DNA of 64,000 nucleotides from a virus (lineage: Duplodnaviria > Caudoviricetes), in IMG/VR virus record IMGVR_UViG_3300035325_000364, positions 1,876 to 65,875 of that record; one strand, written 5' to 3'. Position 1 is the stretch's first letter; each line of letters opens with the position of its first letter. The position numbers were made by a program, and so were the translations under genes. The notes below the pieces were generated by a model. The model ran no database searches and was not told where the DNA came from. It saw only the letters and a list, made by a program, of their open reading frames with translations. Below are positions 1 through 64,000 of this stretch, in pieces.

Positions 1-105
1 AATTAGTCGGAGCAAAGGAACTGAAATTTTCACAACAGTTGCAAGCCCCAACAGCATCCAGCGTTTCTTGCTCGTCATAGATGCAGTTACCACACCGAAT
101 TTGCA

Positions 106-495
106 TTACCCAAACACCACCTCTCCGAACAGGGCGAGCTGAACAATAGCGTCAGCCGCATCCGCGTCAATATTGCCAACGTCAATCGAACCGTCTGCTG
201 GCTTGACCCAAGCCCCGAATCCCTGCTCGATGGCGAGCTTCATTCCATTCAAGAACTTGTTCAGCGTCAGCTCCCATTTATCACTGCTTTCGGCATCATA
301 CAGTGTGAGCATACCGCCGCGAGAAATCTGGTCGCTGGCATATTCGCCGAGGTATTTGCCGTTGACTTTTGCCTTGCGGCACCAGTAGTTGATACCGCCT
401 TCTAAAGCGCAGACCATAATGTCGTCGATGTCCTGCGAAGTGACGTTGACCTCAATCTGAGGCTGAATCGTGTAGGTGCTTTTTTCGTTGCCCAC
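106..495 (-). CDS. hypothetical phage accessory protein
   Basis: 129-aa ORF with GGAGG RBS, part of a tightly packed leftward operon. Confidence 0.6.
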   Translation of the reverse strand: MGNEKSTYTIQPQIEVNVTSQDIDDIMVCALEGGINYWCRKAKVNGKYLGEYASDQISRGGMLTLYDAESSDKWELTLNKFLNGMKLAIEQGFGAWVKPADGSIDVGNIDADAADAIVQLALFGEVVFG

Positions 496-501
496 TATCT
501 T

Positions 502-756
502 TTACCTCCAATCTGGTATGTAGCCTCCATAGCCCGCACTGATGTGTGCTTCCAGCACTGCTATGGCTTCTGGGTTCGGGAGCCACTGGCTTCGGTCGGT
601 TATTATGGCGTACATCTGCCTGATGGTTGCGGTTGGATGCTGCTGGTGAATCATCACCAGAAAATCGCTTGTTGGTTTCGTCGAGCCAGCTACCCGCCGC
701 TTTCGTCCGGGGACGTAATACTCGACATCCACATGGTTCCGTGGGTACTTAGGCAT
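502..756 (-). CDS. hypothetical protein (likely start MPKYPRN)
   Basis: GAGGTG RBS before ATG at 756; the longer ORF call overlaps the upstream gene. Confidence 0.5.
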   Translation of the reverse strand: MPKYPRNHVDVEYYVPGRKRRVAGSTKPTSDFLVMIHQQHPTATIRQMYAIITDRSQWLPNPEAIAVLEAHISAGYGGYIPDWR

Positions 757-1030
757 TGGCACACCTCTGACTTTCAGGCAGTGTTGGCATTTTCGCCCAA
801 TCTTCCCGCGCCTTTTTCCAACAAGTGGGGCAGTAAACGAGGTCACTTTGTTGCATCATCCTCATATATTCCCCACGCCCATAACAGTCGATGAAGCATT
901 TCGAGCAAAAAGTATCACCGCATTTTTCGCACCCCCACATCTCGCCGTGCTTTAGGTCAGACGCGTCCCACTGCATCTCAAATCCGCAAATGTCGCAGGA
1001 ATAGGTGTCTGAAATGAGATTGTAAGCCAT
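749..1030 (-). CDS. small Cys-rich (CxxC) zinc-binding protein
   Basis: CDIC, CEKC, CSKC and CPTC pairs; in operon. Confidence 0.55.
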   Translation of the reverse strand: MAYNLISDTYSCDICGFEMQWDASDLKHGEMWGCEKCGDTFCSKCFIDCYGRGEYMRMMQQSDLVYCPTCWKKAREDWAKMPTLPESQRCANA

Positions 1031-1046
1031 TACGTTTCACCGCCTG

Positions 1047-1268
1047 TCACCACATATCACAATCAGCAGGAATGCTGACATAAAATATACCCGTTGCCTC
1101 GTTAAGACGCACATCAGCACCGTAGCCGCTCTTTTTGATACTCTCGATGACTTCCTCGGTCTTGCGCTCATAATACTCATTCCACACGCCATGCTTATAC
1201 ATCACGGTTTTTGTGTGCTGAATGGCTTCAATCGCATTTTCGACCTGTAAAGTGCATATGTTTTTCAT
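1047..1268 (-). CDS. hypothetical protein
   Basis: 73-aa ORF with GGAGG RBS. Confidence 0.55.
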   Translation of the reverse strand: MKNICTLQVENAIEAIQHTKTVMYKHGVWNEYYERKTEEVIESIKKSGYGADVRLNEATGIFYVSIPADCDMW

Positions 1269-1284
1269 TCCTCATTTTCCTCCT

Positions 1285-1698
1285 TCACCAAGTCCTGCAC
1301 AGCCCAGCCGCGCAGGTTTTCTCGATGCCGACGCAGCCGAACTCAGAGCAGTCGGGCATATCATGGTTATAGACGTAGCACAGCGGCTCACGGTTTTTCA
1401 GGTCCTCACGGTCCTGCTCCCACTCATCGCGGTGGTCGCTGACGTACAGGTAACAGTCCATCTTGCCGAAAGTGGTGTAGCTACGGATAACGAGGTAAAC
1501 CAGCACATTGCGGTTTTCCTCAAACTCACGGATGCGCTGCAAGTCCTCACCCTCGGCCCAGAAGAAAGCGCCCACAGGCGGCTCGCTGATGCTGACGTAA
1601 TCATCCCGCTCGAATTGCTTGCGGGTCTCGGCAAAAATGTCAAGCAGCTTCATACGCTCGATGGCCTCTGCCTTTTTATCCTCTCTGGTAATGTTCAT
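1285..1698 (-). CDS. conserved hypothetical protein of Firmicutes mobile elements (start MNITRED)
   Basis: GAGG RBS before ATG 1698; EAIERMK...VYLVI...YVSD..EW..DR...SEFG pattern. Confidence 0.6.
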   Translation of the reverse strand: MNITREDKKAEAIERMKLLDIFAETRKQFERDDYVSISEPPVGAFFWAEGEDLQRIREFEENRNVLVYLVIRSYTTFGKMDCYLYVSDHRDEWEQDREDLKNREPLCYVYNHDMPDCSEFGCVGIEKTCAAGLCRTW

Positions 1699-1714
1699 TT
1701 CGTGTACCTCCGTT

Positions 1715-1972
1715 TTATTTGTCCTCAACATCTTTTGTGACGGTAAGGGTGCGCTTATCAACTCTGGTATAGCTACCGTAGTGAGCAACGATGTAGTGGT
1801 CGCCGCAGTCCCTTGCGCATCCAGAGGGTGTCCACCCCTTGTACCCACGCTTCATCTTGACGATAAGACGGGTAATTGATTCTTCCTCCATCCAGCCGAC
1901 AGGAGTGTGTTCTTTGTAGAACCGCTGGTACTGCGCCCGTTCCTCATCGTCGATGGGCAATATCGTAATCAT
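1715..1972 (-). CDS. hypothetical protein (start MITILP)
   Basis: AAAGGAG RBS immediately after the ribozyme-like element. Confidence 0.55.
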   Translation of the reverse strand: MITILPIDDEERAQYQRFYKEHTPVGWMEEESITRLIVKMKRGYKGWTPSGCARDCGDHYIVAHYGSYTRVDKRTLTVTKDVEDK

Positions 1973-1988
1973 GCTGTCTACTCCTTTC

Positions 1989-2050
1989 TGCCCTGCCATC
2001 ATCAGGCCGAGTAGGGCAACTCTCGGCGACCGCCTTACGGCGGTTTCGGC
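1989..2050 (-). ncRNA. type II hammerhead-like ribozyme HH1
   Basis: Minus strand GCC-GAAA-CCGCC(GTAA)GGCG-GTC-GCCGAG(loop)CTCGGC-CTGATGA-TGGC: conserved core, stems I and III, GGC/GCC stem II, loop I GCCCT complementary to 3' AGGGC; one extra U after CUGAUGA. Confidence 0.8.
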
Positions 2051-2215
2051 TTACACTTCCTCAGAACGCACGGACCAGAGACAATCTGCCGGGTCGAATC
2101 CCCTCTGCCTCAAACAAGCCGCAATAGAATCCTCAATGGCTTTCTCAGAATATTCGCCGATGGTAACGTGCGTGTTGCTCGGTGCATGGTGGATATCTGC
2201 GTAATACTTCTTCAC
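2051..2215 (-). CDS. hypothetical 54-aa protein (GTG start)
   Basis: AAAGGA RBS; TAA stop abuts the ribozyme. Confidence 0.45.
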   Translation of the reverse strand: MKKYYADIHHAPSNTHVTIGEYSEKAIEDSIAACLRQRGFDPADCLWSVRSEEV

Positions 2216-2261
2216 GTCAAATCCTTTCTCCCCCGTAACCTTCGGGGCGGGTTTTATGTTC

Positions 2262-2543
2262 TTAAACGCCCATCGCGGCGCAGAGCTTAGTGAACAGAAC
2301 TTCGTGGGGAATGCTGGTGCTGAACACCTTCGGCGCGGCGTGAACCTGCTCAACAAAAGCGGCGGGGTCATAGTTGCCAGCCATGAGGTAGTTGATGGCT
2401 TCTTCTGCCATTACAACATCGCTGTCATCTCCTGCGAGATAACCAGCCGCGATGCCTACCATATCGTGCGGGGCGGGGTTCTCGTCGCGGATAACCGCTT
2501 TGCCGAGTGTGTTGAAAATCTCATCGAATCTGCTGTTTGTCAT
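2262..2543 (-). CDS. hypothetical protein, first gene after operator-promoter
   Basis: GGAGG RBS, downstream of promoter at 2583-2612. Confidence 0.6.
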   Translation of the reverse strand: MTNSRFDEIFNTLGKAVIRDENPAPHDMVGIAAGYLAGDDSDVVMAEEAINYLMAGNYDPAAFVEQVHAAPKVFSTSIPHEVLFTKLCAAMGV

Positions 2544-2582
2544 GGTGTTGACCTCCTATGTTTTTCCCTTTTCTTTAATTCT

Positions 2583-2612
2583 ATTATACACCTATATAGG
2601 TGTTTTTGTCAA
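2583..2612 (-). promoter_or_regulatory. sigmaA promoter with palindromic operator ACACCTATATAGGTGT (2588-2603)
   Basis: TTGACA-18-TATAAT; perfect 16-bp palindrome in spacer; A/T-tract UP-like element upstream. Confidence 0.85.
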
Positions 2613-2658
2613 TAGATTTCCCGAAAAATTTTCGAGAAAAATCACTTAAAGTCTGATT

Positions 2659-3000
2659 TCAAACCAGCAGACCGCACATAAAGTTGTCAAAGTCATCGAG
2701 ATCCTTGAAGCCTCGTGTCTGCCCTTCATCTTCCATCCGTTCCCAGAGGGCAAGTAGGGCGCTGTCATACGGGGCGGTGTCCACAGACCAATTCGCATGA
2801 AAACAGTGTGCCGTCCACAATGCCCGAAGCTGCTCACGGGCGAGCAGGTCCCCGCTATCGTTAATAGCGGCGAAATCCATCAGGTGCGCCATCTCATGCG
2901 TGAGATTGAACGAGCTGTCCTGCTGTTCAATGATACGAGCGGCATCTGAGTACCCATCTCTCCGCAGCATTTCAATCTGATTCTTGGTGTATTCGTTCAT
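2659..3000 (-). CDS. hypothetical protein
   Basis: GGAGG RBS before ATG 3000. Confidence 0.55.
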   Translation of the reverse strand: MNEYTKNQIEMLRRDGYSDAARIIEQQDSSFNLTHEMAHLMDFAAINDSGDLLAREQLRALWTAHCFHANWSVDTAPYDSALLALWERMEDEGQTRGFKDLDDFDNFMCGLLV

Positions 3001-3013
3001 GATGTTTCCTCCT

Positions 3014-3424
3014 TCATAGCGATGCGCAAAAATCTCCAAGTTTCTGCCAGAGGTCGTATGCGGCTCCTGTCATTTTTACGCTGGCTGGCGCTCCGCTTTT
3101 CAGCGCCCACGTTTGCGCCTGTCGGAACAAGCGGCTGGCAAGCTGCTGTTCCGCGTGGCTGAACTCACTATCCCATCTGCGTTTGCGTGTGCCTGTGTCC
3201 CACCGAGCACCGTATCGAGTTTCGCATACCACCTGATACGGAATATCCCGCTGAATCTGCTCACGGCTCAGAGACAAGCAGGTCGGGTATTCTCCCTCGT
3301 TCTGACGGGACAGGCGGCTCACCAATCGCAGCAGGGCTGCGGCCAAATCAGGCCGCGCCCCCTCTGCGTTAATGTGCTTGTACACCGTAACCAGCAGGTC
3401 AAGGTCTCGCGCGTTAAGTCTCAT
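3014..3424 (-). CDS. hypothetical protein
   Basis: 136 aa; ATGA overlap with the peptidase stop. Confidence 0.55.
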   Translation of the reverse strand: MRLNARDLDLLVTVYKHINAEGARPDLAAALLRLVSRLSRQNEGEYPTCLSLSREQIQRDIPYQVVCETRYGARWDTGTRKRRWDSEFSHAEQQLASRLFRQAQTWALKSGAPASVKMTGAAYDLWQKLGDFCASL

Positions 3425-4431
3425 CGCATATCCTCCGTATCGGCGTCTCCATAAATCAGGTCATAGTAATCATCCCCGAACTCCGATTCCGCAAGCATCG
3501 TGATTGCTTGGTCGCCCTGCGCCGCCCTGATGTCCTCCAACTCGGCCATCGAGTAGTAGCCGTAGTCCAACAGCAGCTCATACGCAGGTCGGATGTCAGC
3601 AGGGATGTCGCTCAGACCTTCATATTCCTGCTCGCCACCATCAAGCCTGACGATTTTGCCGCTGCGCTCATACGCCCAATCTTCCCAACCCCAAGAGTAA
3701 CTGCCACGGCTGCCGAAGCGCGTGAACCGCACACTTTCGATGTACTCATACTTCGGGAAGTTGGGTTTTACGGAATCCGCGATAATCCCCACGACCTTAC
3801 GAATCGTTGTGTTTAGGTGCTTCTGGTTGATGTACTCGTGCTGAGTGTGGGCGTTGTAGTACCCCGATGAGAGGTTGACCGCCGCAACACCCAGCGTCGG
3901 AGCCACCACAGAGATGTCACTGAATGAACCGAACTGCGTCTTGAAGCCCTTATTCGTGATGTAGCTCTCAAAGTCCGTGTTGGCGCAGTCGTAGTACACC
4001 GCGTCATCTCGGCCTTTGCGGTCAATCTCGATGATGGCTTTCAAGTCACCGAGACCCTTCGGCATCTTGCCTTTGCCGTACTCAGTGCAAAACGCGCTTG
4101 CGCCCACACCGCCGACTTCCTCATCGCAGGTGAACAGAAGCCACGGCTTGACTGCCGCCCGTTCATGCGCCGTCACCAGCGCGTACACACCGCAGCGGTC
4201 ATCACCGCCGATGCCCTGCGGGGACATCAGAATGTTGCCATTGTCGCTCCTACATATCGTCTTGACCGGCTGATGGTGAACCGTGTCAAGGTGTGCCACC
4301 AGCATCACCGGCGCTTGACCGGGGACGAGAATGTAACTGCCCTTGCGTATTGTGGCGTTTTTGTACATCACAGTGAGCTTTCTAAACAGCTCGCGCTGTG
4401 TCGGGGTCAGAAATTCCTCTATCTTCTTCAT
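3421..4431 (-). CDS. M28/M20-family Zn metallopeptidase
   Basis: LVAHLDTVH, GIGGDDRCG, DEEVG, EIDR, GSFSDI and YYNAHT metal-ligand motifs. Confidence 0.8.
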   Translation of the reverse strand: MKKIEEFLTPTQRELFRKLTVMYKNATIRKGSYILVPGQAPVMLVAHLDTVHHQPVKTICRSDNGNILMSPQGIGGDDRCGVYALVTAHERAAVKPWLLFTCDEEVGGVGASAFCTEYGKGKMPKGLGDLKAIIEIDRKGRDDAVYYDCANTDFESYITNKGFKTQFGSFSDISVVAPTLGVAAVNLSSGYYNAHTQHEYINQKHLNTTIRKVVGIIADSVKPNFPKYEYIESVRFTRFGSRGSYSWGWEDWAYERSGKIVRLDGGEQEYEGLSDIPADIRPAYELLLDYGYYSMAELEDIRAAQGDQAITMLAESEFGDDYYDLIYGDADTEDMR

Positions 4432-6155
4432 GCTACTTCATGCTCCTTTCCAGATTCGACTTCTTCTTCATTCTCATCAATGACCGCGCCACAGTGCGGA
4501 CAGGTTCCGTCATCGCGCACTTTTACCAGCTCGCCGCAATGCGGGCATTCCTCATACTCAGCGGCGCAATCGTCGCAGACATAAGCAAGGTCGCCGTTCT
4601 CCTGATATGCCGCGATGACACATTTGTTGTAGTGGTAGTCGTGGCAGTGCTGGCACTCCATATAGTGCTCGTCAAGGCAGTCGCAACACACCCGGCACTC
4701 AATGCCGTTCTCATCATGAACAAGGTACATATCGTCATCGCAATACAGCTCATCACATTCTTCGCAGTAGCTGTAATTCTTACGGCAATCATCGCAAACG
4801 TATCGTCCATTAGCCGTCGAATAAACGCTGTCATTTGGATACCACTCGTCACAGTCCTCGCACTGCGTATAGTGGCTATTTCGGCAGTCCTCACAGACCA
4901 TGAGCGTCCTGCCCCTACTGTCGTGTACCTCGTACAGTTCCTCGCTTGTGTAATTCTCACAGTGTTCGCAGTAGTTTTCTTCGTCATCGTCGCTCAAACA
5001 GCCATCGCAGTAGAGCTTGGTGTTGATTTCGTCACCGCAGCAGATACACAGACCGGCTGCCCCAATCTCAAATCCCTCATAATCGTTCTCACGGTCACGC
5101 CGGACGCTGACGTGAGCATCGAAGTTTTCATAAGTCCAGTCGGGGTAGCCGCCAAAGTCCTCGTTCTTGAAAATCTCAGACGCGAAGTCACTGCCGCAAA
5201 AGTTGCAGGTTTTCCACAGGTTCGGCACTTCTTCCAACATGGAGATTTCACGCTGGACTAAATCACGATAGAGCTTGCTGTCCTCTGCGGCTCCATACAC
5301 ACCGCCCGACGTGTTGTACATCCGGCTCTGCAACAGCAGACCGTTACCGGGCTTGTAGGCGAAAATTTGCCTCGTGGTCTTGCGGTTGTTCAGCGTCTCA
5401 GGATTAGATGGGTCATCGACCGTGAACACGATGAACGTGTAGTTGTCGCGGGCATATCCAGAACAGCCGTTGTTGTATTCGTATTCCGTGGAATTGAACG
5501 AATGGCAGCTTGTCAGGGTGCTCCCGCGCTTATCGCATTTCGGGTTGCTCATCGTGAGGAAGTGCGCGGGGTTGATGCTGATGTACAACTTGAATCCAAT
5601 CTTCCTTGCTGTCAGCTCATCCGCAAACTGCGCGTAGAGGTGCTGAAACTGACTGCCCGCTGTCTCATCAGCAACGCCCAGTTTGGTGCAGAGCGCCTTG
5701 AACACGCGGCTGAGTTTCTTCCCCGGCGCGTAGGCTTTGGGCGCAAGCCGGTTGATGGCAGCAGTGTAGAACTCCGGCTGGTCGAGGCTTGGATTAGCGA
5801 AGAACTCAATGGCGGCTTCGATGTCGGCATACCTCTCACTATCATTGGCCCTTTTAGCCGCATACCTCGGCTCCGCTAAAATATCCCACGCTAAGTTGCG
5901 GATGCGGGTGTAGTCCGGGTTGTGCGTCCGTGTCCCGTTGATAACGAGCGCGTCAATGTCCTCGCACCAGACCGGCGACTTGCTGAACAGCTCCCGAAGC
6001 TCCTGCTTGGCGTAGCTGCTATCCCTTGCGAGGCGGGTAATGAATGCGTCTGAAACATCGTCCAGCACTTCCGTCTTGTCCGTGTGCGCGCGGTAGTCCC
6101 GTAGCGCCTGACGAATATTCCGTTCCGCTCTCTTGATTACTGTCTGCATATCCAT
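4428..6155 (-). CDS. large protein with N-terminal unknown domain and C-terminal tandem CxxC zinc-ribbon array (start MDMQTV)
   Basis: GGAGG RBS before ATG 6155; about a dozen CxxC pairs in the last ~170 aa. Confidence 0.7.
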   Translation of the reverse strand: MDMQTVIKRAERNIRQALRDYRAHTDKTEVLDDVSDAFITRLARDSSYAKQELRELFSKSPVWCEDIDALVINGTRTHNPDYTRIRNLAWDILAEPRYAAKRANDSERYADIEAAIEFFANPSLDQPEFYTAAINRLAPKAYAPGKKLSRVFKALCTKLGVADETAGSQFQHLYAQFADELTARKIGFKLYISINPAHFLTMSNPKCDKRGSTLTSCHSFNSTEYEYNNGCSGYARDNYTFIVFTVDDPSNPETLNNRKTTRQIFAYKPGNGLLLQSRMYNTSGGVYGAAEDSKLYRDLVQREISMLEEVPNLWKTCNFCGSDFASEIFKNEDFGGYPDWTYENFDAHVSVRRDRENDYEGFEIGAAGLCICCGDEINTKLYCDGCLSDDDEENYCEHCENYTSEELYEVHDSRGRTLMVCEDCRNSHYTQCEDCDEWYPNDSVYSTANGRYVCDDCRKNYSYCEECDELYCDDDMYLVHDENGIECRVCCDCLDEHYMECQHCHDYHYNKCVIAAYQENGDLAYVCDDCAAEYEECPHCGELVKVRDDGTCPHCGAVIDENEEEVESGKEHEVA

Positions 6156-6600
6156 TTTCTTTGTCCTCCTGTAATTTTCCATCAAGGATGTAGTTGGCAA
6201 ATATCCAGTTACGGCAGGTCCGCTGTTCGGGCGTATACTCGCCAACGGGGTCAGGTACATAGTCCTGAAAATGAATCTCCCGTGCATCTGTTATCCGCAG
6301 ACCGATTTTGTCATTGTTGATTTCTACCAGCTCACCCGGCGCAGGAATAAACGCGACGTGGACGTTGTTCTCCCAGACGCTCCCCGCGCTTATCCCGCAG
6401 AGGTAATAAGCCAGTGCCTTTGGGTCCTCATCAATGTCGATGCTCACCAGCGCGTACTTCTTGCACCGGGTCGCGTGGTAGACGCGGTTGTCTTTTTTGG
6501 CGTTGAAACACTCGATGCAGCACTTGTCTCTCCGTGCTCCGTATATGGCTCTCAGCCAAAAGAAGTTGTGGTACTTTTTGACCTCTAAGTTTAAGTGCAT
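6019..6600 (-). CDS. hypothetical protein, paralog of 58612-59082
   Basis: shares KCCxxCF, AYYLCG.S.G.VW..N.HVAF and QRTCRNWIFANY with the distal copy. Confidence 0.7.
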   Translation of the reverse strand: MHLNLEVKKYHNFFWLRAIYGARRDKCCIECFNAKKDNRVYHATRCKKYALVSIDIDEDPKALAYYLCGISAGSVWENNVHVAFIPAPGELVEINNDKIGLRITDAREIHFQDYVPDPVGEYTPEQRTCRNWIFANYILDGKLQEDKENGYADSNQESGTEYSSGATGLPRAHGQDGSAGRCFRRIHYPPRKG

Positions 6601-6620
6601 AGGCGGGTCCTCCCTGTGTA

Positions 6621-7214
6621 TCAGGCAGCCGATTCCTCGGCTGCCTCTTTATTTTCAACGTCGAGGCTCAGCTGCTGCTCGTCCTCGGCCTTGAATGTCC
6701 ATGTCAGCTGGGCTTTGAACTCGCCGTCGCCCATGTTCTCGATAGTGCAGACCCAGCCCTCGCCCTCAACGGTCAGCTCGTCATCGTCGCGGGTGGTCGC
6801 TGCGGCCTTCGCCAGAACACTCTCACCGGCGAGCGCAACGGCCTCGTTCGCTCTGGCGACTTCGAGGGAGTGCAGCAGCCACTGCGCCGCCTTCTCGATT
6901 GTGCGGACCATCTTGGTGGAGTAGAGGATGTCGGCCTGTGCGCGACTGGTCCCGACCGTGATGTCCATGACGTTGCTCTTGCTCTCGAAGTTTGCCTGTC
7001 CCTGCGCGTGAACCTTCGTCCAGCGGCTCTGCTTGAAGTTGGTGCTCATTGTTTTGTCCTCCTTTTTGGTTTCGGTGATTGTGGTGTCAACCGGCTCGGC
7101 GGTTGTGATATGGGCTTCGTACTCGGCCTTCTTGATGACGGTTTTCTTGCCGTCCTCAACGCGGTAGTAACGGTTCTTGCCGTTCTTGTCCTGCTTCACG
7201 ATGTACTCTGTCAT
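6621..7214 (-). CDS. hypothetical protein, first gene of the leftward accessory operon (start MTEYIV)
   Basis: AAGGAGG RBS at ~7224-7230; no promoter recognisable between it and the divergent ORF at 7257. Confidence 0.65.
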   Translation of the reverse strand: MTEYIVKQDKNGKNRYYRVEDGKKTVIKKAEYEAHITTAEPVDTTITETKKEDKTMSTNFKQSRWTKVHAQGQANFESKSNVMDITVGTSRAQADILYSTKMVRTIEKAAQWLLHSLEVARANEAVALAGESVLAKAAATTRDDDELTVEGEGWVCTIENMGDGEFKAQLTWTFKAEDEQQLSLDVENKEAAEESAA

Positions 7215-7235
7215 TGTGTTTGTCCTCCTTTTGCT

Positions 7236-7270
7236 CAAATCCGGTAGACCATTGAGATGGTGCGTGTTGC
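7236..7270 (+). other. hybrid att-like recombination site (left): P-arm CAAATCCGGTAGACCAT + TGAG core + B'-arm
   Basis: 9-bp TGAGATGGT (7253-7261) is the inverted copy of 21544-21552; arm is 14/17 identical to 21532-21548. Confidence 0.7.
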
Positions 7271-7835
7271 ATTACGAGGTCGGACAATCTTGTGTGCAGG
7301 TATCGGAGTGCTGCTGATAGCAGTAACTATGGCATCGTGCGGAGACGGAAGTGCTGAGGACAACGGCACTGCCAAACCCTCGACGATTGCTGGGGTCGCT
7401 CAAACGAGAGCGATAACGCCTGAGACGCATACGCAGTTTCGGGCTGCGGCAGACACGATTTCAGAGGATGTTCTGGAAACGGTCTCGCCGAGCGAAACAA
7501 CAAACCCGTGGACAAAAGATGAGCTGGATGCAATAGCCACCACCCTTGCGGGCGAGTGCTACGATGACAAGGTTCAGGACAAGCGCAAGGTATGTGAGGT
7601 CATTCTTAACCGCGTGTCGTGCGACGGATTTCCTGATACCGTGCTTGGCGTTTTAACCTACCCCAATGCCTTTTGCGGTTACTGGTCTCAATCCAGACAA
7701 GCGACAGAAAGTGATTACGCTGTCGCAACACAGGCTCTGCGGGACTGGTATGGCAACGGGTGTCAGCCGTTGTCAAACTACCTATTCTTTGAAGCTGGCG
7801 AAAATCGTGAAAACGTGTTCCGCGAGGAATACTGA
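7257..7835 (+). CDS. SleB-like cell wall hydrolase (Hydrolase_2) with signal/lipoprotein-like N-terminus
   Basis: LAGEC...VILNRV..FPDTVLGV..YPNAF pattern; hydrophobic N-terminus ending MASC; ATG has no RBS in the present orientation. Confidence 0.7.
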   Translation: MVRVALRGRTILCAGIGVLLIAVTMASCGDGSAEDNGTAKPSTIAGVAQTRAITPETHTQFRAAADTISEDVLETVSPSETTNPWTKDELDAIATTLAGECYDDKVQDKRKVCEVILNRVSCDGFPDTVLGVLTYPNAFCGYWSQSRQATESDYAVATQALRDWYGNGCQPLSNYLFFEAGENRENVFREEY

Positions 7836-7858
7836 AAAATTCTAAGGAGGACAAATCT

Positions 7859-8332
7859 ATGTTTGAAATGAAAATTACCCTTGAAGCCCCGCAGCTTGCT
7901 GCGTCGATTGAGCATCTTGCAACGACGCTCTATATGCAGCACGGATTGTCTGCGGCCCCTACGGTACAGGCCCCTACCCCCGCACAGCAGACCGCCTCTG
8001 TCCCGCAGCCCACGGCTCCAACACAGCAGACTACCGCAGCGGCCCCTGCCCCCCAGCCTCCCGCCATGCCTACGGCTCCCGCCGCTGCTCCGGCCCCGGT
8101 AGCGCCTAATTCTCCGGCTGTGCCGCCCGCTGCTGGTATGCCTTTAGCACCGCCCCCGCAATACACGGTGGACCAAATCATGCAGGCCGGAGCAACCCTG
8201 ATGGATGCCGGTAAGGTTCAAGAGCTGATGAACCTGCTGCACAGCTTTGGTGTCAACGCCGTAATGGACCTGAAACCGGAACAGCTTGGCGCGTTCGCTA
8301 CTGAGATGCGCAAGCTGGGGGCGCAGATATGA
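7859..8332 (+). CDS. Pro/Ala-rich protein typical of APSE-like replication modules
   Basis: AAGGAGG RBS; low-complexity linker and helical C-terminus; precedes DUF2800. Confidence 0.65.
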   Translation: MFEMKITLEAPQLAASIEHLATTLYMQHGLSAAPTVQAPTPAQQTASVPQPTAPTQQTTAAAPAPQPPAMPTAPAAAPAPVAPNSPAVPPAAGMPLAPPPQYTVDQIMQAGATLMDAGKVQELMNLLHSFGVNAVMDLKPEQLGAFATEMRKLGAQI

Positions 8333-9516
8333 GCGCCCATGCCCTACTGTCCCCATCCAGCGCCCACCGCTGGCTAAACTGCACTCCCGCTCCCCGGCTT
8401 GAAGCCACGCTCCCCGAAAGGACGAGCGAGTATGCGCAGGAGGGGACGCTGGCTCACAGCGTTTGCGAAATCAGCGCCAAGAAGAAATTCAAGAAGGTCA
8501 AGGCGGCTGAGTACAACAAGGAAATCAAGAAACTCAAAAAGCGCGAGCTTTGGGACGACGAAATGCTCCACACGGCAGAAACCTATGTGGAGCACCTGTC
8601 AGAGCGGGCTATGGGTTTTGAGAACGAGCCGTATGTCACGTTCGAGGTCAAGGTTGACATCAGCGATTATGTACCGGAGGCGTTCGGTCGCTGCGACTGC
8701 GTGATGTTCGGCGGTGAAACGCTCATCATTACGGACTACAAGCACGGAAAGGGCGTACCCGTAGATGTTGTAGAGAATCCTCAGATGATGCTCTACGCCT
8801 TGGGTGCATTAAAGCTCTACCAGCCACTATTTGGCGGGGCAATCAAAACAGTGGAGATTTATGTGGACCAGCCCCGTATCAACTCCTACGATGGGTGGCA
8901 GGTCAGCGTTGAGGATTTGCTGGCGTGGGGTGCGGAGATAAAGCCGAAGGCTCAGATGGCGTATGCAGGCTTCGGAGAATACCATGCTGGTGATTGGTGT
9001 CGGTTCTGCCGTGCCAACGGTATGTGCAAGGCACAGGCTGAGCAGATGACATCGGCACTTGATGATTTCGGCGCGGTGTCTGGCAACAACCCGGCGCTCC
9101 TGACCCCGGAGCAGATGAGCGAGGCTTTGGAAAAGGGCGGCTGTCTTGTGGAGTGGTACAAAAAGCTCCAAGACCTGTCCCTCGAAGCAATTCTGTCTGG
9201 TACGAAAATCCCCGGCTACAAAGCTGTGGAGGGTCGGAGCGTCCGAGTATGGTCCGACCAAGACAAGGCCCTTGAAACGCTCTTGTCTAACGGTGTGGAG
9301 CGGGCAGTCATCTATGATAGTGTTCCTAAAACTCTGGCGCAGCTGGAAAAGGTCTTGGGAGCAAAGCGGTTTACCGAGCTCGTTGGCGAGTTCGTAACCA
9401 AGCCGCAGGGCAAGCCCTCGCTTGCAACTGCGGAGGATAAACGCGCAGAATTTAACAGCGCCGTTGCGGATTTCGCGGGTGTTGCTAAAGAGAAAAACAG
9501 TGCAGAGCAAAGTTGA
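8329..9516 (+). CDS. DUF2800 PD-(D/E)XK (Cas4-like) nuclease
   Basis: HALLSPSSAHRWLNC, FGRCDC, ITDYKHGKG, NPQMMLYALG, WCRFC. Confidence 0.88.
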   Translation: MSAHALLSPSSAHRWLNCTPAPRLEATLPERTSEYAQEGTLAHSVCEISAKKKFKKVKAAEYNKEIKKLKKRELWDDEMLHTAETYVEHLSERAMGFENEPYVTFEVKVDISDYVPEAFGRCDCVMFGGETLIITDYKHGKGVPVDVVENPQMMLYALGALKLYQPLFGGAIKTVEIYVDQPRINSYDGWQVSVEDLLAWGAEIKPKAQMAYAGFGEYHAGDWCRFCRANGMCKAQAEQMTSALDDFGAVSGNNPALLTPEQMSEALEKGGCLVEWYKKLQDLSLEAILSGTKIPGYKAVEGRSVRVWSDQDKALETLLSNGVERAVIYDSVPKTLAQLEKVLGAKRFTELVGEFVTKPQGKPSLATAEDKRAEFNSAVADFAGVAKEKNSAEQS

Positions 9517-9531
9517 AAGGAGAAAAAAGTT

Positions 9532-10242
9532 ATGTATAACAACATTCCCACGAAAGTCCTGACCGGAGAGGTTCGCCTGTCCTATGTCAACCTCATTCAG
9601 CCGAGGGCGAACAACAACGACCCCAACGCAGAGCCTAAATACTCCGCAACCCTGCTTATCCCCAAGAGCGATGAGGTTGTTTATCAAAATATCCTGAGCA
9701 GCATCGAAGCTGCGGCCGCGGATGCTCAAAGTAAGATTTGGAACGGTGTACGGCCTCCGGTCATGCCTATCCCGATCCACGACGGCGACGGTGTTCGTGA
9801 AAACGGCACACCTTACGGCCCTGAATGCAAGGGCTGTTGGGTAATTACCGCGTCCACCAAGCAGAAGCCGCAGGTTGTACATCAGAGCGACATCAATACG
9901 GAGTTGCTGCCACAGGACATCTATTCCGGTATGTGGGGGCGTGTCACGATTAACTTCTTTGGATACGCACGTGCTGGCAAGAAGGGCATTGGTTGCGGCC
10001 TCGGCAACGTGATGAAAACCCGCGATGACGAACCGCTGTCCGGTGGCGCGTCCGCTGCGGCAGACTTCGCTGGCGTAGGCCAGACCGTCGGCGCTCCTGC
10101 TACGCCCAATTACGGTGCGGCAATGCCCGCTACCCCCGGCCAGATGACATACCCCAACACAGGTGCGGCGATGCCCAATCCGATGGGTGTCCAGCCGAGG
10201 CAGATTAACCCTCTCACTGGTCAGCCGTTTTACGGGGCGTAA
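9532..10242 (+). CDS. DUF2815 single-stranded DNA-binding/annealing protein
   Basis: GEVRLSY, PKYSATLLIPK, IHDGD, YSG.WGRV.INF, GIGCGLGNV. Confidence 0.85.
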   Translation: MYNNIPTKVLTGEVRLSYVNLIQPRANNNDPNAEPKYSATLLIPKSDEVVYQNILSSIEAAAADAQSKIWNGVRPPVMPIPIHDGDGVRENGTPYGPECKGCWVITASTKQKPQVVHQSDINTELLPQDIYSGMWGRVTINFFGYARAGKKGIGCGLGNVMKTRDDEPLSGGASAAADFAGVGQTVGAPATPNYGAAMPATPGQMTYPNTGAAMPNPMGVQPRQINPLTGQPFYGA

Positions 10243-10252
10243 GCAGTAAAAA

Positions 10253-10296
10253 GACGAGCGACCGATAGCCTTATCAGTCGCTCGTCTCGATTTTTC
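10253..10296 (+). terminator. intrinsic terminator-like hairpin
   Basis: GACGAGCGAC...GTCGCTCGTC stem followed by a T tract. Confidence 0.6.
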
Positions 10297-10312
10297 TAAG
10301 GAGGACAATCCT

Positions 10313-10711
10313 ATGACCCCCATTGATTGGATTGATATTCAGTCTGAATATCATGAGATGGAAAGAATGTCTTGTGTCCCTGCTGGTATCCGAAAGGTAC
10401 GGGCAGACCACGTTTTCGATGAGAATCAGTCTGTTCTCTGGAATCGGAAACAGGTGGAGGATAACAACCAGCGCTTTCAGGAAGAAGTCGCTCGGCTAAA
10501 TACCGAAAAGAATAAGCGGCGTGACGCTATCTACGAGAAAATCTACAAAGCCATCCAAGATGAAGTGGGCCACGGCTTGACGCGAAAAAAGGCTGTGGTC
10601 TTGTGGAATCTCGCTTATGAAAGAGGACACGCGTACGGCATCAAGGAAGTTAAGTCGTATCTGGATGAGCTGATGGAGCTGGCAGCTTTGCTGCTTGATG
10701 ATATGAGGTGA
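10313..10711 (+). CDS. hypothetical protein
   Basis: AAGGAGG RBS, 132 aa. Confidence 0.6.
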   Translation: MTPIDWIDIQSEYHEMERMSCVPAGIRKVRADHVFDENQSVLWNRKQVEDNNQRFQEEVARLNTEKNKRRDAIYEKIYKAIQDEVGHGLTRKKAVVLWNLAYERGHAYGIKEVKSYLDELMELAALLLDDMR

Positions 10712-10714
10712 GCT

Positions 10715-11062
10715 ATGGTATTCACGATTGAGTGGCCTACGGGCTACATGGACCTAAATATCGGTAAATTCTTTGTCGAAGCCAATAAGAGGCAAATTCG
10801 TAAGGCGATGCGGTTGGCAAAGCAGTATTGCGATAACAACCAGCGCAAAGAGCTTATTACGGAAATGAACAACGAAATTAAATCTCGCACAGTGGCACTC
10901 GACCGCTGCGGCGAGCTGGAATTTGAGCGCGAACAAATCCTGCGACCGTTTTTGGGTTTGTTAGCTAAACGTCCACTTCCGCCGCAGGAAAAGCGGCTCA
11001 CAGAGCAGTGTGACCGTTTGAAATGGTGCGTTGACCTGATAGAGAATGAAAGGTGGGGATAG
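10715..11062 (+). CDS. hypothetical protein
   Basis: GAGGTG RBS, in operon. Confidence 0.55.
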   Translation: MVFTIEWPTGYMDLNIGKFFVEANKRQIRKAMRLAKQYCDNNQRKELITEMNNEIKSRTVALDRCGELEFEREQILRPFLGLLAKRPLPPQEKRLTEQCDRLKWCVDLIENERWG

Positions 11063-11279
11063 TATGAGCTATGTGAAAAACACGATAGCACACCAGCGCA
11101 TCACTGCGTACTTAGCGGCATTTGATGATTGGGAGCGCAGGAACAAAGAGGCACAGGAGGCGTGGGAGCGGCTGGTTAAAAGCGTCCACCAGATGACCGA
11201 CTATGATAAGAAGGTCTTTGAGCGTGTGTTTGAGAAGTGGATAAAGGAGGCCAAAAATGCTGCATCATCTGTCGATTGA
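11046..11279 (+). CDS. hypothetical protein (start probably MSYVK)
   Basis: fills the gap between neighbours in the operon. Confidence 0.5.
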   Translation: MKGGDSMSYVKNTIAHQRITAYLAAFDDWERRNKEAQEAWERLVKSVHQMTDYDKKVFERVFEKWIKEAKNAASSVD

Positions 11280-13242
11280 CCTTGAAACTTACAGCAGCGT
11301 TCCGATTGCAAAGGCGGGTGCGTACAAATACGTCCAGAGCCCCGATTTTGAAATCCTGCTGTTTGCGTACAGCGTTGATGGAGAGCCGGTGCAGATTGTG
11401 GACTTAGCACAGGGAGAGATACTTCCTGATTGGCTTTACCGCTCTATCACTGACCCCGCTTTCATTAAACACGCATACAACGCTGCGTTTGAGTGGTATT
11501 GCCTGTCAAAATTCTGTGGGCTGCTCCTGCCTGTGGAACAGTGGCGCGATACTATGCTCCACGGCCTCTACTGCGGTTATACCGCTGGTCTGGACGCAAC
11601 AGGCAAGGCGCTGGGCCTTCCTGCTGAAAAGCAGAAACTCTCTATGGGCAAGGCACTCATTCGTTACTTCTGTGTTCCTTGTAACCCCACTCAGGCGAAC
11701 GGCGGCAGGACACGGAACCTGCCGAAGCACGACCCCGATAAATGGGAGCTGTTTAAGACCTACTGCCGGGGTGACGTTACCACCGAAATGGAGATTGAGC
11801 GGCGGCTATCTAACTTCCCTGTGCCGGATGCAGTCGAGAAACAGTGGCAGACCGACCTCATCATCAACGCTCGCGGCGTTGCTGTGGACATGAGTATGGT
11901 GCAGGGTGCTCTCCATATCGGGGACAGCACGAGAGAGCAACTGATGGCAGAGGCTACGGAGCTCACAGGGCTTGAAAACCCCAACAGTATTCAGCAACTC
12001 ATGGGCTGGCTGGAACCGAGGGTTGACGATATGGTAACGGACCTTCGTAAAGAGACCGTTGCTACAATGCTCGAAAACGGGACCGCCAAAGATGAAGCAG
12101 CGCGAGTGTTGGAAATCCGGCAGGAGCTGGGAAAGACCAGCACCAAAAAGTACGATGCCATTGAAGCGGCGGTCTGCTCCGATGGACGCGTCCGGGGGTT
12201 GCTGCAATTCTACGGCGCGAACCGAACAGGCCGATGGGCTGGGCGGCTGGTGCAGGTCCAAAACCTACCGCGCACTTACATCGGGCAGTTACCGCTGGCA
12301 CGAGAGGCGGTCAGAAACAAAGAGGCTGACAAGTTGCGGCTGCTCTACGGTTCTATCCCTGACACCCTTTCCCAGCTCATCCGCACGTCATTTGTGGCAT
12401 CGCCGGGGAACAAGCTCGTAGATGCGGACTTTTCAGCAATCGAAGCGCGGGTTATCTCGTGGCTTGCTGGCGAGCAGTGGCGGCTGGAAGTGTTCAGGAC
12501 GCACGGCAAAATCTACGAAGCGTCGGCATCGCAAATGTTCGGAGTGCCTATTGAGAAAATCAAAAAGGGCAACCCCGAATATGCGCTGCGGCAAAAGGGC
12601 AAGGTCGCTGAGCTGGCGCTTGGCTATCAGGGCAGCTCTGGCGCACTCGTAGCGATGGGCGCTTTGAAGATGGGGATTCCAGAGAGCGACCTGCCAGACA
12701 TTGTTTCTCGCTGGCGGGAATCAAACAGGCGCATTGTGGACCTGTGGTACAGTCTCGAAAGCGCGGCGGTGTCCGTCATCGAAAGCGGTTCTCCCGCAGG
12801 GGTGAGGAACCTCATCCTGATGCGGGAGATAGACCCTGCGAATGGGCTGGACTACCTCACGATTACCCTGCCGAGCAAGCGGAAACTGTATTACGCCCAT
12901 CCAAGCCTTACGACAAACGAATGGAACAAGCCGTCTATTCTCTATTACGGCTCTAACCAGACCACAAAGCAATGGTCGCAGCTTGAAACCTACGGCGGCA
13001 AGTTGGTGGAGAATGTGGTACAGGCAATCGCCCGCGACTGCCTTGCAGTGGCGATAGAGCACTTGGAGGCGGCGGGATTCCCCGTAGTGTTCCACGTCCA
13101 TGACGAGGTAGTCATCGACATTCCAGAGGACAAGGCAAACCTCGATGAAGTGGTGCGGCTGATGACGCCGCCGATACCGTGGGCTCCCGACCTGCCGCTG
13201 AACGCGGATGGCTGGATAGGCGATTTCTTCAAGAAGGATTAA
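11257..13242 (+). CDS. family A DNA polymerase (phage type)
   Basis: IDLETYS exonuclease I motif, LIRYFC, RTGRWAG, DFSAIEAR (motif A), RQKGKVAELALGY (motif B), VHDE (motif C). Confidence 0.95.
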   Translation: MLHHLSIDLETYSSVPIAKAGAYKYVQSPDFEILLFAYSVDGEPVQIVDLAQGEILPDWLYRSITDPAFIKHAYNAAFEWYCLSKFCGLLLPVEQWRDTMLHGLYCGYTAGLDATGKALGLPAEKQKLSMGKALIRYFCVPCNPTQANGGRTRNLPKHDPDKWELFKTYCRGDVTTEMEIERRLSNFPVPDAVEKQWQTDLIINARGVAVDMSMVQGALHIGDSTREQLMAEATELTGLENPNSIQQLMGWLEPRVDDMVTDLRKETVATMLENGTAKDEAARVLEIRQELGKTSTKKYDAIEAAVCSDGRVRGLLQFYGANRTGRWAGRLVQVQNLPRTYIGQLPLAREAVRNKEADKLRLLYGSIPDTLSQLIRTSFVASPGNKLVDADFSAIEARVISWLAGEQWRLEVFRTHGKIYEASASQMFGVPIEKIKKGNPEYALRQKGKVAELALGYQGSSGALVAMGALKMGIPESDLPDIVSRWRESNRRIVDLWYSLESAAVSVIESGSPAGVRNLILMREIDPANGLDYLTITLPSKRKLYYAHPSLTTNEWNKPSILYYGSNQTTKQWSQLETYGGKLVENVVQAIARDCLAVAIEHLEAAGFPVVFHVHDEVVIDIPEDKANLDEVVRLMTPPIPWAPDLPLNADGWIGDFFKKD

Positions 13243-13252
13243 GGAGGACAAC

Positions 13253-13897
13253 ATGAAAATTATCAACCCGTCATTTGAAATCATTGGAAACGTAGACGGC
13301 TCTGCTATCGTGCGCCACATCGAGAAGTGCGGCAGGGTATGTTACAAGTCGGAGGATAGAATTACCGACGACAGCGCGGAGAAGTTCGTCGCGGGCATTA
13401 TCCAGCGCGGTCACGAGGCGGTGCTGGAACACGCCAGTGTCACGGTCAAGTTCATTTGTGACAGAGGCGTGAGCCACGAAATCGTCAGGCATCGGCTGGC
13501 CTCATTCTGTCAGGAAAGTACCCGCTACTGCAATTATTCCAGTGACAAGTTTGGCAGTGAGATTACTGTTATCAGGCCGTGCTTCACAGATGAAAACGAA
13601 ATGGGCTTTAATCGCTGGAAATCAATTTGTGAAGCAGCCGAGAGGTCATATTTTATGCTTCTGGACTTCGGCTGGTCTCCGCAGGAGGCCCGCGCTGTTC
13701 TGCCTAACTCTCTAAAAACAGAGGTCGTTATGACAGCTAACCTCAGAGAATGGCGGCATTTTCTGAAACTGCGTACCGACAACGCCGCCCATCCGCAGAT
13801 GCGAGAGATGGCACGGCCGCTGCTCTGCACGATGCAGGAGCTTGTGCCAGTCGTGTTTGACAACATTACGTGGAGGGATTACTGTGATGCGAATTGA
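13253..13897 (+). CDS. thyX: flavin-dependent thymidylate synthase
   Basis: RHRLASFCQESTR matches RHRx7SxR; NLREWRHFLKLR. Confidence 0.93.
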   Translation: MKIINPSFEIIGNVDGSAIVRHIEKCGRVCYKSEDRITDDSAEKFVAGIIQRGHEAVLEHASVTVKFICDRGVSHEIVRHRLASFCQESTRYCNYSSDKFGSEITVIRPCFTDENEMGFNRWKSICEAAERSYFMLLDFGWSPQEARAVLPNSLKTEVVMTANLREWRHFLKLRTDNAAHPQMREMARPLLCTMQELVPVVFDNITWRDYCDAN

Positions 13898-14345
13898 GAA
13901 GGACGACTACTACATCGGCATCGCAAGCGCCGTCTCGAAGCGGTCTACCTGCCTACGGCGGCAATACGGCGCAGTCATCGTGGTAAACGATGAGATTGTT
14001 TCCACCGGCTACAACGGTGCTCCACGCGGACAGGAGAATTGCTGTGACAGCGGTGTGTGCATCAGGAACGAGCTGAATGTCCCCAAGGGCGAACGCTACG
14101 AGCTTTGCAAGGCTCTCCATGCTGAGATGAACGCCATCATCAGCGCGGCCCGCAAGGACATGATTGGCGGGACAATGTACATCTCCGGCTATGAGGCCGA
14201 TGAGGGTTGCGCTGACCCGACCTGCTGCCTGATGTGCCGCAGATTCATACGGAACGCAGGAATCATCCGTGTCATCGGCAACTTCAACGGAACAGCGAAA
14301 GAAATTGATGTTAGAGAGGGGGCAATGACCCATGAACAGGGCTGA
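13887..14345 (+). CDS. dCMP/deoxycytidylate deaminase
   Basis: RSTC.RRQYGAVIV, TGYNGAP, HAEMNAI and CxxC Zn motifs. Confidence 0.9.
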   Translation: MRIEKDDYYIGIASAVSKRSTCLRRQYGAVIVVNDEIVSTGYNGAPRGQENCCDSGVCIRNELNVPKGERYELCKALHAEMNAIISAARKDMIGGTMYISGYEADEGCADPTCCLMCRRFIRNAGIIRVIGNFNGTAKEIDVREGAMTHEQG

Positions 14346-14637
14346 AATTTTAGATGCCGCTCGCGTCTGCGTATGCGGGCAGCGGGAACAGGAATACGGA
14401 AAGCCGGAGGATAACTTCAATACAATCGGGCTGCTGTGGAGCGTTTACCTTAACGCCGCGCACCCTGAGTATACAAAGGCTTTCCCCTACAACGGCATCA
14501 CGGCAAAGGATGTTGCGACCATGATGGCGTTGCTCAAAGTGGCTCGTACCGCCACTGGCAGCAGCCCCGACAGCTTCGTCGATTTGGCTGGCTACGCGGC
14601 CTGTGCTGGGGAAATCGCAACCCACGATGGGGAGTGA
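14332..14637 (+). CDS. DUF6378-like phage protein
   Basis: R...YG.PEDNF..I..LWS.YL and DSFVDLAGYAAC. Confidence 0.75.
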   Translation: MNRAEILDAARVCVCGQREQEYGKPEDNFNTIGLLWSVYLNAAHPEYTKAFPYNGITAKDVATMMALLKVARTATGSSPDSFVDLAGYAACAGEIATHDGE

Positions 14638-14860
14638 CAGAAAGCCCTCGGCGTACCGAAACGCCGAAGGGTATTATGACCCGACTGCTGGCGAGGCGTA
14701 CAGCAACATCACCGCAGACGAGCGTAAGCGCGATGCGGAACGTCTCGCTGCGATAAGCACCCTAATGCCTATCCTGCGGAAGGTGACAGAACTCGTAGGC
14801 TTTGAAATCGTTGGGCGTATCACATTCGCAGACAAAGAAACAGGCAAAAGGTACAAGTAG
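14603..14860 (+). CDS. hypothetical protein
   Basis: RNAEGYYDPTAGEA pattern common in phage early regions. Confidence 0.6.
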   Translation: MLGKSQPTMGSDRKPSAYRNAEGYYDPTAGEAYSNITADERKRDAERLAAISTLMPILRKVTELVGFEIVGRITFADKETGKRYK

Positions 14861-14954
14861 GAGGACAAAGTTATGCTTAAAACGATTGCACGTTTCGATA
14901 TGGGAAATCCCATAACGGCGTGATTATGGATATTACGAAGGGAGGCTGGCGCAG

Positions 14955-17390
14955 GTGCTGAATTATGACCGAAAGATAACAATTACGACTGGCAACAATC
15001 GAAAAAGCATAAACTGGCGGCCCCTTACGACCACGCTGTCTGAGTTCTATGAGAAGTTACGGATTCCAAGCCGTTCAACGGAAACGATGGCAGAATACCT
15101 CGCGCTTAAAAAGTCGGAACAGGATGACCGTAAGGACATCGGCGGCTTTGTTGCGGGTAGCCTCAACGGTCCCCGCCGCAAGGCGGGGGCTGTTACGGGG
15201 CGCGACATCATTACGTTGGACTTTGACACAATACCACCGGGAGGAACCGATGAAATTCTCAAACGAGTGGAAGGGCTGGGCTGTGGCTACTGCATCTATT
15301 CCACGCGCAAACACGCCCCTGCCAGTCCGAGGCTACGTCTGTTGTTCCCACTTGACAGGACAGCTACCGCTGATGAGTATGAGCCGATTGCGCGGTATGT
15401 AGCGTGGAGCATAGGGATTGAGTTTGCAGACCCTACCACCTTTGAAGCCACTCGCCTGATGTACTGGCCCAGCTGCTGTGCCGACAGCGAGTATGTGTTC
15501 AATTATGGTGATAAACCGATGCTCTCTGTGGACGGGCTGTTGGCGGCGCTGGACCAGAGTATCGGAGACTGGCGTGATGTATCGCGGTGGCCCCAAGTAC
15601 CCGGTGCGGATAACGCATACAAAAAGCTGGCAATGAAACAGGTTGACCCGCTGAGTAAGAACGGCGTGGTCGGGGCGTTTTGCCGGACATACGACGTTTA
15701 CGGCGCGATGGACACCTTTCTCGACGGCATCTATGCCCCTGTGGACGATTCGCGTGGACGCTATACCTATCTTGGCGGCAGCACAACGGGCGGTGCAGTC
15801 ATCTACGACAACGGAATGTTCCTATACTCCCACCACTCTACCGACCCATGCTGTGGAAAACTGGTAAACGCTTTCGACCTCGTGAGGCTGCACAAGTTTG
15901 GCGACTTGGACGATAGTGCAGACCCGAAAACGCCGACGAACCGGCTCCCGTCATACACGGCGATGTGCAATCTTGCCATAGCGGACACGCGGGTCTCGCG
16001 GCAGATAGCAAAGGAACGAGCCGATTCTGCGGTCAGCGATTTCAGCCAGTTGGCGCAGGTGTCAGACAGCGAGGATGCAGAGGGGCCAGACCTGAATTGG
16101 ACGCAGAACTTGGAGCTGAACAGCCAGTCTGGGGCTATAAAGGCCACGATAGACAACATCTGGCTCATTTTAGAGAATGACCCGAACCTCAAAGGCAAGT
16201 TTGCGCTTAACGAGTTTGCGGGGCGCGGAGAGATATTGGGCGACCTTCCGTGGAGCCCGTTTGAGAAACGCCGCGCATGGACAGACAACGATAATCAGGG
16301 GCTTTACTGGTACTTTGAAAAGGTCTACAAAATCACCGGAAACGGCAAAATCGACGGTGCTCTTTCACTCCACAGCGAGAAGCACAAGTTCAACGACGTG
16401 TGGAATTTCCTCTCAGGGCTGACATGGGACGGAGTGCCGCGGCTCGACACTCTGCTCATTGATTACCTTGGAGCCGCCGACAGGCCGTATGTCAGAGCTG
16501 TCACACGCAAGGCATTTACGGCGGCGGTGGCGCGGGCAATGGAGCCGGGGTGCAAGTATGACACCATGCTGATTCTCGTCGGGCCGCAGGGCATCGGTAA
16601 GTCCACCCTGCTGGACAAGATGAGTAAGGGGTGGTTTAACGACGGCATCCGCACCTTCGAGGGCAAGGAGGCCAGCGAGCTGCTGCAAGGCGTATGGTTG
16701 ATAGAGATTTCGGAGTTAGAGGCGTTCAGGCGTACCGGGGATGAGGCTCGTATCAAGCAGTTCCTTTCGCTTCGCTCAGACCGCTTTCGGGCGGCGTATG
16801 GGCGGCACGTCAAGGACATACCACGCTGCTGTGTGTTTTTCGGTTCCACGAACACGCCGGTGTTCCTGCATGACCGCACAGGCGGTCGTCGGTTCTGGCC
16901 CGTTGACGTTGGCGTACAGGAGCGAAAGAAATTCGTATGGGCGCATCTGGACGATGAGATAGACCAAATATGGGCCGAGGCGGTCATGCGCTGGCGGCTG
17001 GGCGAGCAGATTTACCTTACCGGAGACGTGGAGCAGGACGCCAAGAAAGAACAGGAGGCCCACCGCGATGTCAGCAGTAAGGAGGGCATCATCATCGACT
17101 TCATCAACCGTCCCGTCCCCGCAGACTGGCAGAAATGGCCCTTAGATAAGCGCCGCATTTGGCTCAACGGCGAGGCGGTCACAGAGGGTACAGAGTTAGT
17201 TTTGCGTGACAGAGTGTGCGCATTGGAGATATGGTGCGAAGCCTTTGGAGGGCAGGTGCGGGACTTTCGATATTCGGAATCGACAGAGATAAACGACATC
17301 CTGCGGTCACTGCCGGAGTGGGAGAAAACCCCAAACGGGCTGCGCTTTGGCTACTGTGGGTATCAGCGTGGATTTTTAAGGAGGACGTGA
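14955..17390 (+). CDS. VirE (virulence-associated E) primase-helicase
   Basis: N-terminal primase-like region (KDIGGFVAG, YSTRKH, RLMYWPS); Walker A GPQGIGKST; FFGSTN; RRFWPV. Confidence 0.9.
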   Translation: MLNYDRKITITTGNNRKSINWRPLTTTLSEFYEKLRIPSRSTETMAEYLALKKSEQDDRKDIGGFVAGSLNGPRRKAGAVTGRDIITLDFDTIPPGGTDEILKRVEGLGCGYCIYSTRKHAPASPRLRLLFPLDRTATADEYEPIARYVAWSIGIEFADPTTFEATRLMYWPSCCADSEYVFNYGDKPMLSVDGLLAALDQSIGDWRDVSRWPQVPGADNAYKKLAMKQVDPLSKNGVVGAFCRTYDVYGAMDTFLDGIYAPVDDSRGRYTYLGGSTTGGAVIYDNGMFLYSHHSTDPCCGKLVNAFDLVRLHKFGDLDDSADPKTPTNRLPSYTAMCNLAIADTRVSRQIAKERADSAVSDFSQLAQVSDSEDAEGPDLNWTQNLELNSQSGAIKATIDNIWLILENDPNLKGKFALNEFAGRGEILGDLPWSPFEKRRAWTDNDNQGLYWYFEKVYKITGNGKIDGALSLHSEKHKFNDVWNFLSGLTWDGVPRLDTLLIDYLGAADRPYVRAVTRKAFTAAVARAMEPGCKYDTMLILVGPQGIGKSTLLDKMSKGWFNDGIRTFEGKEASELLQGVWLIEISELEAFRRTGDEARIKQFLSLRSDRFRAAYGRHVKDIPRCCVFFGSTNTPVFLHDRTGGRRFWPVDVGVQERKKFVWAHLDDEIDQIWAEAVMRWRLGEQIYLTGDVEQDAKKEQEAHRDVSSKEGIIIDFINRPVPADWQKWPLDKRRIWLNGEAVTEGTELVLRDRVCALEIWCEAFGGQVRDFRYSESTEINDILRSLPEWEKTPNGLRFGYCGYQRGFLRRT

Positions 17391-17391
17391 G

Positions 17392-17625
17392 ATGTATGAA
17401 GATTTGCATCAAAAGCGTAGACCCAAAGTTCCAAAATGCCTTCAAGCTAACGGTATTCGCGGATTTTTAGGAGTTTTGAGCCCGTCAAAAGTCTATTCCA
17501 GCGATTCATTGGAGGCAAAAACATTCTTTGATGGGGTGCTAAAATACCGTATCTACAAACGTGCCGCTGGCAAGGATGAATGGCATCGTGCCTACCGGCA
17601 ACACCGATTGAATAGGAGGACATAG
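17392..17625 (+). CDS. hypothetical protein
   Basis: starts directly after the primase-helicase stop. Confidence 0.4.
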   Translation: MYEDLHQKRRPKVPKCLQANGIRGFLGVLSPSKVYSSDSLEAKTFFDGVLKYRIYKRAAGKDEWHRAYRQHRLNRRT

Positions 17626-17627
17626 AG

Positions 17628-17825
17628 ATGTATCTGGCGACAAAAGACGGCATTTCCGAGACCCCAAGACTGAGGCCAATTAAGGCGCTGTTTTGTAAGC
17701 ACCGCCATATCATAGCCGGTAAGGCTTGCAGTAAAAACGGACTGCGGAGAATTTCGGGGCTTGATGTGTATGTGGTCTGCATCGATTGCGGAAAGGTGCT
17801 TCACGAAAACCACACAAATTATTAG
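17628..17825 (+). CDS. small Cys/His protein
   Basis: GGAGG RBS; C.H and CIDC motifs. Confidence 0.5.
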   Translation: MYLATKDGISETPRLRPIKALFCKHRHIIAGKACSKNGLRRISGLDVYVVCIDCGKVLHENHTNY

Positions 17826-17834
17826 GAGGATGCC

Positions 17835-18152
17835 ATGAGGGTCAAGAAGTATAAGGGCAAGGTGTTCGGTGCTGACTTGACCGCAGCCGAGAAAAAGGCA
17901 ATGGACATCGAGATAAAGCGGCAGCTCGCGGAGTACGAACGGAATCATGCCATCGAACTCGAAGCAATCATTCTGTGGGTGCTCCATGAGCAGCTGGGCT
18001 TTGGCGAGAAACGGCTGCGGCGATTCCACGACGGGTTTGCGCCGGAGATTGACGCCCTGCTAAAACGGTACGAGATGGACGATGCAGATGAGACCTGGCT
18101 TTGTATGAAAAAGCTCAAAGACGTTGGTATCGACATCACAAAATGGGCCTGA
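17835..18152 (+). CDS. hypothetical protein
   Basis: GGAGG RBS; LHEQLGFGEKRL pattern. Confidence 0.6.
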   Translation: MRVKKYKGKVFGADLTAAEKKAMDIEIKRQLAEYERNHAIELEAIILWVLHEQLGFGEKRLRRFHDGFAPEIDALLKRYEMDDADETWLCMKKLKDVGIDITKWA

Positions 18153-18459
18153 AACACTGAAACATCTGAATGAAACATCTGAATTTCATTCACACATTAG
18201 GGATAAAGGGAAAGTTTTAGGCTGGAAATTCAACACAATGTTTCAGCCTCGAATGTTTCAATGTTTCGGGCATTGTTTCACCAATGTTTCAGGCTAAACC
18301 CTTGATATTACTGGCTTTTCAGCCTTTTGAAACATTGAAACATTCAAATCATAACTCAGGTAAAAATAGAGAGATTAGAGGAATTAGAGGGTATTGCGTA
18401 CCTCTCTAATATCCCTAATGCCCCTAATCTCATAAAAAGTATGGGAGACCAATGTTTCA
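18150..18459 (+). repeat. ori-like iteron element copy 1
   Basis: non-coding; many TGAAACA(TT)/(AA)TGTTTCA iterons in both orientations, central CCCTTGATATTAC, ATTAGAG/CTAAT repeats; lies just downstream of the primase-helicase gene cluster. Confidence 0.7.
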
Positions 18460-18473
18460 GGAGGTAAAAGCAC

Positions 18474-18761
18474 TTGAAAGAGAGCACAATCGAACGGCAT
18501 TTGGTCGAGGGCGTAAAGCGCCTCGGCGGTATGTGCATAAAGTTCACAAGCCCCGGAACACCCGGCGTTCCAGACCGGCTTATCATCACTTCGGAAGGTA
18601 GGATAATCTTCGCAGAGCTGAAAACGGAGGTCGGCTATCTGTCGAAAATCCAGAAGTACACAATCGGGCAGATGATGAAACGGGGCGCAGATGTGAGGGT
18701 GGTTAAGGGCATTGACGGCGTGAGACAGCTTTTAGCTGAAATCGAGGGAGGCGGTATCTGA
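18474..18761 (+). CDS. VRR-NUC domain nuclease
   Basis: ESTIE..L...VK..GG...KF.SPG..GVPDR, FAELK. Confidence 0.9.
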   Translation: MKESTIERHLVEGVKRLGGMCIKFTSPGTPGVPDRLIITSEGRIIFAELKTEVGYLSKIQKYTIGQMMKRGADVRVVKGIDGVRQLLAEIEGGGI

Positions 18762-20131
18762 TGAAGTTTGTACCCTACCCCTACCAGCAGTATTGCATCG
18801 ACAGCATTATCTACAACAGGGCTGTTGGGCTGTTTCTCGATATGGGGTTAGGCAAGACGGTGATAACCCTGTCAGCGATACACGACCTGCGGTACAATCG
18901 GTGGGAGGTTCAAAAGCCTCTTATCGTTGCCCCAAAAACAGTCGCGGAGGCGACATGGACAAAAGAGGCGGCAAAGTGGGACCACCTCAAAATGATGAGG
19001 GTCATTCCGGTTCTTGGGACACAGCAGCAGCGCCTTCGGGCGTTAGCGACACCAGCAGACGCATACGTCATCAACCGTGAGAATGTCCCTTGGCTGGTCG
19101 AACACTTCAAAAACGCTTGGCCTTTCGATATGGTGGTACTGGATGAAAGTTCCAGTTTCAAAAACTCACAGAGTAAGCGGTTCAAGGCATTGAAGCTGGT
19201 GCGGTCACGCATCCGACGAATCGTAGAGCTGACCGGCACCCCATCAAGCAACGGTTTGGAGGACCTGTGGGCGCAGATTTACTTACTTGACGAGGGCGCA
19301 CGTTTGGGTCGCACTATTTCAGCGTACCGGCAGATGTACTTTGCCCCCGGCAAGCGGAACAGGACAACGGTTTTCAGTTATGAGCCGATGGAGGGTAGTT
19401 TTGACAGAATCAAACAGGCCATCAGCGACATCTGCATAAGCATGAAAGCGGAGGACTATTTGACCCTCCCTGACGTGATGACGAATGATGTTCCTGTCAA
19501 GCTGGATGCCAAAGCGCAAAAGGCATATACGGAGTTGGAGACGGAGCTACTGTTGCAGGTTGATGAAAACACCATAACAGCCAGTAGCGCAGGTGTCTTG
19601 ACTGGAAAGCTGTTGCAGCTATGCAATGGAGCCATTTATGATGAGGACCGAAATGCAGTTCCGGTTCACGACTGCAAAATCAACGCATTCATGGAGTTGG
19701 TGGAGCAGTTGAACGGGCAACACGCTTTGGTGTTCTACAACTTCCAGCACGACCGCGACCGGCTGTTGGAGGCGCTGGCCCCTACTGGCCTTCGAGTGCG
19801 GGTGTATTCTCAGGCAAAGGATGAGCAGGACTGGAACAACGGAGAGGTTGACATCCTGTTAGCGCATCCTGCCAGCTGTGGCTACGGTTTGAATTTACAG
19901 CGCGGCGGTCATCATGCGGTCTGGTTCGGGCTGACGTGGAGCTTGGAGCAATACGAACAGGCAAACAAGCGTCTGCACCGGCAGGGGCAGGAACACCCGG
20001 TTGTTATCCACCACCTGATAGCGCAGGGCGGTATGGATGAGGTAGTTATCGAGGCTCTGCAAAGCAAGGGCGATATGCAGGGTGCTTTGATGGATGCCCT
20101 TCGAGTACGAATCAACAAAGTTCGCAGTTAA
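18761..20131 (+). CDS. SNF2-family helicase
   Basis: DMGLGKT, LDESS, LTGTP, GLNLQ, QANKRLHRQGQ. Confidence 0.92.
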   Translation: MKFVPYPYQQYCIDSIIYNRAVGLFLDMGLGKTVITLSAIHDLRYNRWEVQKPLIVAPKTVAEATWTKEAAKWDHLKMMRVIPVLGTQQQRLRALATPADAYVINRENVPWLVEHFKNAWPFDMVVLDESSSFKNSQSKRFKALKLVRSRIRRIVELTGTPSSNGLEDLWAQIYLLDEGARLGRTISAYRQMYFAPGKRNRTTVFSYEPMEGSFDRIKQAISDICISMKAEDYLTLPDVMTNDVPVKLDAKAQKAYTELETELLLQVDENTITASSAGVLTGKLLQLCNGAIYDEDRNAVPVHDCKINAFMELVEQLNGQHALVFYNFQHDRDRLLEALAPTGLRVRVYSQAKDEQDWNNGEVDILLAHPASCGYGLNLQRGGHHAVWFGLTWSLEQYEQANKRLHRQGQEHPVVIHHLIAQGGMDEVVIEALQSKGDMQGALMDALRVRINKVRS

Positions 20132-20150
20132 AAAAGGAGGTGGCACAGCT

Positions 20151-20633
20151 GTGAAAAAAGAGGAAATCGCTGAGATTGCAAGAGTGGCGGCGCAGGAAGT
20201 CCTTGCTAAGAAAGACGAGATGCTGGATGATGAGTATGATTCCCGGTATCACGATGTCAACCTGTTGATGAAGAATTACCGCAAGCTCAAAACGCATTAC
20301 GCCCACGTTTCGCCGGAGGCTTTAGAGGTCAACGCCATTTGTTCCATGCGCCGCAAGACCGGTCTGATGATGAGCCACGTTGACAAGATGCTGGCGGCAT
20401 ACAAAGCCATTTGTCACGAGGCATTGAACCAAGACGAGGCTCGCCGGTGGGATTCTCTGTACCTCCGGTACATAGACGATGAGCGGCTGAGTGTTGATGA
20501 AATCGCCGAGCGGTTGAATATTGAGAAGCGGACATTCTACCGAGACATCAACAAGGCGATGGAGGATATGGCGGTTCTGCTGTTCGGCATAGAGGCAATC
20601 GGCAGTTGGAAACACAAAGGCGGGAAAAAGTGA
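20151..20633 (+). CDS. sigma-70 region 4-like transcriptional activator (RinA/ArpU-like)
   Basis: GTG start after GGAGG; C-terminal HTH LRYID...IAERLNIEKRTFYR. Confidence 0.7.
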   Translation: MKKEEIAEIARVAAQEVLAKKDEMLDDEYDSRYHDVNLLMKNYRKLKTHYAHVSPEALEVNAICSMRRKTGLMMSHVDKMLAAYKAICHEALNQDEARRWDSLYLRYIDDERLSVDEIAERLNIEKRTFYRDINKAMEDMAVLLFGIEAIGSWKHKGGKK

Positions 20634-20637
20634 GACG

Positions 20638-20676
20638 GAGAGGGCTTGTCAGCAACTGAGACAAGCCCTCTCTTTC
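20638..20676 (+). terminator. intrinsic terminator ending the replication operon
   Basis: 13-bp stem GAGAGGGCTTGTC/GACAAGCCCTCTC plus T tract. Confidence 0.75.
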
Positions 20677-20699
20677 ACAGAAATTTTTCAGAAAAACGA

Positions 20700-20728
20700 T
20701 TGACAAAACACCTATATAGGTGTATAAT
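20700..20728 (+). promoter_or_regulatory. sigmaA promoter with palindromic operator (20708-20723)
   Basis: TTGACA-17-TATAAT with ACACCTATATAGGTGT in the spacer. Confidence 0.88.
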
Positions 20729-20792
20729 AGAATTGAGCATTGCCGTTCGCAGGAACGGCTCTTAATTTATACCCACGAGGGAGGTGGAGCCT

Positions 20793-21089
20793 TTGTATAA
20801 GCTGATAGGCCCAGATGGAAAGCAGTATCTGTCAGAAGAACCGGGAACGCTCGGCGGTCATCGGGGCATGAAAATCTATGGCAAACTGGATTGCCGGTCT
20901 GCCCTCCAAGCGATTGCCAGACCGACGGGCGGGACATACATCAGTAACCGCGTGTTCTTCGCCGACGAGCAGACAGCGATTGCGGCGGGCTACCGCCCCT
21001 GCCACACCTGTATGCGCGAGCACTGGAAACTGTGGCAGGAAGGTAGGCTCGATGAATTTTTTCCAAAAAATTTTTCCGAAAAGGCTTGA
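20793..21089 (+). CDS. Ada-type metal-binding domain protein, copy 1 (TTG start)
   Basis: RVFFADEQTAIAAGYRPCHTC resembles the Ada N-terminal Zn domain; GGAGG RBS. Confidence 0.8.
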   Translation: MYKLIGPDGKQYLSEEPGTLGGHRGMKIYGKLDCRSALQAIARPTGGTYISNRVFFADEQTAIAAGYRPCHTCMREHWKLWQEGRLDEFFPKNFSEKA

Positions 21090-21119
21090 CATTACACCTA
21101 TATAGGTGTATACTATAAT
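21086..21119 (+). promoter_or_regulatory. sigmaA promoter with palindromic operator (21093-21110)
   Basis: TTGACA-17-TATACT; 18-bp palindrome TACACCTATATAGGTGTA. Confidence 0.85.
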
Positions 21120-21256
21120 TAGTACGAAGGAAGAAAGCTAAGAGGATAAAACAGAATGTGGACAAGCCCCACTCGCCTTACGAGGTTTCAAAGTGGCAAG
21201 CGCAATGCGAAAGGCAACCTCTTAGCTCATAACTAAAAAATCAGGAGGACAAGAAC

Positions 21257-21412
21257 ATGATGAGACCTATGACTTACATCGAGGAATTGGAAAACGCGCT
21301 GGTCGAGCTGCTGGGTGCTATCTGCGAGACCGACGATGATGCGGAGCTTGCATCACTCACTCGGCAGTATGAATACTGCGAGGCTGAGCTGGTTTTCATG
21401 GCAGTTGCCTAA
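21257..21412 (+). CDS. acidic 51-aa protein, absent from the ORF track
   Basis: AGGAGG RBS; MMRPMTYIEELENALVELLGAICETDDDAELASLTRQYEYCEAELVFMAVA. Confidence 0.6.
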   Translation: MMRPMTYIEELENALVELLGAICETDDDAELASLTRQYEYCEAELVFMAVA

Positions 21413-21449
21413 TCTGAAAAATTTTCCCGAAATTTTTTCAGAAAAACGC

Positions 21450-21478
21450 TTGACAAAGTAGCCTAAAAGTCGTATAAT
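21450..21478 (+). promoter_or_regulatory. consensus sigmaA promoter pointing across the right att-like site
   Basis: TTGACA-17-TATAAT with A/T-tract UP-like element; no convincing sense gene downstream in the present orientation. Confidence 0.8.
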
Positions 21479-21531
21479 GAGAATATAAAGAAAATAATGC
21501 GACCGCGCAGAAACCACTACGGGTTGTTAGG

Positions 21532-21570
21532 CAAATAGGGCAGACCATCTCAGTAATTTGAATCACCTCA
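21532..21570 (-). other. hybrid att-like recombination site (right): B-arm + TGAG core + P'-arm (minus strand)
   Basis: minus strand reads ...CAAATTAC-TGAG-ATGGTCTGCCCTATTTG; inverted partner of 7236-7270. Confidence 0.7.
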
Positions 21571-21786
21571 TTGCTTTACTACCGCCATGCGGCGGCTTTT
21601 CTTCTGCCGAAAATCGTACTGGCTTTGATAAGTCTCGCAGTCGAACGATGTTTCCCGATAATAAACGCCGCTCCTGTACCACTCTCGCAAAACCCGTTCT
21701 CCGTCCCGCAATTCCGGCATTTCGGCCTTTGCCTGCTCTGCCAGCTCCGTTGCTACTGCAAGCAGAACAGCCGGTGTGGAGCTCAC
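21568..21786 (-). CDS. 72-aa protein in the cro operon; candidate recombination directionality factor
   Basis: ATGA-coupled to cro; stop abuts the att-like site; function inferred from position only. Confidence 0.55.
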   Translation of the reverse strand: MSSTPAVLLAVATELAEQAKAEMPELRDGERVLREWYRSGVYYRETSFDCETYQSQYDFRQKKSRRMAVVKQ

Positions 21787-21998
21787 TGATTTCCACTACT
21801 GTCATCGTAGCTGTCGGCCAGCAGTTCCTCAATGGTACAGCCGTAAAGCTCTGCCAACTTCGGCAGCTTGTCAGCACGGGGTTTAGCGATTCCGCGTTCC
21901 CACTTGCTGACTGCGGATTCCTTCACGCCGACGGCCTTTGCTACTTCGCGCTGTGTGGGAATTGCCCCGCGCAGCCTCCGCTCGCGCATGACGTTCAT
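21783..21998 (-). CDS. Cro-like XRE helix-turn-helix protein
   Basis: PTQREVAKAVGVKESAVSKWERG..PR...LPKLAELYGC; divergent from the repressor. Confidence 0.88.
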   Translation of the reverse strand: MNVMRERRLRGAIPTQREVAKAVGVKESAVSKWERGIAKPRADKLPKLAELYGCTIEELLADSYDDSSGNQ

Positions 21999-22036
21999 GC
22001 TCTCACCTCCTTCTGAAAGCCTCAGCGGTTCGCTTT

Positions 22037-22157
22037 CTTGAATTACAAGTCTATTATAACACCTATTTTCTCTTTTGTCAACCTACATTCTTGCGTTTTC
22101 CGAAAAAATTTTGTGGCTTGACAACTTGAATTAAAAGACTTATACTTGAATTAAAAG
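22037..22157. promoter_or_regulatory. divergent cI/cro promoters with three CTTGAATTA(C/A)AAG operators
   Basis: leftward TTGACA(22076-81)-17-TATAAT; rightward TTGACA(22118-23)-17-TATACT; operators at 22037-49, 22125-37, 22145-57. Confidence 0.8.
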
Positions 22158-22172
22158 ATAGGAGGTGTCCCT

Positions 22173-22586
22173 ATGGACGGATTTGGAGAACGACTTAGAA
22201 GATTGCGGAAAGCACGTGATATTACACAGAGCGACCTTGCGGAGTACATCGGGGTGGTTCCCTCTGCCGTGGGTAAATATGAACGGCTGGCAGATTCCTA
22301 CCCCAGCGTTGAGGCCCTTATCAAAATCAGCGAGTATTTTGATGTGAGCATCGACTACCTGCTGAAAGGTACAATGCCGAGCGGGAACGTGGAGAACAAC
22401 CTAAACGGCCTGATGACAAACAGCCCATTCATCCAAGCAAACAACGGCGGGGTCGTATTCAACGGCGACGGCTCCATCTCACCGGAGGCGATGGAGCTGC
22501 TGCGCATCTATGAAAAGCTGGGCGGGCGCGACCGCCTAAAGCTCCTGAATTTCGCCGTTGACCTCGAAGGAGGTCAGACCACATGA
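22173..22586 (+). CDS. CI/ImmR-like XRE repressor lacking an S24 peptidase domain
   Basis: N-terminal HTH (ITQSDLAEYIGV..SAVGKYER); short helical C-terminus. Confidence 0.88.
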   Translation: MDGFGERLRRLRKARDITQSDLAEYIGVVPSAVGKYERLADSYPSVEALIKISEYFDVSIDYLLKGTMPSGNVENNLNGLMTNSPFIQANNGGVVFNGDGSISPEAMELLRIYEKLGGRDRLKLLNFAVDLEGGQTT

Positions 22587-23983
22587 GACGAGCAGCCCTC
22601 TATATCCGCGTCTCTACGCTGGAACAGGCACAAGAGGGCTATTCTGTTGGCGAACAAAAGGAACGTCTGATAGCCTACTGCAAGGCGCAGGACTGGCTCA
22701 TCGCAGACGTTTATGTGGATGGCGGGTACACCGGCAGTAACATAAAACGCCCCGGCATCCAGAAACTCATCTCGGAGACGGACAAGTTCGACCTCGTGCT
22801 GGTCTACAAGCTCGACCGTCTCTCCCGCTCTCAGCGAGATACCTTGTATCTTATCGAGGAAGTTTTTCTTCCGAACAAGGTTGACTTCATCTCCATGCAA
22901 GAGAGCTTTGACACGTCATCACCATTTGGCAAAGCCATGATAGGGCTGCTGGCAGTGTTCGCCCAGCTGGAACGTGAGCAAATAAAAGAACGGACGTGGA
23001 TGGGCCGCGTGGCAAGAGCCAAAGCGGGGTTGTACCACGGCGGCGGCAAAATCCCCATCGGATATGATTACGTTGAAGGGCATCTCGTCGTGAATCCTTA
23101 CGAGGCTGAACAGGTACAGAAGATTTACGACTGGTATCTTGCTGGGGCCTCGCTGAAAACAATAGCAGACCGGCTGCAAGCTGCGGGGTACACGAACAAG
23201 TACAGCAGCTACAACTCGTGGACCTCAATCAGAAACATTCTGGAAAATGAAACCTACCTCGGCAGATTGCACTTCGGAGATGTTCTCGTTGAGGATGCGC
23301 ACGAGGCAATCATCACGCAGGAACAGTTTGACGCTGCGCAGACCATACGCCTGAGACGGCAAGAGGAATTTGGAGCAAACGCATTCCGGTCGAAGCACCT
23401 TTTGACTGGCATGATATTCTGCGGTCACTGTGGTGGGCGCTACTATCTTCGTAACACCGGAAAGTATTCGTACTACGCTTGTTACTCTCGCACCAAGCAG
23501 ATGAAAAGCATGGTGAAAGACCCCAACTGCATGAATAAAATCTGGAAAGCCTCGGAATTGGAGCCCATCATCGACCAACAAATTCGGGTGCTACTGCAAT
23601 CCCCGCAGATGGCTGCCGACATCGCGGCTAATCGCCCCAAGCACCCTACCGTCAACCGGAACGCCGAAATTGAAAAGCGCATCCGCGAGATAGACCGGCA
23701 GATAAGCAAGCTGATGGAACTATACCAACAGGATGACATACCAGCAGAGTTGCTGGGCAGTAAAATCAACAAACTGTACTCAGAGAAAACTGCCCTACAA
23801 TCCTCTCTTGCGCCAGAAGAAGATGATGGCATTGTGCCATTCGATTTGGTGCAGGAGCTCATCGAGGACGCAGCGCAGATTTGGGACTTTGCAGATGAAA
23901 GCCAAAAGCGGCGAATCATTCAAAGCCTCATATCCCGAATCGTGCTGACCGGTGATGACGTAAAAATAGAATGGGCCTTTTGA
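22583..23983 (+). CDS. large serine recombinase/integrase
   Basis: YIRVST catalytic Ser, VYKLDRLSR, recombinase domain, CGHC zinc ribbon and coiled coil. Confidence 0.95.
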   Translation: MRRAALYIRVSTLEQAQEGYSVGEQKERLIAYCKAQDWLIADVYVDGGYTGSNIKRPGIQKLISETDKFDLVLVYKLDRLSRSQRDTLYLIEEVFLPNKVDFISMQESFDTSSPFGKAMIGLLAVFAQLEREQIKERTWMGRVARAKAGLYHGGGKIPIGYDYVEGHLVVNPYEAEQVQKIYDWYLAGASLKTIADRLQAAGYTNKYSSYNSWTSIRNILENETYLGRLHFGDVLVEDAHEAIITQEQFDAAQTIRLRRQEEFGANAFRSKHLLTGMIFCGHCGGRYYLRNTGKYSYYACYSRTKQMKSMVKDPNCMNKIWKASELEPIIDQQIRVLLQSPQMAADIAANRPKHPTVNRNAEIEKRIREIDRQISKLMELYQQDDIPAELLGSKINKLYSEKTALQSSLAPEEDDGIVPFDLVQELIEDAAQIWDFADESQKRRIIQSLISRIVLTGDDVKIEWAF

Positions 23984-23992
23984 GATAAAAAG

Positions 23993-24022
23993 AGCGGGAG
24001 CATATCATGATATGCTCCCGCT
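23993..24022. terminator. perfect 30-bp palindrome between convergent genes (probable bidirectional terminator)
   Basis: AGCGGGAGCATATCATGATATGCTCCCGCT is its own reverse complement; A tract upstream, T tract downstream. Confidence 0.6.
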
Positions 24023-24028
24023 TCGATT

Positions 24029-24193
24029 TTAGTATTTGACAAGTGTTTCGTGTTTCAGGTGGCTGGGGACGAGCCAGTTTTCACCTCTGCCGTAGGTTGT
24101 GATGATGAAGATACCGTCAAACCTGATAACTGTGTGCTCTGCTCCATTGAGGTCGCGTAATACGCTCCCAACTCTCAAATCGTTTGCCGTCAT
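24029..24193 (-). CDS. 54-aa hypothetical protein (MTANDL)
   Basis: AAGGAGG RBS. Confidence 0.55.
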   Translation of the reverse strand: MTANDLRVGSVLRDLNGAEHTVIRFDGIFIITTYGRGENWLVPSHLKHETLVKY

Positions 24194-24206
24194 TATGTTT
24201 TCCTCC

Positions 24207-24500
24207 TTATTTGATTCTGCGCCAGTAGCGGACTGTATATGTCTGTGTGGGAACCTTAGACCAATCTCTGTTCGGTACATTGTATCGAAGGCCACGAACG
24301 ATGTGGTATGTTTCGTTTTCTAACTTTGTTTCTGCATACCCCGTGTTTACCACTTTCCACATTTCCGAAGCAACAACCTTGCGAACGTCCTTTCCCGTAG
24401 GAGGGTAGTCATCTTCGACCAATCGGTAAAGCTCATAAGAGGTATACCACACGCCGATAGCCATTTTCTTATATATCGCTCGTGCCATCGTTTTTTCCAT
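24207..24500 (-). CDS. hypothetical protein
   Basis: GGGAGG RBS; in the micro-ORF operon. Confidence 0.55.
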   Translation of the reverse strand: MEKTMARAIYKKMAIGVWYTSYELYRLVEDDYPPTGKDVRKVVASEMWKVVNTGYAETKLENETYHIVRGLRYNVPNRDWSKVPTQTYTVRYWRRIK

Positions 24501-24530
24501 GATGCCTTTCCCTCCCGCTTGTTTTCTGGT

Positions 24531-24683
24531 TTAGTCCTCGAAATAGATGCTGTACACGGCCTCAGTAATCTGATTAAAGCAGCCCCTCTGGTCGCGCTCA
24601 ATCGCGCTTTGGAGCATTTTGTTCGCCATCTCAGAAGCCTCTTTGTGTTCATTGATTTTGAGTGCCTTCTCATACGTTGTCAT
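24531..24683 (-). CDS. 50-aa hypothetical protein (MTTYEKALKINEHK), absent from the ORF track
   Basis: GGGAGG RBS directly after the ribozyme-like element. Confidence 0.55.
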   Translation of the reverse strand: MTTYEKALKINEHKEASEMANKMLQSAIERDQRGCFNQITEAVYSIYFED

Positions 24684-24706
24684 TGTCAATTCCTCCCTAT
24701 CTTTTA

Positions 24707-24768
24707 TGCCCTGCCATCATCAGCACCGGTGGGGCGGTTCCGGCGGACGGGCTTTCACCCGTTTCGGC
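24707..24768 (-). ncRNA. type II hammerhead-like ribozyme HH2
   Basis: GCC-GAAA-CGGG(TGAAAG)CCC-GTC-CGCCGG(loop)CCGGTG-CTGATGA-TGGCAGGGCA; same architecture and loop I pseudoknot as HH1 with different stem sequences. Confidence 0.78.
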
Positions 24769-24770
24769 TC

Positions 24771-24920
24771 TTATTTTCCGTATGTGACTTTGAGCAAGTC
24801 CATGTTGTTCAACTCTTTGTCTTGGTCTGCTTGCTCGAACAGGATAGCTCTTAATTCCTGAACGGTCATGTTCTGATTTTCGATTTCGGTCAGCGCCTGT
24901 CTTAATTCACGGATTGTCAT
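24771..24920 (-). CDS. 49-aa hypothetical protein (MTIRELRQAL), absent from the ORF track
   Basis: AGGAGG RBS; first gene after the operator-promoter. Confidence 0.55.
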   Translation of the reverse strand: MTIRELRQALTEIENQNMTVQELRAILFEQADQDKELNNMDLLKVTYGK

Positions 24921-24967
24921 TTTCAGTTCCTCCTGTTTCTTTTCTCGTTTTCCTTTGAACTAATTAT

Positions 24968-24996
24968 AGTATACACCTATATAGGTGTTTTGTCAA
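24968..24996 (-). promoter_or_regulatory. sigmaA promoter with palindromic operator (24973-24988)
   Basis: TTGACA-17-TATACT with ACACCTATATAGGTGT. Confidence 0.85.
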
Positions 24997-25069
24997 GGGC
25001 TTTTCAGAAAATTTTTCGAGAAAATTTACTGAAAGTCGTGTGAATAAGCAAAAAGAAATGCCGGAGCAT

Positions 25070-25273
25070 TTAGCTCTCGGCATTGTCTCTTTCGATTGTT
25101 TCCATAACAGCGCGTGTGAGAAATCCGTTTACGCTCTCACCCATTGCCGCTGCATGAGCCTTCACTGCGTCAGCGTTGAGCAGTGCATCGCGGCGCAAGA
25201 TAAAAGCAATCTGTTGATAAGTTTTTTTATTAAACCGGGCATCGGCCTCGGCTTTGGCTGGATTCTTAGGCAT
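25070..25273 (-). CDS. Arc-family ribbon-helix-helix DNA-binding protein
   Basis: KKTYQQIAFIL strand followed by VKAHA...GESVNGFLTRAV.E.IERD helices. Confidence 0.75.
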   Translation of the reverse strand: MPKNPAKAEADARFNKKTYQQIAFILRRDALLNADAVKAHAAAMGESVNGFLTRAVMETIERDNAES

Positions 25274-25302
25274 ATAGTCGCACCTCCTGTTATTGCTCTT
25301 TT

Positions 25303-25331
25303 ATTATACCCTATATAGGTGTATATGTCAA
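25303..25331 (-). promoter_or_regulatory. promoter of the RHH gene with degenerate operator
   Basis: TTGACA-17-TATAAT; core CCTATATAGG retained. Confidence 0.8.
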
Positions 25332-25342
25332 GAGGTTTGTGC

Positions 25343-25376
25343 TTGACTGTGGCTGAGAAGTGTCTTATAATTCAAG
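25343..25376 (+). promoter_or_regulatory. promoter of Ada-domain copy 2 overlapped by a CI-type operator
   Basis: TTGACT-17-TATAAT; 25364-25376 is the reverse complement of CTTGAATTATAAG. Confidence 0.65.
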
Positions 25377-25391
25377 TTGGAGGTGTTCGCC

Positions 25392-25667
25392 ATGTATAAA
25401 CTGATAGGCCCGGACGGAAAACAATACCTGTCCGAAGAACCAGGGGCTCTCGGCGGTCATCGAGGCCAGAAACTATACGGTCGATTGGACTGCCCCTCCG
25501 CGCTCCGCGCTATCGCCAGACCAACCGGAGCTACATACGTTAAGAACCGAGTGTTCTTTAAGGACGAGCAAACTGCGCTTGCCGCTGGGTATCGTCCCTG
25601 CGCTGTCTGCATGAGAGAGCACTACAACCTCTGGAAAGAGGGAAAACTGGAAGAAGCCCTGAAATGA
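25392..25667 (+). CDS. Ada-type metal-binding domain protein, copy 2
   Basis: roughly 75-80% identical (by eye) to 20793-21089; GGAGG RBS. Confidence 0.8.
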   Translation: MYKLIGPDGKQYLSEEPGALGGHRGQKLYGRLDCPSALRAIARPTGATYVKNRVFFKDEQTALAAGYRPCAVCMREHYNLWKEGKLEEALK

Positions 25668-25714
25668 AAAACGACCCTCCGACATTGGAATACCAACATC
25701 GGAGGGCCGTTTTA
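25667..25714. terminator. bidirectional terminator
   Basis: AAAACG.CCCTCCGA...TCGGAGGG.CGTTTT between convergent genes. Confidence 0.65.
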
Positions 25715-25861
25715 TTCGCCCATGTGCCGCCTCCGTTCTTCCTCAGAACAGGGCGGGAACGGGCAGGTGTCGCAATCCCCCGGTTTGCACGGCGGTTCGC
25801 TTTGACCGTGGCTCATCGCCACTGAAACCGCTATCAGGAGAAGGACACCCACCAGAATCAT
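25712..25861 (-). CDS. 49-aa membrane peptide with Cys-rich tail, absent from the ORF track
   Basis: ATGA overlap with holin stop; MILVGVLLLIAVSVAMS...CKPGDCDTCPFPPC. Confidence 0.5.
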   Translation of the reverse strand: MILVGVLLLIAVSVAMSHGQSEPPCKPGDCDTCPFPPCSEEERRRHMGE

Positions 25862-26265
25862 AATGCAAGGGCCGTGACGCCCTGTTTCTGGCTCCTGACC
25901 TCTGCCTCGATTTTATTCGTCAGGTAGCTGTTAATGTCGCCGTAGACTTGCGTAATAAAATCTCTGGCGGCAGGGGTGAGAGACGCAATACAAGCCCCCA
26001 GAGCCATTTTCGCAGCTTCTTTCTGCGCCTCCGCTGTAAACTCACCCTTGCTTTTGAGTGCGTCCACATACGTCTGACTGGTGGCAGATACCGCATCGGA
26101 AACGGCGATGCCAATTTCCGTGATGTAGCTTTGCACCTTCGCATCTTCCGTCTTAGCGGCGATGTTAGTAGCTGCCTTACGGATGAGGGTTACGCCGTAT
26201 GCGGTAAGAACCGGCACGGCGGCAGTGATAACTGCGATGAGAAGATTAGAAAGAAATTCGTTCAT
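25858..26265 (-). CDS. holin (LL-H-like)
   Basis: single N-terminal TM helix; SQTYVDALK..G.FT.E.QKEA pattern; follows the endolysin. Confidence 0.7.
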   Translation of the reverse strand: MNEFLSNLLIAVITAAVPVLTAYGVTLIRKAATNIAAKTEDAKVQSYITEIGIAVSDAVSATSQTYVDALKSKGEFTAEAQKEAAKMALGACIASLTPAARDFITQVYGDINSYLTNKIEAEVRSQKQGVTALAL

Positions 26266-26275
26266 AAGAGCCTCC

Positions 26276-27676
26276 TTATTTCAACAGTTGGTTTACTTTA
26301 CGCTGCACCGCCTCGTAGTTATATCCGGCAGATTGCAGACGCTTCTTGCGGTCATCCCCGTTGCCCCATTTACCATCAATTACCTCTCTGGCAAGAGCCT
26401 CCATAGACTTTCCCGTTCCGGGGATTTTGATTTTCTGGCCTACGCTGATGATGTTCGGGTTGGCAATTCCGTTATACGCTGCGAGCTTTTGGTATGTCGT
26501 ACCATAGCGGGCGGCGATTGCTGAGAGTGTGTCACCGCTGACTACGGTGTAGATTTCCTCTCCCTGCGACACGGAAATATCGGTCTCACTCGGCGCGGTG
26601 GTTTCGCTTGCACCCGTATATGAGACGTAGGGCAGCTTGCCATGCTTCTTCCAAGTTCGAGTGGGGTAGCCGCTCTTATTGCAGTTGCAAGCGGTAAGCT
26701 GCACCTTGTTTGCCCACGAGGGCGTACACTCCACAGAAAGACCATTGCCAACATAAATACCGATGTGCCCGTTGGTCCAAACTGCTTCGCCAACTTCGAT
26801 GTGGCTGAAATCCGTCGTAACGTTCCGGCACTTGGTAATCATCGTGTCAGCTCCAATGTCGGGTACGCCATTTACCGCATAATCCGCGCCGCCATAGGAC
26901 TTGGACTTATCACCGCACCAGCCCCACAAGAGCCCCTTGATTAAACAAACGCAATCAAAGCCAAAGGTGTCCTCGCTTGCGGCGTTAATCATGGCAGCTC
27001 TCGAAGCATTGCGGTTATACTCGTGGTGCTGGATGTACCGCTTCTTGTTCGCTGCTGTCAGCGGCGCACCGAAGCACCCCATGACGTACAACGTTTTGTA
27101 ATTCTTCGCCACGTCCACAGCTCTTTCGGCGAGCTGCTTGCCAGTCGTGATTTTTGTTGACACTGTTTTTTCCTCCTTCTTGACACTCGCGTACTTGTCA
27201 TAAAAGGTTTGTCCATATCCAGCGCGGCGGTTTTTTGCCGCCTCGCTCTGGTCTGCGGGCTTCTCGAATTTCAGCAACACAAGGTCTGATGCGGCCTTGA
27301 CGCTTGCCGCCGACCTCAGGCTGTTCAGCAACCCATACGCACCCAGCTCCTTGATGAGATAAGTCAGCTGCATATCAAGGTCGCCAATGGATTTGTTCGC
27401 GGCTTTCGCCGCGTCCAACAGCCCCTGTTTGCGGCTCCAATATGTCCACTGTGCAAGGCCATATCCTGCGCTGTCGTGGACGAAATTAGTGTATCTGCCG
27501 CTGTCCACGGCTGCGGTATAACTGGCATCATTGTACCCCAGCTTTTTCTCGTAGGAGTTTTGCAGGTTTTTGGGGTCAAGCCCGCTTTCAGCGTAGAGAT
27601 TCCCCATCAGGCCCGCAGCGCCACTGGAATTAAAACCCTGCGCTTTGAGGTAATCCCAAATCTTTTGTTCATTCAT
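26276..27676 (-). CDS. modular endolysin: phage lysozyme-like + NlpC/P60-like + LysM + Cpl-7
   Basis: [13 protein letters not shown]; FDCVCLIK...GHIGIY; [13 protein letters not shown]; [17 protein letters not shown]. Confidence 0.88.
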
Positions 27677-28073
27677 AGCTGTCTCCTTGTCCATCAGAGT
27701 TATCCGGCTCATCCTGTCTCTTATCAGGCCAGCGGTTGTTCTTAGATAGGTTTTCAACGACACTCTTGATGCAGTAAGCCAGTACCACGCCTATGATTTC
27801 AGTGACCGCCACTTGGGACAAGCTCTCTGCAATCTGCACCTTGTCGAGCGCGGCGAGAATGTAACTGAACCACACCCACGCAATGCCATTGGCGAGGCAG
27901 AGCCAGATAACCTTTTTCGTAGTTTCCATTTTCACCTTCGGTTTGATGTGTTTGCCGCGCCGAAGGTCGATAATTCTGTGCTGCAATCGGGCAATACGGG
28001 CTCGGCAAAGAATGAAGGATAACACGGCTCCGACGAAAAAACCACCTAACAGGGTGAATATAATCTTTACCAT
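27669..28073 (-). CDS. holin-like membrane protein
   Basis: three hydrophobic segments; in the lysis cassette. Confidence 0.55.
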
Positions 28074-28082
28074 GCCATCCTC

Positions 28083-28412
28083 CTACATTCCTATCTGCCT
28101 AAAGATAAACCCAAGAATGATGCCGATAACGGCTGTTGCGATGTAGCCGACAACCTTGCGCCACATCTCTCCATCGCGGCCTTCAAGGTCCTCCAACCGC
28201 TTACCTTGCCGCTCCTGCTCCTTAACCATGCCTTCCATGTTTGTAGCCAGCTTCTCAACTGAGGTAGCCAGCGCAGACATTCCGCGCACGTTTTCTTCGA
28301 GCAGGTCAATACGGTGGTTCTGACGGCTGTTTTCATCTGCCAAACGCTGGTTTTCAGACACCATGCGCTTCGCAAATTCCTCGTGCTCTGCTCTGGTAAT
28401 TGGTGTGTCCAT
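28083..28412 (-). CDS. XhlA-like coiled-coil membrane protein
   Basis: coiled coil followed by a C-terminal TM helix. Confidence 0.6.
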   Translation of the reverse strand: MDTPITRAEHEEFAKRMVSENQRLADENSRQNHRIDLLEENVRGMSALATSVEKLATNMEGMVKEQERQGKRLEDLEGRDGEMWRKVVGYIATAVIGIILGFIFRQIGM

Positions 28413-28444
28413 AGCGTTATCCTCCTTTCCCGATAGGTATAATC

Positions 28445-28472
28445 AAAAGGAGACGCAGTTGCGCCTCCTTTT
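28445..28472 (-). terminator. terminator-like hairpin between tail and lysis genes
   Basis: AAAAGGAG.CGCA/TGCG.CTCCTTTT. Confidence 0.55.
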
Positions 28473-28477
28473 AATCA

Positions 28478-28663
28478 CTAACCATCCCAACACCCAAGCT
28501 CGCGCAAACGAGCTATCGTGGCGGCTGCCTCATCTTCTTTGACTTGAGCCTTTAGTTGTTCAAGCACGAACGCTTGAGCCTTGATGATTTCAGCTTGCCG
28601 CTTGCAGATGTCAGTTAGCTCTGTAATAAGTTCTGCCGCTGTCATTCCGACACTTCCTCCCAA
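28478..28663 (-). CDS. small coiled-coil hypothetical protein
   Basis: GGAGG RBS; probable start MTAAEL. Confidence 0.5.
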   Translation of the reverse strand: MGGSVGMTAAELITELTDICKRQAEIIKAQAFVLEQLKAQVKEDEAAATIARLRELGCWDG

Positions 28664-29076
28664 GCAGCGGCATAGTCAGCCGGAGAGAAGTTAGTGTCGG
28701 ACTTACACCGGTAAATCTTCTCGTCAGTCCACACCATGTATTCTCCGGCTCGGTACAAATCGTGCGAGCCCTGCACAGGGACGAATGGGCGGGCTGTCTC
28801 CGGCGTAGTGCCGTGGAGCGGACGGTTGAACGTGTACCACGCAGGGTTATCCGGTCGAATGTCTGGGTATGTCGTGTTGTCGTACTCCTGATAGCACTCC
28901 CACGTTTGCCCCTCAGCGTTGTAGATTTCTCCTTTTGCATGTTTGCCCTCGACCCACTCAGGATAAAGGCCAGAGGCGCGAAGTTTCTTGTCATCTGTGT
29001 CTATCGCCTCTCCTGTCAATGTGGCGCGGGAAACAAAGATTGCGCTCGACAGCGCATCCAACATTTTGTCATTCAC
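28642..29076 (-). CDS. carbohydrate-binding-module-like tail-associated protein
   Basis: W..G..Y.GE.Y...GQTWEC and GEYMVWTDEKIYRC...SPADY..AW repeats. Confidence 0.6.
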   Translation of the reverse strand: MNDKMLDALSSAIFVSRATLTGEAIDTDDKKLRASGLYPEWVEGKHAKGEIYNAEGQTWECYQEYDNTTYPDIRPDNPAWYTFNRPLHGTTPETARPFVPVQGSHDLYRAGEYMVWTDEKIYRCKSDTNFSPADYAAAWEEVSE

Positions 29077-29360
29077 AGATTAAGCCCCCTTTCGATAGCC
29101 GCTTCGATTGCCCCTACCTGCTCTGCAACGCGAGCGGTCTTATCAGCCACGCGGTAGTGGTGGTCGATTTCGTACCAGTCGTAGCAGTTGCCCTCATCAT
29201 CCTCTTTGCTATCAAACTTGCGGACAATGCGGAAGTTGTCAGTGATGGTCTGGTCGGGATAGGTACGCTCTACGGAGTGAAACCCTGTCAGGTCGGTATG
29301 GGCATCGCCTTTGGTTTTAAGGATTTCGATTTCGCCCTGCGTTCCAAATACATACTCCAA
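29073..29360 (-). CDS. hypothetical protein downstream of the DGR RT
   Basis: GGAGG RBS; translationally coupled to the next gene. Confidence 0.55.
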   Translation of the reverse strand: MEYVFGTQGEIEILKTKGDAHTDLTGFHSVERTYPDQTITDNFRIVRKFDSKEDDEGNCYDWYEIDHHYRVADKTARVAEQVGAIEAAIERGLNL

Positions 29361-30496
29361 GTTAATTCCTCCTTCCGGTGATTTTCCCGAACAATCCGTT
29401 TCAGGTCGCGCATAATGCGCTGCCCCTGAAACAGCATCCAGTAAAGGTTGTGATTATTACAGTGTTTTAACTGCCCAAGACGTGAAATCAGGCTTGACGC
29501 TGCACCTGCAAAGATTTTCTTTCCTTGCCTCTTTCGCTTTCGGTATCGTGCCAAAGCCCGCTTGATGCGCAGCAGGTTATGCTTGCGAGGCAGGGTGTAG
29601 CCACGCCCATAGCGGTAGCCCACTGCGTCCGGCATACGCCCTTTCTGCCTTGTCACCCCTCTGCGGGGCGGCGGCAGGGGCTGGTGCGGCTCGCGTTTCG
29701 CTACAGGGAATATCTGCCAGTCGCTTTTGAGCTGCAACTGGTGGTTGTTCAGCCACTTCTCCACGAGAATCCGCAGCTTTTTCAGTTTCCGCTTGTTCGA
29801 GCCAAACACGGTTAGGTTGTCCATGTAGCGCGTGTAGTGAGCGCACAGGCCGCTTTGCCGTATGAGCATATCCAATGGCTGTAGAACCGTATTGGCGAAC
29901 CACTGAGAGGTGTAGGCTCCGATGAGAACGCCTTTTGAGATAATCCGCTCAATGAGGTCCAACACCCGCCAGTCCTTGATGAGCTGGCGCATACGGGCTA
30001 TCACGACTTCCGGTTTTAAGCTGTCGTAGAAGTGATAGATGTCGCCCGAAAACTCATACTTTGTACCCTTCTTGTCATCCCGCATCCAGCTCTCAATCGC
30101 AGCTTGCGCTTGATGTGGCCCACGGTCACGAATGGAGCCGCAGCACCACTTGTCCATGCCGCGCATCATAACCGGCTGTAGGATTTGGATAAGAGCGTGA
30201 TGCACATACTGGTCGGGCCATTGTGCGGGTTCACTGACCGTGCGCCATTTCTGGGCGCTCGCGTCCCAGCGTTCGGTAACGTGAGGCGTTTTGGGGACGA
30301 AACCATCTATAAGAATTTGACGCAGCTCTTTGATTCGCTCTGACTTTGTTTCCTCCACCCAAGCCGTGGTAGCGTTTGGGCGGTGGTGCGTTCGCCAGTG
30401 ATGCGTTCTGTTTACCTCGTCGATTGCTTCTTCGAGGTTTTCATCTGAAATAAGGATTCCCCAAAGATTCCCCATTCGTTTTGGCATAAGGGACAA
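29288..30496 (-). CDS. DGR reverse transcriptase (YMDN variant)
   Basis: PDQYVHHAL, DIYHFYDS, GVLIGAYTSQWFAN, RYMDN; adjacent to TR; ATG at 30487 probable. Confidence 0.93.
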   Translation of the reverse strand: MSLMPKRMGNLWGILISDENLEEAIDEVNRTHHWRTHHRPNATTAWVEETKSERIKELRQILIDGFVPKTPHVTERWDASAQKWRTVSEPAQWPDQYVHHALIQILQPVMMRGMDKWCCGSIRDRGPHQAQAAIESWMRDDKKGTKYEFSGDIYHFYDSLKPEVVIARMRQLIKDWRVLDLIERIISKGVLIGAYTSQWFANTVLQPLDMLIRQSGLCAHYTRYMDNLTVFGSNKRKLKKLRILVEKWLNNHQLQLKSDWQIFPVAKREPHQPLPPPRRGVTRQKGRMPDAVGYRYGRGYTLPRKHNLLRIKRALARYRKRKRQGKKIFAGAASSLISRLGQLKHCNNHNLYWMLFQGQRIMRDLKRIVRENHRKEELTWSMYLERRAKSKSLKPKAMPIPT

Positions 30497-30633
30497 TCCT
30501 CCTTTTAGCTATACGGGCTTTCCAGCGCCCCGAAGGGTGTACTAACCCGCTCCCTTTGTTGCTTATCTTCACCAAGAGGTGAGCGACTACCTGCGCCATA
30601 GAAATTGAGGATTAGCGTTATCACAAAAAGGTT

Positions 30634-30770
30634 GCGGCAGCCGATGTTCGTGTTCGTGTTCGACGTGCTGGTGTAGTTGACGTAGAACAGGCCGTGGTTG
30701 GTGTTCTGGTTATAGTTGCCACCAACGTAGAGGCACGGGTTCGACGTGTTGAAGTTCCAGTTATCGCACG
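30634..30770 (-). ncRNA. DGR template repeat (TR)
   Basis: 137-bp ungapped match to VR; rich in AAC triplets; all 17 mismatches at TR adenines. Confidence 0.95.
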
Positions 30771-30815
30771 TTGGACCGCAGGTTGCATCGGCACTGCGCA
30801 GGTAGCCCCAAGATG

Positions 30816-30864
30816 GCCCCCGCCTAACGGCGGGGGCTTCGTGAGGGGGCTCGCGCCCCCTCAC
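30816..30864 (-). promoter_or_regulatory. two GC-rich hairpins downstream of VR/IMH (DGR target-recognition cruciform)
   Basis: 10-bp stem with GCGA loop (30841-30864) and 9-bp stem with GTTA loop (30816-30837). Confidence 0.75.
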
Positions 30865-30873
30865 ACTCCCCCA

Positions 30874-33147
30874 TCAAGGGAGTTCTTGGAGGCGGCAGCC
30901 GATGCTCGAGCTCGTGTCCGACGTGCCGGTGTAGTTGACGAAGAACAGGCCGCGGTTGGTGCCCTGGTAATAGTAGCCACCAACGTAGAGGCACGGGTCC
31001 GACGTGCCGAAGACCCAGTAATCGCACGAGTAAGTAGAATCGCTGCCGCTTGCGGCGGTAGGAATGAATGTCGGGAATGCCCCAGACACACTTTTCACAC
31101 CAAACGCCGAAGGCCAACCGCTCGTCGGCTTACCAATTAGAACACCACCAGAGCTATCGCTGAAACTGTTCGGGTTCAGAATGACATTCATGCCGTTGCT
31201 GTTGTAGTAGCAGCCGTCCATCCAGTCAAGCACGTTATCCCACAAGCCCTCAATGTTACGGTACTGCGTACCGCAGCCATAGGTGGTGCGGGAGCTTTTT
31301 GTTGTACCGGTATGGTACGACATAGAATCCGTGTAGCCCATATTTTCAGTCCCGCTGTTGTTACCGCAGCCGTAGCCGATTTTTGCCTGAGAGTTCCAGT
31401 CGGCAAACTCTACGATGTAGAGCAGCCAAATGGTAAAGCGCATGGCGAAGTCCATCTGCCAGATATTTGAGCCGAGGTTGTGGATAGCGGTACGCGCCGC
31501 AGAGCGAGTGATACTGGCTTTTGGCTTGCCTCCTGTCTTGCTCTTATAATCGCTGGTGTGGCAATGATAGCGTCCGATGTAGACCACATCGCGCTCACCT
31601 TTTCCATCGCCCCGGTTCATGTGAGCTGGGGAGACGGAGAATCCAGAGGTTTCTTTATTGGCAATCTGGATTTTCATACCCGCGCCATTCTGAGTAATCT
31701 TATACCAAAACTTCGGAATGGCTACCATCACACCGCCGGTGCGGTTGCTCTTTACCATACCAGCCCACGGCTGGATGCTGTCAAAGGGAGAGCTACCATT
31801 ACCGTTATTAACTGCGGGCACGGGGTCGGTAAAGCCAGCCGCCGCATCGGTGCGGGTCCACTTGGTCGTGCTGGTTCCATCCCAGCTTGCACCGTAAATC
31901 TTCGGGGCCTCTACGGTCACGGCGCAGGACTTGTTGGCGGGAGCCAGATAATTCGCGCCCTCGGCAACCTTTACCGTGATTGTCGCAGAGCCGACAGCCT
32001 TGCCTGTCACCACGAAGTAATTCCCGGACTTGCTCACCGTGGCAACGCTGGTGTTACTGGACGTTGCAGAAATTTCTCCGTCGCCTGTCTGCGAGGCAGA
32101 GAGAACTGCGGTCTCACCGGGAGCGCCAATCGTGATTTTCGTGGGACTAATAGTCAGTGTGTTCGCGGCTTTGCCAATGCTCCACGGAACCGACTTTGCG
32201 GAGGTCGAACCGTCAGGCCACTGGAAGTTCGCTTTCGGCGTTATCGTAGCCGCATAGCTCTTTGCGGCAGTGCCGGAGGTGTCCCCACCCAGTGTCATCT
32301 TGTTGGCATCATAATTGCTCAGCGTAGGCGACTGCGCCTGTCCGTTGTAGGTCAGGCTTCCGCTCTGGGTGGGAACCGCGAGCGTAGCCTTGGCGATGCT
32401 CCATGCGACAGTCTTGGCTGCGGTCGTCCCATCAGGCCACTGGAAGTTCGCAGTCGGAGCGAAAGAACTGCTGTAATCTCCGGCATCGGTCCGCGCCGTC
32501 TCCGTCTTGGTAAGCTGATTGGTGTTAAGGTTCAGCCATTCCGGGGTCTGAGCACTTCCCGTATAGACCAGCGGCGTTTTAACGCTGGGGACTTCGGCGA
32601 TTGTGGCTCGCTGAATGCTCCACGTCAACTCACGTTCAGTACGGGATTTATCGCCCCATGTGTAACCCTCCTTTGGCGTGGCATACGCCTTGTAGATTCC
32701 GGCGTTTACCTCGCCGGTAAAATCAGCCTCAGATACCTTGCCGCTGCCGTAGGTGATTACCAGCATCTCAACGGGGTAGTTGTTCCACGTCGGTTTCTGG
32801 CGGGTGCCGGTGTAAGCCAGACTGCCGGACTGCGAAGGCGTGGCTGAGATGGTATTCTGGACAGCGGCGATAGCCTCCGCTGCGCCGTCCGCTGTGGACT
32901 TCGCAAGCTCTGCGGTAGACAATGCCTTATCTGCTGTCTTTTGCGCGGCCTTTGCCGCTTTCAGCGCGTCATCCGCTGTCTTTCCGATACGGGCAACCGT
33001 CTTGTCCAGTTTCTCACCGGTCTTGGGGTCAACGACAGCAGGAGTAACCGTTCGGGGAAAGACCTCATCGTAGTTACTCGTTTCGGGGTGTTTAGGGTCC
33101 TCATAGACACGCTGCTCTGCGATGACCCTATCACGCAATTTACCCAT
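30874..33147 (-). CDS. tail fibre/receptor-binding protein, DGR target with C-terminal CLec-type domain
   Basis: three SGSL.Y.G..Q.P repeats, an Ig-like domain, C-terminal LYVGG.Y...GLF...IGCRL. Confidence 0.9.
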   Translation of the reverse strand: MGKLRDRVIAEQRVYEDPKHPETSNYDEVFPRTVTPAVVDPKTGEKLDKTVARIGKTADDALKAAKAAQKTADKALSTAELAKSTADGAAEAIAAVQNTISATPSQSGSLAYTGTRQKPTWNNYPVEMLVITYGSGKVSEADFTGEVNAGIYKAYATPKEGYTWGDKSRTERELTWSIQRATIAEVPSVKTPLVYTGSAQTPEWLNLNTNQLTKTETARTDAGDYSSSFAPTANFQWPDGTTAAKTVAWSIAKATLAVPTQSGSLTYNGQAQSPTLSNYDANKMTLGGDTSGTAAKSYAATITPKANFQWPDGSTSAKSVPWSIGKAANTLTISPTKITIGAPGETAVLSASQTGDGEISATSSNTSVATVSKSGNYFVVTGKAVGSATITVKVAEGANYLAPANKSCAVTVEAPKIYGASWDGTSTTKWTRTDAAAGFTDPVPAVNNGNGSSPFDSIQPWAGMVKSNRTGGVMVAIPKFWYKITQNGAGMKIQIANKETSGFSVSPAHMNRGDGKGERDVVYIGRYHCHTSDYKSKTGGKPKASITRSAARTAIHNLGSNIWQMDFAMRFTIWLLYIVEFADWNSQAKIGYGCGNNSGTENMGYTDSMSYHTGTTKSSRTTYGCGTQYRNIEGLWDNVLDWMDGCYYNSNGMNVILNPNSFSDSSGGVLIGKPTSGWPSAFGVKSVSGAFPTFIPTAASGSDSTYSCDYWVFGTSDPCLYVGGYYYQGTNRGLFFVNYTGTSDTSSSIGCRLQELP
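30892..31028 (-). repeat. DGR variable repeat (VR)
   Basis: 3' end of the tail fibre gene; differs from TR only opposite adenines. Confidence 0.95.
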
Positions 33148-33167
33148 GATTTACTTGCTCCTTTCTT

Positions 33168-33803
33168 TTATTCACCGGTTTCGTTGGTTTGATTCTCATA
33201 CCAATCTTCCACCTGTTCCAGCACACGGAGATGCACACGGGTATTTTCCCCCGGCGTCTCCGCACTTGACAACTCCGTGAAAGCGGCAAAGCGAGCTTTC
33301 ATCACGTCCATCGTGGCGATTGCCTCCGGGTTGATGACCGTCACATCCACCTCGACGGCATCCACGATGTTGATGCAGGTGAACTCCGCGAACTTCTGCA
33401 CGGGGTCGCTCGCCGCCCGAATCCATTCGGGGCTCTCGGCAATCACGATGTAGGTATAGAGGATTTCACCCTCGTCGGGGTCCATCGCCCAGATAGCGCC
33501 CTCGGACGCTAAGAAACCGACTTCGACATCCCGGCTGAACACTTGAAAGACGATTTGGGCCTCACCCGCCACTGGCGTACTGATTTCCGAAATCATACCC
33601 GGCGCTCGCCATTCTGCGAGGTCGGTCATGTCCTTCGGGGCTTTTCCGTCAGGCACTGTTCCAGAGCCGACAGCGGCACGGGTAAACTCAATCTGAGTTT
33701 TCGACGCCATGAGCTTGGCTATCAGCGCCCTCCCTTTTTCTGTTAGATAGTTGCCGTCTTTGTAAGCAGTAGGCATTTCTTGCTCTCCTTTCTTCAATAG
33801 CAT
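33168..33803 (-). CDS. tail-collar/fibre anchoring protein
   Basis: LTEKGRALIAK...FTRAAVGSG, DPDEGEILY. Confidence 0.7.
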   Translation of the reverse strand: MLLKKGEQEMPTAYKDGNYLTEKGRALIAKLMASKTQIEFTRAAVGSGTVPDGKAPKDMTDLAEWRAPGMISEISTPVAGEAQIVFQVFSRDVEVGFLASEGAIWAMDPDEGEILYTYIVIAESPEWIRAASDPVQKFAEFTCINIVDAVEVDVTVINPEAIATMDVMKARFAAFTELSSAETPGENTRVHLRVLEQVEDWYENQTNETGE

Positions 33804-34639
33804 GATGTGATGCTGATACGGGAATACTCGAACAGAACAAACTCAGTCACGTCCACGCCTTTGAACGTCTGCGGCTCTGGCGGCACCGGCGCGGTTTGGA
33901 CCTGCGTATGCTCGAACAGCACTGCGTCTGCTGGAATGGCATCCGTAAAAGTACGTCGGACATCAAACAGCCCGAAGGTCAACCTGCTCCGTTCAAACGC
34001 CGCTGACGCGACAAAATTGTTCTCTGCCGAAGAATGCCTTACATCCGGTAAATCGAATGTAAGGTGGCTACGGTCAAAAAGCGCAGTCGTGATGGGCGTG
34101 GTTTTCTCGAAACTACGGTAGCTCCGCAGGGTTGGGATAATGCCCACGCCAGCGGCGAGAATCCGCTTTATCATCTCAACAATGTCAACCACGTTGGCGA
34201 TGGTCTCAGCGGTCAGGTCCGCTTCATTCACGTCGAGGCTAATTTTTGCCGGAAATACCTCGTCCAGCATTATCTTCTCCACAGGGATTTCAAACAGCTC
34301 CGCTGCCGCATTTAGCACCGTGTTGATGTCGCCGCCTGAAAGCTGTGACAGCAACTTGACCTTGATGGTGAGCCGGTAAAACGCATCGGTCGCACCGAAC
34401 CGCTCTACCCCGAAATTCGCGCCGTAACGGTCAAGCACTGAGCCTTTGGCATAGTCGAGGTCATCCCACAGCTTGATAAGCTCCGCTTGCTCCTGAACAG
34501 AATCCAGCCCCCAAGCGAATATCGAAAACAACTTTCCAATATTTGTTTCTATGGCTAAGCCTCGCTTGTGGTTATCGTAGTCTTTTCGTGTGTACGCACT
34601 TGTTAGCGCATACAACATCTCAGTCAAATATTCTTTCAC
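33794..34639 (-). CDS. baseplate wedge protein (gp48/tail protein I-like)
   Basis: A.G..LDRYG...G..R, ILAAGV; follows baseplate J. Confidence 0.7.
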   Translation of the reverse strand: MKEYLTEMLYALTSAYTRKDYDNHKRGLAIETNIGKLFSIFAWGLDSVQEQAELIKLWDDLDYAKGSVLDRYGANFGVERFGATDAFYRLTIKVKLLSQLSGGDINTVLNAAAELFEIPVEKIMLDEVFPAKISLDVNEADLTAETIANVVDIVEMIKRILAAGVGIIPTLRSYRSFEKTTPITTALFDRSHLTFDLPDVRHSSAENNFVASAAFERSRLTFGLFDVRRTFTDAIPADAVLFEHTQVQTAPVPPEPQTFKGVDVTEFVLFEYSRISITSCY

Positions 34640-35814
34640 GATACCGTCACCGAGCCTTCCTCAGTCACAGCCTTCTGGCGGGCGGCAATCACAATGTTGT
34701 CATCGCTGAACGTCTCTCCGTTAGAGCTGATTTGCAGGTCGAAGTCCACAACACCGGGCACCTTCAAAACCTCTGTCGGGAGCGCTACTTGGATAACAGA
34801 CTGCCCGATGTTCAAGCCGCCACGAGCGTTCCCGCCGATGTATGAAACGAGGTTTCGCTTGATTTGCTCAATGCCGTCCAGCGGGAAGTGTCGGTCGGTC
34901 ACGAGGTTTGTCACCTTCACCCAAATCTTTACCGGTGTTGGGCGGCTGAAATGGATGTCAAAGGTCTGGCCTGACGTGCTAACTACCGCAACGGTCGTGT
35001 TGCCGTAAGTCTGAACGCCCGCCGCTTTCCGTCTGAAAATCGCTTTGGCTATTTCCTCATCCAGTCCGCCATACACAACCATCTCGAAGGAATGGGGCGG
35101 GAGACCGCTGGCGTTCGTAACGTCCGTATCATTTTCCTCACCCGTAACCGCGATGACCGCTTCAACACTCTCGTAAATCTCGGCCACGATTGCGTCAATG
35201 TTCACGCCGCCAGCAAAGTCAACGGAGAGATAATACCGCGCTCTAAACTCGGCATCGGTTTCTGTGTTGCGTCCACCATCAAATGGCTTTTCATTCGTGA
35301 CCTTCGTAATACCAGTCTTAGGATTCGTGATATTCGTAATTGTGTTCTCGGCAGTGTTGCCGTCCGGTCCTGCGATAACCGCCGAGGCGGGAACTGTCAC
35401 GCTCCCATCCCTTATTACGCCAGAGGCGAGCACGATGTACTGAATACCCGCAATGGTCTCAGCCAGATACCCCTCCGGCACCTCTACGTTGTCCTCGCCA
35501 GAAAAGGTCAAATAGCCGACGGCCTTCTGCGCACCGAGTAGGCGTAGACCGATTACCCTGCCGAGATTGTATAGGCTGTGGCCTACCGCCGTATCAATGA
35601 ACCGGCTGTTGTACACGTCCTCCAATGTGGAGAACAAAAGGTTCAGCATCCAAGCGTAGATACGCAGGAAAATCCCCAGCGGAGAGCGCACCGTCATATT
35701 TGCGGTGGAGCCGAACAGCTCACGCGCTTTGTGTTCAAGCGCATCCAGCAGCTCAGCATAAGTGGGTCGCCTGAAACCGGCATCCGTCAACCCCCAATCA
35801 GCCATCTTTGCCAT
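34636..35814 (-). CDS. baseplate J/gp47 family protein
   Basis: FIDTA.G.SL, G.DGN....I, GG...ETDAEFR.R. Confidence 0.88.
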   Translation of the reverse strand: MAKMADWGLTDAGFRRPTYAELLDALEHKARELFGSTANMTVRSPLGIFLRIYAWMLNLLFSTLEDVYNSRFIDTAVGHSLYNLGRVIGLRLLGAQKAVGYLTFSGEDNVEVPEGYLAETIAGIQYIVLASGVIRDGSVTVPASAVIAGPDGNTAENTITNITNPKTGITKVTNEKPFDGGRNTETDAEFRARYYLSVDFAGGVNIDAIVAEIYESVEAVIAVTGEENDTDVTNASGLPPHSFEMVVYGGLDEEIAKAIFRRKAAGVQTYGNTTVAVVSTSGQTFDIHFSRPTPVKIWVKVTNLVTDRHFPLDGIEQIKRNLVSYIGGNARGGLNIGQSVIQVALPTEVLKVPGVVDFDLQISSNGETFSDDNIVIAARQKAVTEEGSVTVS

Positions 35815-36194
35815 TATGCTGTCACCTCCAATGCAATAGATTCGCCATTTACGAGTGTCGCAGAGAGCTGTACTATGAGCGTTCGACGGTCATAGCTCAC
35901 CGCTATTTCGTCAATACGCTGCACATCTGGCTCCTGAAAAACCGCCTCGCGGATGACCTCTTTGATTTCCTCATCCTCGATTTCATTCTGGTTCCTTCCA
36001 ACAATGGATTCATAATCCGTCCCGTGTTCGAGGTCGGCGAAAAATTCCTCTTTCCATGTCGAAAGAGCGTGACGGACATTCTGGACCGTTGTGTCTTTGT
36101 CGAAGATTTTCTTGAACGACCCGTCCTCATCGAACACTAAGTCGTGGGTGTGTGGGTCAATCAGCAATGTCATATTGTCGCTCATATCCTTCAT
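35814..36194 (-). CDS. baseplate wedge gp25/gp46-like protein
   Basis: position and EEFF.D...G.DY pattern. Confidence 0.7.
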   Translation of the reverse strand: MKDMSDNMTLLIDPHTHDLVFDEDGSFKKIFDKDTTVQNVRHALSTWKEEFFADLEHGTDYESIVGRNQNEIEDEEIKEVIREAVFQEPDVQRIDEIAVSYDRRTLIVQLSATLVNGESIALEVTA

Positions 36195-36517
36195 CCTCCT
36201 ATGAACACGTTGCCGCTGCCGTCTCGGACTGAGCCGCCTATCGAGACAGCATCGCCAACCCGTCCAGCGGAAATGCCGTTGATGAACACACTGGAACTGC
36301 CCGCACTGATTTTATCCGAATGAGAAGGGTGCGAAACACATCCATGAGAGGCATAGCTATCACCAACTCGTCCCGCGCCCTTGCCGTTGATGAGCACATC
36401 CGAGCTGCATCCTGTCAGCGGAACAGCGCCGCAGGAATCATGCCCGGTGCAACAATCGCCTTGCCGTGTAGCCGCTGCCATACTGCACCCCCTAATTGAG
36501 ATTGATTGAGGAACCAT
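36191..36517 (-). CDS. PAAR spike-tip protein
   Basis: AATRQGD, V.INGK.AGRVGD repeats, GSGNVFIGG; start probably MAAATR. Confidence 0.88.
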   Translation of the reverse strand: MVPQSISIRGCSMAAATRQGDCCTGHDSCGAVPLTGCSSDVLINGKGAGRVGDSYASHGCVSHPSHSDKISAGSSSVFINGISAGRVGDAVSIGGSVRDGSGNVFIGG

Positions 36518-37127
36518 TCAGCGTGATTGCGCCGCTCGCGTTTATGGACACCTCGCCGGTGTTCATTGAAATCTTGTCTGCGGTAAACTCCGCTGTAGTT
36601 CCCTTGTTTTTGATTGCTATTTTGTCCTGCTCTAAAGACACATAGCTGCTGCCATCCTCTTTCGCAAGAACCAGTGCATCGTCTGGCAAGCCCTTAACGG
36701 TATAGCCACCCGACACGATGCCACCTATGAATATAGCATCGCTGGTGGAGTGGTTGCGTGTGGTCTGGGGCCTCGCCTCCTTCCCGCCGCTCACAGTTGC
36801 GTCTGAATCGTGGTCAAGATAAACCACAACGCCAACGTCGCCCTCTTTTATCCACGGCCTGATGATATACCCCCCTATGCGTGTAACCGCGACAGGGACG
36901 CAGAGAATAGGCGGCTGGCTCTCGAAACTGCCGTTCTCTAAATGCTTCGAGAGCGGCTGCACATTTACAGTCATCTTTTCTTTATCAAACTTTATCACCC
37001 GCACCGTAGCCGAAACGCAAATGGATTCAGCGAGCTTCTGGTCGCGGGCCCGTTCGTAATTGTACTGATTGAGCTTTGACATTTCCGAACCTCCTAATAG
37101 GGCTTTAGCTCCATCGACGTTTTCCAA
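36492..37127 (-). CDS. Gp138-like baseplate spike
   Basis: VNVQP, GDVG..VY.D.D, R.H..SDAIFI; beta-helix C-terminus. Confidence 0.8.
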   Translation of the reverse strand: MENVDGAKALLGGSEMSKLNQYNYERARDQKLAESICVSATVRVIKFDKEKMTVNVQPLSKHLENGSFESQPPILCVPVAVTRIGGYIIRPWIKEGDVGVVVYLDHDSDATVSGGKEARPQTTRNHSTSDAIFIGGIVSGGYTVKGLPDDALVLAKEDGSSYVSLEQDKIAIKNKGTTAEFTADKISMNTGEVSINASGAITLNGSSINLN

Positions 37128-37924
37128 CTCCCTGTTCTGCTGCCGGAGTGCTTGCCCTCCACCACAATAAACCGCCCGTTCAGGTCATTAGACTGCACCT
37201 TCACAACCTCAGCGGTAGCTATCCGATAATTCAGGAGGCAAGACCGGGAAATGGTATCGTCCTCAGTAGTTTCTTTTTCAGACTTGGATTCAGGCTCGAA
37301 AATAACCTTTTCTTCATCAGCCCGCAGGAGGCCCGTCGCGGTAGTCAGCACCACACCGTTGTTTATACCGTCATCAGCCTTGGTTATATAGACCTGTCCG
37401 GTCGCCCTAATGATAAACCGGCTCTTGCATTCGTTCACCACTATTTCGGTCAGCACCTGTTTCAAGTTGCCACGACAGACCCTGCCGCGGGGGTAAACTT
37501 GGTCTACAGATAACTCGCATTTTGAAACCTCCATCCCGAAAATATTCAACAGGTCCCGGACAATAGCCGATGCTTTGGCGTTTTCAGCATAGGTCTTATT
37601 TATGAGACTTCCAAGAATCTCGTCTGCCCCCGGCTGCACGGTCAGCGTGGTGGTCCAGTCTACGCTGCTCCACTTGTGTTTCAAGCCCACCACTTTGCCG
37701 ATGAGGATGCACCCAACATCTCCCTCATACCCGGCGTTCAGGACAACAGGGTCATTCTTCTTGATGTTGTTCCGCGTATTGGCTGAGAAGTTCTTTACTG
37801 TCACCGTAGCAACCGGTGGTTCATCGCTGTCCTCAAACGGTATCTCAAAGGAGAAATCCAGATTGGCAAGTGAGTATTTGTTGTGACCGATTGTGAGGGC
37901 GGCGTCCCTTATCCAAAAAGCCAT
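37094..37924 (-). CDS. baseplate hub protein
   Basis: position; L.AGYEG...LI.G.V pattern. Confidence 0.7.
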   Translation of the reverse strand: MAFWIRDAALTIGHNKYSLANLDFSFEIPFEDSDEPPVATVTVKNFSANTRNNIKKNDPVVLNAGYEGDVGCILIGKVVGLKHKWSSVDWTTTLTVQPGADEILGSLINKTYAENAKASAIVRDLLNIFGMEVSKCELSVDQVYPRGRVCRGNLKQVLTEIVVNECKSRFIIRATGQVYITKADDGINNGVVLTTATGLLRADEEKVIFEPESKSEKETTEDDTISRSCLLNYRIATAEVVKVQSNDLNGRFIVVEGKHSGSRTGSWKTSMELKPY

Positions 37925-38289
37925 TATTCCGCCACCTTCCTTTCAAACAAATACAGCTTTACGGCCTTGCCGAAGTTGTCTTTCGTCACCTCTGAAATCC
38001 CATCATCCGTTATACAGACAGGAATGATGACCGGAATAGGGAACCGCTCATCCTCCACGACGTTGAACAAAGCTCTGCCATACCGCACTACCTCTCCGAA
38101 TACAAGGACTTCACCGTTGAGGTCGTAAAGGTCTATGGTATAAAACTCGCCAATGTCGTTGTACTTTACCGTAAAAGTAAAGGTCTTATCAACCAGCTTG
38201 ATGCTGAATGAGTACGGCACTTTTGCGGTGTCGATGTTGATATACTCAACGTCTTGATTAAGGTCTATCAGCTGCAATGCCATACTCAC
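37924..38289 (-). CDS. baseplate plug-like protein
   Basis: VPYSFSI.L....F.F..KYN....FY..D pattern. Confidence 0.65.
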   Translation of the reverse strand: MSMALQLIDLNQDVEYINIDTAKVPYSFSIKLVDKTFTFTVKYNDIGEFYTIDLYDLNGEVLVFGEVVRYGRALFNVVEDERFPIPVIIPVCITDDGISEVTKDNFGKAVKLYLFERKVAE

Positions 38290-38299
38290 GGCCCCCTTT

Positions 38300-38896
38300 C
38301 TAACTGATTGCTATACCGTTGTAACCTCCGGTCTGTCGCGTGAGCGGCGCGGAACTGCTACCCCCTGAGTAGGCAGCGTCCCGCCTGTTCACGCTCGCCG
38401 AGCTGACAGACTGGTATGCAATCGTAGTCATCCCGGCATTCATGGTTTTTGCCAGCTGTGCGTTGTTGCTCTTGCCCGCGTCTTGCGATGTCATGGATTG
38501 CTCCCCATCCATAGAAACGTAATCGGATGTAGTAGTCCGTATTTGCTTTAGCGTTAAAGAGAACGCCGCGCCATTTTTATTCTTGTACGAACGGTCAAAT
38601 TTGAGACTTGTGATGACAAGCCCCGTCATGCGGGTCACGCCGATATAGGTGAGGATGTCCCGTGATTCCCGCATCTGTTTGAGCTTTCTGATGGCACTGT
38701 CGCCACCGACGATTGTGCCGGAGATACTGAGCTGACCCTGTGCGTTATTCACATGGTCGTTGATGTCTGCGCCATCCTCTACGGGATTTGACGTAATGGA
38801 GCTTGAATAGCTCTCGCTCTCTTTTTCCACCACGCCTGTATCATTCGGAACAAACCGAACCGTGCCTCCCTTTTTGCCGGTAAGTGTGTATGCCAT
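38300..38896 (-). CDS. tail tube initiator/Dit-like baseplate protein
   Basis: ITSNPVEDG..I.DH..N pattern. Confidence 0.7.
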   Translation of the reverse strand: MAYTLTGKKGGTVRFVPNDTGVVEKESESYSSSITSNPVEDGADINDHVNNAQGQLSISGTIVGGDSAIRKLKQMRESRDILTYIGVTRMTGLVITSLKFDRSYKNKNGAAFSLTLKQIRTTTSDYVSMDGEQSMTSQDAGKSNNAQLAKTMNAGMTTIAYQSVSSASVNRRDAAYSGGSSSAPLTRQTGGYNGIAIS

Positions 38897-38911
38897 CGTC
38901 TCACCTCCAAA

Positions 38912-39295
38912 TCAGGGCCGCGCCTCAACCGTTGGCAGTACCTCAGTATGGAAATAGAGTTGATAATGATATGGGTCGGTGTGCGTTCCTGTGATGTCCT
39001 CCACGACGTAAAGTGTGTAGTCGTTTAAGTAAATATAGTTTTTCTTGTACTCATTCGGGCCGACTTTGCACGTCACAACCAATTCACTTGCCGAGTTGTT
39101 GCTGACGCTCATATACCCCTCTGCTTCGAGGATTATTGTGTCCGTCCGTGCATTGTACACGGTGATTTTCCTCTCGCACTCGAAGTAGTCAGCTTGCTTG
39201 GACAGGTTGGTGTTTACCTTGTCTGCCTCCGAACAGGCAGACAAGGTAATCAGGCACAGTAAAAGCGCCAGCACAAGGGCAAAAATTCTTTTCAT
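38912..39295 (-). CDS. predicted lipoprotein inserted in the tail operon
   Basis: signal peptide with LSAC lipobox. Confidence 0.7.
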   Translation of the reverse strand: MKRIFALVLALLLCLITLSACSEADKVNTNLSKQADYFECERKITVYNARTDTIILEAEGYMSVSNNSASELVVTCKVGPNEYKKNYIYLNDYTLYVVEDITGTHTDPYHYQLYFHTEVLPTVEARP

Positions 39296-39310
39296 TTGGT
39301 GTTCCTCCTA

Positions 39311-42300
39311 TTAGTAGGCGTATTGATTTTTAAGCGTCTGCCGTTCCAATTCTTCCTCTCGGAACTCTCGGAACAACTCGCGCACCGTATCATACAGGGT
39401 GCTGCGCAGGTTTTCGGTTTTTTCCTCATCCGCGTCACCCTGTACCACAATAGAAATCTGCGGCGCAAATACCGGAGCCGCGCCGCTGTTGCTTGGCTCA
39501 GATACACCGTCTGCGCTATCAGCATCGCCAACGCTGCTACTGCCATAAATCGCATCAGCAGAGGTGTCAGGCGGGTTGAAGTCCCCGACCATCGGAGTTA
39601 CATTATAGGACACGTCAGACACTTTGGGTGTGTTCACGTCCCCAATGACGGGATTAACAGAATAGGACACGTCAGGCACAATAGGCGAACCGACAGACGG
39701 GAACCCAACATCGGGGTCTGGAATGTCAATTTCTGGCCCGTCGAGCTTGGTCGGAATAGAATCTTCCATATCCTCAGTAACAGACTTCATTGTCCCAACA
39801 AAGCCCTTTCCAACGCCCAAAGCCATGTTGTTTCCTACTTCGTGCTCAAACACGGTGGACGGACTGTGAATCCCGAAGAAGCCTTTAATGTTGTTGAGGA
39901 TTCCACTGGCCCAACCAGAAATCTGATTCCATAGCCAGCTGCCCATAGACGAAATGCCATTCCACAGGCCCTGCACAATACTCACACCAATGTTGAGCAC
40001 CTGCCCCGGCAGACTGGCAAGTCCATTGACTACTGCCGAGATTATCTGCGGTAGCTGCGCTACAAGCTGTGGTATCGCCGAGATTATGCCGGACGCGAAT
40101 TGAAGAAGCAGGTTGATACCTGTCTCAATAATCTGCGGCAGATTCGAGGTTATCCCCGAAACGATGGTGGAGATTATCTGTGGAACCTGACTTATCAGCT
40201 CAGGCAGAGCAGAAATAATGCCCGTCCCTATATTGATAACAAGGTTCATACCCTGCTCTAAGATGAGCGGAAGGTTTGCGGTAAGCGTATCGACGATGCT
40301 GGAAATAATCAGTGGCAGTTGTGCCACCAATTCAGGTATCGCCTCTACGATGCCCATTGCCAGATTGACGACCATCTGGACGCCCTGCTCCAAAATGGTG
40401 GGCAAACTCTCCGTAACAAACGAACAAATTTCAGTGATGATTAGCGGTAGCTGTTCGAGCAGCAGAGGAATGGAATCAATGATGCCCTGCGCCAGTGTAG
40501 ATAAAATCTGTACGCCTTGTTCGAGAATCATGGGTATGCTCTCAGTCAAGAACCCGATGATACCTTGTATGATTTCGGGCAATCGGCCTATCAAAACCGG
40601 CAAGGCGTTTACAATTCCATCTGCCAGCCCTTGCAGAATTTGGAGCCCAGCATCAAGGATGAGTGGCAGGTTTGCGATTATCGTGTCTACGACGGTGAGC
40701 AGGGTATCAATAACCGTTGGAATCAGCTCTGGTAAGGACTGGCCTATTCCCGTCGCTATCGTAACGATTATCTGCGCCGCTGCTTCAATCACAGTCGGAA
40801 GGTTTTGGAGAATACCCTGTCCGAGAGCACCAAGCAGCTGCATACCAGCGTCAACAAGTGTCGGCAGCATATCAATAATCATGGCAAGGGCGTCACTCAG
40901 TATTGTGCCGAGCGCACTCATCGCGCCAGACAAACCGCCTTCTTGGAAAGCAGTAGACAGGTCAGAAACCGCACCGCTCCCGAACTGTACAAACTCACGC
41001 AACGTAGGCGTAAGCTGGTCAGATAAAACAATCTGCGCCCCTTCGAGCGCAGACTTGAATAGCGTTATATCACCTTCAAGGTTATCCAGCTGGACATTCG
41101 CCATATCCTGCGCCGCACCATCGGCATTGCCGATGGCCTCCGTCAGCTCGCCGAACCGGTCTGCGCTGGTTCCCAAAAGGGCGTTGACCGATTTCAGGTC
41201 AACCTTGTTAAAGATAGTGCTGAGAACTTCGGTTTGTTCCTGTTGAGACATGGTACCGAGAATACCTTGCAGGTCTCCGAATGTCTCATTCAACGGACGC
41301 ATATTACCCTCGGCATCGAATACCTCAAGACCGAGTTGCTGGATAGCTTTTGCTGCCGTATCTGTTGGAGCTGATAGCGATAGGATTACATTACGAAGGG
41401 CTGTGCCGCCCTCTGAACCTTTAATACCGTTATCAGCTAAAACACCAAGCATGGTAGATAGCTCGGTTGTGCCACCAGCGAGATTCTTTGCAGTACCGCC
41501 AACGGTAAGAAACGCTTCGCCCAACTGTGCAACACTTGTGTTGGATTTAGACGCAGCCATCGCCATCTGGTCTACCATTACAGATGTTTCGTCCAAAGTA
41601 AGACCTAACGCAGACTGCGCATCTGTAACCATGTCCGAGGCTGAGGCCAAATCTATGCCACCCGCAGCCGCAAGGTTCAGCACGTTTGGCAGCATCGCCA
41701 TAGAGGTTTCAGCATCGTAGCCAGCCAATGCCATATAATTCAAAGCATTGGATGCTTCTGTTGCTGAGAACGCGGTGGTCGCGCCCATCTCCATAGCGAA
41801 ACTTCGTAGCTGGCTATATGTCTCAGCCGCCTCGGACCCCGCCGTATTTAATTCTTCTACGGAGTAGCCCATTGTGGCTGCGACCTGCGACATGGAAGAA
41901 TCGAACTCCATGCCGACTTGCACCGACGACATTGCGAAACCGGCTACTGCCGTAGTGGCCGCCAGCAGTGCAACACCAACGCCTTTTAGAATCCCTCCGA
42001 ATTTATCAAATTTTCCACCAGAGGAATCGGCGGCGTCACCAGCATCCCGAACGCTTTTTGCCGCGTCATCTGCGGCATCGCCTAACCCATCAGTAGAATC
42101 GGAGGCTTCTTCTGCACTTCGGGCCATAGAGACAAATTTATCTTTAGCAGATTGGATTGCATTTCCCAATCCGGTTTTTATCGTAGTAATGGGGTGTGTG
42201 AATCCTTCTTTGATACTGCTTGCCGTGTTGACAACATTATCTTTGAAGTCCGACACCGTGCTTTTAACATGGGTAAAAGCTCCGCCTACGCCCTGTTTTA

Positions 42301-42577
42301 AGGACGAGGCGAAGCTGTTCCCATTGTCAATTCCTTCGAGGAATGACCTGCGGAACGCAGAACCAACACTGGTCGCCTCAGACTGGACATTTCCAAGGCC
42401 GCTTGTCACCCGACGAATACCACTCTCTGCTTGCCCGGTGTCCGCACCTACAGTAATTCGGTGTCGTCCGGACTGCATATCACCTAAGTTACTTGTCAGG
42501 CTACGGATATTCGATTCCGCTTGCCCGGTGTCTGCGCTTACTGTGATACTGTACTGTAAGCTACGGGCCTCGTCCAC
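39311..42577 (-). CDS. tape measure protein
   Basis: 1088 aa; TP901-type core (FDSSMSQVAA...GIKGSEGGTALR); amphipathic repeats. Confidence 0.92.
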   Translation of the reverse strand: MDEARSLQYSITVSADTGQAESNIRSLTSNLGDMQSGRHRITVGADTGQAESGIRRVTSGLGNVQSEATSVGSAFRRSFLEGIDNGNSFASSLKQGVGGAFTHVKSTVSDFKDNVVNTASSIKEGFTHPITTIKTGLGNAIQSAKDKFVSMARSAEEASDSTDGLGDAADDAAKSVRDAGDAADSSGGKFDKFGGILKGVGVALLAATTAVAGFAMSSVQVGMEFDSSMSQVAATMGYSVEELNTAGSEAAETYSQLRSFAMEMGATTAFSATEASNALNYMALAGYDAETSMAMLPNVLNLAAAGGIDLASASDMVTDAQSALGLTLDETSVMVDQMAMAASKSNTSVAQLGEAFLTVGGTAKNLAGGTTELSTMLGVLADNGIKGSEGGTALRNVILSLSAPTDTAAKAIQQLGLEVFDAEGNMRPLNETFGDLQGILGTMSQQEQTEVLSTIFNKVDLKSVNALLGTSADRFGELTEAIGNADGAAQDMANVQLDNLEGDITLFKSALEGAQIVLSDQLTPTLREFVQFGSGAVSDLSTAFQEGGLSGAMSALGTILSDALAMIIDMLPTLVDAGMQLLGALGQGILQNLPTVIEAAAQIIVTIATGIGQSLPELIPTVIDTLLTVVDTIIANLPLILDAGLQILQGLADGIVNALPVLIGRLPEIIQGIIGFLTESIPMILEQGVQILSTLAQGIIDSIPLLLEQLPLIITEICSFVTESLPTILEQGVQMVVNLAMGIVEAIPELVAQLPLIISSIVDTLTANLPLILEQGMNLVINIGTGIISALPELISQVPQIISTIVSGITSNLPQIIETGINLLLQFASGIISAIPQLVAQLPQIISAVVNGLASLPGQVLNIGVSIVQGLWNGISSMGSWLWNQISGWASGILNNIKGFFGIHSPSTVFEHEVGNNMALGVGKGFVGTMKSVTEDMEDSIPTKLDGPEIDIPDPDVGFPSVGSPIVPDVSYSVNPVIGDVNTPKVSDVSYNVTPMVGDFNPPDTSADAIYGSSSVGDADSADGVSEPSNSGAAPVFAPQISIVVQGDADEEKTENLRSTLYDTVRELFREFREEELERQTLKNQYAY

Positions 42578-42593
42578 AGGTCATCCCTCCCTT

Positions 42594-42789
42594 CTATTCG
42601 GTTTTCTTTTTACTCCAAACGTCCTGCCACAGCAGCCGCGCTTGTTCAGCCTCGGCAAACTCATAGAGGTCCATGTTTTTGAGTTCGGTATAACTGAGGC
42701 CATCACAGCAAAAGACTAACCGCCATAGACGCTCGTTGTTCTCAGCCCTGCGCTTGGCTGCTTTGGGGTCAATTTCGCTCGCCCAGAAA
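42594..42789 (-). CDS. tail chaperone frameshift extension (T part), +1 frame
   Basis: open frame FWASEIDPK...LWRLV...LSYTELKNMDLYEFAEA...KKKTE* without its own RBS/start. Confidence 0.55.
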
Positions 42790-43068
42790 ATTTTCGATTT
42801 CGCGTACCAACTCGCCCGGTGTCGCCAAATCCTCCTGTTCGTCGAAATACTTTATACCCTGCTTGGCTACCTCAGCAGGGGCCGTAACGCAGCCCTTGAT
42901 GAGAGCATCCGCATACTTGGCGGTGTTCTTCCTGCCGCTGGCGGGGTTGATGTAGAGGTCAGTCAGGTTGGAGTACCACGAAAAGGTCACGCTCTGGAAT
43001 GTGTACTCGACATTGTTGATGGTGGTCTTTTTTGTTCTTGCCATTTGGTAAATCCTCCTTTGAAACAT
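42769..43068 (-). CDS. tail assembly chaperone (G-like)
   Basis: between tail tube and tape measure; probable ATG MARTKK with AAGGAGG RBS. Confidence 0.7.
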   Translation of the reverse strand: MFQRRIYQMARTKKTTINNVEYTFQSVTFSWYSNLTDLYINPASGRKNTAKYADALIKGCVTAPAEVAKQGIKYFDEQEDLATPGELVREIENFLGERN

Positions 43069-43361
43069 TGGTTGTCCGTACTTTTTATAAGAATAGGGGC
43101 GTTAGAGATATTAGAGGGTATAGGTATATACCCATATCCCCCTAATCCCTCTCTTTATAGTTCTAATAGTAGAAAATGTTTCAATGTTTCAATAAGCCAG
43201 AAAGCCTGTAATATCAAGGGTTAAGCCCGAAACATTGGTGAAACATCACCCGAAACATTGAAACATTCGGAGCTGAAACATTGTGTTGAATTTCCCGCCT
43301 AAAATGCGACTTTCGAGCCTAAATCTGTCTTTTAGCCCGAATGTTTCACCCCAATGTTTCA
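43061..43361 (-). repeat. ori-like iteron element copy 2 (inverted relative to copy 1)
   Basis: reverse complement aligns to 18150-18459; ~130-bp core about 85-90% identical by eye. Confidence 0.75.
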
Positions 43362-43751
43362 GCGGATTTCGATGTCAGGGATGAGGAAAACGATGCTCAC
43401 ATCTCCGGCATCCTTGCCTCTAACCCTGTCAGGCAGCTTCTCCACCATGCAGTTCTGCGCGAAGAACACAGTGCCACTGTCGTTGGCATCCGTAATGGCA
43501 AGGTTCGCCATTGTGTTCTTCTCTGCGCACCGTTCAAGGTAGGGGAGGTCGGGCGATTCCTGCTGCAACGTGATGGTGAGCTTGCCCGCCTTGTTCGCGT
43601 TCAGAACGTAAGTGCTGTCACCCTTCACGCCCTTCTTCAAGGTCACATTGGCCTCGTCGCGGGCCAGCGTGAACAGGCTCTCGCCGAACATACGAAGCTG
43701 CCTGTTGTTAAAGGTGACGTTGACCTTCAACGGGTCGTAGGTTTTTAACAT
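43359..43751 (-). CDS. tail tube protein (DUF3277-like)
   Basis: TYDPLKVNV, KGVKGD..Y..NANKAG.LTITL.Q.S. Confidence 0.82.
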   Translation of the reverse strand: MLKTYDPLKVNVTFNNRQLRMFGESLFTLARDEANVTLKKGVKGDSTYVLNANKAGKLTITLQQESPDLPYLERCAEKNTMANLAITDANDSGTVFFAQNCMVEKLPDRVRGKDAGDVSIVFLIPDIEIR

Positions 43752-43770
43752 AGCTGTTTACTCTCCTTCC

Positions 43771-45249
43771 TTACAGAGATGCGCGGAGCGCACCCTTGAC
43801 CTTGACGTTGTGGATTGCCCCGGAAAGCAGAGCCTCCCATGTGATGTCAGGCATTATGCGGTTTCTGCGCTGGTCCTCGGTGCTGTCGGCATACTTCGGA
43901 ATGACGACCGTAAACACGCCCGCCTTGCTCTCAGCGTCGCGGGCGATGATGTTGTGGTCCACCGCCTCGGACAGAGCTTGCATCACCGCTGTAGCGATAA
44001 AGCCGAAGCCCGCGTCATCATAGTTGATGTTGGCGTTTTCCAGCAGCAGGTTATAGAGCAGGTCGCGCATACGCTTAGCAATCCAGTCGCCGCCCAGCAC
44101 CACGTCAATGAACTCACCGTTGAGACAGGTGCCGTCCTTGACATACTGCCGCTTGTATTCTTCCGTAAGGAAGTTGACGTGGTTCTCCAAAAGAGCGTCC
44201 CGCTCGCCATCAGTAAGTTGCGGCAGGGAGATAACGGATGCGATTTCGGCGTTGCCGTTTTGCGGGCGTTTGAACTTCCACGTTACACTGGTTGGGTAGA
44301 AGGGGGCCACGTTGCCGGTATACGAGGCATCCGGTTCCTCCCTTAGAAATTCCTCATCCGTGTAAATGACCGCAGCTCTGGCGGCGTCACAGGCGAAGTC
44401 CTTGTTGCTGGTCTGGCCCATATAGAATTTGCGGTGGTCCTCCACACCGGCTCCCAGCTCAGCCTCGGTAGGCTCGCTGGCCTCTGCAAACTTGGCGAGC
44501 GCCTGAATATACTCGTCCTCATCTTTATCAACCATCAGGTAGTACCAGTCGTTGTCAACATCGGTCTGAAATTGCTTGATGGCTTTGATGAGGTTCCCAG
44601 CGGCACTGGTCTCATCCGAGCCATTTGTAAATTCCACAGCAGGGTTATCCGCAAAGAGGGGGTTCGTCAGCTCGGCATCCAAGAAGATGTCTGCCTTTCG
44701 CGGAATGGTGTCAGCCTCGCCCTTTTCAGAAGCTGTGTACGTTACAACAGAGCCCTTAACTGTGGCCGCATAGGTCTTTCCGCCCTTCGTGAATTCAGAC
44801 CCTCTGAACAGAGCAGCAAGAGCGGCGCCGGTGCTAATTTCCTCTGCGGCTGTCACAGAGACCACTGCTTTGTCATCGCCGCCGATTCTAAGGCAGACTG
44901 TGCTGTTGCCCTCAATATGCTCAGGCAAATTCCCACTCACGAACGAAACAGTCAGCTCCGCAGCCGTAGCGGGTGTTGCGCTGGTTGGCTCAAAGCCCAC
45001 GATTTTGAATTTGTTTACCAGTGTGTCCGCAAGAGTTGTTTTTCCCTGATTGAGCAGGGTGGTCGCCTTGCGCACGACCTTGGAGTTCGGAGATTCCCCA
45101 GCAGGGCCGAACACCGCCTCAACGCTCGCAACGTCTCTGTATGTCTTTACCGGATATGCCCCGGTAGTGGACACGAGAAGAATGTCGAGGCTTTCTTTTG
45201 TGCTGGGCAGCGCGTCCCGCTGCACAACGACAATTACATCTTTTGCCAT
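43771..45249 (-). CDS. tail sheath protein (DUF3383-like)
   Basis: TWKFK, GEFIDV..G.DW, LSGAIH.V. Confidence 0.85.
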   Translation of the reverse strand: MAKDVIVVVQRDALPSTKESLDILLVSTTGAYPVKTYRDVASVEAVFGPAGESPNSKVVRKATTLLNQGKTTLADTLVNKFKIVGFEPTSATPATAAELTVSFVSGNLPEHIEGNSTVCLRIGGDDKAVVSVTAAEEISTGAALAALFRGSEFTKGGKTYAATVKGSVVTYTASEKGEADTIPRKADIFLDAELTNPLFADNPAVEFTNGSDETSAAGNLIKAIKQFQTDVDNDWYYLMVDKDEDEYIQALAKFAEASEPTEAELGAGVEDHRKFYMGQTSNKDFACDAARAAVIYTDEEFLREEPDASYTGNVAPFYPTSVTWKFKRPQNGNAEIASVISLPQLTDGERDALLENHVNFLTEEYKRQYVKDGTCLNGEFIDVVLGGDWIAKRMRDLLYNLLLENANINYDDAGFGFIATAVMQALSEAVDHNIIARDAESKAGVFTVVIPKYADSTEDQRRNRIMPDITWEALLSGAIHNVKVKGALRASL

Positions 45250-45267
45250 AGGGCAATTCCTCCTTAA

Positions 45268-45801
45268 TTATTGTTTAACGCCTCCTGCGGCGTTGGGTGG
45301 CTTCGATACCGGGCCTGTCGGCATTTCGTCGGTCCGTATATAGGAAAACCGAACATCAAAACCGTATCGGCGAATGGTATCTTCAACCCAAAAGCTGGTG
45401 CGGCTTGACACGTTCCCGACGTTATTCACAACTATCTCCCCGTATTCCGTGGCAATGTTGTGACCGTTCAGCAAGAAAAAGCCGTTGGCTTTTTCCGCGA
45501 GCGCCAGAGCTTCGTCCTCACCGTAGATATAGCCGCCGTCCTCGGATTCGCGGTTCATACTGCAAAACGTGAATGATATGGTAGCAGCTACCGGCTCGGA
45601 GCGGACGAGCGCAAACCCATCTTCCCGTTCAACCACTTCCCGCAGCCCGAAGGTGTAGGTCTGAATGCGCGGAGCTAAGACGCTGTAATAGCCATACGGA
45701 AACTCCGGCATATCCGCTATTTGGTCTGAAAGTGTAACCGGATAGCCGATGTGCGCCTCCAACCCAGCGATAATTGCGTTACGGGCTTGCTCAAAGGTCA
45801 C
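45268..45801 (-). CDS. neck/tail terminator protein
   Basis: position before the sheath gene. Confidence 0.6.
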   Translation of the reverse strand: MTFEQARNAIIAGLEAHIGYPVTLSDQIADMPEFPYGYYSVLAPRIQTYTFGLREVVEREDGFALVRSEPVAATISFTFCSMNRESEDGGYIYGEDEALALAEKANGFFLLNGHNIATEYGEIVVNNVGNVSSRTSFWVEDTIRRYGFDVRFSYIRTDEMPTGPVSKPPNAAGGVKQ

Positions 45802-46151
45802 TTTGCCACCCCCTCCACAAGAAAGCGAAGCATCGGATGAATAGAGTTGTGGTTCAGCTCTGTTGTGACGGTGTAAACTTGCCCGTCAAAGGTATCGCGA
45901 ATGATTTGTCCGGGCTTGATTTTAACCGGGTCATCCGTGTACAATTTTTGCGTGTTTGAGGTAAACGAGCCCTCCGGCAGTTGTTTCCAATCTTTGTTGG
46001 ATAGCGGAAGGACAATGCCCCAAAAAGTCGCAGCGACCTCATAGACCGGTTTGCTCTGCCCTCCGTGAGCAGAATCCCGCACGAACTTCCGGTCAGAGAC
46101 CGTGAGTATATGCAGCAGCGCACGGGGCAGCTTTGGTGTTGCATAGAGCAT
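45798..46151 (-). CDS. head closure protein
   Basis: PLSNKDWKQLPEG pattern; position. Confidence 0.65.
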   Translation of the reverse strand: MLYATPKLPRALLHILTVSDRKFVRDSAHGGQSKPVYEVAATFWGIVLPLSNKDWKQLPEGSFTSNTQKLYTDDPVKIKPGQIIRDTFDGQVYTVTTELNHNSIHPMLRFLVEGVAK

Positions 46152-46154
46152 AAG

Positions 46155-46583
46155 CTATCCCTCCACTTTGAATGCGATACGGTCTCGGATATGTGTGCCC
46201 GTTTCGTATAGCGTTGTATGCTGCGTTTTCTTGGAAAAGTCTGATGACGGGGTTACGCGGTTGCTGTCGATGTAGTTTTGCACCAGTTGGGCGGCTTGCG
46301 CTCCAATGGCGTTTGCCGCTGCACCAGCCGATGTTTGCCCGGATAGGACTTTCGTGACCTGCCCGGTCACGATATTGCTCAGCTCGGCTTGGTCTGCATC
46401 AAAACTCGCCCGTAGGAATGACCGTTCTGGCATTTTCCCGTCACCGTATTCATGAATATGGGCAATCTTGGCGGTTTCACCGCCGCCAATGATACCCACC
46501 GTAATTTTCTTCCCCGCCATCTCCTGACAGGCTTGCTTTAACCGTTCAAACTCTGTGAGAATTGCATTAACATCATCAGCCAT
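46155..46583 (-). CDS. tail completion/virion morphogenesis protein
   Basis: IAHIHEYG...PERSFLR, LYETG; start MADDVN. Confidence 0.7.
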   Translation of the reverse strand: MADDVNAILTEFERLKQACQEMAGKKITVGIIGGGETAKIAHIHEYGDGKMPERSFLRASFDADQAELSNIVTGQVTKVLSGQTSAGAAANAIGAQAAQLVQNYIDSNRVTPSSDFSKKTQHTTLYETGTHIRDRIAFKVEG

Positions 46584-46584
46584 A

Positions 46585-47208
46585 TCAGTACCTCCGATAC
46601 AGATTGAGAAGTTGTGTCCATGCTTCGTTGGTGGACTTATCAAAATCCCAGCGCACATCAGAAATAGAGAACGCAGACAGGCCCTGGGAGCCGTTTTGCA
46701 GCCCAGTATAGGTCTGTGATACAATATCCCACAGAAGTCCTTCAAGGTCAGCAGGGAGTGTCTGAGGCTCATCCTCGGTGGCATCTTTGGGGAGAACATA
46801 CCCAGCAGTATACTTGACCTCGATAATGCGCTTAGATGCTACAATGTCATTTGCCAGTCCTCTGCGCCATCCCGCTTTAAGCCAGCCCTCGTCACGGTAA
46901 ATCACCCCGATGTCGCCGGTCTGTGAGTAGTCATAGCTGTGTGGGTCTACGAGTTCCCCTTGCTGCTTTACATAATCAACTGAAATTATGGGGTATTCTT
47001 CCGTGACGAGTTCTTGCTGGCCGTCAGCGTCGTACCATTGCAGGTACGTTTTCTTGCCTAAATGCCTGCCGATTTGCCGCTCAATCCACGAAGAAGCACG
47101 ATTTACAAGCATCTCAACAATCATGTCGGTTTTCTCGTCCTCAATGTCAGAAAGCCCCAGCATCAGCTTCATCCGTTCCAGAGTTGTTAATGCGTTTTCA
47201 GCAAGCAT
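46585..47208 (-). CDS. head-tail connector
   Basis: LTTLERMK..L, YTAGY...LPADL. Confidence 0.75.
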   Translation of the reverse strand: MLAENALTTLERMKLMLGLSDIEDEKTDMIVEMLVNRASSWIERQIGRHLGKKTYLQWYDADGQQELVTEEYPIISVDYVKQQGELVDPHSYDYSQTGDIGVIYRDEGWLKAGWRRGLANDIVASKRIIEVKYTAGYVLPKDATEDEPQTLPADLEGLLWDIVSQTYTGLQNGSQGLSAFSISDVRWDFDKSTNEAWTQLLNLYRRY

Positions 47209-47389
47209 ATAGGCACCTCCTACTAAAAAGGTGGCGGCGACTTAGCTGTCGCCGCTCTCCTTTTTCTCGCTGTTTCTCTTGGGCTCCTTGACCGGGGGCG
47301 CAGGAGCTTTGGTTTCGGTTACAGGGGCCATCGCTTTGTTGATATCAGGCCCCACGGGTTTATACACTCTCGGCATATTCGGCCCTCCT

Positions 47390-47743
47390 TTACACCGGCT
47401 GGGCGCTCTTATCCCCCAGCACGACAGCGATACCGCCGCCAGCAGCAGTGCCGCTGACAGTAATCTTAATGTAATTCTTGCAGCCAATGAGGTCCAAATC
47501 GAAGTTGGCGACATCGCTCTCTGCCAGCTCTTTGGCCTCGGCAGTGCCGCCGACCACCAGTCGGGTGTCGGGAACAGCCTCGAAGGTGCCGTCCGCAGTA
47601 TCAGCGTGGGTCACTTCCACTTTCACGTCACCTGCGGCCTTTGCAGCCACGGCAACCACACCGGACAGAAAGCCCTCACGGTCAATGACATCCCCGCTGG
47701 TGTAGGGGATTGCCTTTACGTTCTGAATCAGCTCACGTTTCAT
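47390..47743 (-). CDS. capsid decoration/cement-like protein
   Basis: beta-rich small protein directly after the major capsid gene. Confidence 0.5.
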   Translation of the reverse strand: MKRELIQNVKAIPYTSGDVIDREGFLSGVVAVAAKAAGDVKVEVTHADTADGTFEAVPDTRLVVGGTAEAKELAESDVANFDLDLIGCKNYIKITVSGTAAGGGIAVVLGDKSAQPV

Positions 47744-47765
47744 ATTCAGTTACCTCCTGTTTGGA

Positions 47766-49298
47766 TTAGACGGGAACAGCAACCTTGGTTGCCACGGCAA
47801 AGCTCTCGTCATGACGCAGCCCGATGTCTACGTTGTCGATAGCGCGAATGAGGGTCTGGTCGTTCTCAAAGGCAGACACGAGATTGCCCGCCTCGTCAGT
47901 CCACGAACCCTCGCGGCTGGTGTCGATTTCCAACGCACCCTGCTCACCAATGATGAGGTCGTTCCAGTTGCCGAAGATAATGCTGGTCTTGCCGCCGGTG
48001 GTTTCCAGCAGGTTGGTGGTCTTGTAGGGGTAGCCAACCAGTGTACCGTTCTCGTTCATCTCCTTGGCGAAGATGAAGCCGCCTACATTGTCGCGCAGGT
48101 TCTTGAAGAACTGCTCCACGCTGGTGTTGAACACAAAGCCCAAACCATCCGCATACACGTTGTTCTTCAAGACAGAGGCCACCATGAAATTGGGGAACCC
48201 AGCGGTCAAAACGCCGGTGGAATCTGCATAGGCGGCGTCAAGGCTCGTCACGTCGATGCTCTGGACCGCCTTGTTGCGGATGATACCGAGGGGCTGGAAC
48301 TCGCCGCCGGTGCCGAGCAGCGCACCGTAGTCCACGCCAAGAGCCATCTGCTTTGTGATGTCCTGCCCCACGATGACATCATTGTCAAAGTTGGTAGAAC
48401 GCAGAAGGTCGTTGCTCATGGGGATGAGTGCGGTCAGCTTCTTAGCAGACAGCTTCAAATTGCCGAACTTGGGAGCGGTCTTGGGAATTGCGCGGTTCTC
48501 GCCGGTGAACATGGCGCGGGAGCCGGTCTTGATTTTGGGGATGTTCAGGTTGCCGTTCGCCATACCGAGCCGACGCGCACCCAGCGCATAGATGACCGTG
48601 GCGGGGTACAGCAGCTCAATGATTTCGTTGGCGTAGACTTCCGGCACGAGGTAGCCACCATCGCTGGGGGAGGTTGCGGACAGAGCCTTGAACTCATGCG
48701 CCATCTCAGTATCGTTGAACTTGTGCTCAGCGGTATAAGCGGCCTTCTCCACGTCGCCGCCAGCGGCGTTGATACACTTCACAGCGCGACCGAACATACC
48801 GTAAGCGGTCTTGCGGCGCTCCGGTGCAGACATACGCTCCATACGGGCCTTGAAGCCTTCGGGCTTTGCGCCGTCACGAGCCGCGCCAGTGGACATGAAC
48901 AGGCTGGCGTACTTACGCTGCGCGGGAGCAGCAGGGGCAGGAGCCGCACTCTTACCTTCACTACCGCCGACAATAGGGGCCGCTTTGCCCTCATCACCAC
49001 CATTGACAGGCGCGGGCTCGGCAACAGGCTCAAAAGCCTTGGAACCGGCGATAGCTGCCATGATTTTGTCGAGCAGGGCATTCCCTTCGTCGCCCTCGCC
49101 CTTGCCCTCATCAGGGTCGGAATCGGGGTTTGCGGCGGGGTCACTGTCCTCCATCTCAGCGATGACAGCGGAGAGCTCGGCGAGAATATCTTCGTTCGTG
49201 ATGTCATCCACGCTCTTACCGGCCTCGGTGAACTTGGCAGTCAGATTCGCAAATACCTTTGCGATGAGAGCCGCGAGCTGTTCTTTAGTCAGTTTCAT
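47766..49298 (-). CDS. HK97-fold major capsid protein with acidic N-terminal scaffold region
   Basis: DGGYLVPE, L.AKKLTALIPMSNDLL, P.GI, IIFGNW. Confidence 0.92.
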   Translation of the reverse strand: MKLTKEQLAALIAKVFANLTAKFTEAGKSVDDITNEDILAELSAVIAEMEDSDPAANPDSDPDEGKGEGDEGNALLDKIMAAIAGSKAFEPVAEPAPVNGGDEGKAAPIVGGSEGKSAAPAPAAPAQRKYASLFMSTGAARDGAKPEGFKARMERMSAPERRKTAYGMFGRAVKCINAAGGDVEKAAYTAEHKFNDTEMAHEFKALSATSPSDGGYLVPEVYANEIIELLYPATVIYALGARRLGMANGNLNIPKIKTGSRAMFTGENRAIPKTAPKFGNLKLSAKKLTALIPMSNDLLRSTNFDNDVIVGQDITKQMALGVDYGALLGTGGEFQPLGIIRNKAVQSIDVTSLDAAYADSTGVLTAGFPNFMVASVLKNNVYADGLGFVFNTSVEQFFKNLRDNVGGFIFAKEMNENGTLVGYPYKTTNLLETTGGKTSIIFGNWNDLIIGEQGALEIDTSREGSWTDEAGNLVSAFENDQTLIRAIDNVDIGLRHDESFAVATKVAVPV

Positions 49299-49318
49299 AA
49301 TTAAATACCTCCTGTTGA

Positions 49319-50068
49319 TTAGGGGACAATCTCGAAAATCATCCCGGACAGATTTTTTGTTTCCTTGTTGGATTGCTGCTGTTTCTTGCCCTCATCAGGG
49401 TCCTCCGGTGCTTGGGCGGGCGGCTCCAAAAAGGGGCCAAGAATCTCGACAAGCTCCCGAACCACTGCGATGAAGGGTTTCAGAGTGTTGAGCCGTGCCT
49501 GAGTGAGCTTTCCTGCCTTTGCTTCAAGCCGGAGTTCTTCTGCGAGCGACTTGACATCATCAATCTTGGCTTGGTCGTTCATCGCCCATGTGACAATGGA
49601 GACCTCCCACAACTTGATTTCCTTCAAGTAGCGGATGCCGGTTTTACTGTCAAACTCAAACTCCGTAGCATCGTAGCCGATGGACAGCTCATTTAGAACG
49701 CCATCGCGCATGAGCGTTAGAATCTCGCGCCCTTTCTCTGTGTTGCTGATTTTGCCTTTGATGAAAAGGCCCTTATCATCTTCACGCAGTTCAAGCGGCT
49801 TGCCAATAGGCAGGGCATAGCTCTCGTGCTGGGACAGAATTTTGATGCGGTCAAAGTCCTCAGTGATTGTCTTAGCGAACGCGCCTTTCTGTATTACATC
49901 ATGCCCGCTGTCCTCGTTGCCAAAGACTGCGGCATAGCCAGAAAACTCTCCGCTTTCGTCGTCACCGGGATTCTCCAACGCAAACTTGAAAGACTTGTAC
50001 TCGCGTGTTGCCGAAGAAGTGTCAGACTTCTGCTCTCTGCCGCCAGCTCGTTTTCCCTTTCTTGCCAT
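49319..50068 (-). CDS. HK97-family prohead protease
   Basis: FSGYAAVFG, GAFAKT, L.QH, LSIGY, LWEVSIVT. Confidence 0.92.
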   Translation of the reverse strand: MARKGKRAGGREQKSDTSSATREYKSFKFALENPGDDESGEFSGYAAVFGNEDSGHDVIQKGAFAKTITEDFDRIKILSQHESYALPIGKPLELREDDKGLFIKGKISNTEKGREILTLMRDGVLNELSIGYDATEFEFDSKTGIRYLKEIKLWEVSIVTWAMNDQAKIDDVKSLAEELRLEAKAGKLTQARLNTLKPFIAVVRELVEILGPFLEPPAQAPEDPDEGKKQQQSNKETKNLSGMIFEIVP

Positions 50069-50105
50069 ACGGTGTTCCTCCTTTCCTCAGAAGTTGGGGC
50101 TTATC

Positions 50106-52244
50106 TTAAAAACCGCCGTAGGTTAAGTAGCACCGGCAGTTAATAAGCTGTTCGGGGCGACCGTCCTCCGGGTCTCGCGGATAACGAAGCCCATTAGAGA
50201 ACGTATCGTCGATGTTGACTGTTTCGCCTTCGAGAATAACGTGATTGACTTTGCCATGCGTTCCATCTCTTGGGTCAATCTGATTGCGGTGGTGCCACGT
50301 TTTAGTTGTCGCACCGGACGCTTTCATCATGTCAAACTGGCCTGTTGCAAGAGCCGTCATGGTCTCCTGACGGGCGATGAGCTTTGCCCTTGTTTGGGTC
50401 GTGCTCATTTCCGACAGGACTGCCTTCTGAATCTCTCGCTGGCTCTGTCCGCTTTCGACGCCCTTCGCAATGACATTGGCGATGCCGTCCCTTGTGGTTT
50501 GCTGAATGCCCACGATACGCTTTGCGCCGTTGACCTTTGCGGCAGACACAAACTCAGGCCGCTGGATTTCGGTGATGCCGTAGGCTTCTGCACTGACGAT
50601 TTCGCCGTCCTCATACGCTGCTTTCCATATTGGCGTGAACAACTTCGTCAGCTTCTTTACCTCTGCGTCCCAATTTAGCAGACCTGCCGCTATACCTTCC
50701 GACAGTTTTACTTGTTCTGCCTCAGTCAAAGCGGCCCATTTCTCAGGGTCAAACGTCCCGTCATCGAGTAGATAATCTGCAAGCGGAGACAGGAACGAAG
50801 GCGTATCAGCTTTTGATGTCAGGCCGATTGCCGCCTCCACAGCTTTCTGTTGTTCGGAGAAGTGGCGTGTTATTGCTGCCATGAACCTACGCTCGCTTAT
50901 GCGGGCTACTTGTTCCTCCTTACGGAGCATGGCTGAAATATTCACCCGCCGTCTGGACTTAATGCCCTTGGAATCAATGGTGTCCATCGGAATGATAGTA
51001 TCCTCTTGAAACATCGCCTGTGTAACCGCCGCAGGGTCGTCGCCTTCGTTCAAGAACAGGTCGTTCACGCTGACTTTGAACACGTCCCCGCCCTCGGTAT
51101 CAGGCAGGTCTAAAAGCTCGCGGGCTTCATTCTTGGTGAGCAGCCCTGCGTTGTAAGCGTCAAGGGCTTTGGCCTTATCAAACTCCTTGTCGAAGGGGAT
51201 AACCGGGTCGTACCGCCACACGAGGCCGTCACCGAATAGCGGGAGCAGTTGCTTGTTAATGGCTTCTTCCCGCATACGAATACGGGGCGTGAGGACATTC
51301 TTAGCGTAGATGTACTGCGCGGAATCCGCAGTGGAGCGATTGCTGTTCTCGGTGATGCCCATGATTTCACGCGGTACGCCAAAGTGTTCCAGCACCGCGT
51401 CACGGAGTGCCACACGGCTTTCCACAAACCCAAGCTCACGAGTATCACTTGAGCCGAAGGTTTTCACGTCGATATTTCCGGTAAGCGCCGCCGCCTTATG
51501 GCTGTTCTCCACGCCTTTGTGCTTCTGGTTCCAGCGAGCCATGAAAGCCTCACTTTGTTCTTTCGAGGCATCCGGCATAAGAAATACAACCGGAGGTAAA
51601 GCATCGTTGTAGAAAAAGCGCTTCTGGAACTTCGCTGCGTATTCGTCAATCTCAACCTCATCTGCGATGCTTTCCGCAATGCCAAGCCCGCGCATGAATG
51701 GGTCAAGTGGATTTAGCTGCTTCATCACAAACATATCATCCACCGGCACGTCCATCACCAACCCGCCGGGTGAAACGATTTGATATGTTGGACTGCCGAG
51801 GTGTGGGGTCATCTTGACCCAGTGCGGAGGGACGTTCCACAACTCGACGGGTCGGTCAAATTGATCCCGCTCAATGAGCAGGAATCCCTCGCCCACCAGC
51901 ATAAGGTAGACTTCATGTAGCCGCCAGATAGCTGAACTCGTCATCTCATAAAGCGGGTTGGGTTGCTCCATGAACCGAAGGAAAGGATGGTCGGTAATTT
52001 CCGTCTCGGTGCCATCCTTTTCGATATACAGCAGCTTGCCGCTGCAATTCGCAAGGTCGTTGGCAATTCGGTCCACAACTGCTAAACGTGGGCTCTTGGA
52101 GAACATATCCAGCCATTCGGCAGTATTCAAAGAGGGCGGTCTTGCCCAACGCGATACGAAGCGGTTCTGGTCTTTCCCAGTGTACTGCTCGCGCACCTTG
52201 CGCTTTCCTGTAAAGATTTCAAATATACTCATTCTGCACCTCAT
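50106..52244 (-). CDS. portal protein fused to a MuF/SPP1 gp7-like head protein
   Basis: N-terminal HK97-type portal (YLML.GE, FGVP..I.G, NEARE); C-terminal IARQET...KTW...RYPRDP...NCRC. Confidence 0.85.
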   Translation of the reverse strand: MRCRMSIFEIFTGKRKVREQYTGKDQNRFVSRWARPPSLNTAEWLDMFSKSPRLAVVDRIANDLANCSGKLLYIEKDGTETEITDHPFLRFMEQPNPLYEMTSSAIWRLHEVYLMLVGEGFLLIERDQFDRPVELWNVPPHWVKMTPHLGSPTYQIVSPGGLVMDVPVDDMFVMKQLNPLDPFMRGLGIAESIADEVEIDEYAAKFQKRFFYNDALPPVVFLMPDASKEQSEAFMARWNQKHKGVENSHKAAALTGNIDVKTFGSSDTRELGFVESRVALRDAVLEHFGVPREIMGITENSNRSTADSAQYIYAKNVLTPRIRMREEAINKQLLPLFGDGLVWRYDPVIPFDKEFDKAKALDAYNAGLLTKNEARELLDLPDTEGGDVFKVSVNDLFLNEGDDPAAVTQAMFQEDTIIPMDTIDSKGIKSRRRVNISAMLRKEEQVARISERRFMAAITRHFSEQQKAVEAAIGLTSKADTPSFLSPLADYLLDDGTFDPEKWAALTEAEQVKLSEGIAAGLLNWDAEVKKLTKLFTPIWKAAYEDGEIVSAEAYGITEIQRPEFVSAAKVNGAKRIVGIQQTTRDGIANVIAKGVESGQSQREIQKAVLSEMSTTQTRAKLIARQETMTALATGQFDMMKASGATTKTWHHRNQIDPRDGTHGKVNHVILEGETVNIDDTFSNGLRYPRDPEDGRPEQLINCRCYLTYGGF

Positions 52245-53692
52245 CCAAAGGAGAAGCTAAACTCCGGTTTTTCAACTTCAAGCTCCAAATAGGCGTTTGC
52301 CGAAGCGTCAACCATGTCTTTCAGCTTGCCAATAGGGAAGTTTTCAAGCTGTCGAAAGTAATCATCGTTCCACTCCGCAACCTTGACATCCACGTTCCCT
52401 GCAAGCCACTGTGAGGAAAACGGCTCGGCGCGTGTGACCTTATCGCCGCTTTCCAAGGCAACCGAAACGGTATAACCGCCAAGCATACGCACAAAGCTCT
52501 GCGCTTGGTCTTTACCGGCCTGTCCGGGGTCTTGCGGCAGACGCACCGTCACGTTGCCGTAGAGGGCGTTGTCACTGGCGGCTGTGGTCTTAATCAGCTT
52601 ACGCACGTCAGCGCCGTTCTCGCGGACATTGATGACATCGGCGACAAATATTCTGCCGTTCCGACGTTTACCCATCAGAACACCGGCGGTGTAGGCGCTG
52701 TCATCGCCTCGTGCGGAGCCACGCCGCGCCGGACCCTCCATGTCCTCTAACTCGCCGGGAGCGGTAGCTGCAAGGTCCCACGCTCTGACCCACTTGACTA
52801 TATCCGTAGGAACAGCAGACAGCGGGTTGACTTTGGACCGCTTGAAGTAGTGGCCCGCAGACCTGCGGATTTTCCAGTTACCATTGAGCAGCTGCTCTTG
52901 GTCGAACTCGGACATGGCCTTTAGAGAGCCGATATAACCGGGGTCGTGCTTCATCAGGACTTTATTATCAGTAACTTTTGCACTGATGAACGTAACGGAC
53001 TTGACCTCGTTGCGTTCCTCGAATGTGCGCAAGTCGAAGGTTTCCCACAGTTCCTCTCGTGTATCTGCCCAATGCGTGACATTGTTTTTGCGGACGAAAT
53101 ACCGCAGCTTACCGCACTTGCTTTCGTCAGCATAGCCCGTCTCTGGGTCAATCCACCAGTCAATAAATTTAGCCACCCAACTTTCCCCATCAGGATTGCA
53201 GGTGGCTCGAATGTATGGTGTAACGCCACAGGTCGAACGATTACGAGAGAACATATAGAAAAACTGGCTCTCCGTGAAGTGAACCAGCTCATCAAACATC
53301 AGCAGAGGTATCTGAGCGCCTTGGTAGTTATACTTCTCCTTCTCATAGAACATATAGGCGAAAGTAACCTTTGCGCCAGATGGGAACCTCCACTGGATGC
53401 TTGGTGTCAGTACACTTGTTGCGCCAAGATTTGGGTAGATTTCTTGGCTGGTGGCATAAAGACCGCCAGCGTTCATTATCTGCGGTCTGGACTGCCGGAA
53501 TATGACGGCCTCAAAACGGGGGTTGTTGATATGCCGTAGACATTCGAGCAGCAGGGCGTAGGTCTTGCCGCCACCTGCTGCGCCGCCATAAATACAGATA
53601 TCCGCAGGGGACCGCAGAAATAGCTCTTGTTTGCCCGCTTGCGGGCGTATGATTCGAGGCTGGCTCGCAGTCTCGGTTTTACTTCTTCCCAT
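52241..53692 (-). CDS. terL: terminase large subunit
   Basis: GGAAGGGKT Walker A, FDEL Walker B, RATCNP, WDLA, DMVDA. Confidence 0.93.
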   Translation of the reverse strand: MGRSKTETASQPRIIRPQAGKQELFLRSPADICIYGGAAGGGKTYALLLECLRHINNPRFEAVIFRQSRPQIMNAGGLYATSQEIYPNLGATSVLTPSIQWRFPSGAKVTFAYMFYEKEKYNYQGAQIPLLMFDELVHFTESQFFYMFSRNRSTCGVTPYIRATCNPDGESWVAKFIDWWIDPETGYADESKCGKLRYFVRKNNVTHWADTREELWETFDLRTFEERNEVKSVTFISAKVTDNKVLMKHDPGYIGSLKAMSEFDQEQLLNGNWKIRRSAGHYFKRSKVNPLSAVPTDIVKWVRAWDLAATAPGELEDMEGPARRGSARGDDSAYTAGVLMGKRRNGRIFVADVINVRENGADVRKLIKTTAASDNALYGNVTVRLPQDPGQAGKDQAQSFVRMLGGYTVSVALESGDKVTRAEPFSSQWLAGNVDVKVAEWNDDYFRQLENFPIGKLKDMVDASANAYLELEVEKPEFSFSFG

Positions 53693-54110
53693 TTTGCCCG
53701 CTCACCTCCGAATCCTTTTCGGGTAGATAAATCTGGACAGGAGCCTGAACGGAAACAGGCGTTCCGGTAATCTTGGCTTCAATGGCTTTCCGGTCGTTAA
53801 AGAAGTCGCCGCCATACACCTTTAAGGCATAAATGATGGCGGTCGTGTCACCGCTCGAAACTCTTTCCATTAGCTTGTTTTGGCACATAGCCACAACAGA
53901 AAGACGGCCTGTTTCGATTGCCTTCTTTAGTGCGGGGTGCTCTTTCTGCAATTTCTGTAAGGTTCGCCGCGTAATGTCGAAAACACTGGCAATTTCCTCC
54001 ATCGACTTTCCCTGCATAGACAGGGATTGAATGATGGCAAGATTATTCTCTACGTCACCAGATTCTACCCACTGCTCAAACAAGTCCTTTCTTTTCTTAT
54101 CATTAGTCAT
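53679..54110 (-). CDS. terS: terminase small subunit
   Basis: HTH followed by TAIIYALK; directly upstream of terL. Confidence 0.75.
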   Translation of the reverse strand: MTNDKKRKDLFEQWVESGDVENNLAIIQSLSMQGKSMEEIASVFDITRRTLQKLQKEHPALKKAIETGRLSVVAMCQNKLMERVSSGDTTAIIYALKVYGGDFFNDRKAIEAKITGTPVSVQAPVQIYLPEKDSEVSGQNGKK

Positions 54111-55497
54111 ACCTCTCCGCTACCTTCGCTATCAGAGCGTCCATGAGCCCCCGGTGCTTGTTGTGGTGGAACCCGCCGGGATACTCGATATTCAGCTCTT
54201 TTTCCAAGTATTCCTCGTAGTGCTCACGCGAGAGCTGCTTTGGCGTGGCACACGCACAGTAAATAGTGTTGGCTGTGCAGCGCAGCACCTTCACATCCTC
54301 GAAAAACTGTTCCAACAGGGCGGTGTAGCTTTCGCGGGTGTGGAATTTCTGTTTGAATGCGATGCCGTTGGCGATGCTCAGCGCATAATTGTTTTCATCA
54401 AGGCAGTACAGCGCAATACCCTTTCCAATGCTGTTGCTCTTTTGGTCGTAGGAGCGCGTCACCCCTTCGAGATTACGGGTACAGGTAATTAGCGTACCTG
54501 TCGCCTTTAGGGTGGCGTTGCAGAGCGTGAGCACTGCCTTTTCAAACTCGTCATCAACGATGGAGTTAATGACGAACTCCAAGATGCAGTAATCGAATAA
54601 GCCGTTGGCCTTGACTGTCTTTTCCGCATCAAGGATGTTGGCGATAATGCCCTTCATGTCAAGGCTGTTTGAGCCTTTCGCCATAAGGGACGGCTCGTAA
54701 GCGTGAATGTCGTAGCCCTGAGATTTAAGCATCTTCATATACGCCATGCGCCCCGCACCAACATCAATAATGCTGTCGGTCTTTTGGAGGCGAGGAATCA
54801 GGATGTCCTCGTACAGAGAGGACGTGTTCTGTCGCCGCCCGTCTGTGCTCCTGCGCCGGAGCTGGGCCTTGAACTGGTGGTATGTCTTGATGCCGAGGTT
54901 ATCAAAGTTGTACTTGCCATACTCGATGCCGATGCACTCCAAGAACTCTTGAACATCCTCATTCGGAATGGAATACGCCAGCACACCAAAGCCCATCTTT
55001 TTAGCGCAGTAGGCATACTCAGCGTTCAGGATAACAACGCCATCCCCGTCAGTCACCACGCTGCCCCACTCGTTGTACTGCGACAGGAGCCGCGTAATCT
55101 CGGAGCAGATGAGCAGGTTTTTCGGCTCATTCTCCACCCTGATTTTTGCAGAGGGGCAGTAGTGGTACGCCCCGACCTCGTATTCTTCGAGGTGGACCCT
55201 GTTTTGGCTGGTTTCGATGGAGTTGTGCAGAAGGTTGAAATGAATCTCATCCTGCACATTCGGAGTGCTGATGCGGACACAGGGCAGCGTAGGCATCCCG
55301 ATGGCTTCTGCCGCCTTTTTCCGCTGGTGGCCCGCAACAATGACGTTGTTGGAGGCGTTGACAATCAGGGGCTTTACCATGCCAAACCGCTTGATGCTGT
55401 ATTGCAGCTTCTCCAATGCACCCTCCGTAATAACACGGGGGTTGTATGTTGAGCCTGTTACTTCGCTGGTCGGAATGTTTTCAATGAAATCAATCAC
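54103..55497 (-). CDS. ParB/Srx N-terminal domain fused to a class I SAM-dependent methyltransferase (GTG start)
   Basis: YNPR.I...L..SI..FG..KP...IVAGHQR; IIDVGAGR; FDYCILEFVINSI. Confidence 0.8.
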   Translation of the reverse strand: MIDFIENIPTSEVTGSTYNPRVITEGALEKLQYSIKRFGMVKPLIVNASNNVIVAGHQRKKAAEAIGMPTLPCVRISTPNVQDEIHFNLLHNSIETSQNRVHLEEYEVGAYHYCPSAKIRVENEPKNLLICSEITRLLSQYNEWGSVVTDGDGVVILNAEYAYCAKKMGFGVLAYSIPNEDVQEFLECIGIEYGKYNFDNLGIKTYHQFKAQLRRRSTDGRRQNTSSLYEDILIPRLQKTDSIIDVGAGRMAYMKMLKSQGYDIHAYEPSLMAKGSNSLDMKGIIANILDAEKTVKANGLFDYCILEFVINSIVDDEFEKAVLTLCNATLKATGTLITCTRNLEGVTRSYDQKSNSIGKGIALYCLDENNYALSIANGIAFKQKFHTRESYTALLEQFFEDVKVLRCTANTIYCACATPKQLSREHYEEYLEKELNIEYPGGFHHNKHRGLMDALIAKVAERYD

Positions 55498-56365
55498 GGT
55501 TCTCAACTCCTTCCAGCAGATATGCGGCAAAACTCTTGCTCCCGATTGCGCCGCTGTCAATGAACTCGGCATACTTGGCGTTCAGCCGGTCGAGCTCTAC
55601 TTGCGAGATAAAGAACTGCACCTCGCCGAAGCGGAACTGAATGAGCGCCGGAGCTCTGCCGGTCGTTCTCGGAGGTTCGGGTGCGGCAGGGGCGTGAGCC
55701 TCTGTGCCACCCTCTGCCCTCAGTATAGGGGTTGCGGCAGGACTGCCACTTGCGGGAGCCTCCCTGTTATCAGCGGGGTTATCGAAGCGGGGAGGGGTGT
55801 TGTCGGCGACGGGCGCAGCGGCCTCGTCCTCGTCAGAACCATCCTCGTCCTCATAACTGTCGTTGACCTCGCTCTCAGGCGGGTGAACCGTGCTAACCGG
55901 TGGCTTCTTGGGCCGCTCTCCTTCGCCCATGAAGTTGAAGGTGGGAATGCGGATTTCGGCCTGTTCTGGCTCAATGTCAAAGACCTCCGCAGAAAGCTCA
56001 AAGCGTTCGAGCAGAAGCTGGTTCTTTTCCAGCGTCAAATCGACACACGCCAACTCATCTTTCAGCTTCTCGAAATCCCAATCGCTGTACTCGCTGGTCT
56101 TATTATCAACCAAGCGGAACAGGTTGATTTGTTCCTCCGTCAACTCATCTGCGATGATGCAGGGGATGGTCTGGATTCCAAGCTCACGACAAGCACGAAC
56201 ACGGGTGTGTCCTGCCACGATGACGTAGTTTACGTCGATGACAACAGGGAACAGGAACCCGAACCGCTGAATGCTGTACTTGACCTTCTCAACAGCAAGG
56301 TCATTGTTGCGCGGATTGTTTTCGTACTCTCTCAGCCGCGCTGTCGAAACTTCTCTGAGATTCAT
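55490..56365 (-). CDS. ParB/Srx N-terminal domain protein with acidic linker
   Basis: YENNPR.ND.AV..V..SI..FGF..P...IVAGHTR, DNKTSE. Confidence 0.85.
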   Translation of the reverse strand: MNLREVSTARLREYENNPRNNDLAVEKVKYSIQRFGFLFPVVIDVNYVIVAGHTRVRACRELGIQTIPCIIADELTEEQINLFRLVDNKTSEYSDWDFEKLKDELACVDLTLEKNQLLLERFELSAEVFDIEPEQAEIRIPTFNFMGEGERPKKPPVSTVHPPESEVNDSYEDEDGSDEDEAAAPVADNTPPRFDNPADNREAPASGSPAATPILRAEGGTEAHAPAAPEPPRTTGRAPALIQFRFGEVQFFISQVELDRLNAKYAEFIDSGAIGSKSFAAYLLEGVENRD

Positions 56366-56889
56366 TCTGCGTCACCTCCTGTCAACCACATCACAAAGCC
56401 GATGTAGGTCTTGTGTTTTTCGATGTACGCGTCGTAGACCGCTTTGAGCCGACTAAATTCGTCCTCTGTAATCGGCATTTGGTTACTGCCGAAGATGAGG
56501 AATTTATTCTCCTTGAAGAATTTCTGGTCTTGGCTGGGGGTAAAGAATGTGGTCTTGAAACCGAGGTTGATGCCCGACAGCTCTTTATGGAGCTTGCCAA
56601 CGTCCCACGTTGCGTACTCATGGCTCTTGTTGTCCACGATACGAGCAAGTTTCGCATCCTCATCTGACAGGTCAGTAACGACGCAGGGAACTTCCTCCAT
56701 CCCTAACTGTATTGCGGCTTTCAGTCGCGTGTGACCGGAGATGATGACGTTGTTGGCATCAATCGTAATCGGGTTTAGGAATCCGAATTGCTTGATACTG
56801 TCAGCAACCTTCGCTACCGCAGCGTCATTCCGGCGAGCGTTGTTCTCGTACATAACGAGCTCGTCAACGCGTTTGTTAATGACTTGCAT
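56362..56889 (-). CDS. ParB/Srx N-terminal domain protein
   Basis: YENNARRND, IISGHTRLKAA, DNKSHE. Confidence 0.85.
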   Translation of the reverse strand: MQVINKRVDELVMYENNARRNDAAVAKVADSIKQFGFLNPITIDANNVIISGHTRLKAAIQLGMEEVPCVVTDLSDEDAKLARIVDNKSHEYATWDVGKLHKELSGINLGFKTTFFTPSQDQKFFKENKFLIFGSNQMPITEDEFSRLKAVYDAYIEKHKTYIGFVMWLTGGDAE

Positions 56890-56917
56890 TTTCTTGTCCT
56901 CCTTGTGATGTGCATAG

Positions 56918-56956
56918 AAAAAGAGAGCCAGTCAACTGACCGGCTCTCACTTTTCT
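56918..56956. terminator. terminator-like hairpin after the MetK-like gene
   Basis: GAGAGCC.GTCA/TGAC.GGCTCTC flanked by A and T tracts. Confidence 0.6.
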
Positions 56957-56970
56957 CCGGTATTGAGTTT

Positions 56971-57774
56971 TTAGAACAGCCCCCACTCAGCAAACTTCTC
57001 AAAGCCGCCGATGGACTGAATGTAGCCTCTTGCCTGTTCTACGATGTCGGCATACGGAATGCCGTTGATTTCCTCATCGCCAATGGCACAGCACAACTCG
57101 ACAGGCTTGCCTGTCTCCTGCGCTTTGAGGAAAGTGTAAATGTTCAGGGACACGTCAGCTTTCGAGAGGTCCTTGCCGTGCAGTCCGCCGCCCGTCACGG
57201 AATCAGCCATGTCTGAACCAAGTTTCCGATTGGTGGCCCCCGTATCTACATCCGTACCGCCGCTCCAATCGCCGAGAGGATTCACTATGGTGTGGTACTC
57301 TGGGTATGACCGCGCCAACTCTGCGCTGTTTGCGTTGCTCTGGCAGATGATAAGGCGCTCACCATTCAGAATGTATTTGCCATCCGAAGGGAACTGCCCG
57401 TAGATTTCACGGGCGATGCTGGACAGCTCTTTCTGTTCATCGGTGAGCGGCACACCTCGGAAGATGCCGTTGTCCCCGCATCGGAACCCTCCGCTTTGAT
57501 TTTCGGTGAGGTGCGGGTCCTGCGGATAGATGCTCAACATCACCTGCACAAATGGCCCCGCAATACGGCGAGCCGCACGGTGGATGGTTTCAAGAATCTC
57601 ATTCCGCAGCAGATTCGCGGAGGTCTCCACGATGATGTGGCAGCAGCCGTGTCCGATAAGGACTTCGACCGCGATGGTCGGGTCATCCTCGACCTTGTAC
57701 GCTATATCCACAATCGCTCCGGCAATCCGGTCAGCGATTTTATCAGGATGGGCGGGGTTTACTTTCTCAATCAT
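56971..57774 (-). CDS. metK: short phage-type S-adenosylmethionine synthetase
   Basis: HPDKIADRIAGAIVD, GDNGI, DTGATNRK, GGGLHGKDLSKAD; only 267 aa. Confidence 0.85.
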   Translation of the reverse strand: MIEKVNPAHPDKIADRIAGAIVDIAYKVEDDPTIAVEVLIGHGCCHIIVETSANLLRNEILETIHRAARRIAGPFVQVMLSIYPQDPHLTENQSGGFRCGDNGIFRGVPLTDEQKELSSIAREIYGQFPSDGKYILNGERLIICQSNANSAELARSYPEYHTIVNPLGDWSGGTDVDTGATNRKLGSDMADSVTGGGLHGKDLSKADVSLNIYTFLKAQETGKPVELCCAIGDEEINGIPYADIVEQARGYIQSIGGFEKFAEWGLF

Positions 57775-57778
57775 ATAA

Positions 57779-58615
57779 TCAATTCCTCTGCTTTATTTTT
57801 TCGGTTCCCTTTAACGGAGGCCCCAACACGTCACAGTCAGGGTCAACATCTGGGTGTACAATGCCGTAATGGGTTGCATAGCAATACGCGCACCCGTGAC
57901 TGCAAGTGCTGTATGCGCCGATGTCAACGCTCTCGACGCATTGGCACAGCCCGCGCTGATTGCGGTCTTTGGGTTTTACAACCCCGAACCGTCTGCCGTC
58001 AACGCAGCAGGAGTGGGGGATGCCAACATCTTCGGCGCAGGACTGTAACTCCATGCCGTGCGCTGCTGCGATTTCTGCCAGCTGCTGGGCTAACTCCCTC
58101 TGCTGCTCAGGTGTGAGTGGCCGAATATTCAGTGGGTCCAGATTCACGGTGCGGTAGTAATCAACAAAGCTCATAACCGCCGTATTGGTGTAACCTTCAA
58201 GAGCCTCTGCTATTTTGGTAAACGCTTGGACGTGATAATCCCAAGTGTAGTGCTCGTTAATAAAAATCGGGTCATAACGCCAGATGGCTTTATTGGACCC
58301 GATTTTCTTGAACGCCGGTATTACGACTGTCTCTTTGTCCGGCAGATTCCGCTCTACATCTCGCCCATAGCCCGTAATCGTGTACTGGAAATAGTATTTG
58401 AACTGGCTCAGCTCGCCGATACGCGGCAGAAAAGGCGCGGCGTTCTTCGTCCAAAAGACGATTCCCTCAACACGGTCGGGCGTGAGTTCAACACGCCCGA
58501 CCTGCTGCGGGTTATATGGGTTTCTAATGAGGACAAATCCTTTACCCATGCGGTTGTAGAACCACTCTGGGAAAAAGGCGGGGATGTCCGTCCTTCTGCT
58601 TGCACTCACAATCAT
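57779..58615 (-). CDS. DUF1848 family (SplB-like) protein
   Basis: MIVSASRRTDIPAF, FWTKN, WRYDPI; C-terminal CSHGCAYCYA (CxxxCxxC). Confidence 0.88.
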   Translation of the reverse strand: MIVSASRRTDIPAFFPEWFYNRMGKGFVLIRNPYNPQQVGRVELTPDRVEGIVFWTKNAAPFLPRIGELSQFKYYFQYTITGYGRDVERNLPDKETVVIPAFKKIGSNKAIWRYDPIFINEHYTWDYHVQAFTKIAEALEGYTNTAVMSFVDYYRTVNLDPLNIRPLTPEQQRELAQQLAEIAAAHGMELQSCAEDVGIPHSCCVDGRRFGVVKPKDRNQRGLCQCVESVDIGAYSTCSHGCAYCYATHYGIVHPDVDPDCDVLGPPLKGTEKIKQRN

Positions 58616-59082
58616 AGCGGCATACCGTCCTTGATATAATTTGCAAATATCCAGTTACGGCAGGTGCGCTGCTTGCGCGTGTAATTTCCCGGAGGGTTGG
58701 GGTTATAGCCCCAGAAGTTGATGCGGCGAGCATTGGTAATATCCAGCTTTATGCGGTCATTCTCGATATGGATTTCGGAATCTGAATCAGGAACGAACGC
58801 AACGTGCGTGTTGAGTTTCCAAACGTAGCCGTCGCTCAGCCCGCACAGGTAATACGCCTTTGCGAGTGGGCTCTGCCTCACGAACAGGTCAATAACCCCT
58901 TCGGATTTACCGTGGGTCGCGTCCCAGAAATTTGGGTCATACTGACCGATGAAGCATTTGGCGCAGCACTTGGAAATGTCAACATCGCGGATGTCTTTAA
59001 GCCAGAACAGCTCACACCGCTTCTTGAGTTCGAGCCGAAGGTGCATCGGCGCGTGTTTTGATACAATATCGGACACTAACAT
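58612..59082 (-). CDS. hypothetical protein, paralog of 6019-6600
   Basis: shared Cys motifs and QRTCRNWIFANY. Confidence 0.7.
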   Translation of the reverse strand: MLVSDIVSKHAPMHLRLELKKRCELFWLKDIRDVDISKCCAKCFIGQYDPNFWDATHGKSEGVIDLFVRQSPLAKAYYLCGLSDGYVWKLNTHVAFVPDSDSEIHIENDRIKLDITNARRINFWGYNPNPPGNYTRKQRTCRNWIFANYIKDGMPL

Positions 59083-59105
59083 TTTAACTCCTCCTTAGTG
59101 ACAAG

Positions 59106-59513
59106 TCAATGACACGTTTGTGACATGAGGGCGAACTCCCGAATGTCTGGGTTGACCGACTGGAAATATTGCCCCAGCGAATACAGGATGGTCTCACAGG
59201 AATTGGGCAGCGCCGGATTAAACTCGATACCGGTCTCGGTCATCGCATTCTTCACAGCTACTAACTCCTGATTCTTACCACTTACGCGAGTACGTGCAGT
59301 TTTCATCCTCTCGCCGTGGTCGGTGAAGCTCTCGAATAGCGCATGAGACAGAGGATTGCCTGCGCTCAACGAGTTGCCGACACTGAGCCTACCGAGTGTG
59401 ATTACGTACCCCTCCTTCGTGGTTCCTACCAACGTGTATTCACGAACGCCGGTGACATACAACGGGAGGCTGTTCACTCCTGCGTACTGTTCCGGTGTAA
59501 AGCTCTTAATCAT
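59106..59513 (-). CDS. hypothetical protein, first gene after operator-promoter
   Basis: AAGGAG RBS. Confidence 0.6.
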   Translation of the reverse strand: MIKSFTPEQYAGVNSLPLYVTGVREYTLVGTTKEGYVITLGRLSVGNSLSAGNPLSHALFESFTDHGERMKTARTRVSGKNQELVAVKNAMTETGIEFNPALPNSCETILYSLGQYFQSVNPDIREFALMSQTCH

Positions 59514-59544
59514 TTCGCTTCTCCTTTCTTTGGATTATAGTTCT

Positions 59545-59573
59545 ATTATACACCTATATATGTGTTTTGTCAA
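59545..59573 (-). promoter_or_regulatory. sigmaA promoter with operator (one mismatch, 59550-59565)
   Basis: TTGACA-17-TATAAT; ACACCTATATATGTGT. Confidence 0.82.
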
Positions 59574-59615
59574 GAGATTTTCCGAAAAATTTTCAAGAAA
59601 AGTCACTACAAGTCG

Positions 59616-60293
59616 TTAAACTTCCGCAGCTATCCGCTTCTGCATCTGAAACTCCTGACCACTTTTGAAGCCTTTCGCAAACTCGTTTCCGAATATGCTG
59701 TCCTGCGAACGGGAGCGAAACGCCGTCGGTTTCCCCAAAGCGTCTGCGGCATCCTGAACCTCCCTCGGAGTAACAAGGACAAGCCCCCACTCCTGCTCCT
59801 TTTCTGCTGTTTGCTTCTCAAACGCGGCTTGCAGACCGATGGCAAACCCATACCCAAAGCTATCACATCTGCTTTTAACGTGGTTTGCGTCATAAGAGGC
59901 GTACTGCTTTTTGATGCGCTTAACTTCCGAACGAACGCAGTCCACCGCATACTTGAAGATGTCTACGCACAGGGTTACGTCATCCTCAAAGCCGATGAAT
60001 CCGACCTCCTGCGTCTGACATCTGGTTTGATGGGTACGAAATCCCTTGCAACAGTAGTTATTTCCGATGGTTGCCGAGAGCGGTATACACCACGGGTCAC
60101 GCCTCTTTGAACAAGTGATACCTGTATAGAGCCTCACGACCTTCTGCGGCTCCGTCTCCCTACACTCTCGCTCTGTGAGCTTGTACTTTGCCATCAGCTC
60201 ACGAGCCTTTAACAGTGCGGCTTGTGCCTCTGCTTCAACAGGACTTTCTGCAAGTGCGAGCAGATGCCGAATCTTCTCTTTGTAATCAGCCAT
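59616..60293 (-). CDS. DUF2786 domain protein
   Basis: KIRHLLALAES..EAEA.AALLKARELMAKY. Confidence 0.8.
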   Translation of the reverse strand: MADYKEKIRHLLALAESPVEAEAQAALLKARELMAKYKLTERECRETEPQKVVRLYTGITCSKRRDPWCIPLSATIGNNYCCKGFRTHQTRCQTQEVGFIGFEDDVTLCVDIFKYAVDCVRSEVKRIKKQYASYDANHVKSRCDSFGYGFAIGLQAAFEKQTAEKEQEWGLVLVTPREVQDAADALGKPTAFRSRSQDSIFGNEFAKGFKSGQEFQMQKRIAAEV

Positions 60294-60385
60294 GACGTTT
60301 GCCACCTTTCTTTTTGTGAGGTTTGCTTTTGGGGACATATCGAGGCGCAGGTCTCTTTTTTAAGAGCTGCACCAGCTCTTTGATT

Positions 60386-61024
60386 TCAGCTTTGCTCTTT
60401 TTGCCCACAGTCTACACCTCCCATTTTGGCCCCGCAGTTCGGGCAGTAGTTTGAACCGGCGAACGCGAGCGGACTGATTCTGGTATCGCACGGCAAGTTG
60501 TCATTTTTAGTCTTGCACACGCTGCATTCCCACGCTCCAAGCGCCCAATCCGTACCGTTGGGATTCCACACCCACTTGGCGCTGTATTCAGTCAGAGACG
60601 CTATTCTCTTAATTGCGTCTGCCGGAGTGTGTCCGTCCCAGCGCGGGGCATTTTCCAGCTCTTTTACCTGAAACAAATCCCAATACGGGTCGATGTCGTA
60701 GTGGTAAGTAGCTGGACCGGCTGGTGTGTTGATTCCAACGATGAACATGCCCTCGTACATATCGCCGTCGAAATGGCGCTTTGACTTCCACGCCAGCCGT
60801 GGGAACCTTGCGCACACCACGCTGAACAGCACCGCCCGGTGGTGGTATAGCTCGTTGAATGTGTGATAACCGTCCGAGGTATTGCCGTTGATGATTTCGC
60901 TTTTGGCGATTCGGTCTAAGATAATCTCCCACACCTGGGTAGAGACATGAACCACGTAATCCAGTATGACAGCCCCTTCACGGAGCTTCTTCGCAAAGGT
61001 CTTGTTATCCATGTTATTGAGCAT
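60386..61024 (-). CDS. WDGH-motif phage protein with C-terminal zinc ribbon
   Basis: SDGYHTFNELY.HR, AWKS..H.DG, TYHY, WDGHT; CSVC/CPNC. Confidence 0.7.
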   Translation of the reverse strand: MLNNMDNKTFAKKLREGAVILDYVVHVSTQVWEIILDRIAKSEIINGNTSDGYHTFNELYHHRAVLFSVVCARFPRLAWKSKRHFDGDMYEGMFIVGINTPAGPATYHYDIDPYWDLFQVKELENAPRWDGHTPADAIKRIASLTEYSAKWVWNPNGTDWALGAWECSVCKTKNDNLPCDTRISPLAFAGSNYCPNCGAKMGGVDCGQKEQS

Positions 61025-61400
61025 TTAGCCTTCCTCCTTATCCATCTTCGCCCCGCAGTAGGGGCAAAATTTTATCTGCGGACGTTCATCGGGGTTGTCG
61101 AAGTCATCAGGCAGAGTAGTCTGACACGCTGAACATTCCCAGCCCCAATCATAGTCATAGCCAGTCAGGGGATTACCGTTCTGTTTCTCGTACCATGTCC
61201 ATCGCCCACGCCGCATTGGTGAGGCTTCAATCGTAGTAGCATCAGCAATAAGCCGTTTTAGCTGGGTTCTTTCGGTGAGTTGTGCGCTGTATCGTGCATA
61301 CGCCGGACTACTGCTTGGGGTATCTATAACTCGGTTTCGGGCCAATTCCTCCAACTTTGAAAGCTCGTTGTACAATGGTACTTTATCAATCAATTCCATC
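61025..61400 (-). CDS. zinc-ribbon phage protein (start probably MELIDK)
   Basis: GRW...CSAC...FCPYCGAKMD. Confidence 0.6.
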
Positions 61401-61841
61401 TCATTTTCCTCCATCGGTGGCGCTGCCAGTCTCGTCCATCTTCGCCCCGCAGTAGGGGCAGTAATCGTATTCCTGATAGCCGTTCCCATAAAACCACGGC
61501 TGCGGCGTTTTGCAGACGGAACAGTAGTTTTCACCGTCGCCGAGGGCAAACTTGACCCACCTCCCATGCTGCACGGAGCGGTTTAGTCTTTTTATCTCCC
61601 TGTCTTTTCGTGCCAGCTCAGTCAGCAGGGCAGGTTCAGGCGTGGTCTGCCGCATCTCTGGCGGCAGAACCCTTGCCTCAAACCGAAACTTCCGCGCATC
61701 GTCCCCGATTTTTTGGAACAGGCGGGACACTGCCAGCATCGGTGTGTCCTCACAAATGCCGAACTGCCAGCACTTTCTTATGGCGTTCCAGATTCCATAT
61801 TGCTCGCCACGAACGCCAAACATATAAGTTTCTCGTTTCAT
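61401..61841 (-). CDS. zinc-ribbon phage protein
   Basis: HGRW...CSVC...YCPYCGAKMD. Confidence 0.6.
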   Translation of the reverse strand: MKRETYMFGVRGEQYGIWNAIRKCWQFGICEDTPMLAVSRLFQKIGDDARKFRFEARVLPPEMRQTTPEPALLTELARKDREIKRLNRSVQHGRWVKFALGDGENYCSVCKTPQPWFYGNGYQEYDYCPYCGAKMDETGSATDGGK

Positions 61842-62184
61842 CTGAACCGGCTCCTTTCAGATACAACCGCCGCAGCACCCCCCAAGGCACTGAGCTGTTG
61901 AGCACTTCATCTATTTCTGTGGCGTAGCTTTTGAATTTGTCAGGCAACACTGAAACATCGATACTCCACGGTGCGTCACTGACGTGTGCATCCATGTAGT
62001 CGTTTGTGAACCAGCATTCACCGCCTGACTTCCAAAATGGCTCGTGCCGTCCCTTTCCGTACCCAAACTCATGAAGCTCTCCGTCAATTTTCAGCGTGAG
62101 AACCCCACTGCACAGGTTCGGGTATTTACCGGTGTACGATACGAACTCGATGTGCTGTGGAGCTGTGCCATTAACTAAAGCCAT
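61750..62184 (-). CDS. hypothetical protein
   Basis: GGAGG RBS; YTGKYPNLCSG.L. Confidence 0.55.
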   Translation of the reverse strand: MALVNGTAPQHIEFVSYTGKYPNLCSGVLTLKIDGELHEFGYGKGRHEPFWKSGGECWFTNDYMDAHVSDAPWSIDVSVLPDKFKSYATEIDEVLNSSVPWGVLRRLYLKGAGSDETRNLYVWRSWRAIWNLERHKKVLAVRHL

Positions 62185-62401
62185 CTCAATCCCTCCTTAA
62201 ATTTCATAGACCTGCGGGTCGTCTGTAGGGTCAATTCGCTTGACATGAACGCTGTCCAAACCAAAAACCTCGACTGCTTTTTCAGTCGCTTCTTCAAGGT
62301 TGTCGGCGAGGATAATTAGTGTCCTGCCACCCTCGTATTTCCGATGCGCCCTGAACAGGTGCTTGGCGATGGTGCGGTATGCCGTATCTCTTTCCATCAT
62401 A

Positions 62402-62785
62402 TCAATCCCTCCTGTTCGCAACGCGGCGCACGATACGCGCCGCCTGTTTAAGAGCTTTGGCTTGAACATCCAGCCATGTTTCGCCACCACCGGGCCCATA
62501 GGCTCCGTCGTGGAGTTTCCTTTGACGGCTCGGTGAGTACAGTCGCTCACAGATGTCGCCATCAAAGACGAGAGCGCACCCGCCGTAACTGTACTGGCTC
62601 CAATCACAAGCGCCGTTCAGCATTTCGACCTCGGTGATATTTTCGCCAAGCTCCGCGTCATCGGCTAAATGCCGATGCTCTACGACCTCTGCAAACAATT
62701 CCTCCGCATACTCGCGGCAGCCCTTGTCCCATGCGGACCGTGCTGCCCGCTCTGAAATGGCCTTCTTTATCTAAGCAATAAGCAT
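62402..62785 (-). pseudogene. hypothetical gene with in-frame TAG at codon 5
   Basis: GGGAGG RBS, then ATG CTT ATT GCT TAG ATA AAG... continuing in frame into the 62402-62698 ORF. Confidence 0.5.
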
Positions 62786-62967
62786 AAACGCCAGCCTCCC
62801 TCTTTACTGCAAGGTGTTCCCTTGCGTAGTCCAGCAGACAATCCTCGTGGATTGTGTCGCCGTCAATGTCGTAAACTTCCTCACCTTCGTAAATCTCGCC
62901 GCCGCACTGGTCGCAGTAGCCCACGACCACATCCTCTGGCGGTTCAAGCGAGCGTTCCGGTATGTAA

Positions 62968-63585
62968 TCAAACATCGTCTTTGTCTCCTTCCACGCGAGC
63001 GGACCAGCGAGCAGATTTCGCCCGGATAAATCGCTCAACCTCTGCTTTGTCAATTCCTACAGTTATGGCACACAGCAGCACGTCTGTAAGTTCTTCCTGC
63101 AAATGAAGTACCGCGCTTTCTTCGGTGACGGGTGTGGGGTTCCTGCCATCCAGCACACGCCGGAGTTTCAGTGCCGCCTGAGATAGCTCAGACGCTTCTT
63201 CTGCAAGCTGGGCCAGCAATTCGGCTCGACCCAGCTTATCAGCAATTCGGTTCAGTTCTGGTCGCCAATCGGCGATGGCCTTCTCAACGGCTCCGCAGCC
63301 AGTTTGGTTGCTTCTTTCTGCCAGCCTCATAAGTTCCTCAATTTCATCCAGTGGCATTGACACACTGAACCAGTCGTAATCCTCGCCATCTTTTGTGGGT
63401 GAGAACATGACATCAGCGTTTCGTGCCTCTGGGTAGGCCGTTGGAAACTCCACGCTGATTTCCATTGATTCAGCCTCTGGATATTTCCCACCAAGCATAT
63501 CAGCTGGCGCAATGAAATACAGTGTTGTGGTATTTGCTTCGGGACACTCGGATGATTCCTCAAAGTAAATCCTGCGGTCAATCAT
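62968..63585 (-). CDS. protein with C-terminal MazG-like NTP pyrophosphohydrolase domain
   Basis: LAQLAEEASEL.QAALK....LQEELTDV EExxE...EExxD pattern. Confidence 0.6.
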   Translation of the reverse strand: MIDRRIYFEESSECPEANTTTLYFIAPADMLGGKYPEAESMEISVEFPTAYPEARNADVMFSPTKDGEDYDWFSVSMPLDEIEELMRLAERSNQTGCGAVEKAIADWRPELNRIADKLGRAELLAQLAEEASELSQAALKLRRVLDGRNPTPVTEESAVLHLQEELTDVLLCAITVGIDKAEVERFIRAKSARWSARVEGDKDDV

Positions 63586-63851
63586 AAGTCAGCCCTCCTT
63601 TCGCTTTCTTTTTCAACAGAAACCCAGATTCGATTAGGCCGAATCGCAAGGCCCCATTTGCGTACCGCCGCGCTGTGGATTTCTGGCCTCATACACATCT
63701 CGTGATACCCATAGGGGCTGAAATATAGCGTTTTCTGTTTGCCCCCATCGTTTTGAACAATAACGATAGCTTGAAATTTTGAATCTAAGCCGAAATAGCT
63801 TTCCAGCAATTCGTGGACAGTCATTTGTTTACCTCCTTGATTGGGCACCAT
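63582..63851 (-). CDS. hypothetical protein
   Basis: GGAGG RBS before MTVHEL. Confidence 0.5.
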   Translation of the reverse strand: MVPNQGGKQMTVHELLESYFGLDSKFQAIVIVQNDGGKQKTLYFSPYGYHEMCMRPEIHSAAVRKWGLAIRPNRIWVSVEKESERRADL

Positions 63852-64000
63852 TGCGGGCGATGCTCCAAGACGTGCTTATACTCGCTGTCCATGACATCCT
63901 CGCCTGTTACGCCGCAAGAATAAAACCAGTGGTGCGCATCGGGCTGGCAGCACGGACATTCCTCACAACTTTTGGGGAGGTCCATGTTAATTTGTATCAT

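Follow-up and report, generated by a model that had tools for sequence, protein, structure and literature searches.

Phage integrases of the large serine recombinase type, such as those of phiC31, Bxb1, TP901-1, A118 and SPbeta (SprA/SprB), have three domains, recognise an attP whose imperfect inverted arms flank a central dinucleotide, and leave hybrid attL and attR sites after a conservative exchange. For phiC31-type systems it is established that a small phage factor sets the directionality of the reaction. Serine recombinases also invert DNA segments and change gene expression, as in the Gin/G segment of Mu, the Cin/C segment of P1, Hin, Pin and Min. Enzymes of the Gin/Hin/Cin type are small invertases; they work with an enhancer plus Fis and a pair of nearly identical inverted sites, between which small segments for tail fibres or flagellin change orientation stochastically in both directions. 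In the skin element/sigK, SPbeta/spsM and Anabaena fdxN/XisF systems, a gene split by a site is made whole again by a large serine recombinase; in those of the skin/sigK type, excision repairs a host gene in development. Mycobacteriophages BPs and Brujita alter one of their own genes by site-specific recombination to stabilise lysogeny, and their integration-dependent immunity relies on a tyrosine integrase and an attP inside the repressor gene, without inversion. Engineered memory switches use the integrase of Bxb1 or phiC31 together with its directionality factor, and convert attB/attP to attL/attR by inversion (PMC4111918, PMC11891168). In these synthetic switches the integrase alone sets the state, and the integrase with the factor resets it.

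The window analysed here is a stretch of 64,000 nucleotides of a 67-kb temperate phage of gut Clostridia. Its integration system resembles the phiC31 type in the three-domain enzyme, the architecture of attP and the conservative exchange into hybrid sites, while the part played by a directionality factor is inferred. Unlike those systems, this phage carries a second, internal pair of sites in inverted orientation, and 14.3 kb of its own genome are thereby inverted by the same chemistry. As in the Gin/Hin/Cin type, a serine recombinase would invert a segment and change gene expression; unlike there, the enzyme is a 466-aa integrase, the cargo is a whole replication module, and the sites are dissimilar hybrids with one arm and 9 bp in common. 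A switch of that type was rejected, as no invertase of ~190 aa with a C-terminal HTH lies beside the segment and the sites are not near-identical. As in the skin/sigK type, a split gene is restored, here by the return of a ribosome-binding site (RBS) and start codon to a hydrolase gene, with the difference that inversion both repairs and rewires the early operon of the phage. As in BPs and Brujita, the phage's own recombination alters its own gene, and the logic is that of the engineered switches, of which the phage system would be a natural counterpart controlling the life cycle.

In the orientation of the window, the block begins with the body of a SleB-like lipoprotein hydrolase gene (7257..7835; Pfam Hydrolase_2), followed by genes for a DUF2800 nuclease (8329-9516), a Gp2.5-like SSB (9532-10242), PolA (11257-13242), thymidylate synthase (13253-13897), a VapE primase-helicase (14955-17390) and an SNF2 helicase (18761-20131), all on the + strand, together with small genes and three promoters. 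An earlier note on this DNA had called it the only large + strand block, which is correct for the replication block and needs an exception for two genes, because cI and the large serine recombinase (22173-23983) are also on the + strand. At the left edge, a distance of 42 bp separates the divergent starts at 7214 (− strand) and 7257 (+ strand), with no sigma-70-like promoter toward the block and no Shine-Dalgarno sequence before 7257, in line with the earlier reading of close divergent genes, no promoter and an ATG without RBS. At the right end, consensus promoters at 20700-20728 (12/12 match), 21086-21114 (11/12) and 21450-21478 (12/12), all on the + strand, coincide with repeat families D3/D4; the last is the consensus promoter previously placed at 21450. 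It is followed, after the right site, by a terminator-like hairpin (21582..21595, + strand), whose stem varies yet pairs in relatives (CCGCC/GGCGG, CGCCGC/GCGGCG, CCACC/GGTGG, read by eye).

Next to the block, a cro-like HTH gene (21783..21998, − strand) has its own consensus-matching promoter (22081-22053, − strand), which in window orientation reaches two genes only. Among them is a 72-aa gene (21568..21786, − strand) that is translationally coupled to cro. The 72-aa protein is 52-67% identical in 11 relatives with 12 invariant residues, has no Pfam or PHROG family match, and is a candidate for the directionality factor, without binding or activity data. A further consensus-matching promoter (22118-22146, + strand) serves the cI-like repressor gene (22173..22586, + strand), which overlaps the start of the 466-aa large serine recombinase (22583..23983, + strand). 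The latter contains the Pfam domains Resolvase (E-value 1e-36), Recombinase (6e-18) and Zn_ribbon_recom (1e-12), and 12 relatives all have its catalytic-site block YIRVST unchanged. A search of the phage record for a further serine recombinase or a tyrosine recombinase found neither.

The two block edges read exactly as the earlier note had described them, with similar arms, a TGAG core and an inverted 9-mer. The left site (7236-7270, + strand) consists of the 17-nt arm CAAATCCGGTAGACCAT, TGAG and then ATGGTGCG, and the right site (21532-21569, + strand) of CAAATAGGGCAGACCAT, CTCA and GTAATTTGAATCACCTC. Left and right arms are identical at 14 of 17 positions, and the arm pattern occurs in the window only at these two sites. 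Overall, the sites have in common one arm of 17-21 nt in direct orientation and the inverted 9-mer TGAGATGGT, and their other arms are unrelated. The left P-type arm (7229..7252, + strand; TTTTGCTC plus CAAATCCGGTAGACCAT) lies outside the invertible segment, is kept in all relatives immediately 5' of the core, and resembles the terminal att arms. The right P-type arm (21528..21548, + strand; TAGGCAAATAGGGCAGACCAT) lies within the segment and carries the motif of the prophage ends; its TAGGCAA is invariant in ~25 relatives despite differing sequence to the left. The left core TGAG (7253..7256, + strand) contains the inferred crossover dinucleotide GA at 7254-7255, and the right core CTCA (21549..21552, + strand) its reverse complement TC at 21550-21551, which sets the crossover positions near 7254/7255 and 21550/21551. 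The joints of flipped contigs land on 7253-7261, and a by-eye reading found no change in the central GA in the window or in G001-G005. Beyond the right core, the B arm (21553..21569, − strand) reads GAGGTGA, an RBS, and then ATT ACT GA. In most relatives this is ATG or TTG ACT GA, and their B arm holds the translation start that has been separated from the hydrolase gene, whose own 5' end forms the B' arm. Both borders are attL/attR-like hybrid sites, each made up of one P-type and one B-type half-site.

Site-specific inversion of the 14.3-kb replication block is genuine, as the ~14.29 kb between 7256 and 21550 occur in both orientations at 99.9-100% identity. This evidence comes from contigs without raw reads, and both forms have not been shown within one clone. 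The predicted recombinant sites of 35 and 38 nt are not present in the window itself. In the 65-kb contig ERZ14864648 NODE_430, window positions 24498-21544 are fused to 7253-9522 (99.97% and 100% identity), and at the second junction 19091-21552 (100%) is fused to the accessory operon descending from 7261. Identity on the accessory side is just 84.7% over 3.1 kb, owing to variable sequence farther from the junction, but the predicted site is exact. Both reciprocal junctions are present in this contig, 14,291 bp apart. ERZ28661307 scaffold_898, from the same phage, fuses the same parts (19091-21552 and the operon from 7261) at 99.92% and 99.97%. The 38-bp attP-like site predicted in the earlier note occurs exactly in both contigs, and its attB-like counterpart exactly in NODE_430. 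The flanks of the flipped contigs are 99.9-100% identical to the window and their joints lie on the 9-mer. The parts of NODE_430 overlap on the 9-mer only, as do those of the relative L298; the exchange is conservative and reciprocal, with no base gained or lost. The internal attP-like site (arm, TGAG, inverted arm) is present in L316 and L313. Furthermore, one isolate contig, from a run that may be where this DNA came from, spans 6500-22500 in window orientation, and in a different study a second isolate yielded contigs that cross both junctions without differences, which rules out misassembly of the window layout.

Beyond the window's own lineage, three lineages of related phages show each form, so that four separate lineages hold both at 98.8-100% identity (including L139 against L078/L134/L157). 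Flipped junctions were found in three IMG/VR contigs, in the metagenome/MAG contigs L166, L211 and L139, and in the Logan contig L292, and where flipped contigs are aligned with unflipped siblings (94.5-98.9% identity), the match is interrupted precisely at the core. The flipped gene order is complete in L298, which also has the reciprocal B.B' junction. This order runs from int, cI and cro through the 72/76-aa gene and hydrolase to the replication and accessory genes, bearing out the predicted joining of the replication genes to the cro operon in cro-replication-accessory order. More than 25 relatives at ~70-76% nucleotide identity retain both sites and the same layout.

These data also bear on the possibility that inversion took place a few times in evolution and left two stable isomers, with strains fixed and no ongoing switching. 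Each contig does show one orientation per junction, and the two isolates are in window orientation only. We consider this quite unlikely, since both forms coexist at such identities in four lineages and flipped forms were never found integrated. In addition, three IMG/VR contigs have their breaks precisely at the points of divergence between the two forms: 036441 and 051099 start exactly 55 nt before the divergence point, and the last base of 032650 is the last base common to both forms. Both junction types are represented in one assembly by these contigs. Contig 051099 carries an unflipped left junction and a flipped junction together, and assembly paths through a mixed population can therefore be chimeric.

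Orientation is associated with integration state. At least 14 integrated prophage contigs are all in window orientation, and flipped genomes are found among non-integrated contigs only. The terminal attP (arm, CTTG, inverted arm) is intact in six IMG/VR contigs and in L289. Of six contigs in which it is intact, three have the flipped junction (Fisher exact p ~0.02, computed by hand on contigs that are not fully independent). The other three (028045, 033494 and 081059) are unflipped, and excision and flipping are therefore not strictly coupled, or these contigs represent tandem prophages or mixed assembly paths.

The ends of the integrated prophages link the internal sites to the phage's own attachment system. 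Both ends of contig G002 stop at the arm motif, which also stands where phage homology stops in G001 and G003. The phage ends in CAT C TT or TAT C AA, with different host sequence following each, as read in seven contigs of one relative clade (one end) and in seven and seven of the window's lineage (either end). Because the motif also ends the prophage at host junctions, we take it as the P-type half-site of the integrase. The real attP lies ~26 kb from int, unlike the adjacent attP of phiC31-type systems, and serves for entry at many chromosomal sites; the chromosomal target is highly variable, with at least 20 different host flanks at the integration junctions. The chromosomal reaction has the centre TT and the internal pair GA, and therefore the two should not cross-react. 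No clear likeness was found between the internal B-type arms and the host targets. The enzyme, however, accepts very different targets.

That the integrase is the catalyst is inferred from this common half-site and from its being the sole recombinase, without binding or recombination data. In the absence of enzymology, a real inversion by a host recombinase or by short-homology recombination has to be weighed, and hosts do carry other serine recombinases, such as three at G003:128-132 kb. We regard this as very hard to sustain: the sites bear the half-site found where this phage itself joins the chromosome, exchange is conservative and takes place at the two central base pairs of an attP-like palindrome, the common stretch of 9-11 bp is too short for RecA-type recombination, and the layout moves with the phage across host genera.

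Flipping attaches cro and the 72-aa gene to the hydrolase and replication genes and provides the hydrolase with RBS and start codon. In flipped contigs the hydrolase is called longer and coupled to the upstream gene, and the fusion is in frame in the flipped L298 (TTG ACT GAA ATA GCC...) and L306. At the other junction, the three right-end promoters become directed into the accessory operon (7214 down to 1). The earlier proposal that promoter 21450 would point into this leftward operon is met in L316, where the promoter is followed by the attP-like site, an RBS and the ATG of a 197-aa gene. A hand tally of genomes in prophage orientation found ATA, AAG or AGC in place of the window's ATG in ~8 of 18 distinct relative lineages, and the B arm supplies an RBS with ATG or TTG ACT GA in frame in every genome read. 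Loss of the hydrolase start while the detached RBS and start remain in frame implies selection on the flipped form. This speaks against flipping as a tolerated side reaction of the integrase on a pseudo-site, with no regulatory role and both isomers viable and coexisting. The breadth of unrelated targets taken by the enzyme and the occurrence of non-integrated genomes in either orientation would fit such a side reaction; a pseudo-site would drift, however, and here all four half-sites and the central GA persist, in unaltered positions, across ~25-30% divergence, with a single orientation in all integrated copies examined. We therefore consider the side reaction improbable.

We regard it as probable that the integrase flips the replication block between attL/attR-like borders and resets it together with a directionality factor. 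The borders would have arisen from an internal attP-like site (arm, TGAG, inverted arm) and an internal attB-like site, with the single large serine integrase most likely performing both the chromosomal and the internal reaction. When made alone with cI, the integrase would integrate the genome and turn the block to window orientation, in which it faces cro without a promoter in front and with its first gene lacking RBS and start codon. That the block is transcriptionally silent in this orientation is an inference, as weak or unusual internal promoters are not excluded and there are no RNA data. Upon derepression, integrase and directionality factor, possibly the 72-aa protein, would reverse both reactions, so that cro would precede the hydrolase and replication genes, and three strong promoters would lie upstream of the accessory operon. 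The need for the factor in the flip to the ON state and its timing with induction are likewise inferred. No published precedent was found for a phage integrase used in this way.

As a whole, the arrangement resembles a naturally occurring recombinase lock on replication of the phage. We lean slightly towards a broader reading, in which one integrase serves two orthogonal site pairs (TT for the chromosome, GA for the internal pair) throughout a widespread family of phages from gut Clostridia, in lysogeny the replication module is physically cut off from its promoter and its first gene loses an intact translation start, and induction via the directionality factor re-assembles the early operon. 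If true, these phages would possess a natural recombinase memory lock against replication of the integrated prophage, and commitment would be tied to the same factor that drives excision.

The replication block of the window phage and its relatives exists in both orientations in public data, although this is known from contigs only and switching within a clone has not been demonstrated. The source record, which IMG/VR lists as a provirus, stops at gene boundaries and carries no terminal repeat; the window takes up bases 1876-65875 of its 65,875 bp. The phage is temperate, and it is present in mouse-gut metagenomes from many studies as well as in isolates of one organism. Megablast of positions 7000-22000 against the GenBank phage collection returned zero matches.

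The replication block (7257 to ~21100) lies on the + strand, as do cI and the 466-aa large serine recombinase (22173-23983). The cro-like gene and a 72-aa gene (21568-21998), the accessory genes at both window ends, and the tail, portal, terminase, lysin and diversity-generating retroelement genes (24-59 kb) are all encoded on the - strand. The retroelement (29288-31028, -) includes a reverse-transcriptase gene (RVT_1 in relatives), an RT-18 RNA at 30499-30581 (Rfam, 78.9 bits) and a 137-nt template/variable repeat pair (30634-30770 and 30892-31028, 88% identical). Amid the accessory genes sits a type II hammerhead ribozyme (1987-2051, -; Rfam 38.2 bits, gathering cut-off 37), and a related sequence of repeat family D9 occurs at 24700-24769. 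Two small paralogous genes, 72% identical over 277 nt, encode an Ada-type zinc-binding domain: one (20793-21089, +) lies within the invertible block, the other (25392-25667, +) between the int and lysis genes.

The earlier note had described the block edges as inverted recombination sites, and its description holds in every particular. The two arms are 14/17 identical and direct on the + strand, and the cores TGAG and CTCA with their inverted 9-mer lie at the left (~7254/7255) and right (~21550/21551) crossovers. At the left edge, divergent start codons are 42 bp apart. The block has no promoter directed into it there, and no ribosome-binding site precedes ATG 7257 in the window. At the right edge, the promoter at 21450 is a perfect match to the consensus. 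It has the A/T-rich upstream tract and lacks the 16-bp palindrome (ACACCTATATAGGTGT), both of which, with the palindrome between the -35 and -10 boxes, characterize a family of promoter cassettes at 2563-2653, 20673-20734, 21059-21120, 24948-25039 and 59525-59616. Just after this promoter and the right site, a terminator-like hairpin (21582-21595, +) falls within the 3'-terminal part of the 72-aa gene, which the opposite strand encodes; the hairpin stem varies across relatives while pairing is kept. In the prophage orientation, given this hairpin, transcription from promoter 21450 would yield a short RNA of ~115 nt, antisense to the detached start of the hydrolase gene.

An unusual layout of this kind could have been created by misassembly, but the repeat shared by the two junctions is only 9 bp, and independent SPAdes, MEGAHIT and Logan assemblies agree on the junctions. 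Assemblies of two isolates, each from a separate study, run through the left and the right junction in the window's orientation, so the window layout is no assembly error; one of these two runs may itself be the source of the window DNA. Runs X5 and X2 match the window on the repeated promoter cassettes only and are uninformative for the junctions. No strand-changing joints were found in the four runs compared with the window, a comparison limited to contigs, from which minority forms are dropped.

The layout is also widely shared. An integrase 55-82% identical to that of the window is encoded at 33 IMG/VR loci, and all of these that extend to the right junction are collinear with the window there; at the left junction, 5/5 full-length relatives are collinear as well. 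The left site is conserved as TTTTGCTCAAAT..G.A....ATTGA directly 5' of the hydrolase gene, and the right site as TAGGCAAAT....GCAGACCAT.TCAG, even where the sequence on its left is unrelated. The possibility that the internal site is a one-off accident is ruled out by this collinearity and by the conservation of both sites, the layout being kept in more than 25 diverged relatives. As judged from these comparisons, the block layout is ancestral. For the 197-aa accessory gene left of the left junction, back-translated patterns recovered zero IMG/VR relatives; exact look-up did find the gene. In two unflipped relatives, L290 and L293, the integrase gene is split into two ORFs in one and replaced by other genes in the other, so that inversion out of the prophage form may no longer be possible for them.

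Flipped genomes were identified by their junctions. A degenerate pattern for the internal attP-like junction matched three IMG/VR contigs; aligned with unflipped siblings (94.5-98.9% identity), each breaks at the core and resumes past it on the opposite strand of the accessory operon. The left-arm pattern occurs at 26 IMG/VR loci, of which three are flipped (two contigs and locus L064), one is a contig cut at the core and the rest are unflipped; one of the 26, L083, is probably a chance match. Among genome and metagenome contigs the same pattern gave 55 relatives, two of them flagged as flipped by script and a third (L139) recognized by eye. The reciprocal attB-like junction (B.B') had no true match in IMG/VR by either exact or loose pattern, and was found in metagenome contigs via protein look-up; exact-protein look-ups also retrieved genome-length flipped contigs.

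These contigs bear out the joints that had been predicted for the inverted state. Two of them belong to the window's own lineage. In ERZ14864648 NODE_430 the predicted attB-like site is present letter-perfect between flanks that match the window at 99.97% and 100%, and the predicted attP-like 38-mer, also exact, lies 14,291 bp beyond it; coordinates alone imply that this contig is circularly permuted. The attP-like site recurs in ERZ28661307 scaffold_898 (flanks 99.92-99.97% identical). In ERZ1673722 NODE_339 the gene order is lysis, int, cI, cro, a 76-aa gene, hydrolase (174 aa), DUF2800, PolA, VapE and SNF2, followed by the attP-like site, the accessory operon and an intact terminal attP. 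Its B.B' junction reads RBS, TTG ACT GAA ATA GCC..., the predicted in-frame fusion. Both orientations thus occur, as contigs, in the window's own lineage and in relatives, joined exactly where anticipated.

Orientation was then compared with integration state. At least 14 contigs have visible host flanks; all are unflipped, and no integrated copy is flipped. Six contigs carry an intact terminal attP, three with a flipped and three with an unflipped junction. The existence of unflipped, non-integrated contigs indicates that flipping and excision are separable. Three IMG/VR contigs begin or end precisely at the divergence point of the flipped and unflipped forms, in two cases following 55 nt of overlap, which is the expected behaviour of an assembly graph with both junctions present. 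Contig 051099 spans from the unflipped left junction to the flipped junction.

Inversion has direct consequences for gene expression signals. In the window orientation the hydrolase gene lacks a ribosome-binding site, and in ~8/18 distinct lineages (our own tally) ATA, AAG or AGC stands in place of the window's ATG at its start; gene callers shorten or omit the gene in unflipped genomes. A ribosome-binding site followed by ATG/TTG ACT GA lies on the other arm, adjoining the 72-aa gene, and is in frame in every genome read. The window is the exception in its start codon, which is ATT on the detached arm, ATG 7257 being used instead. That the detached start is kept in frame while the prophage-form start is often lost points to selection on the flipped form. 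Before the flip, the cro promoter reaches only cro and the 72-aa gene; the flip joins the replication module to the cro operon, as had been proposed, and brings the whole module behind this promoter. It likewise turns promoter 21450, together with the consensus promoters at 20700 and 21086, toward the accessory operon. A ~250-bp repeat pair, with one copy in the replication block (18215-18459) and one in the tail region (43061-43304), is inverted in the window and direct after the flip. The pair comprises 130 nt at 89% and 99 nt at 75% complementarity, and relatives carry the repeat too.

The arm motif (TATAGGCAAAT.CAGC..AC.AT) is also found at prophage ends, directed outwards. Both ends of relative contig G002 terminate at it, G001 carries it at 3098 (-) and 63206 (+), and in G003 it lies exactly at the switch from phage homology to ICE-like genes. 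A tandem dimer was excluded for G003, which has a single int copy and ICE-like genes past the phage end. The motif had also been considered as a mere operator, as a promoter (at the left site, a leaderless one), or as a coding start, the last from the right arm on the - strand, where a small ORF begins; these readings were dropped once it was found at prophage ends and flipped junctions had been identified. On sequence grounds, the arm motif is an integrase half-site.

In one relative clade and the window's own lineage, one phage terminus reads ...CAT C TT and the opposite one ...TAT C AA, and the host sequence beyond them differs from contig to contig across more than 20 contigs. Varied flanks after common termini indicate that the phage integrates into many different targets whose centre is TT. 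The integrase is therefore multi-site, its targets having in common only this TT and a weak preference. The window phage adjoins at least 14 different host genes (loci L322-L329 and L337-L344); its prophage ends are missing from the record because trimming occurred ~0.8 kb inside them. The terminal attP, an arm, CTTG and an inverted arm, is intact in six IMG/VR contigs and in locus L289. It does not adjoin int but lies among accessory genes at a distance of ~26 kb. The internal sites use the same arm with centre GA (left) or TC (right), invariant in every genome read.

The sole site-specific recombinase in the record is the large serine integrase, and the inversion chemistry fits this family: the attP is a palindrome, the products are hybrids, and exchange at a 2-bp centre is conservative. 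For such enzymes, setting by integrase alone and resetting by integrase plus a factor are established (PMC5737554, PMC1470463). From this behaviour we infer that the integrase alone would set the prophage orientation and that integrase with a factor would reset it. The 72-aa gene, a candidate directionality factor, is conserved in relatives; its protein matches no known family. In the literature searched, which did not cover subscription journals, no natural integrase inversion of a phage replication module was found; integrase inversion appeared only as an engineered device, and small invertases acted on tail-fibre segments. If the control holds, the phage system would be nature's counterpart to the set/reset integrase switches of synthetic biology, and it provides two orthogonal sets of sites, ready for use with one integrase.

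For annotation, a 14-kb inversion can separate the genome of a phage in its prophage form from that in its virions, and a gene in the prophage form can appear without a start codon. Gut metagenomes of mice and humans commonly contain these phages, and at least one relative (FUXW01000002.1:120-141 kb) resides in a type strain that can be cultured, Butyricicoccus pullicaecorum DSM 23266, which makes the idea directly testable. If the inferred control is true, the choice between lysis and lysogeny would gain a layer of DNA rearrangement: silencing of the prophage would be achieved both by its repressor and by separation of the replication operon from its promoter and start codon, and the enzyme that excises the phage would also repair the cut replication operon.
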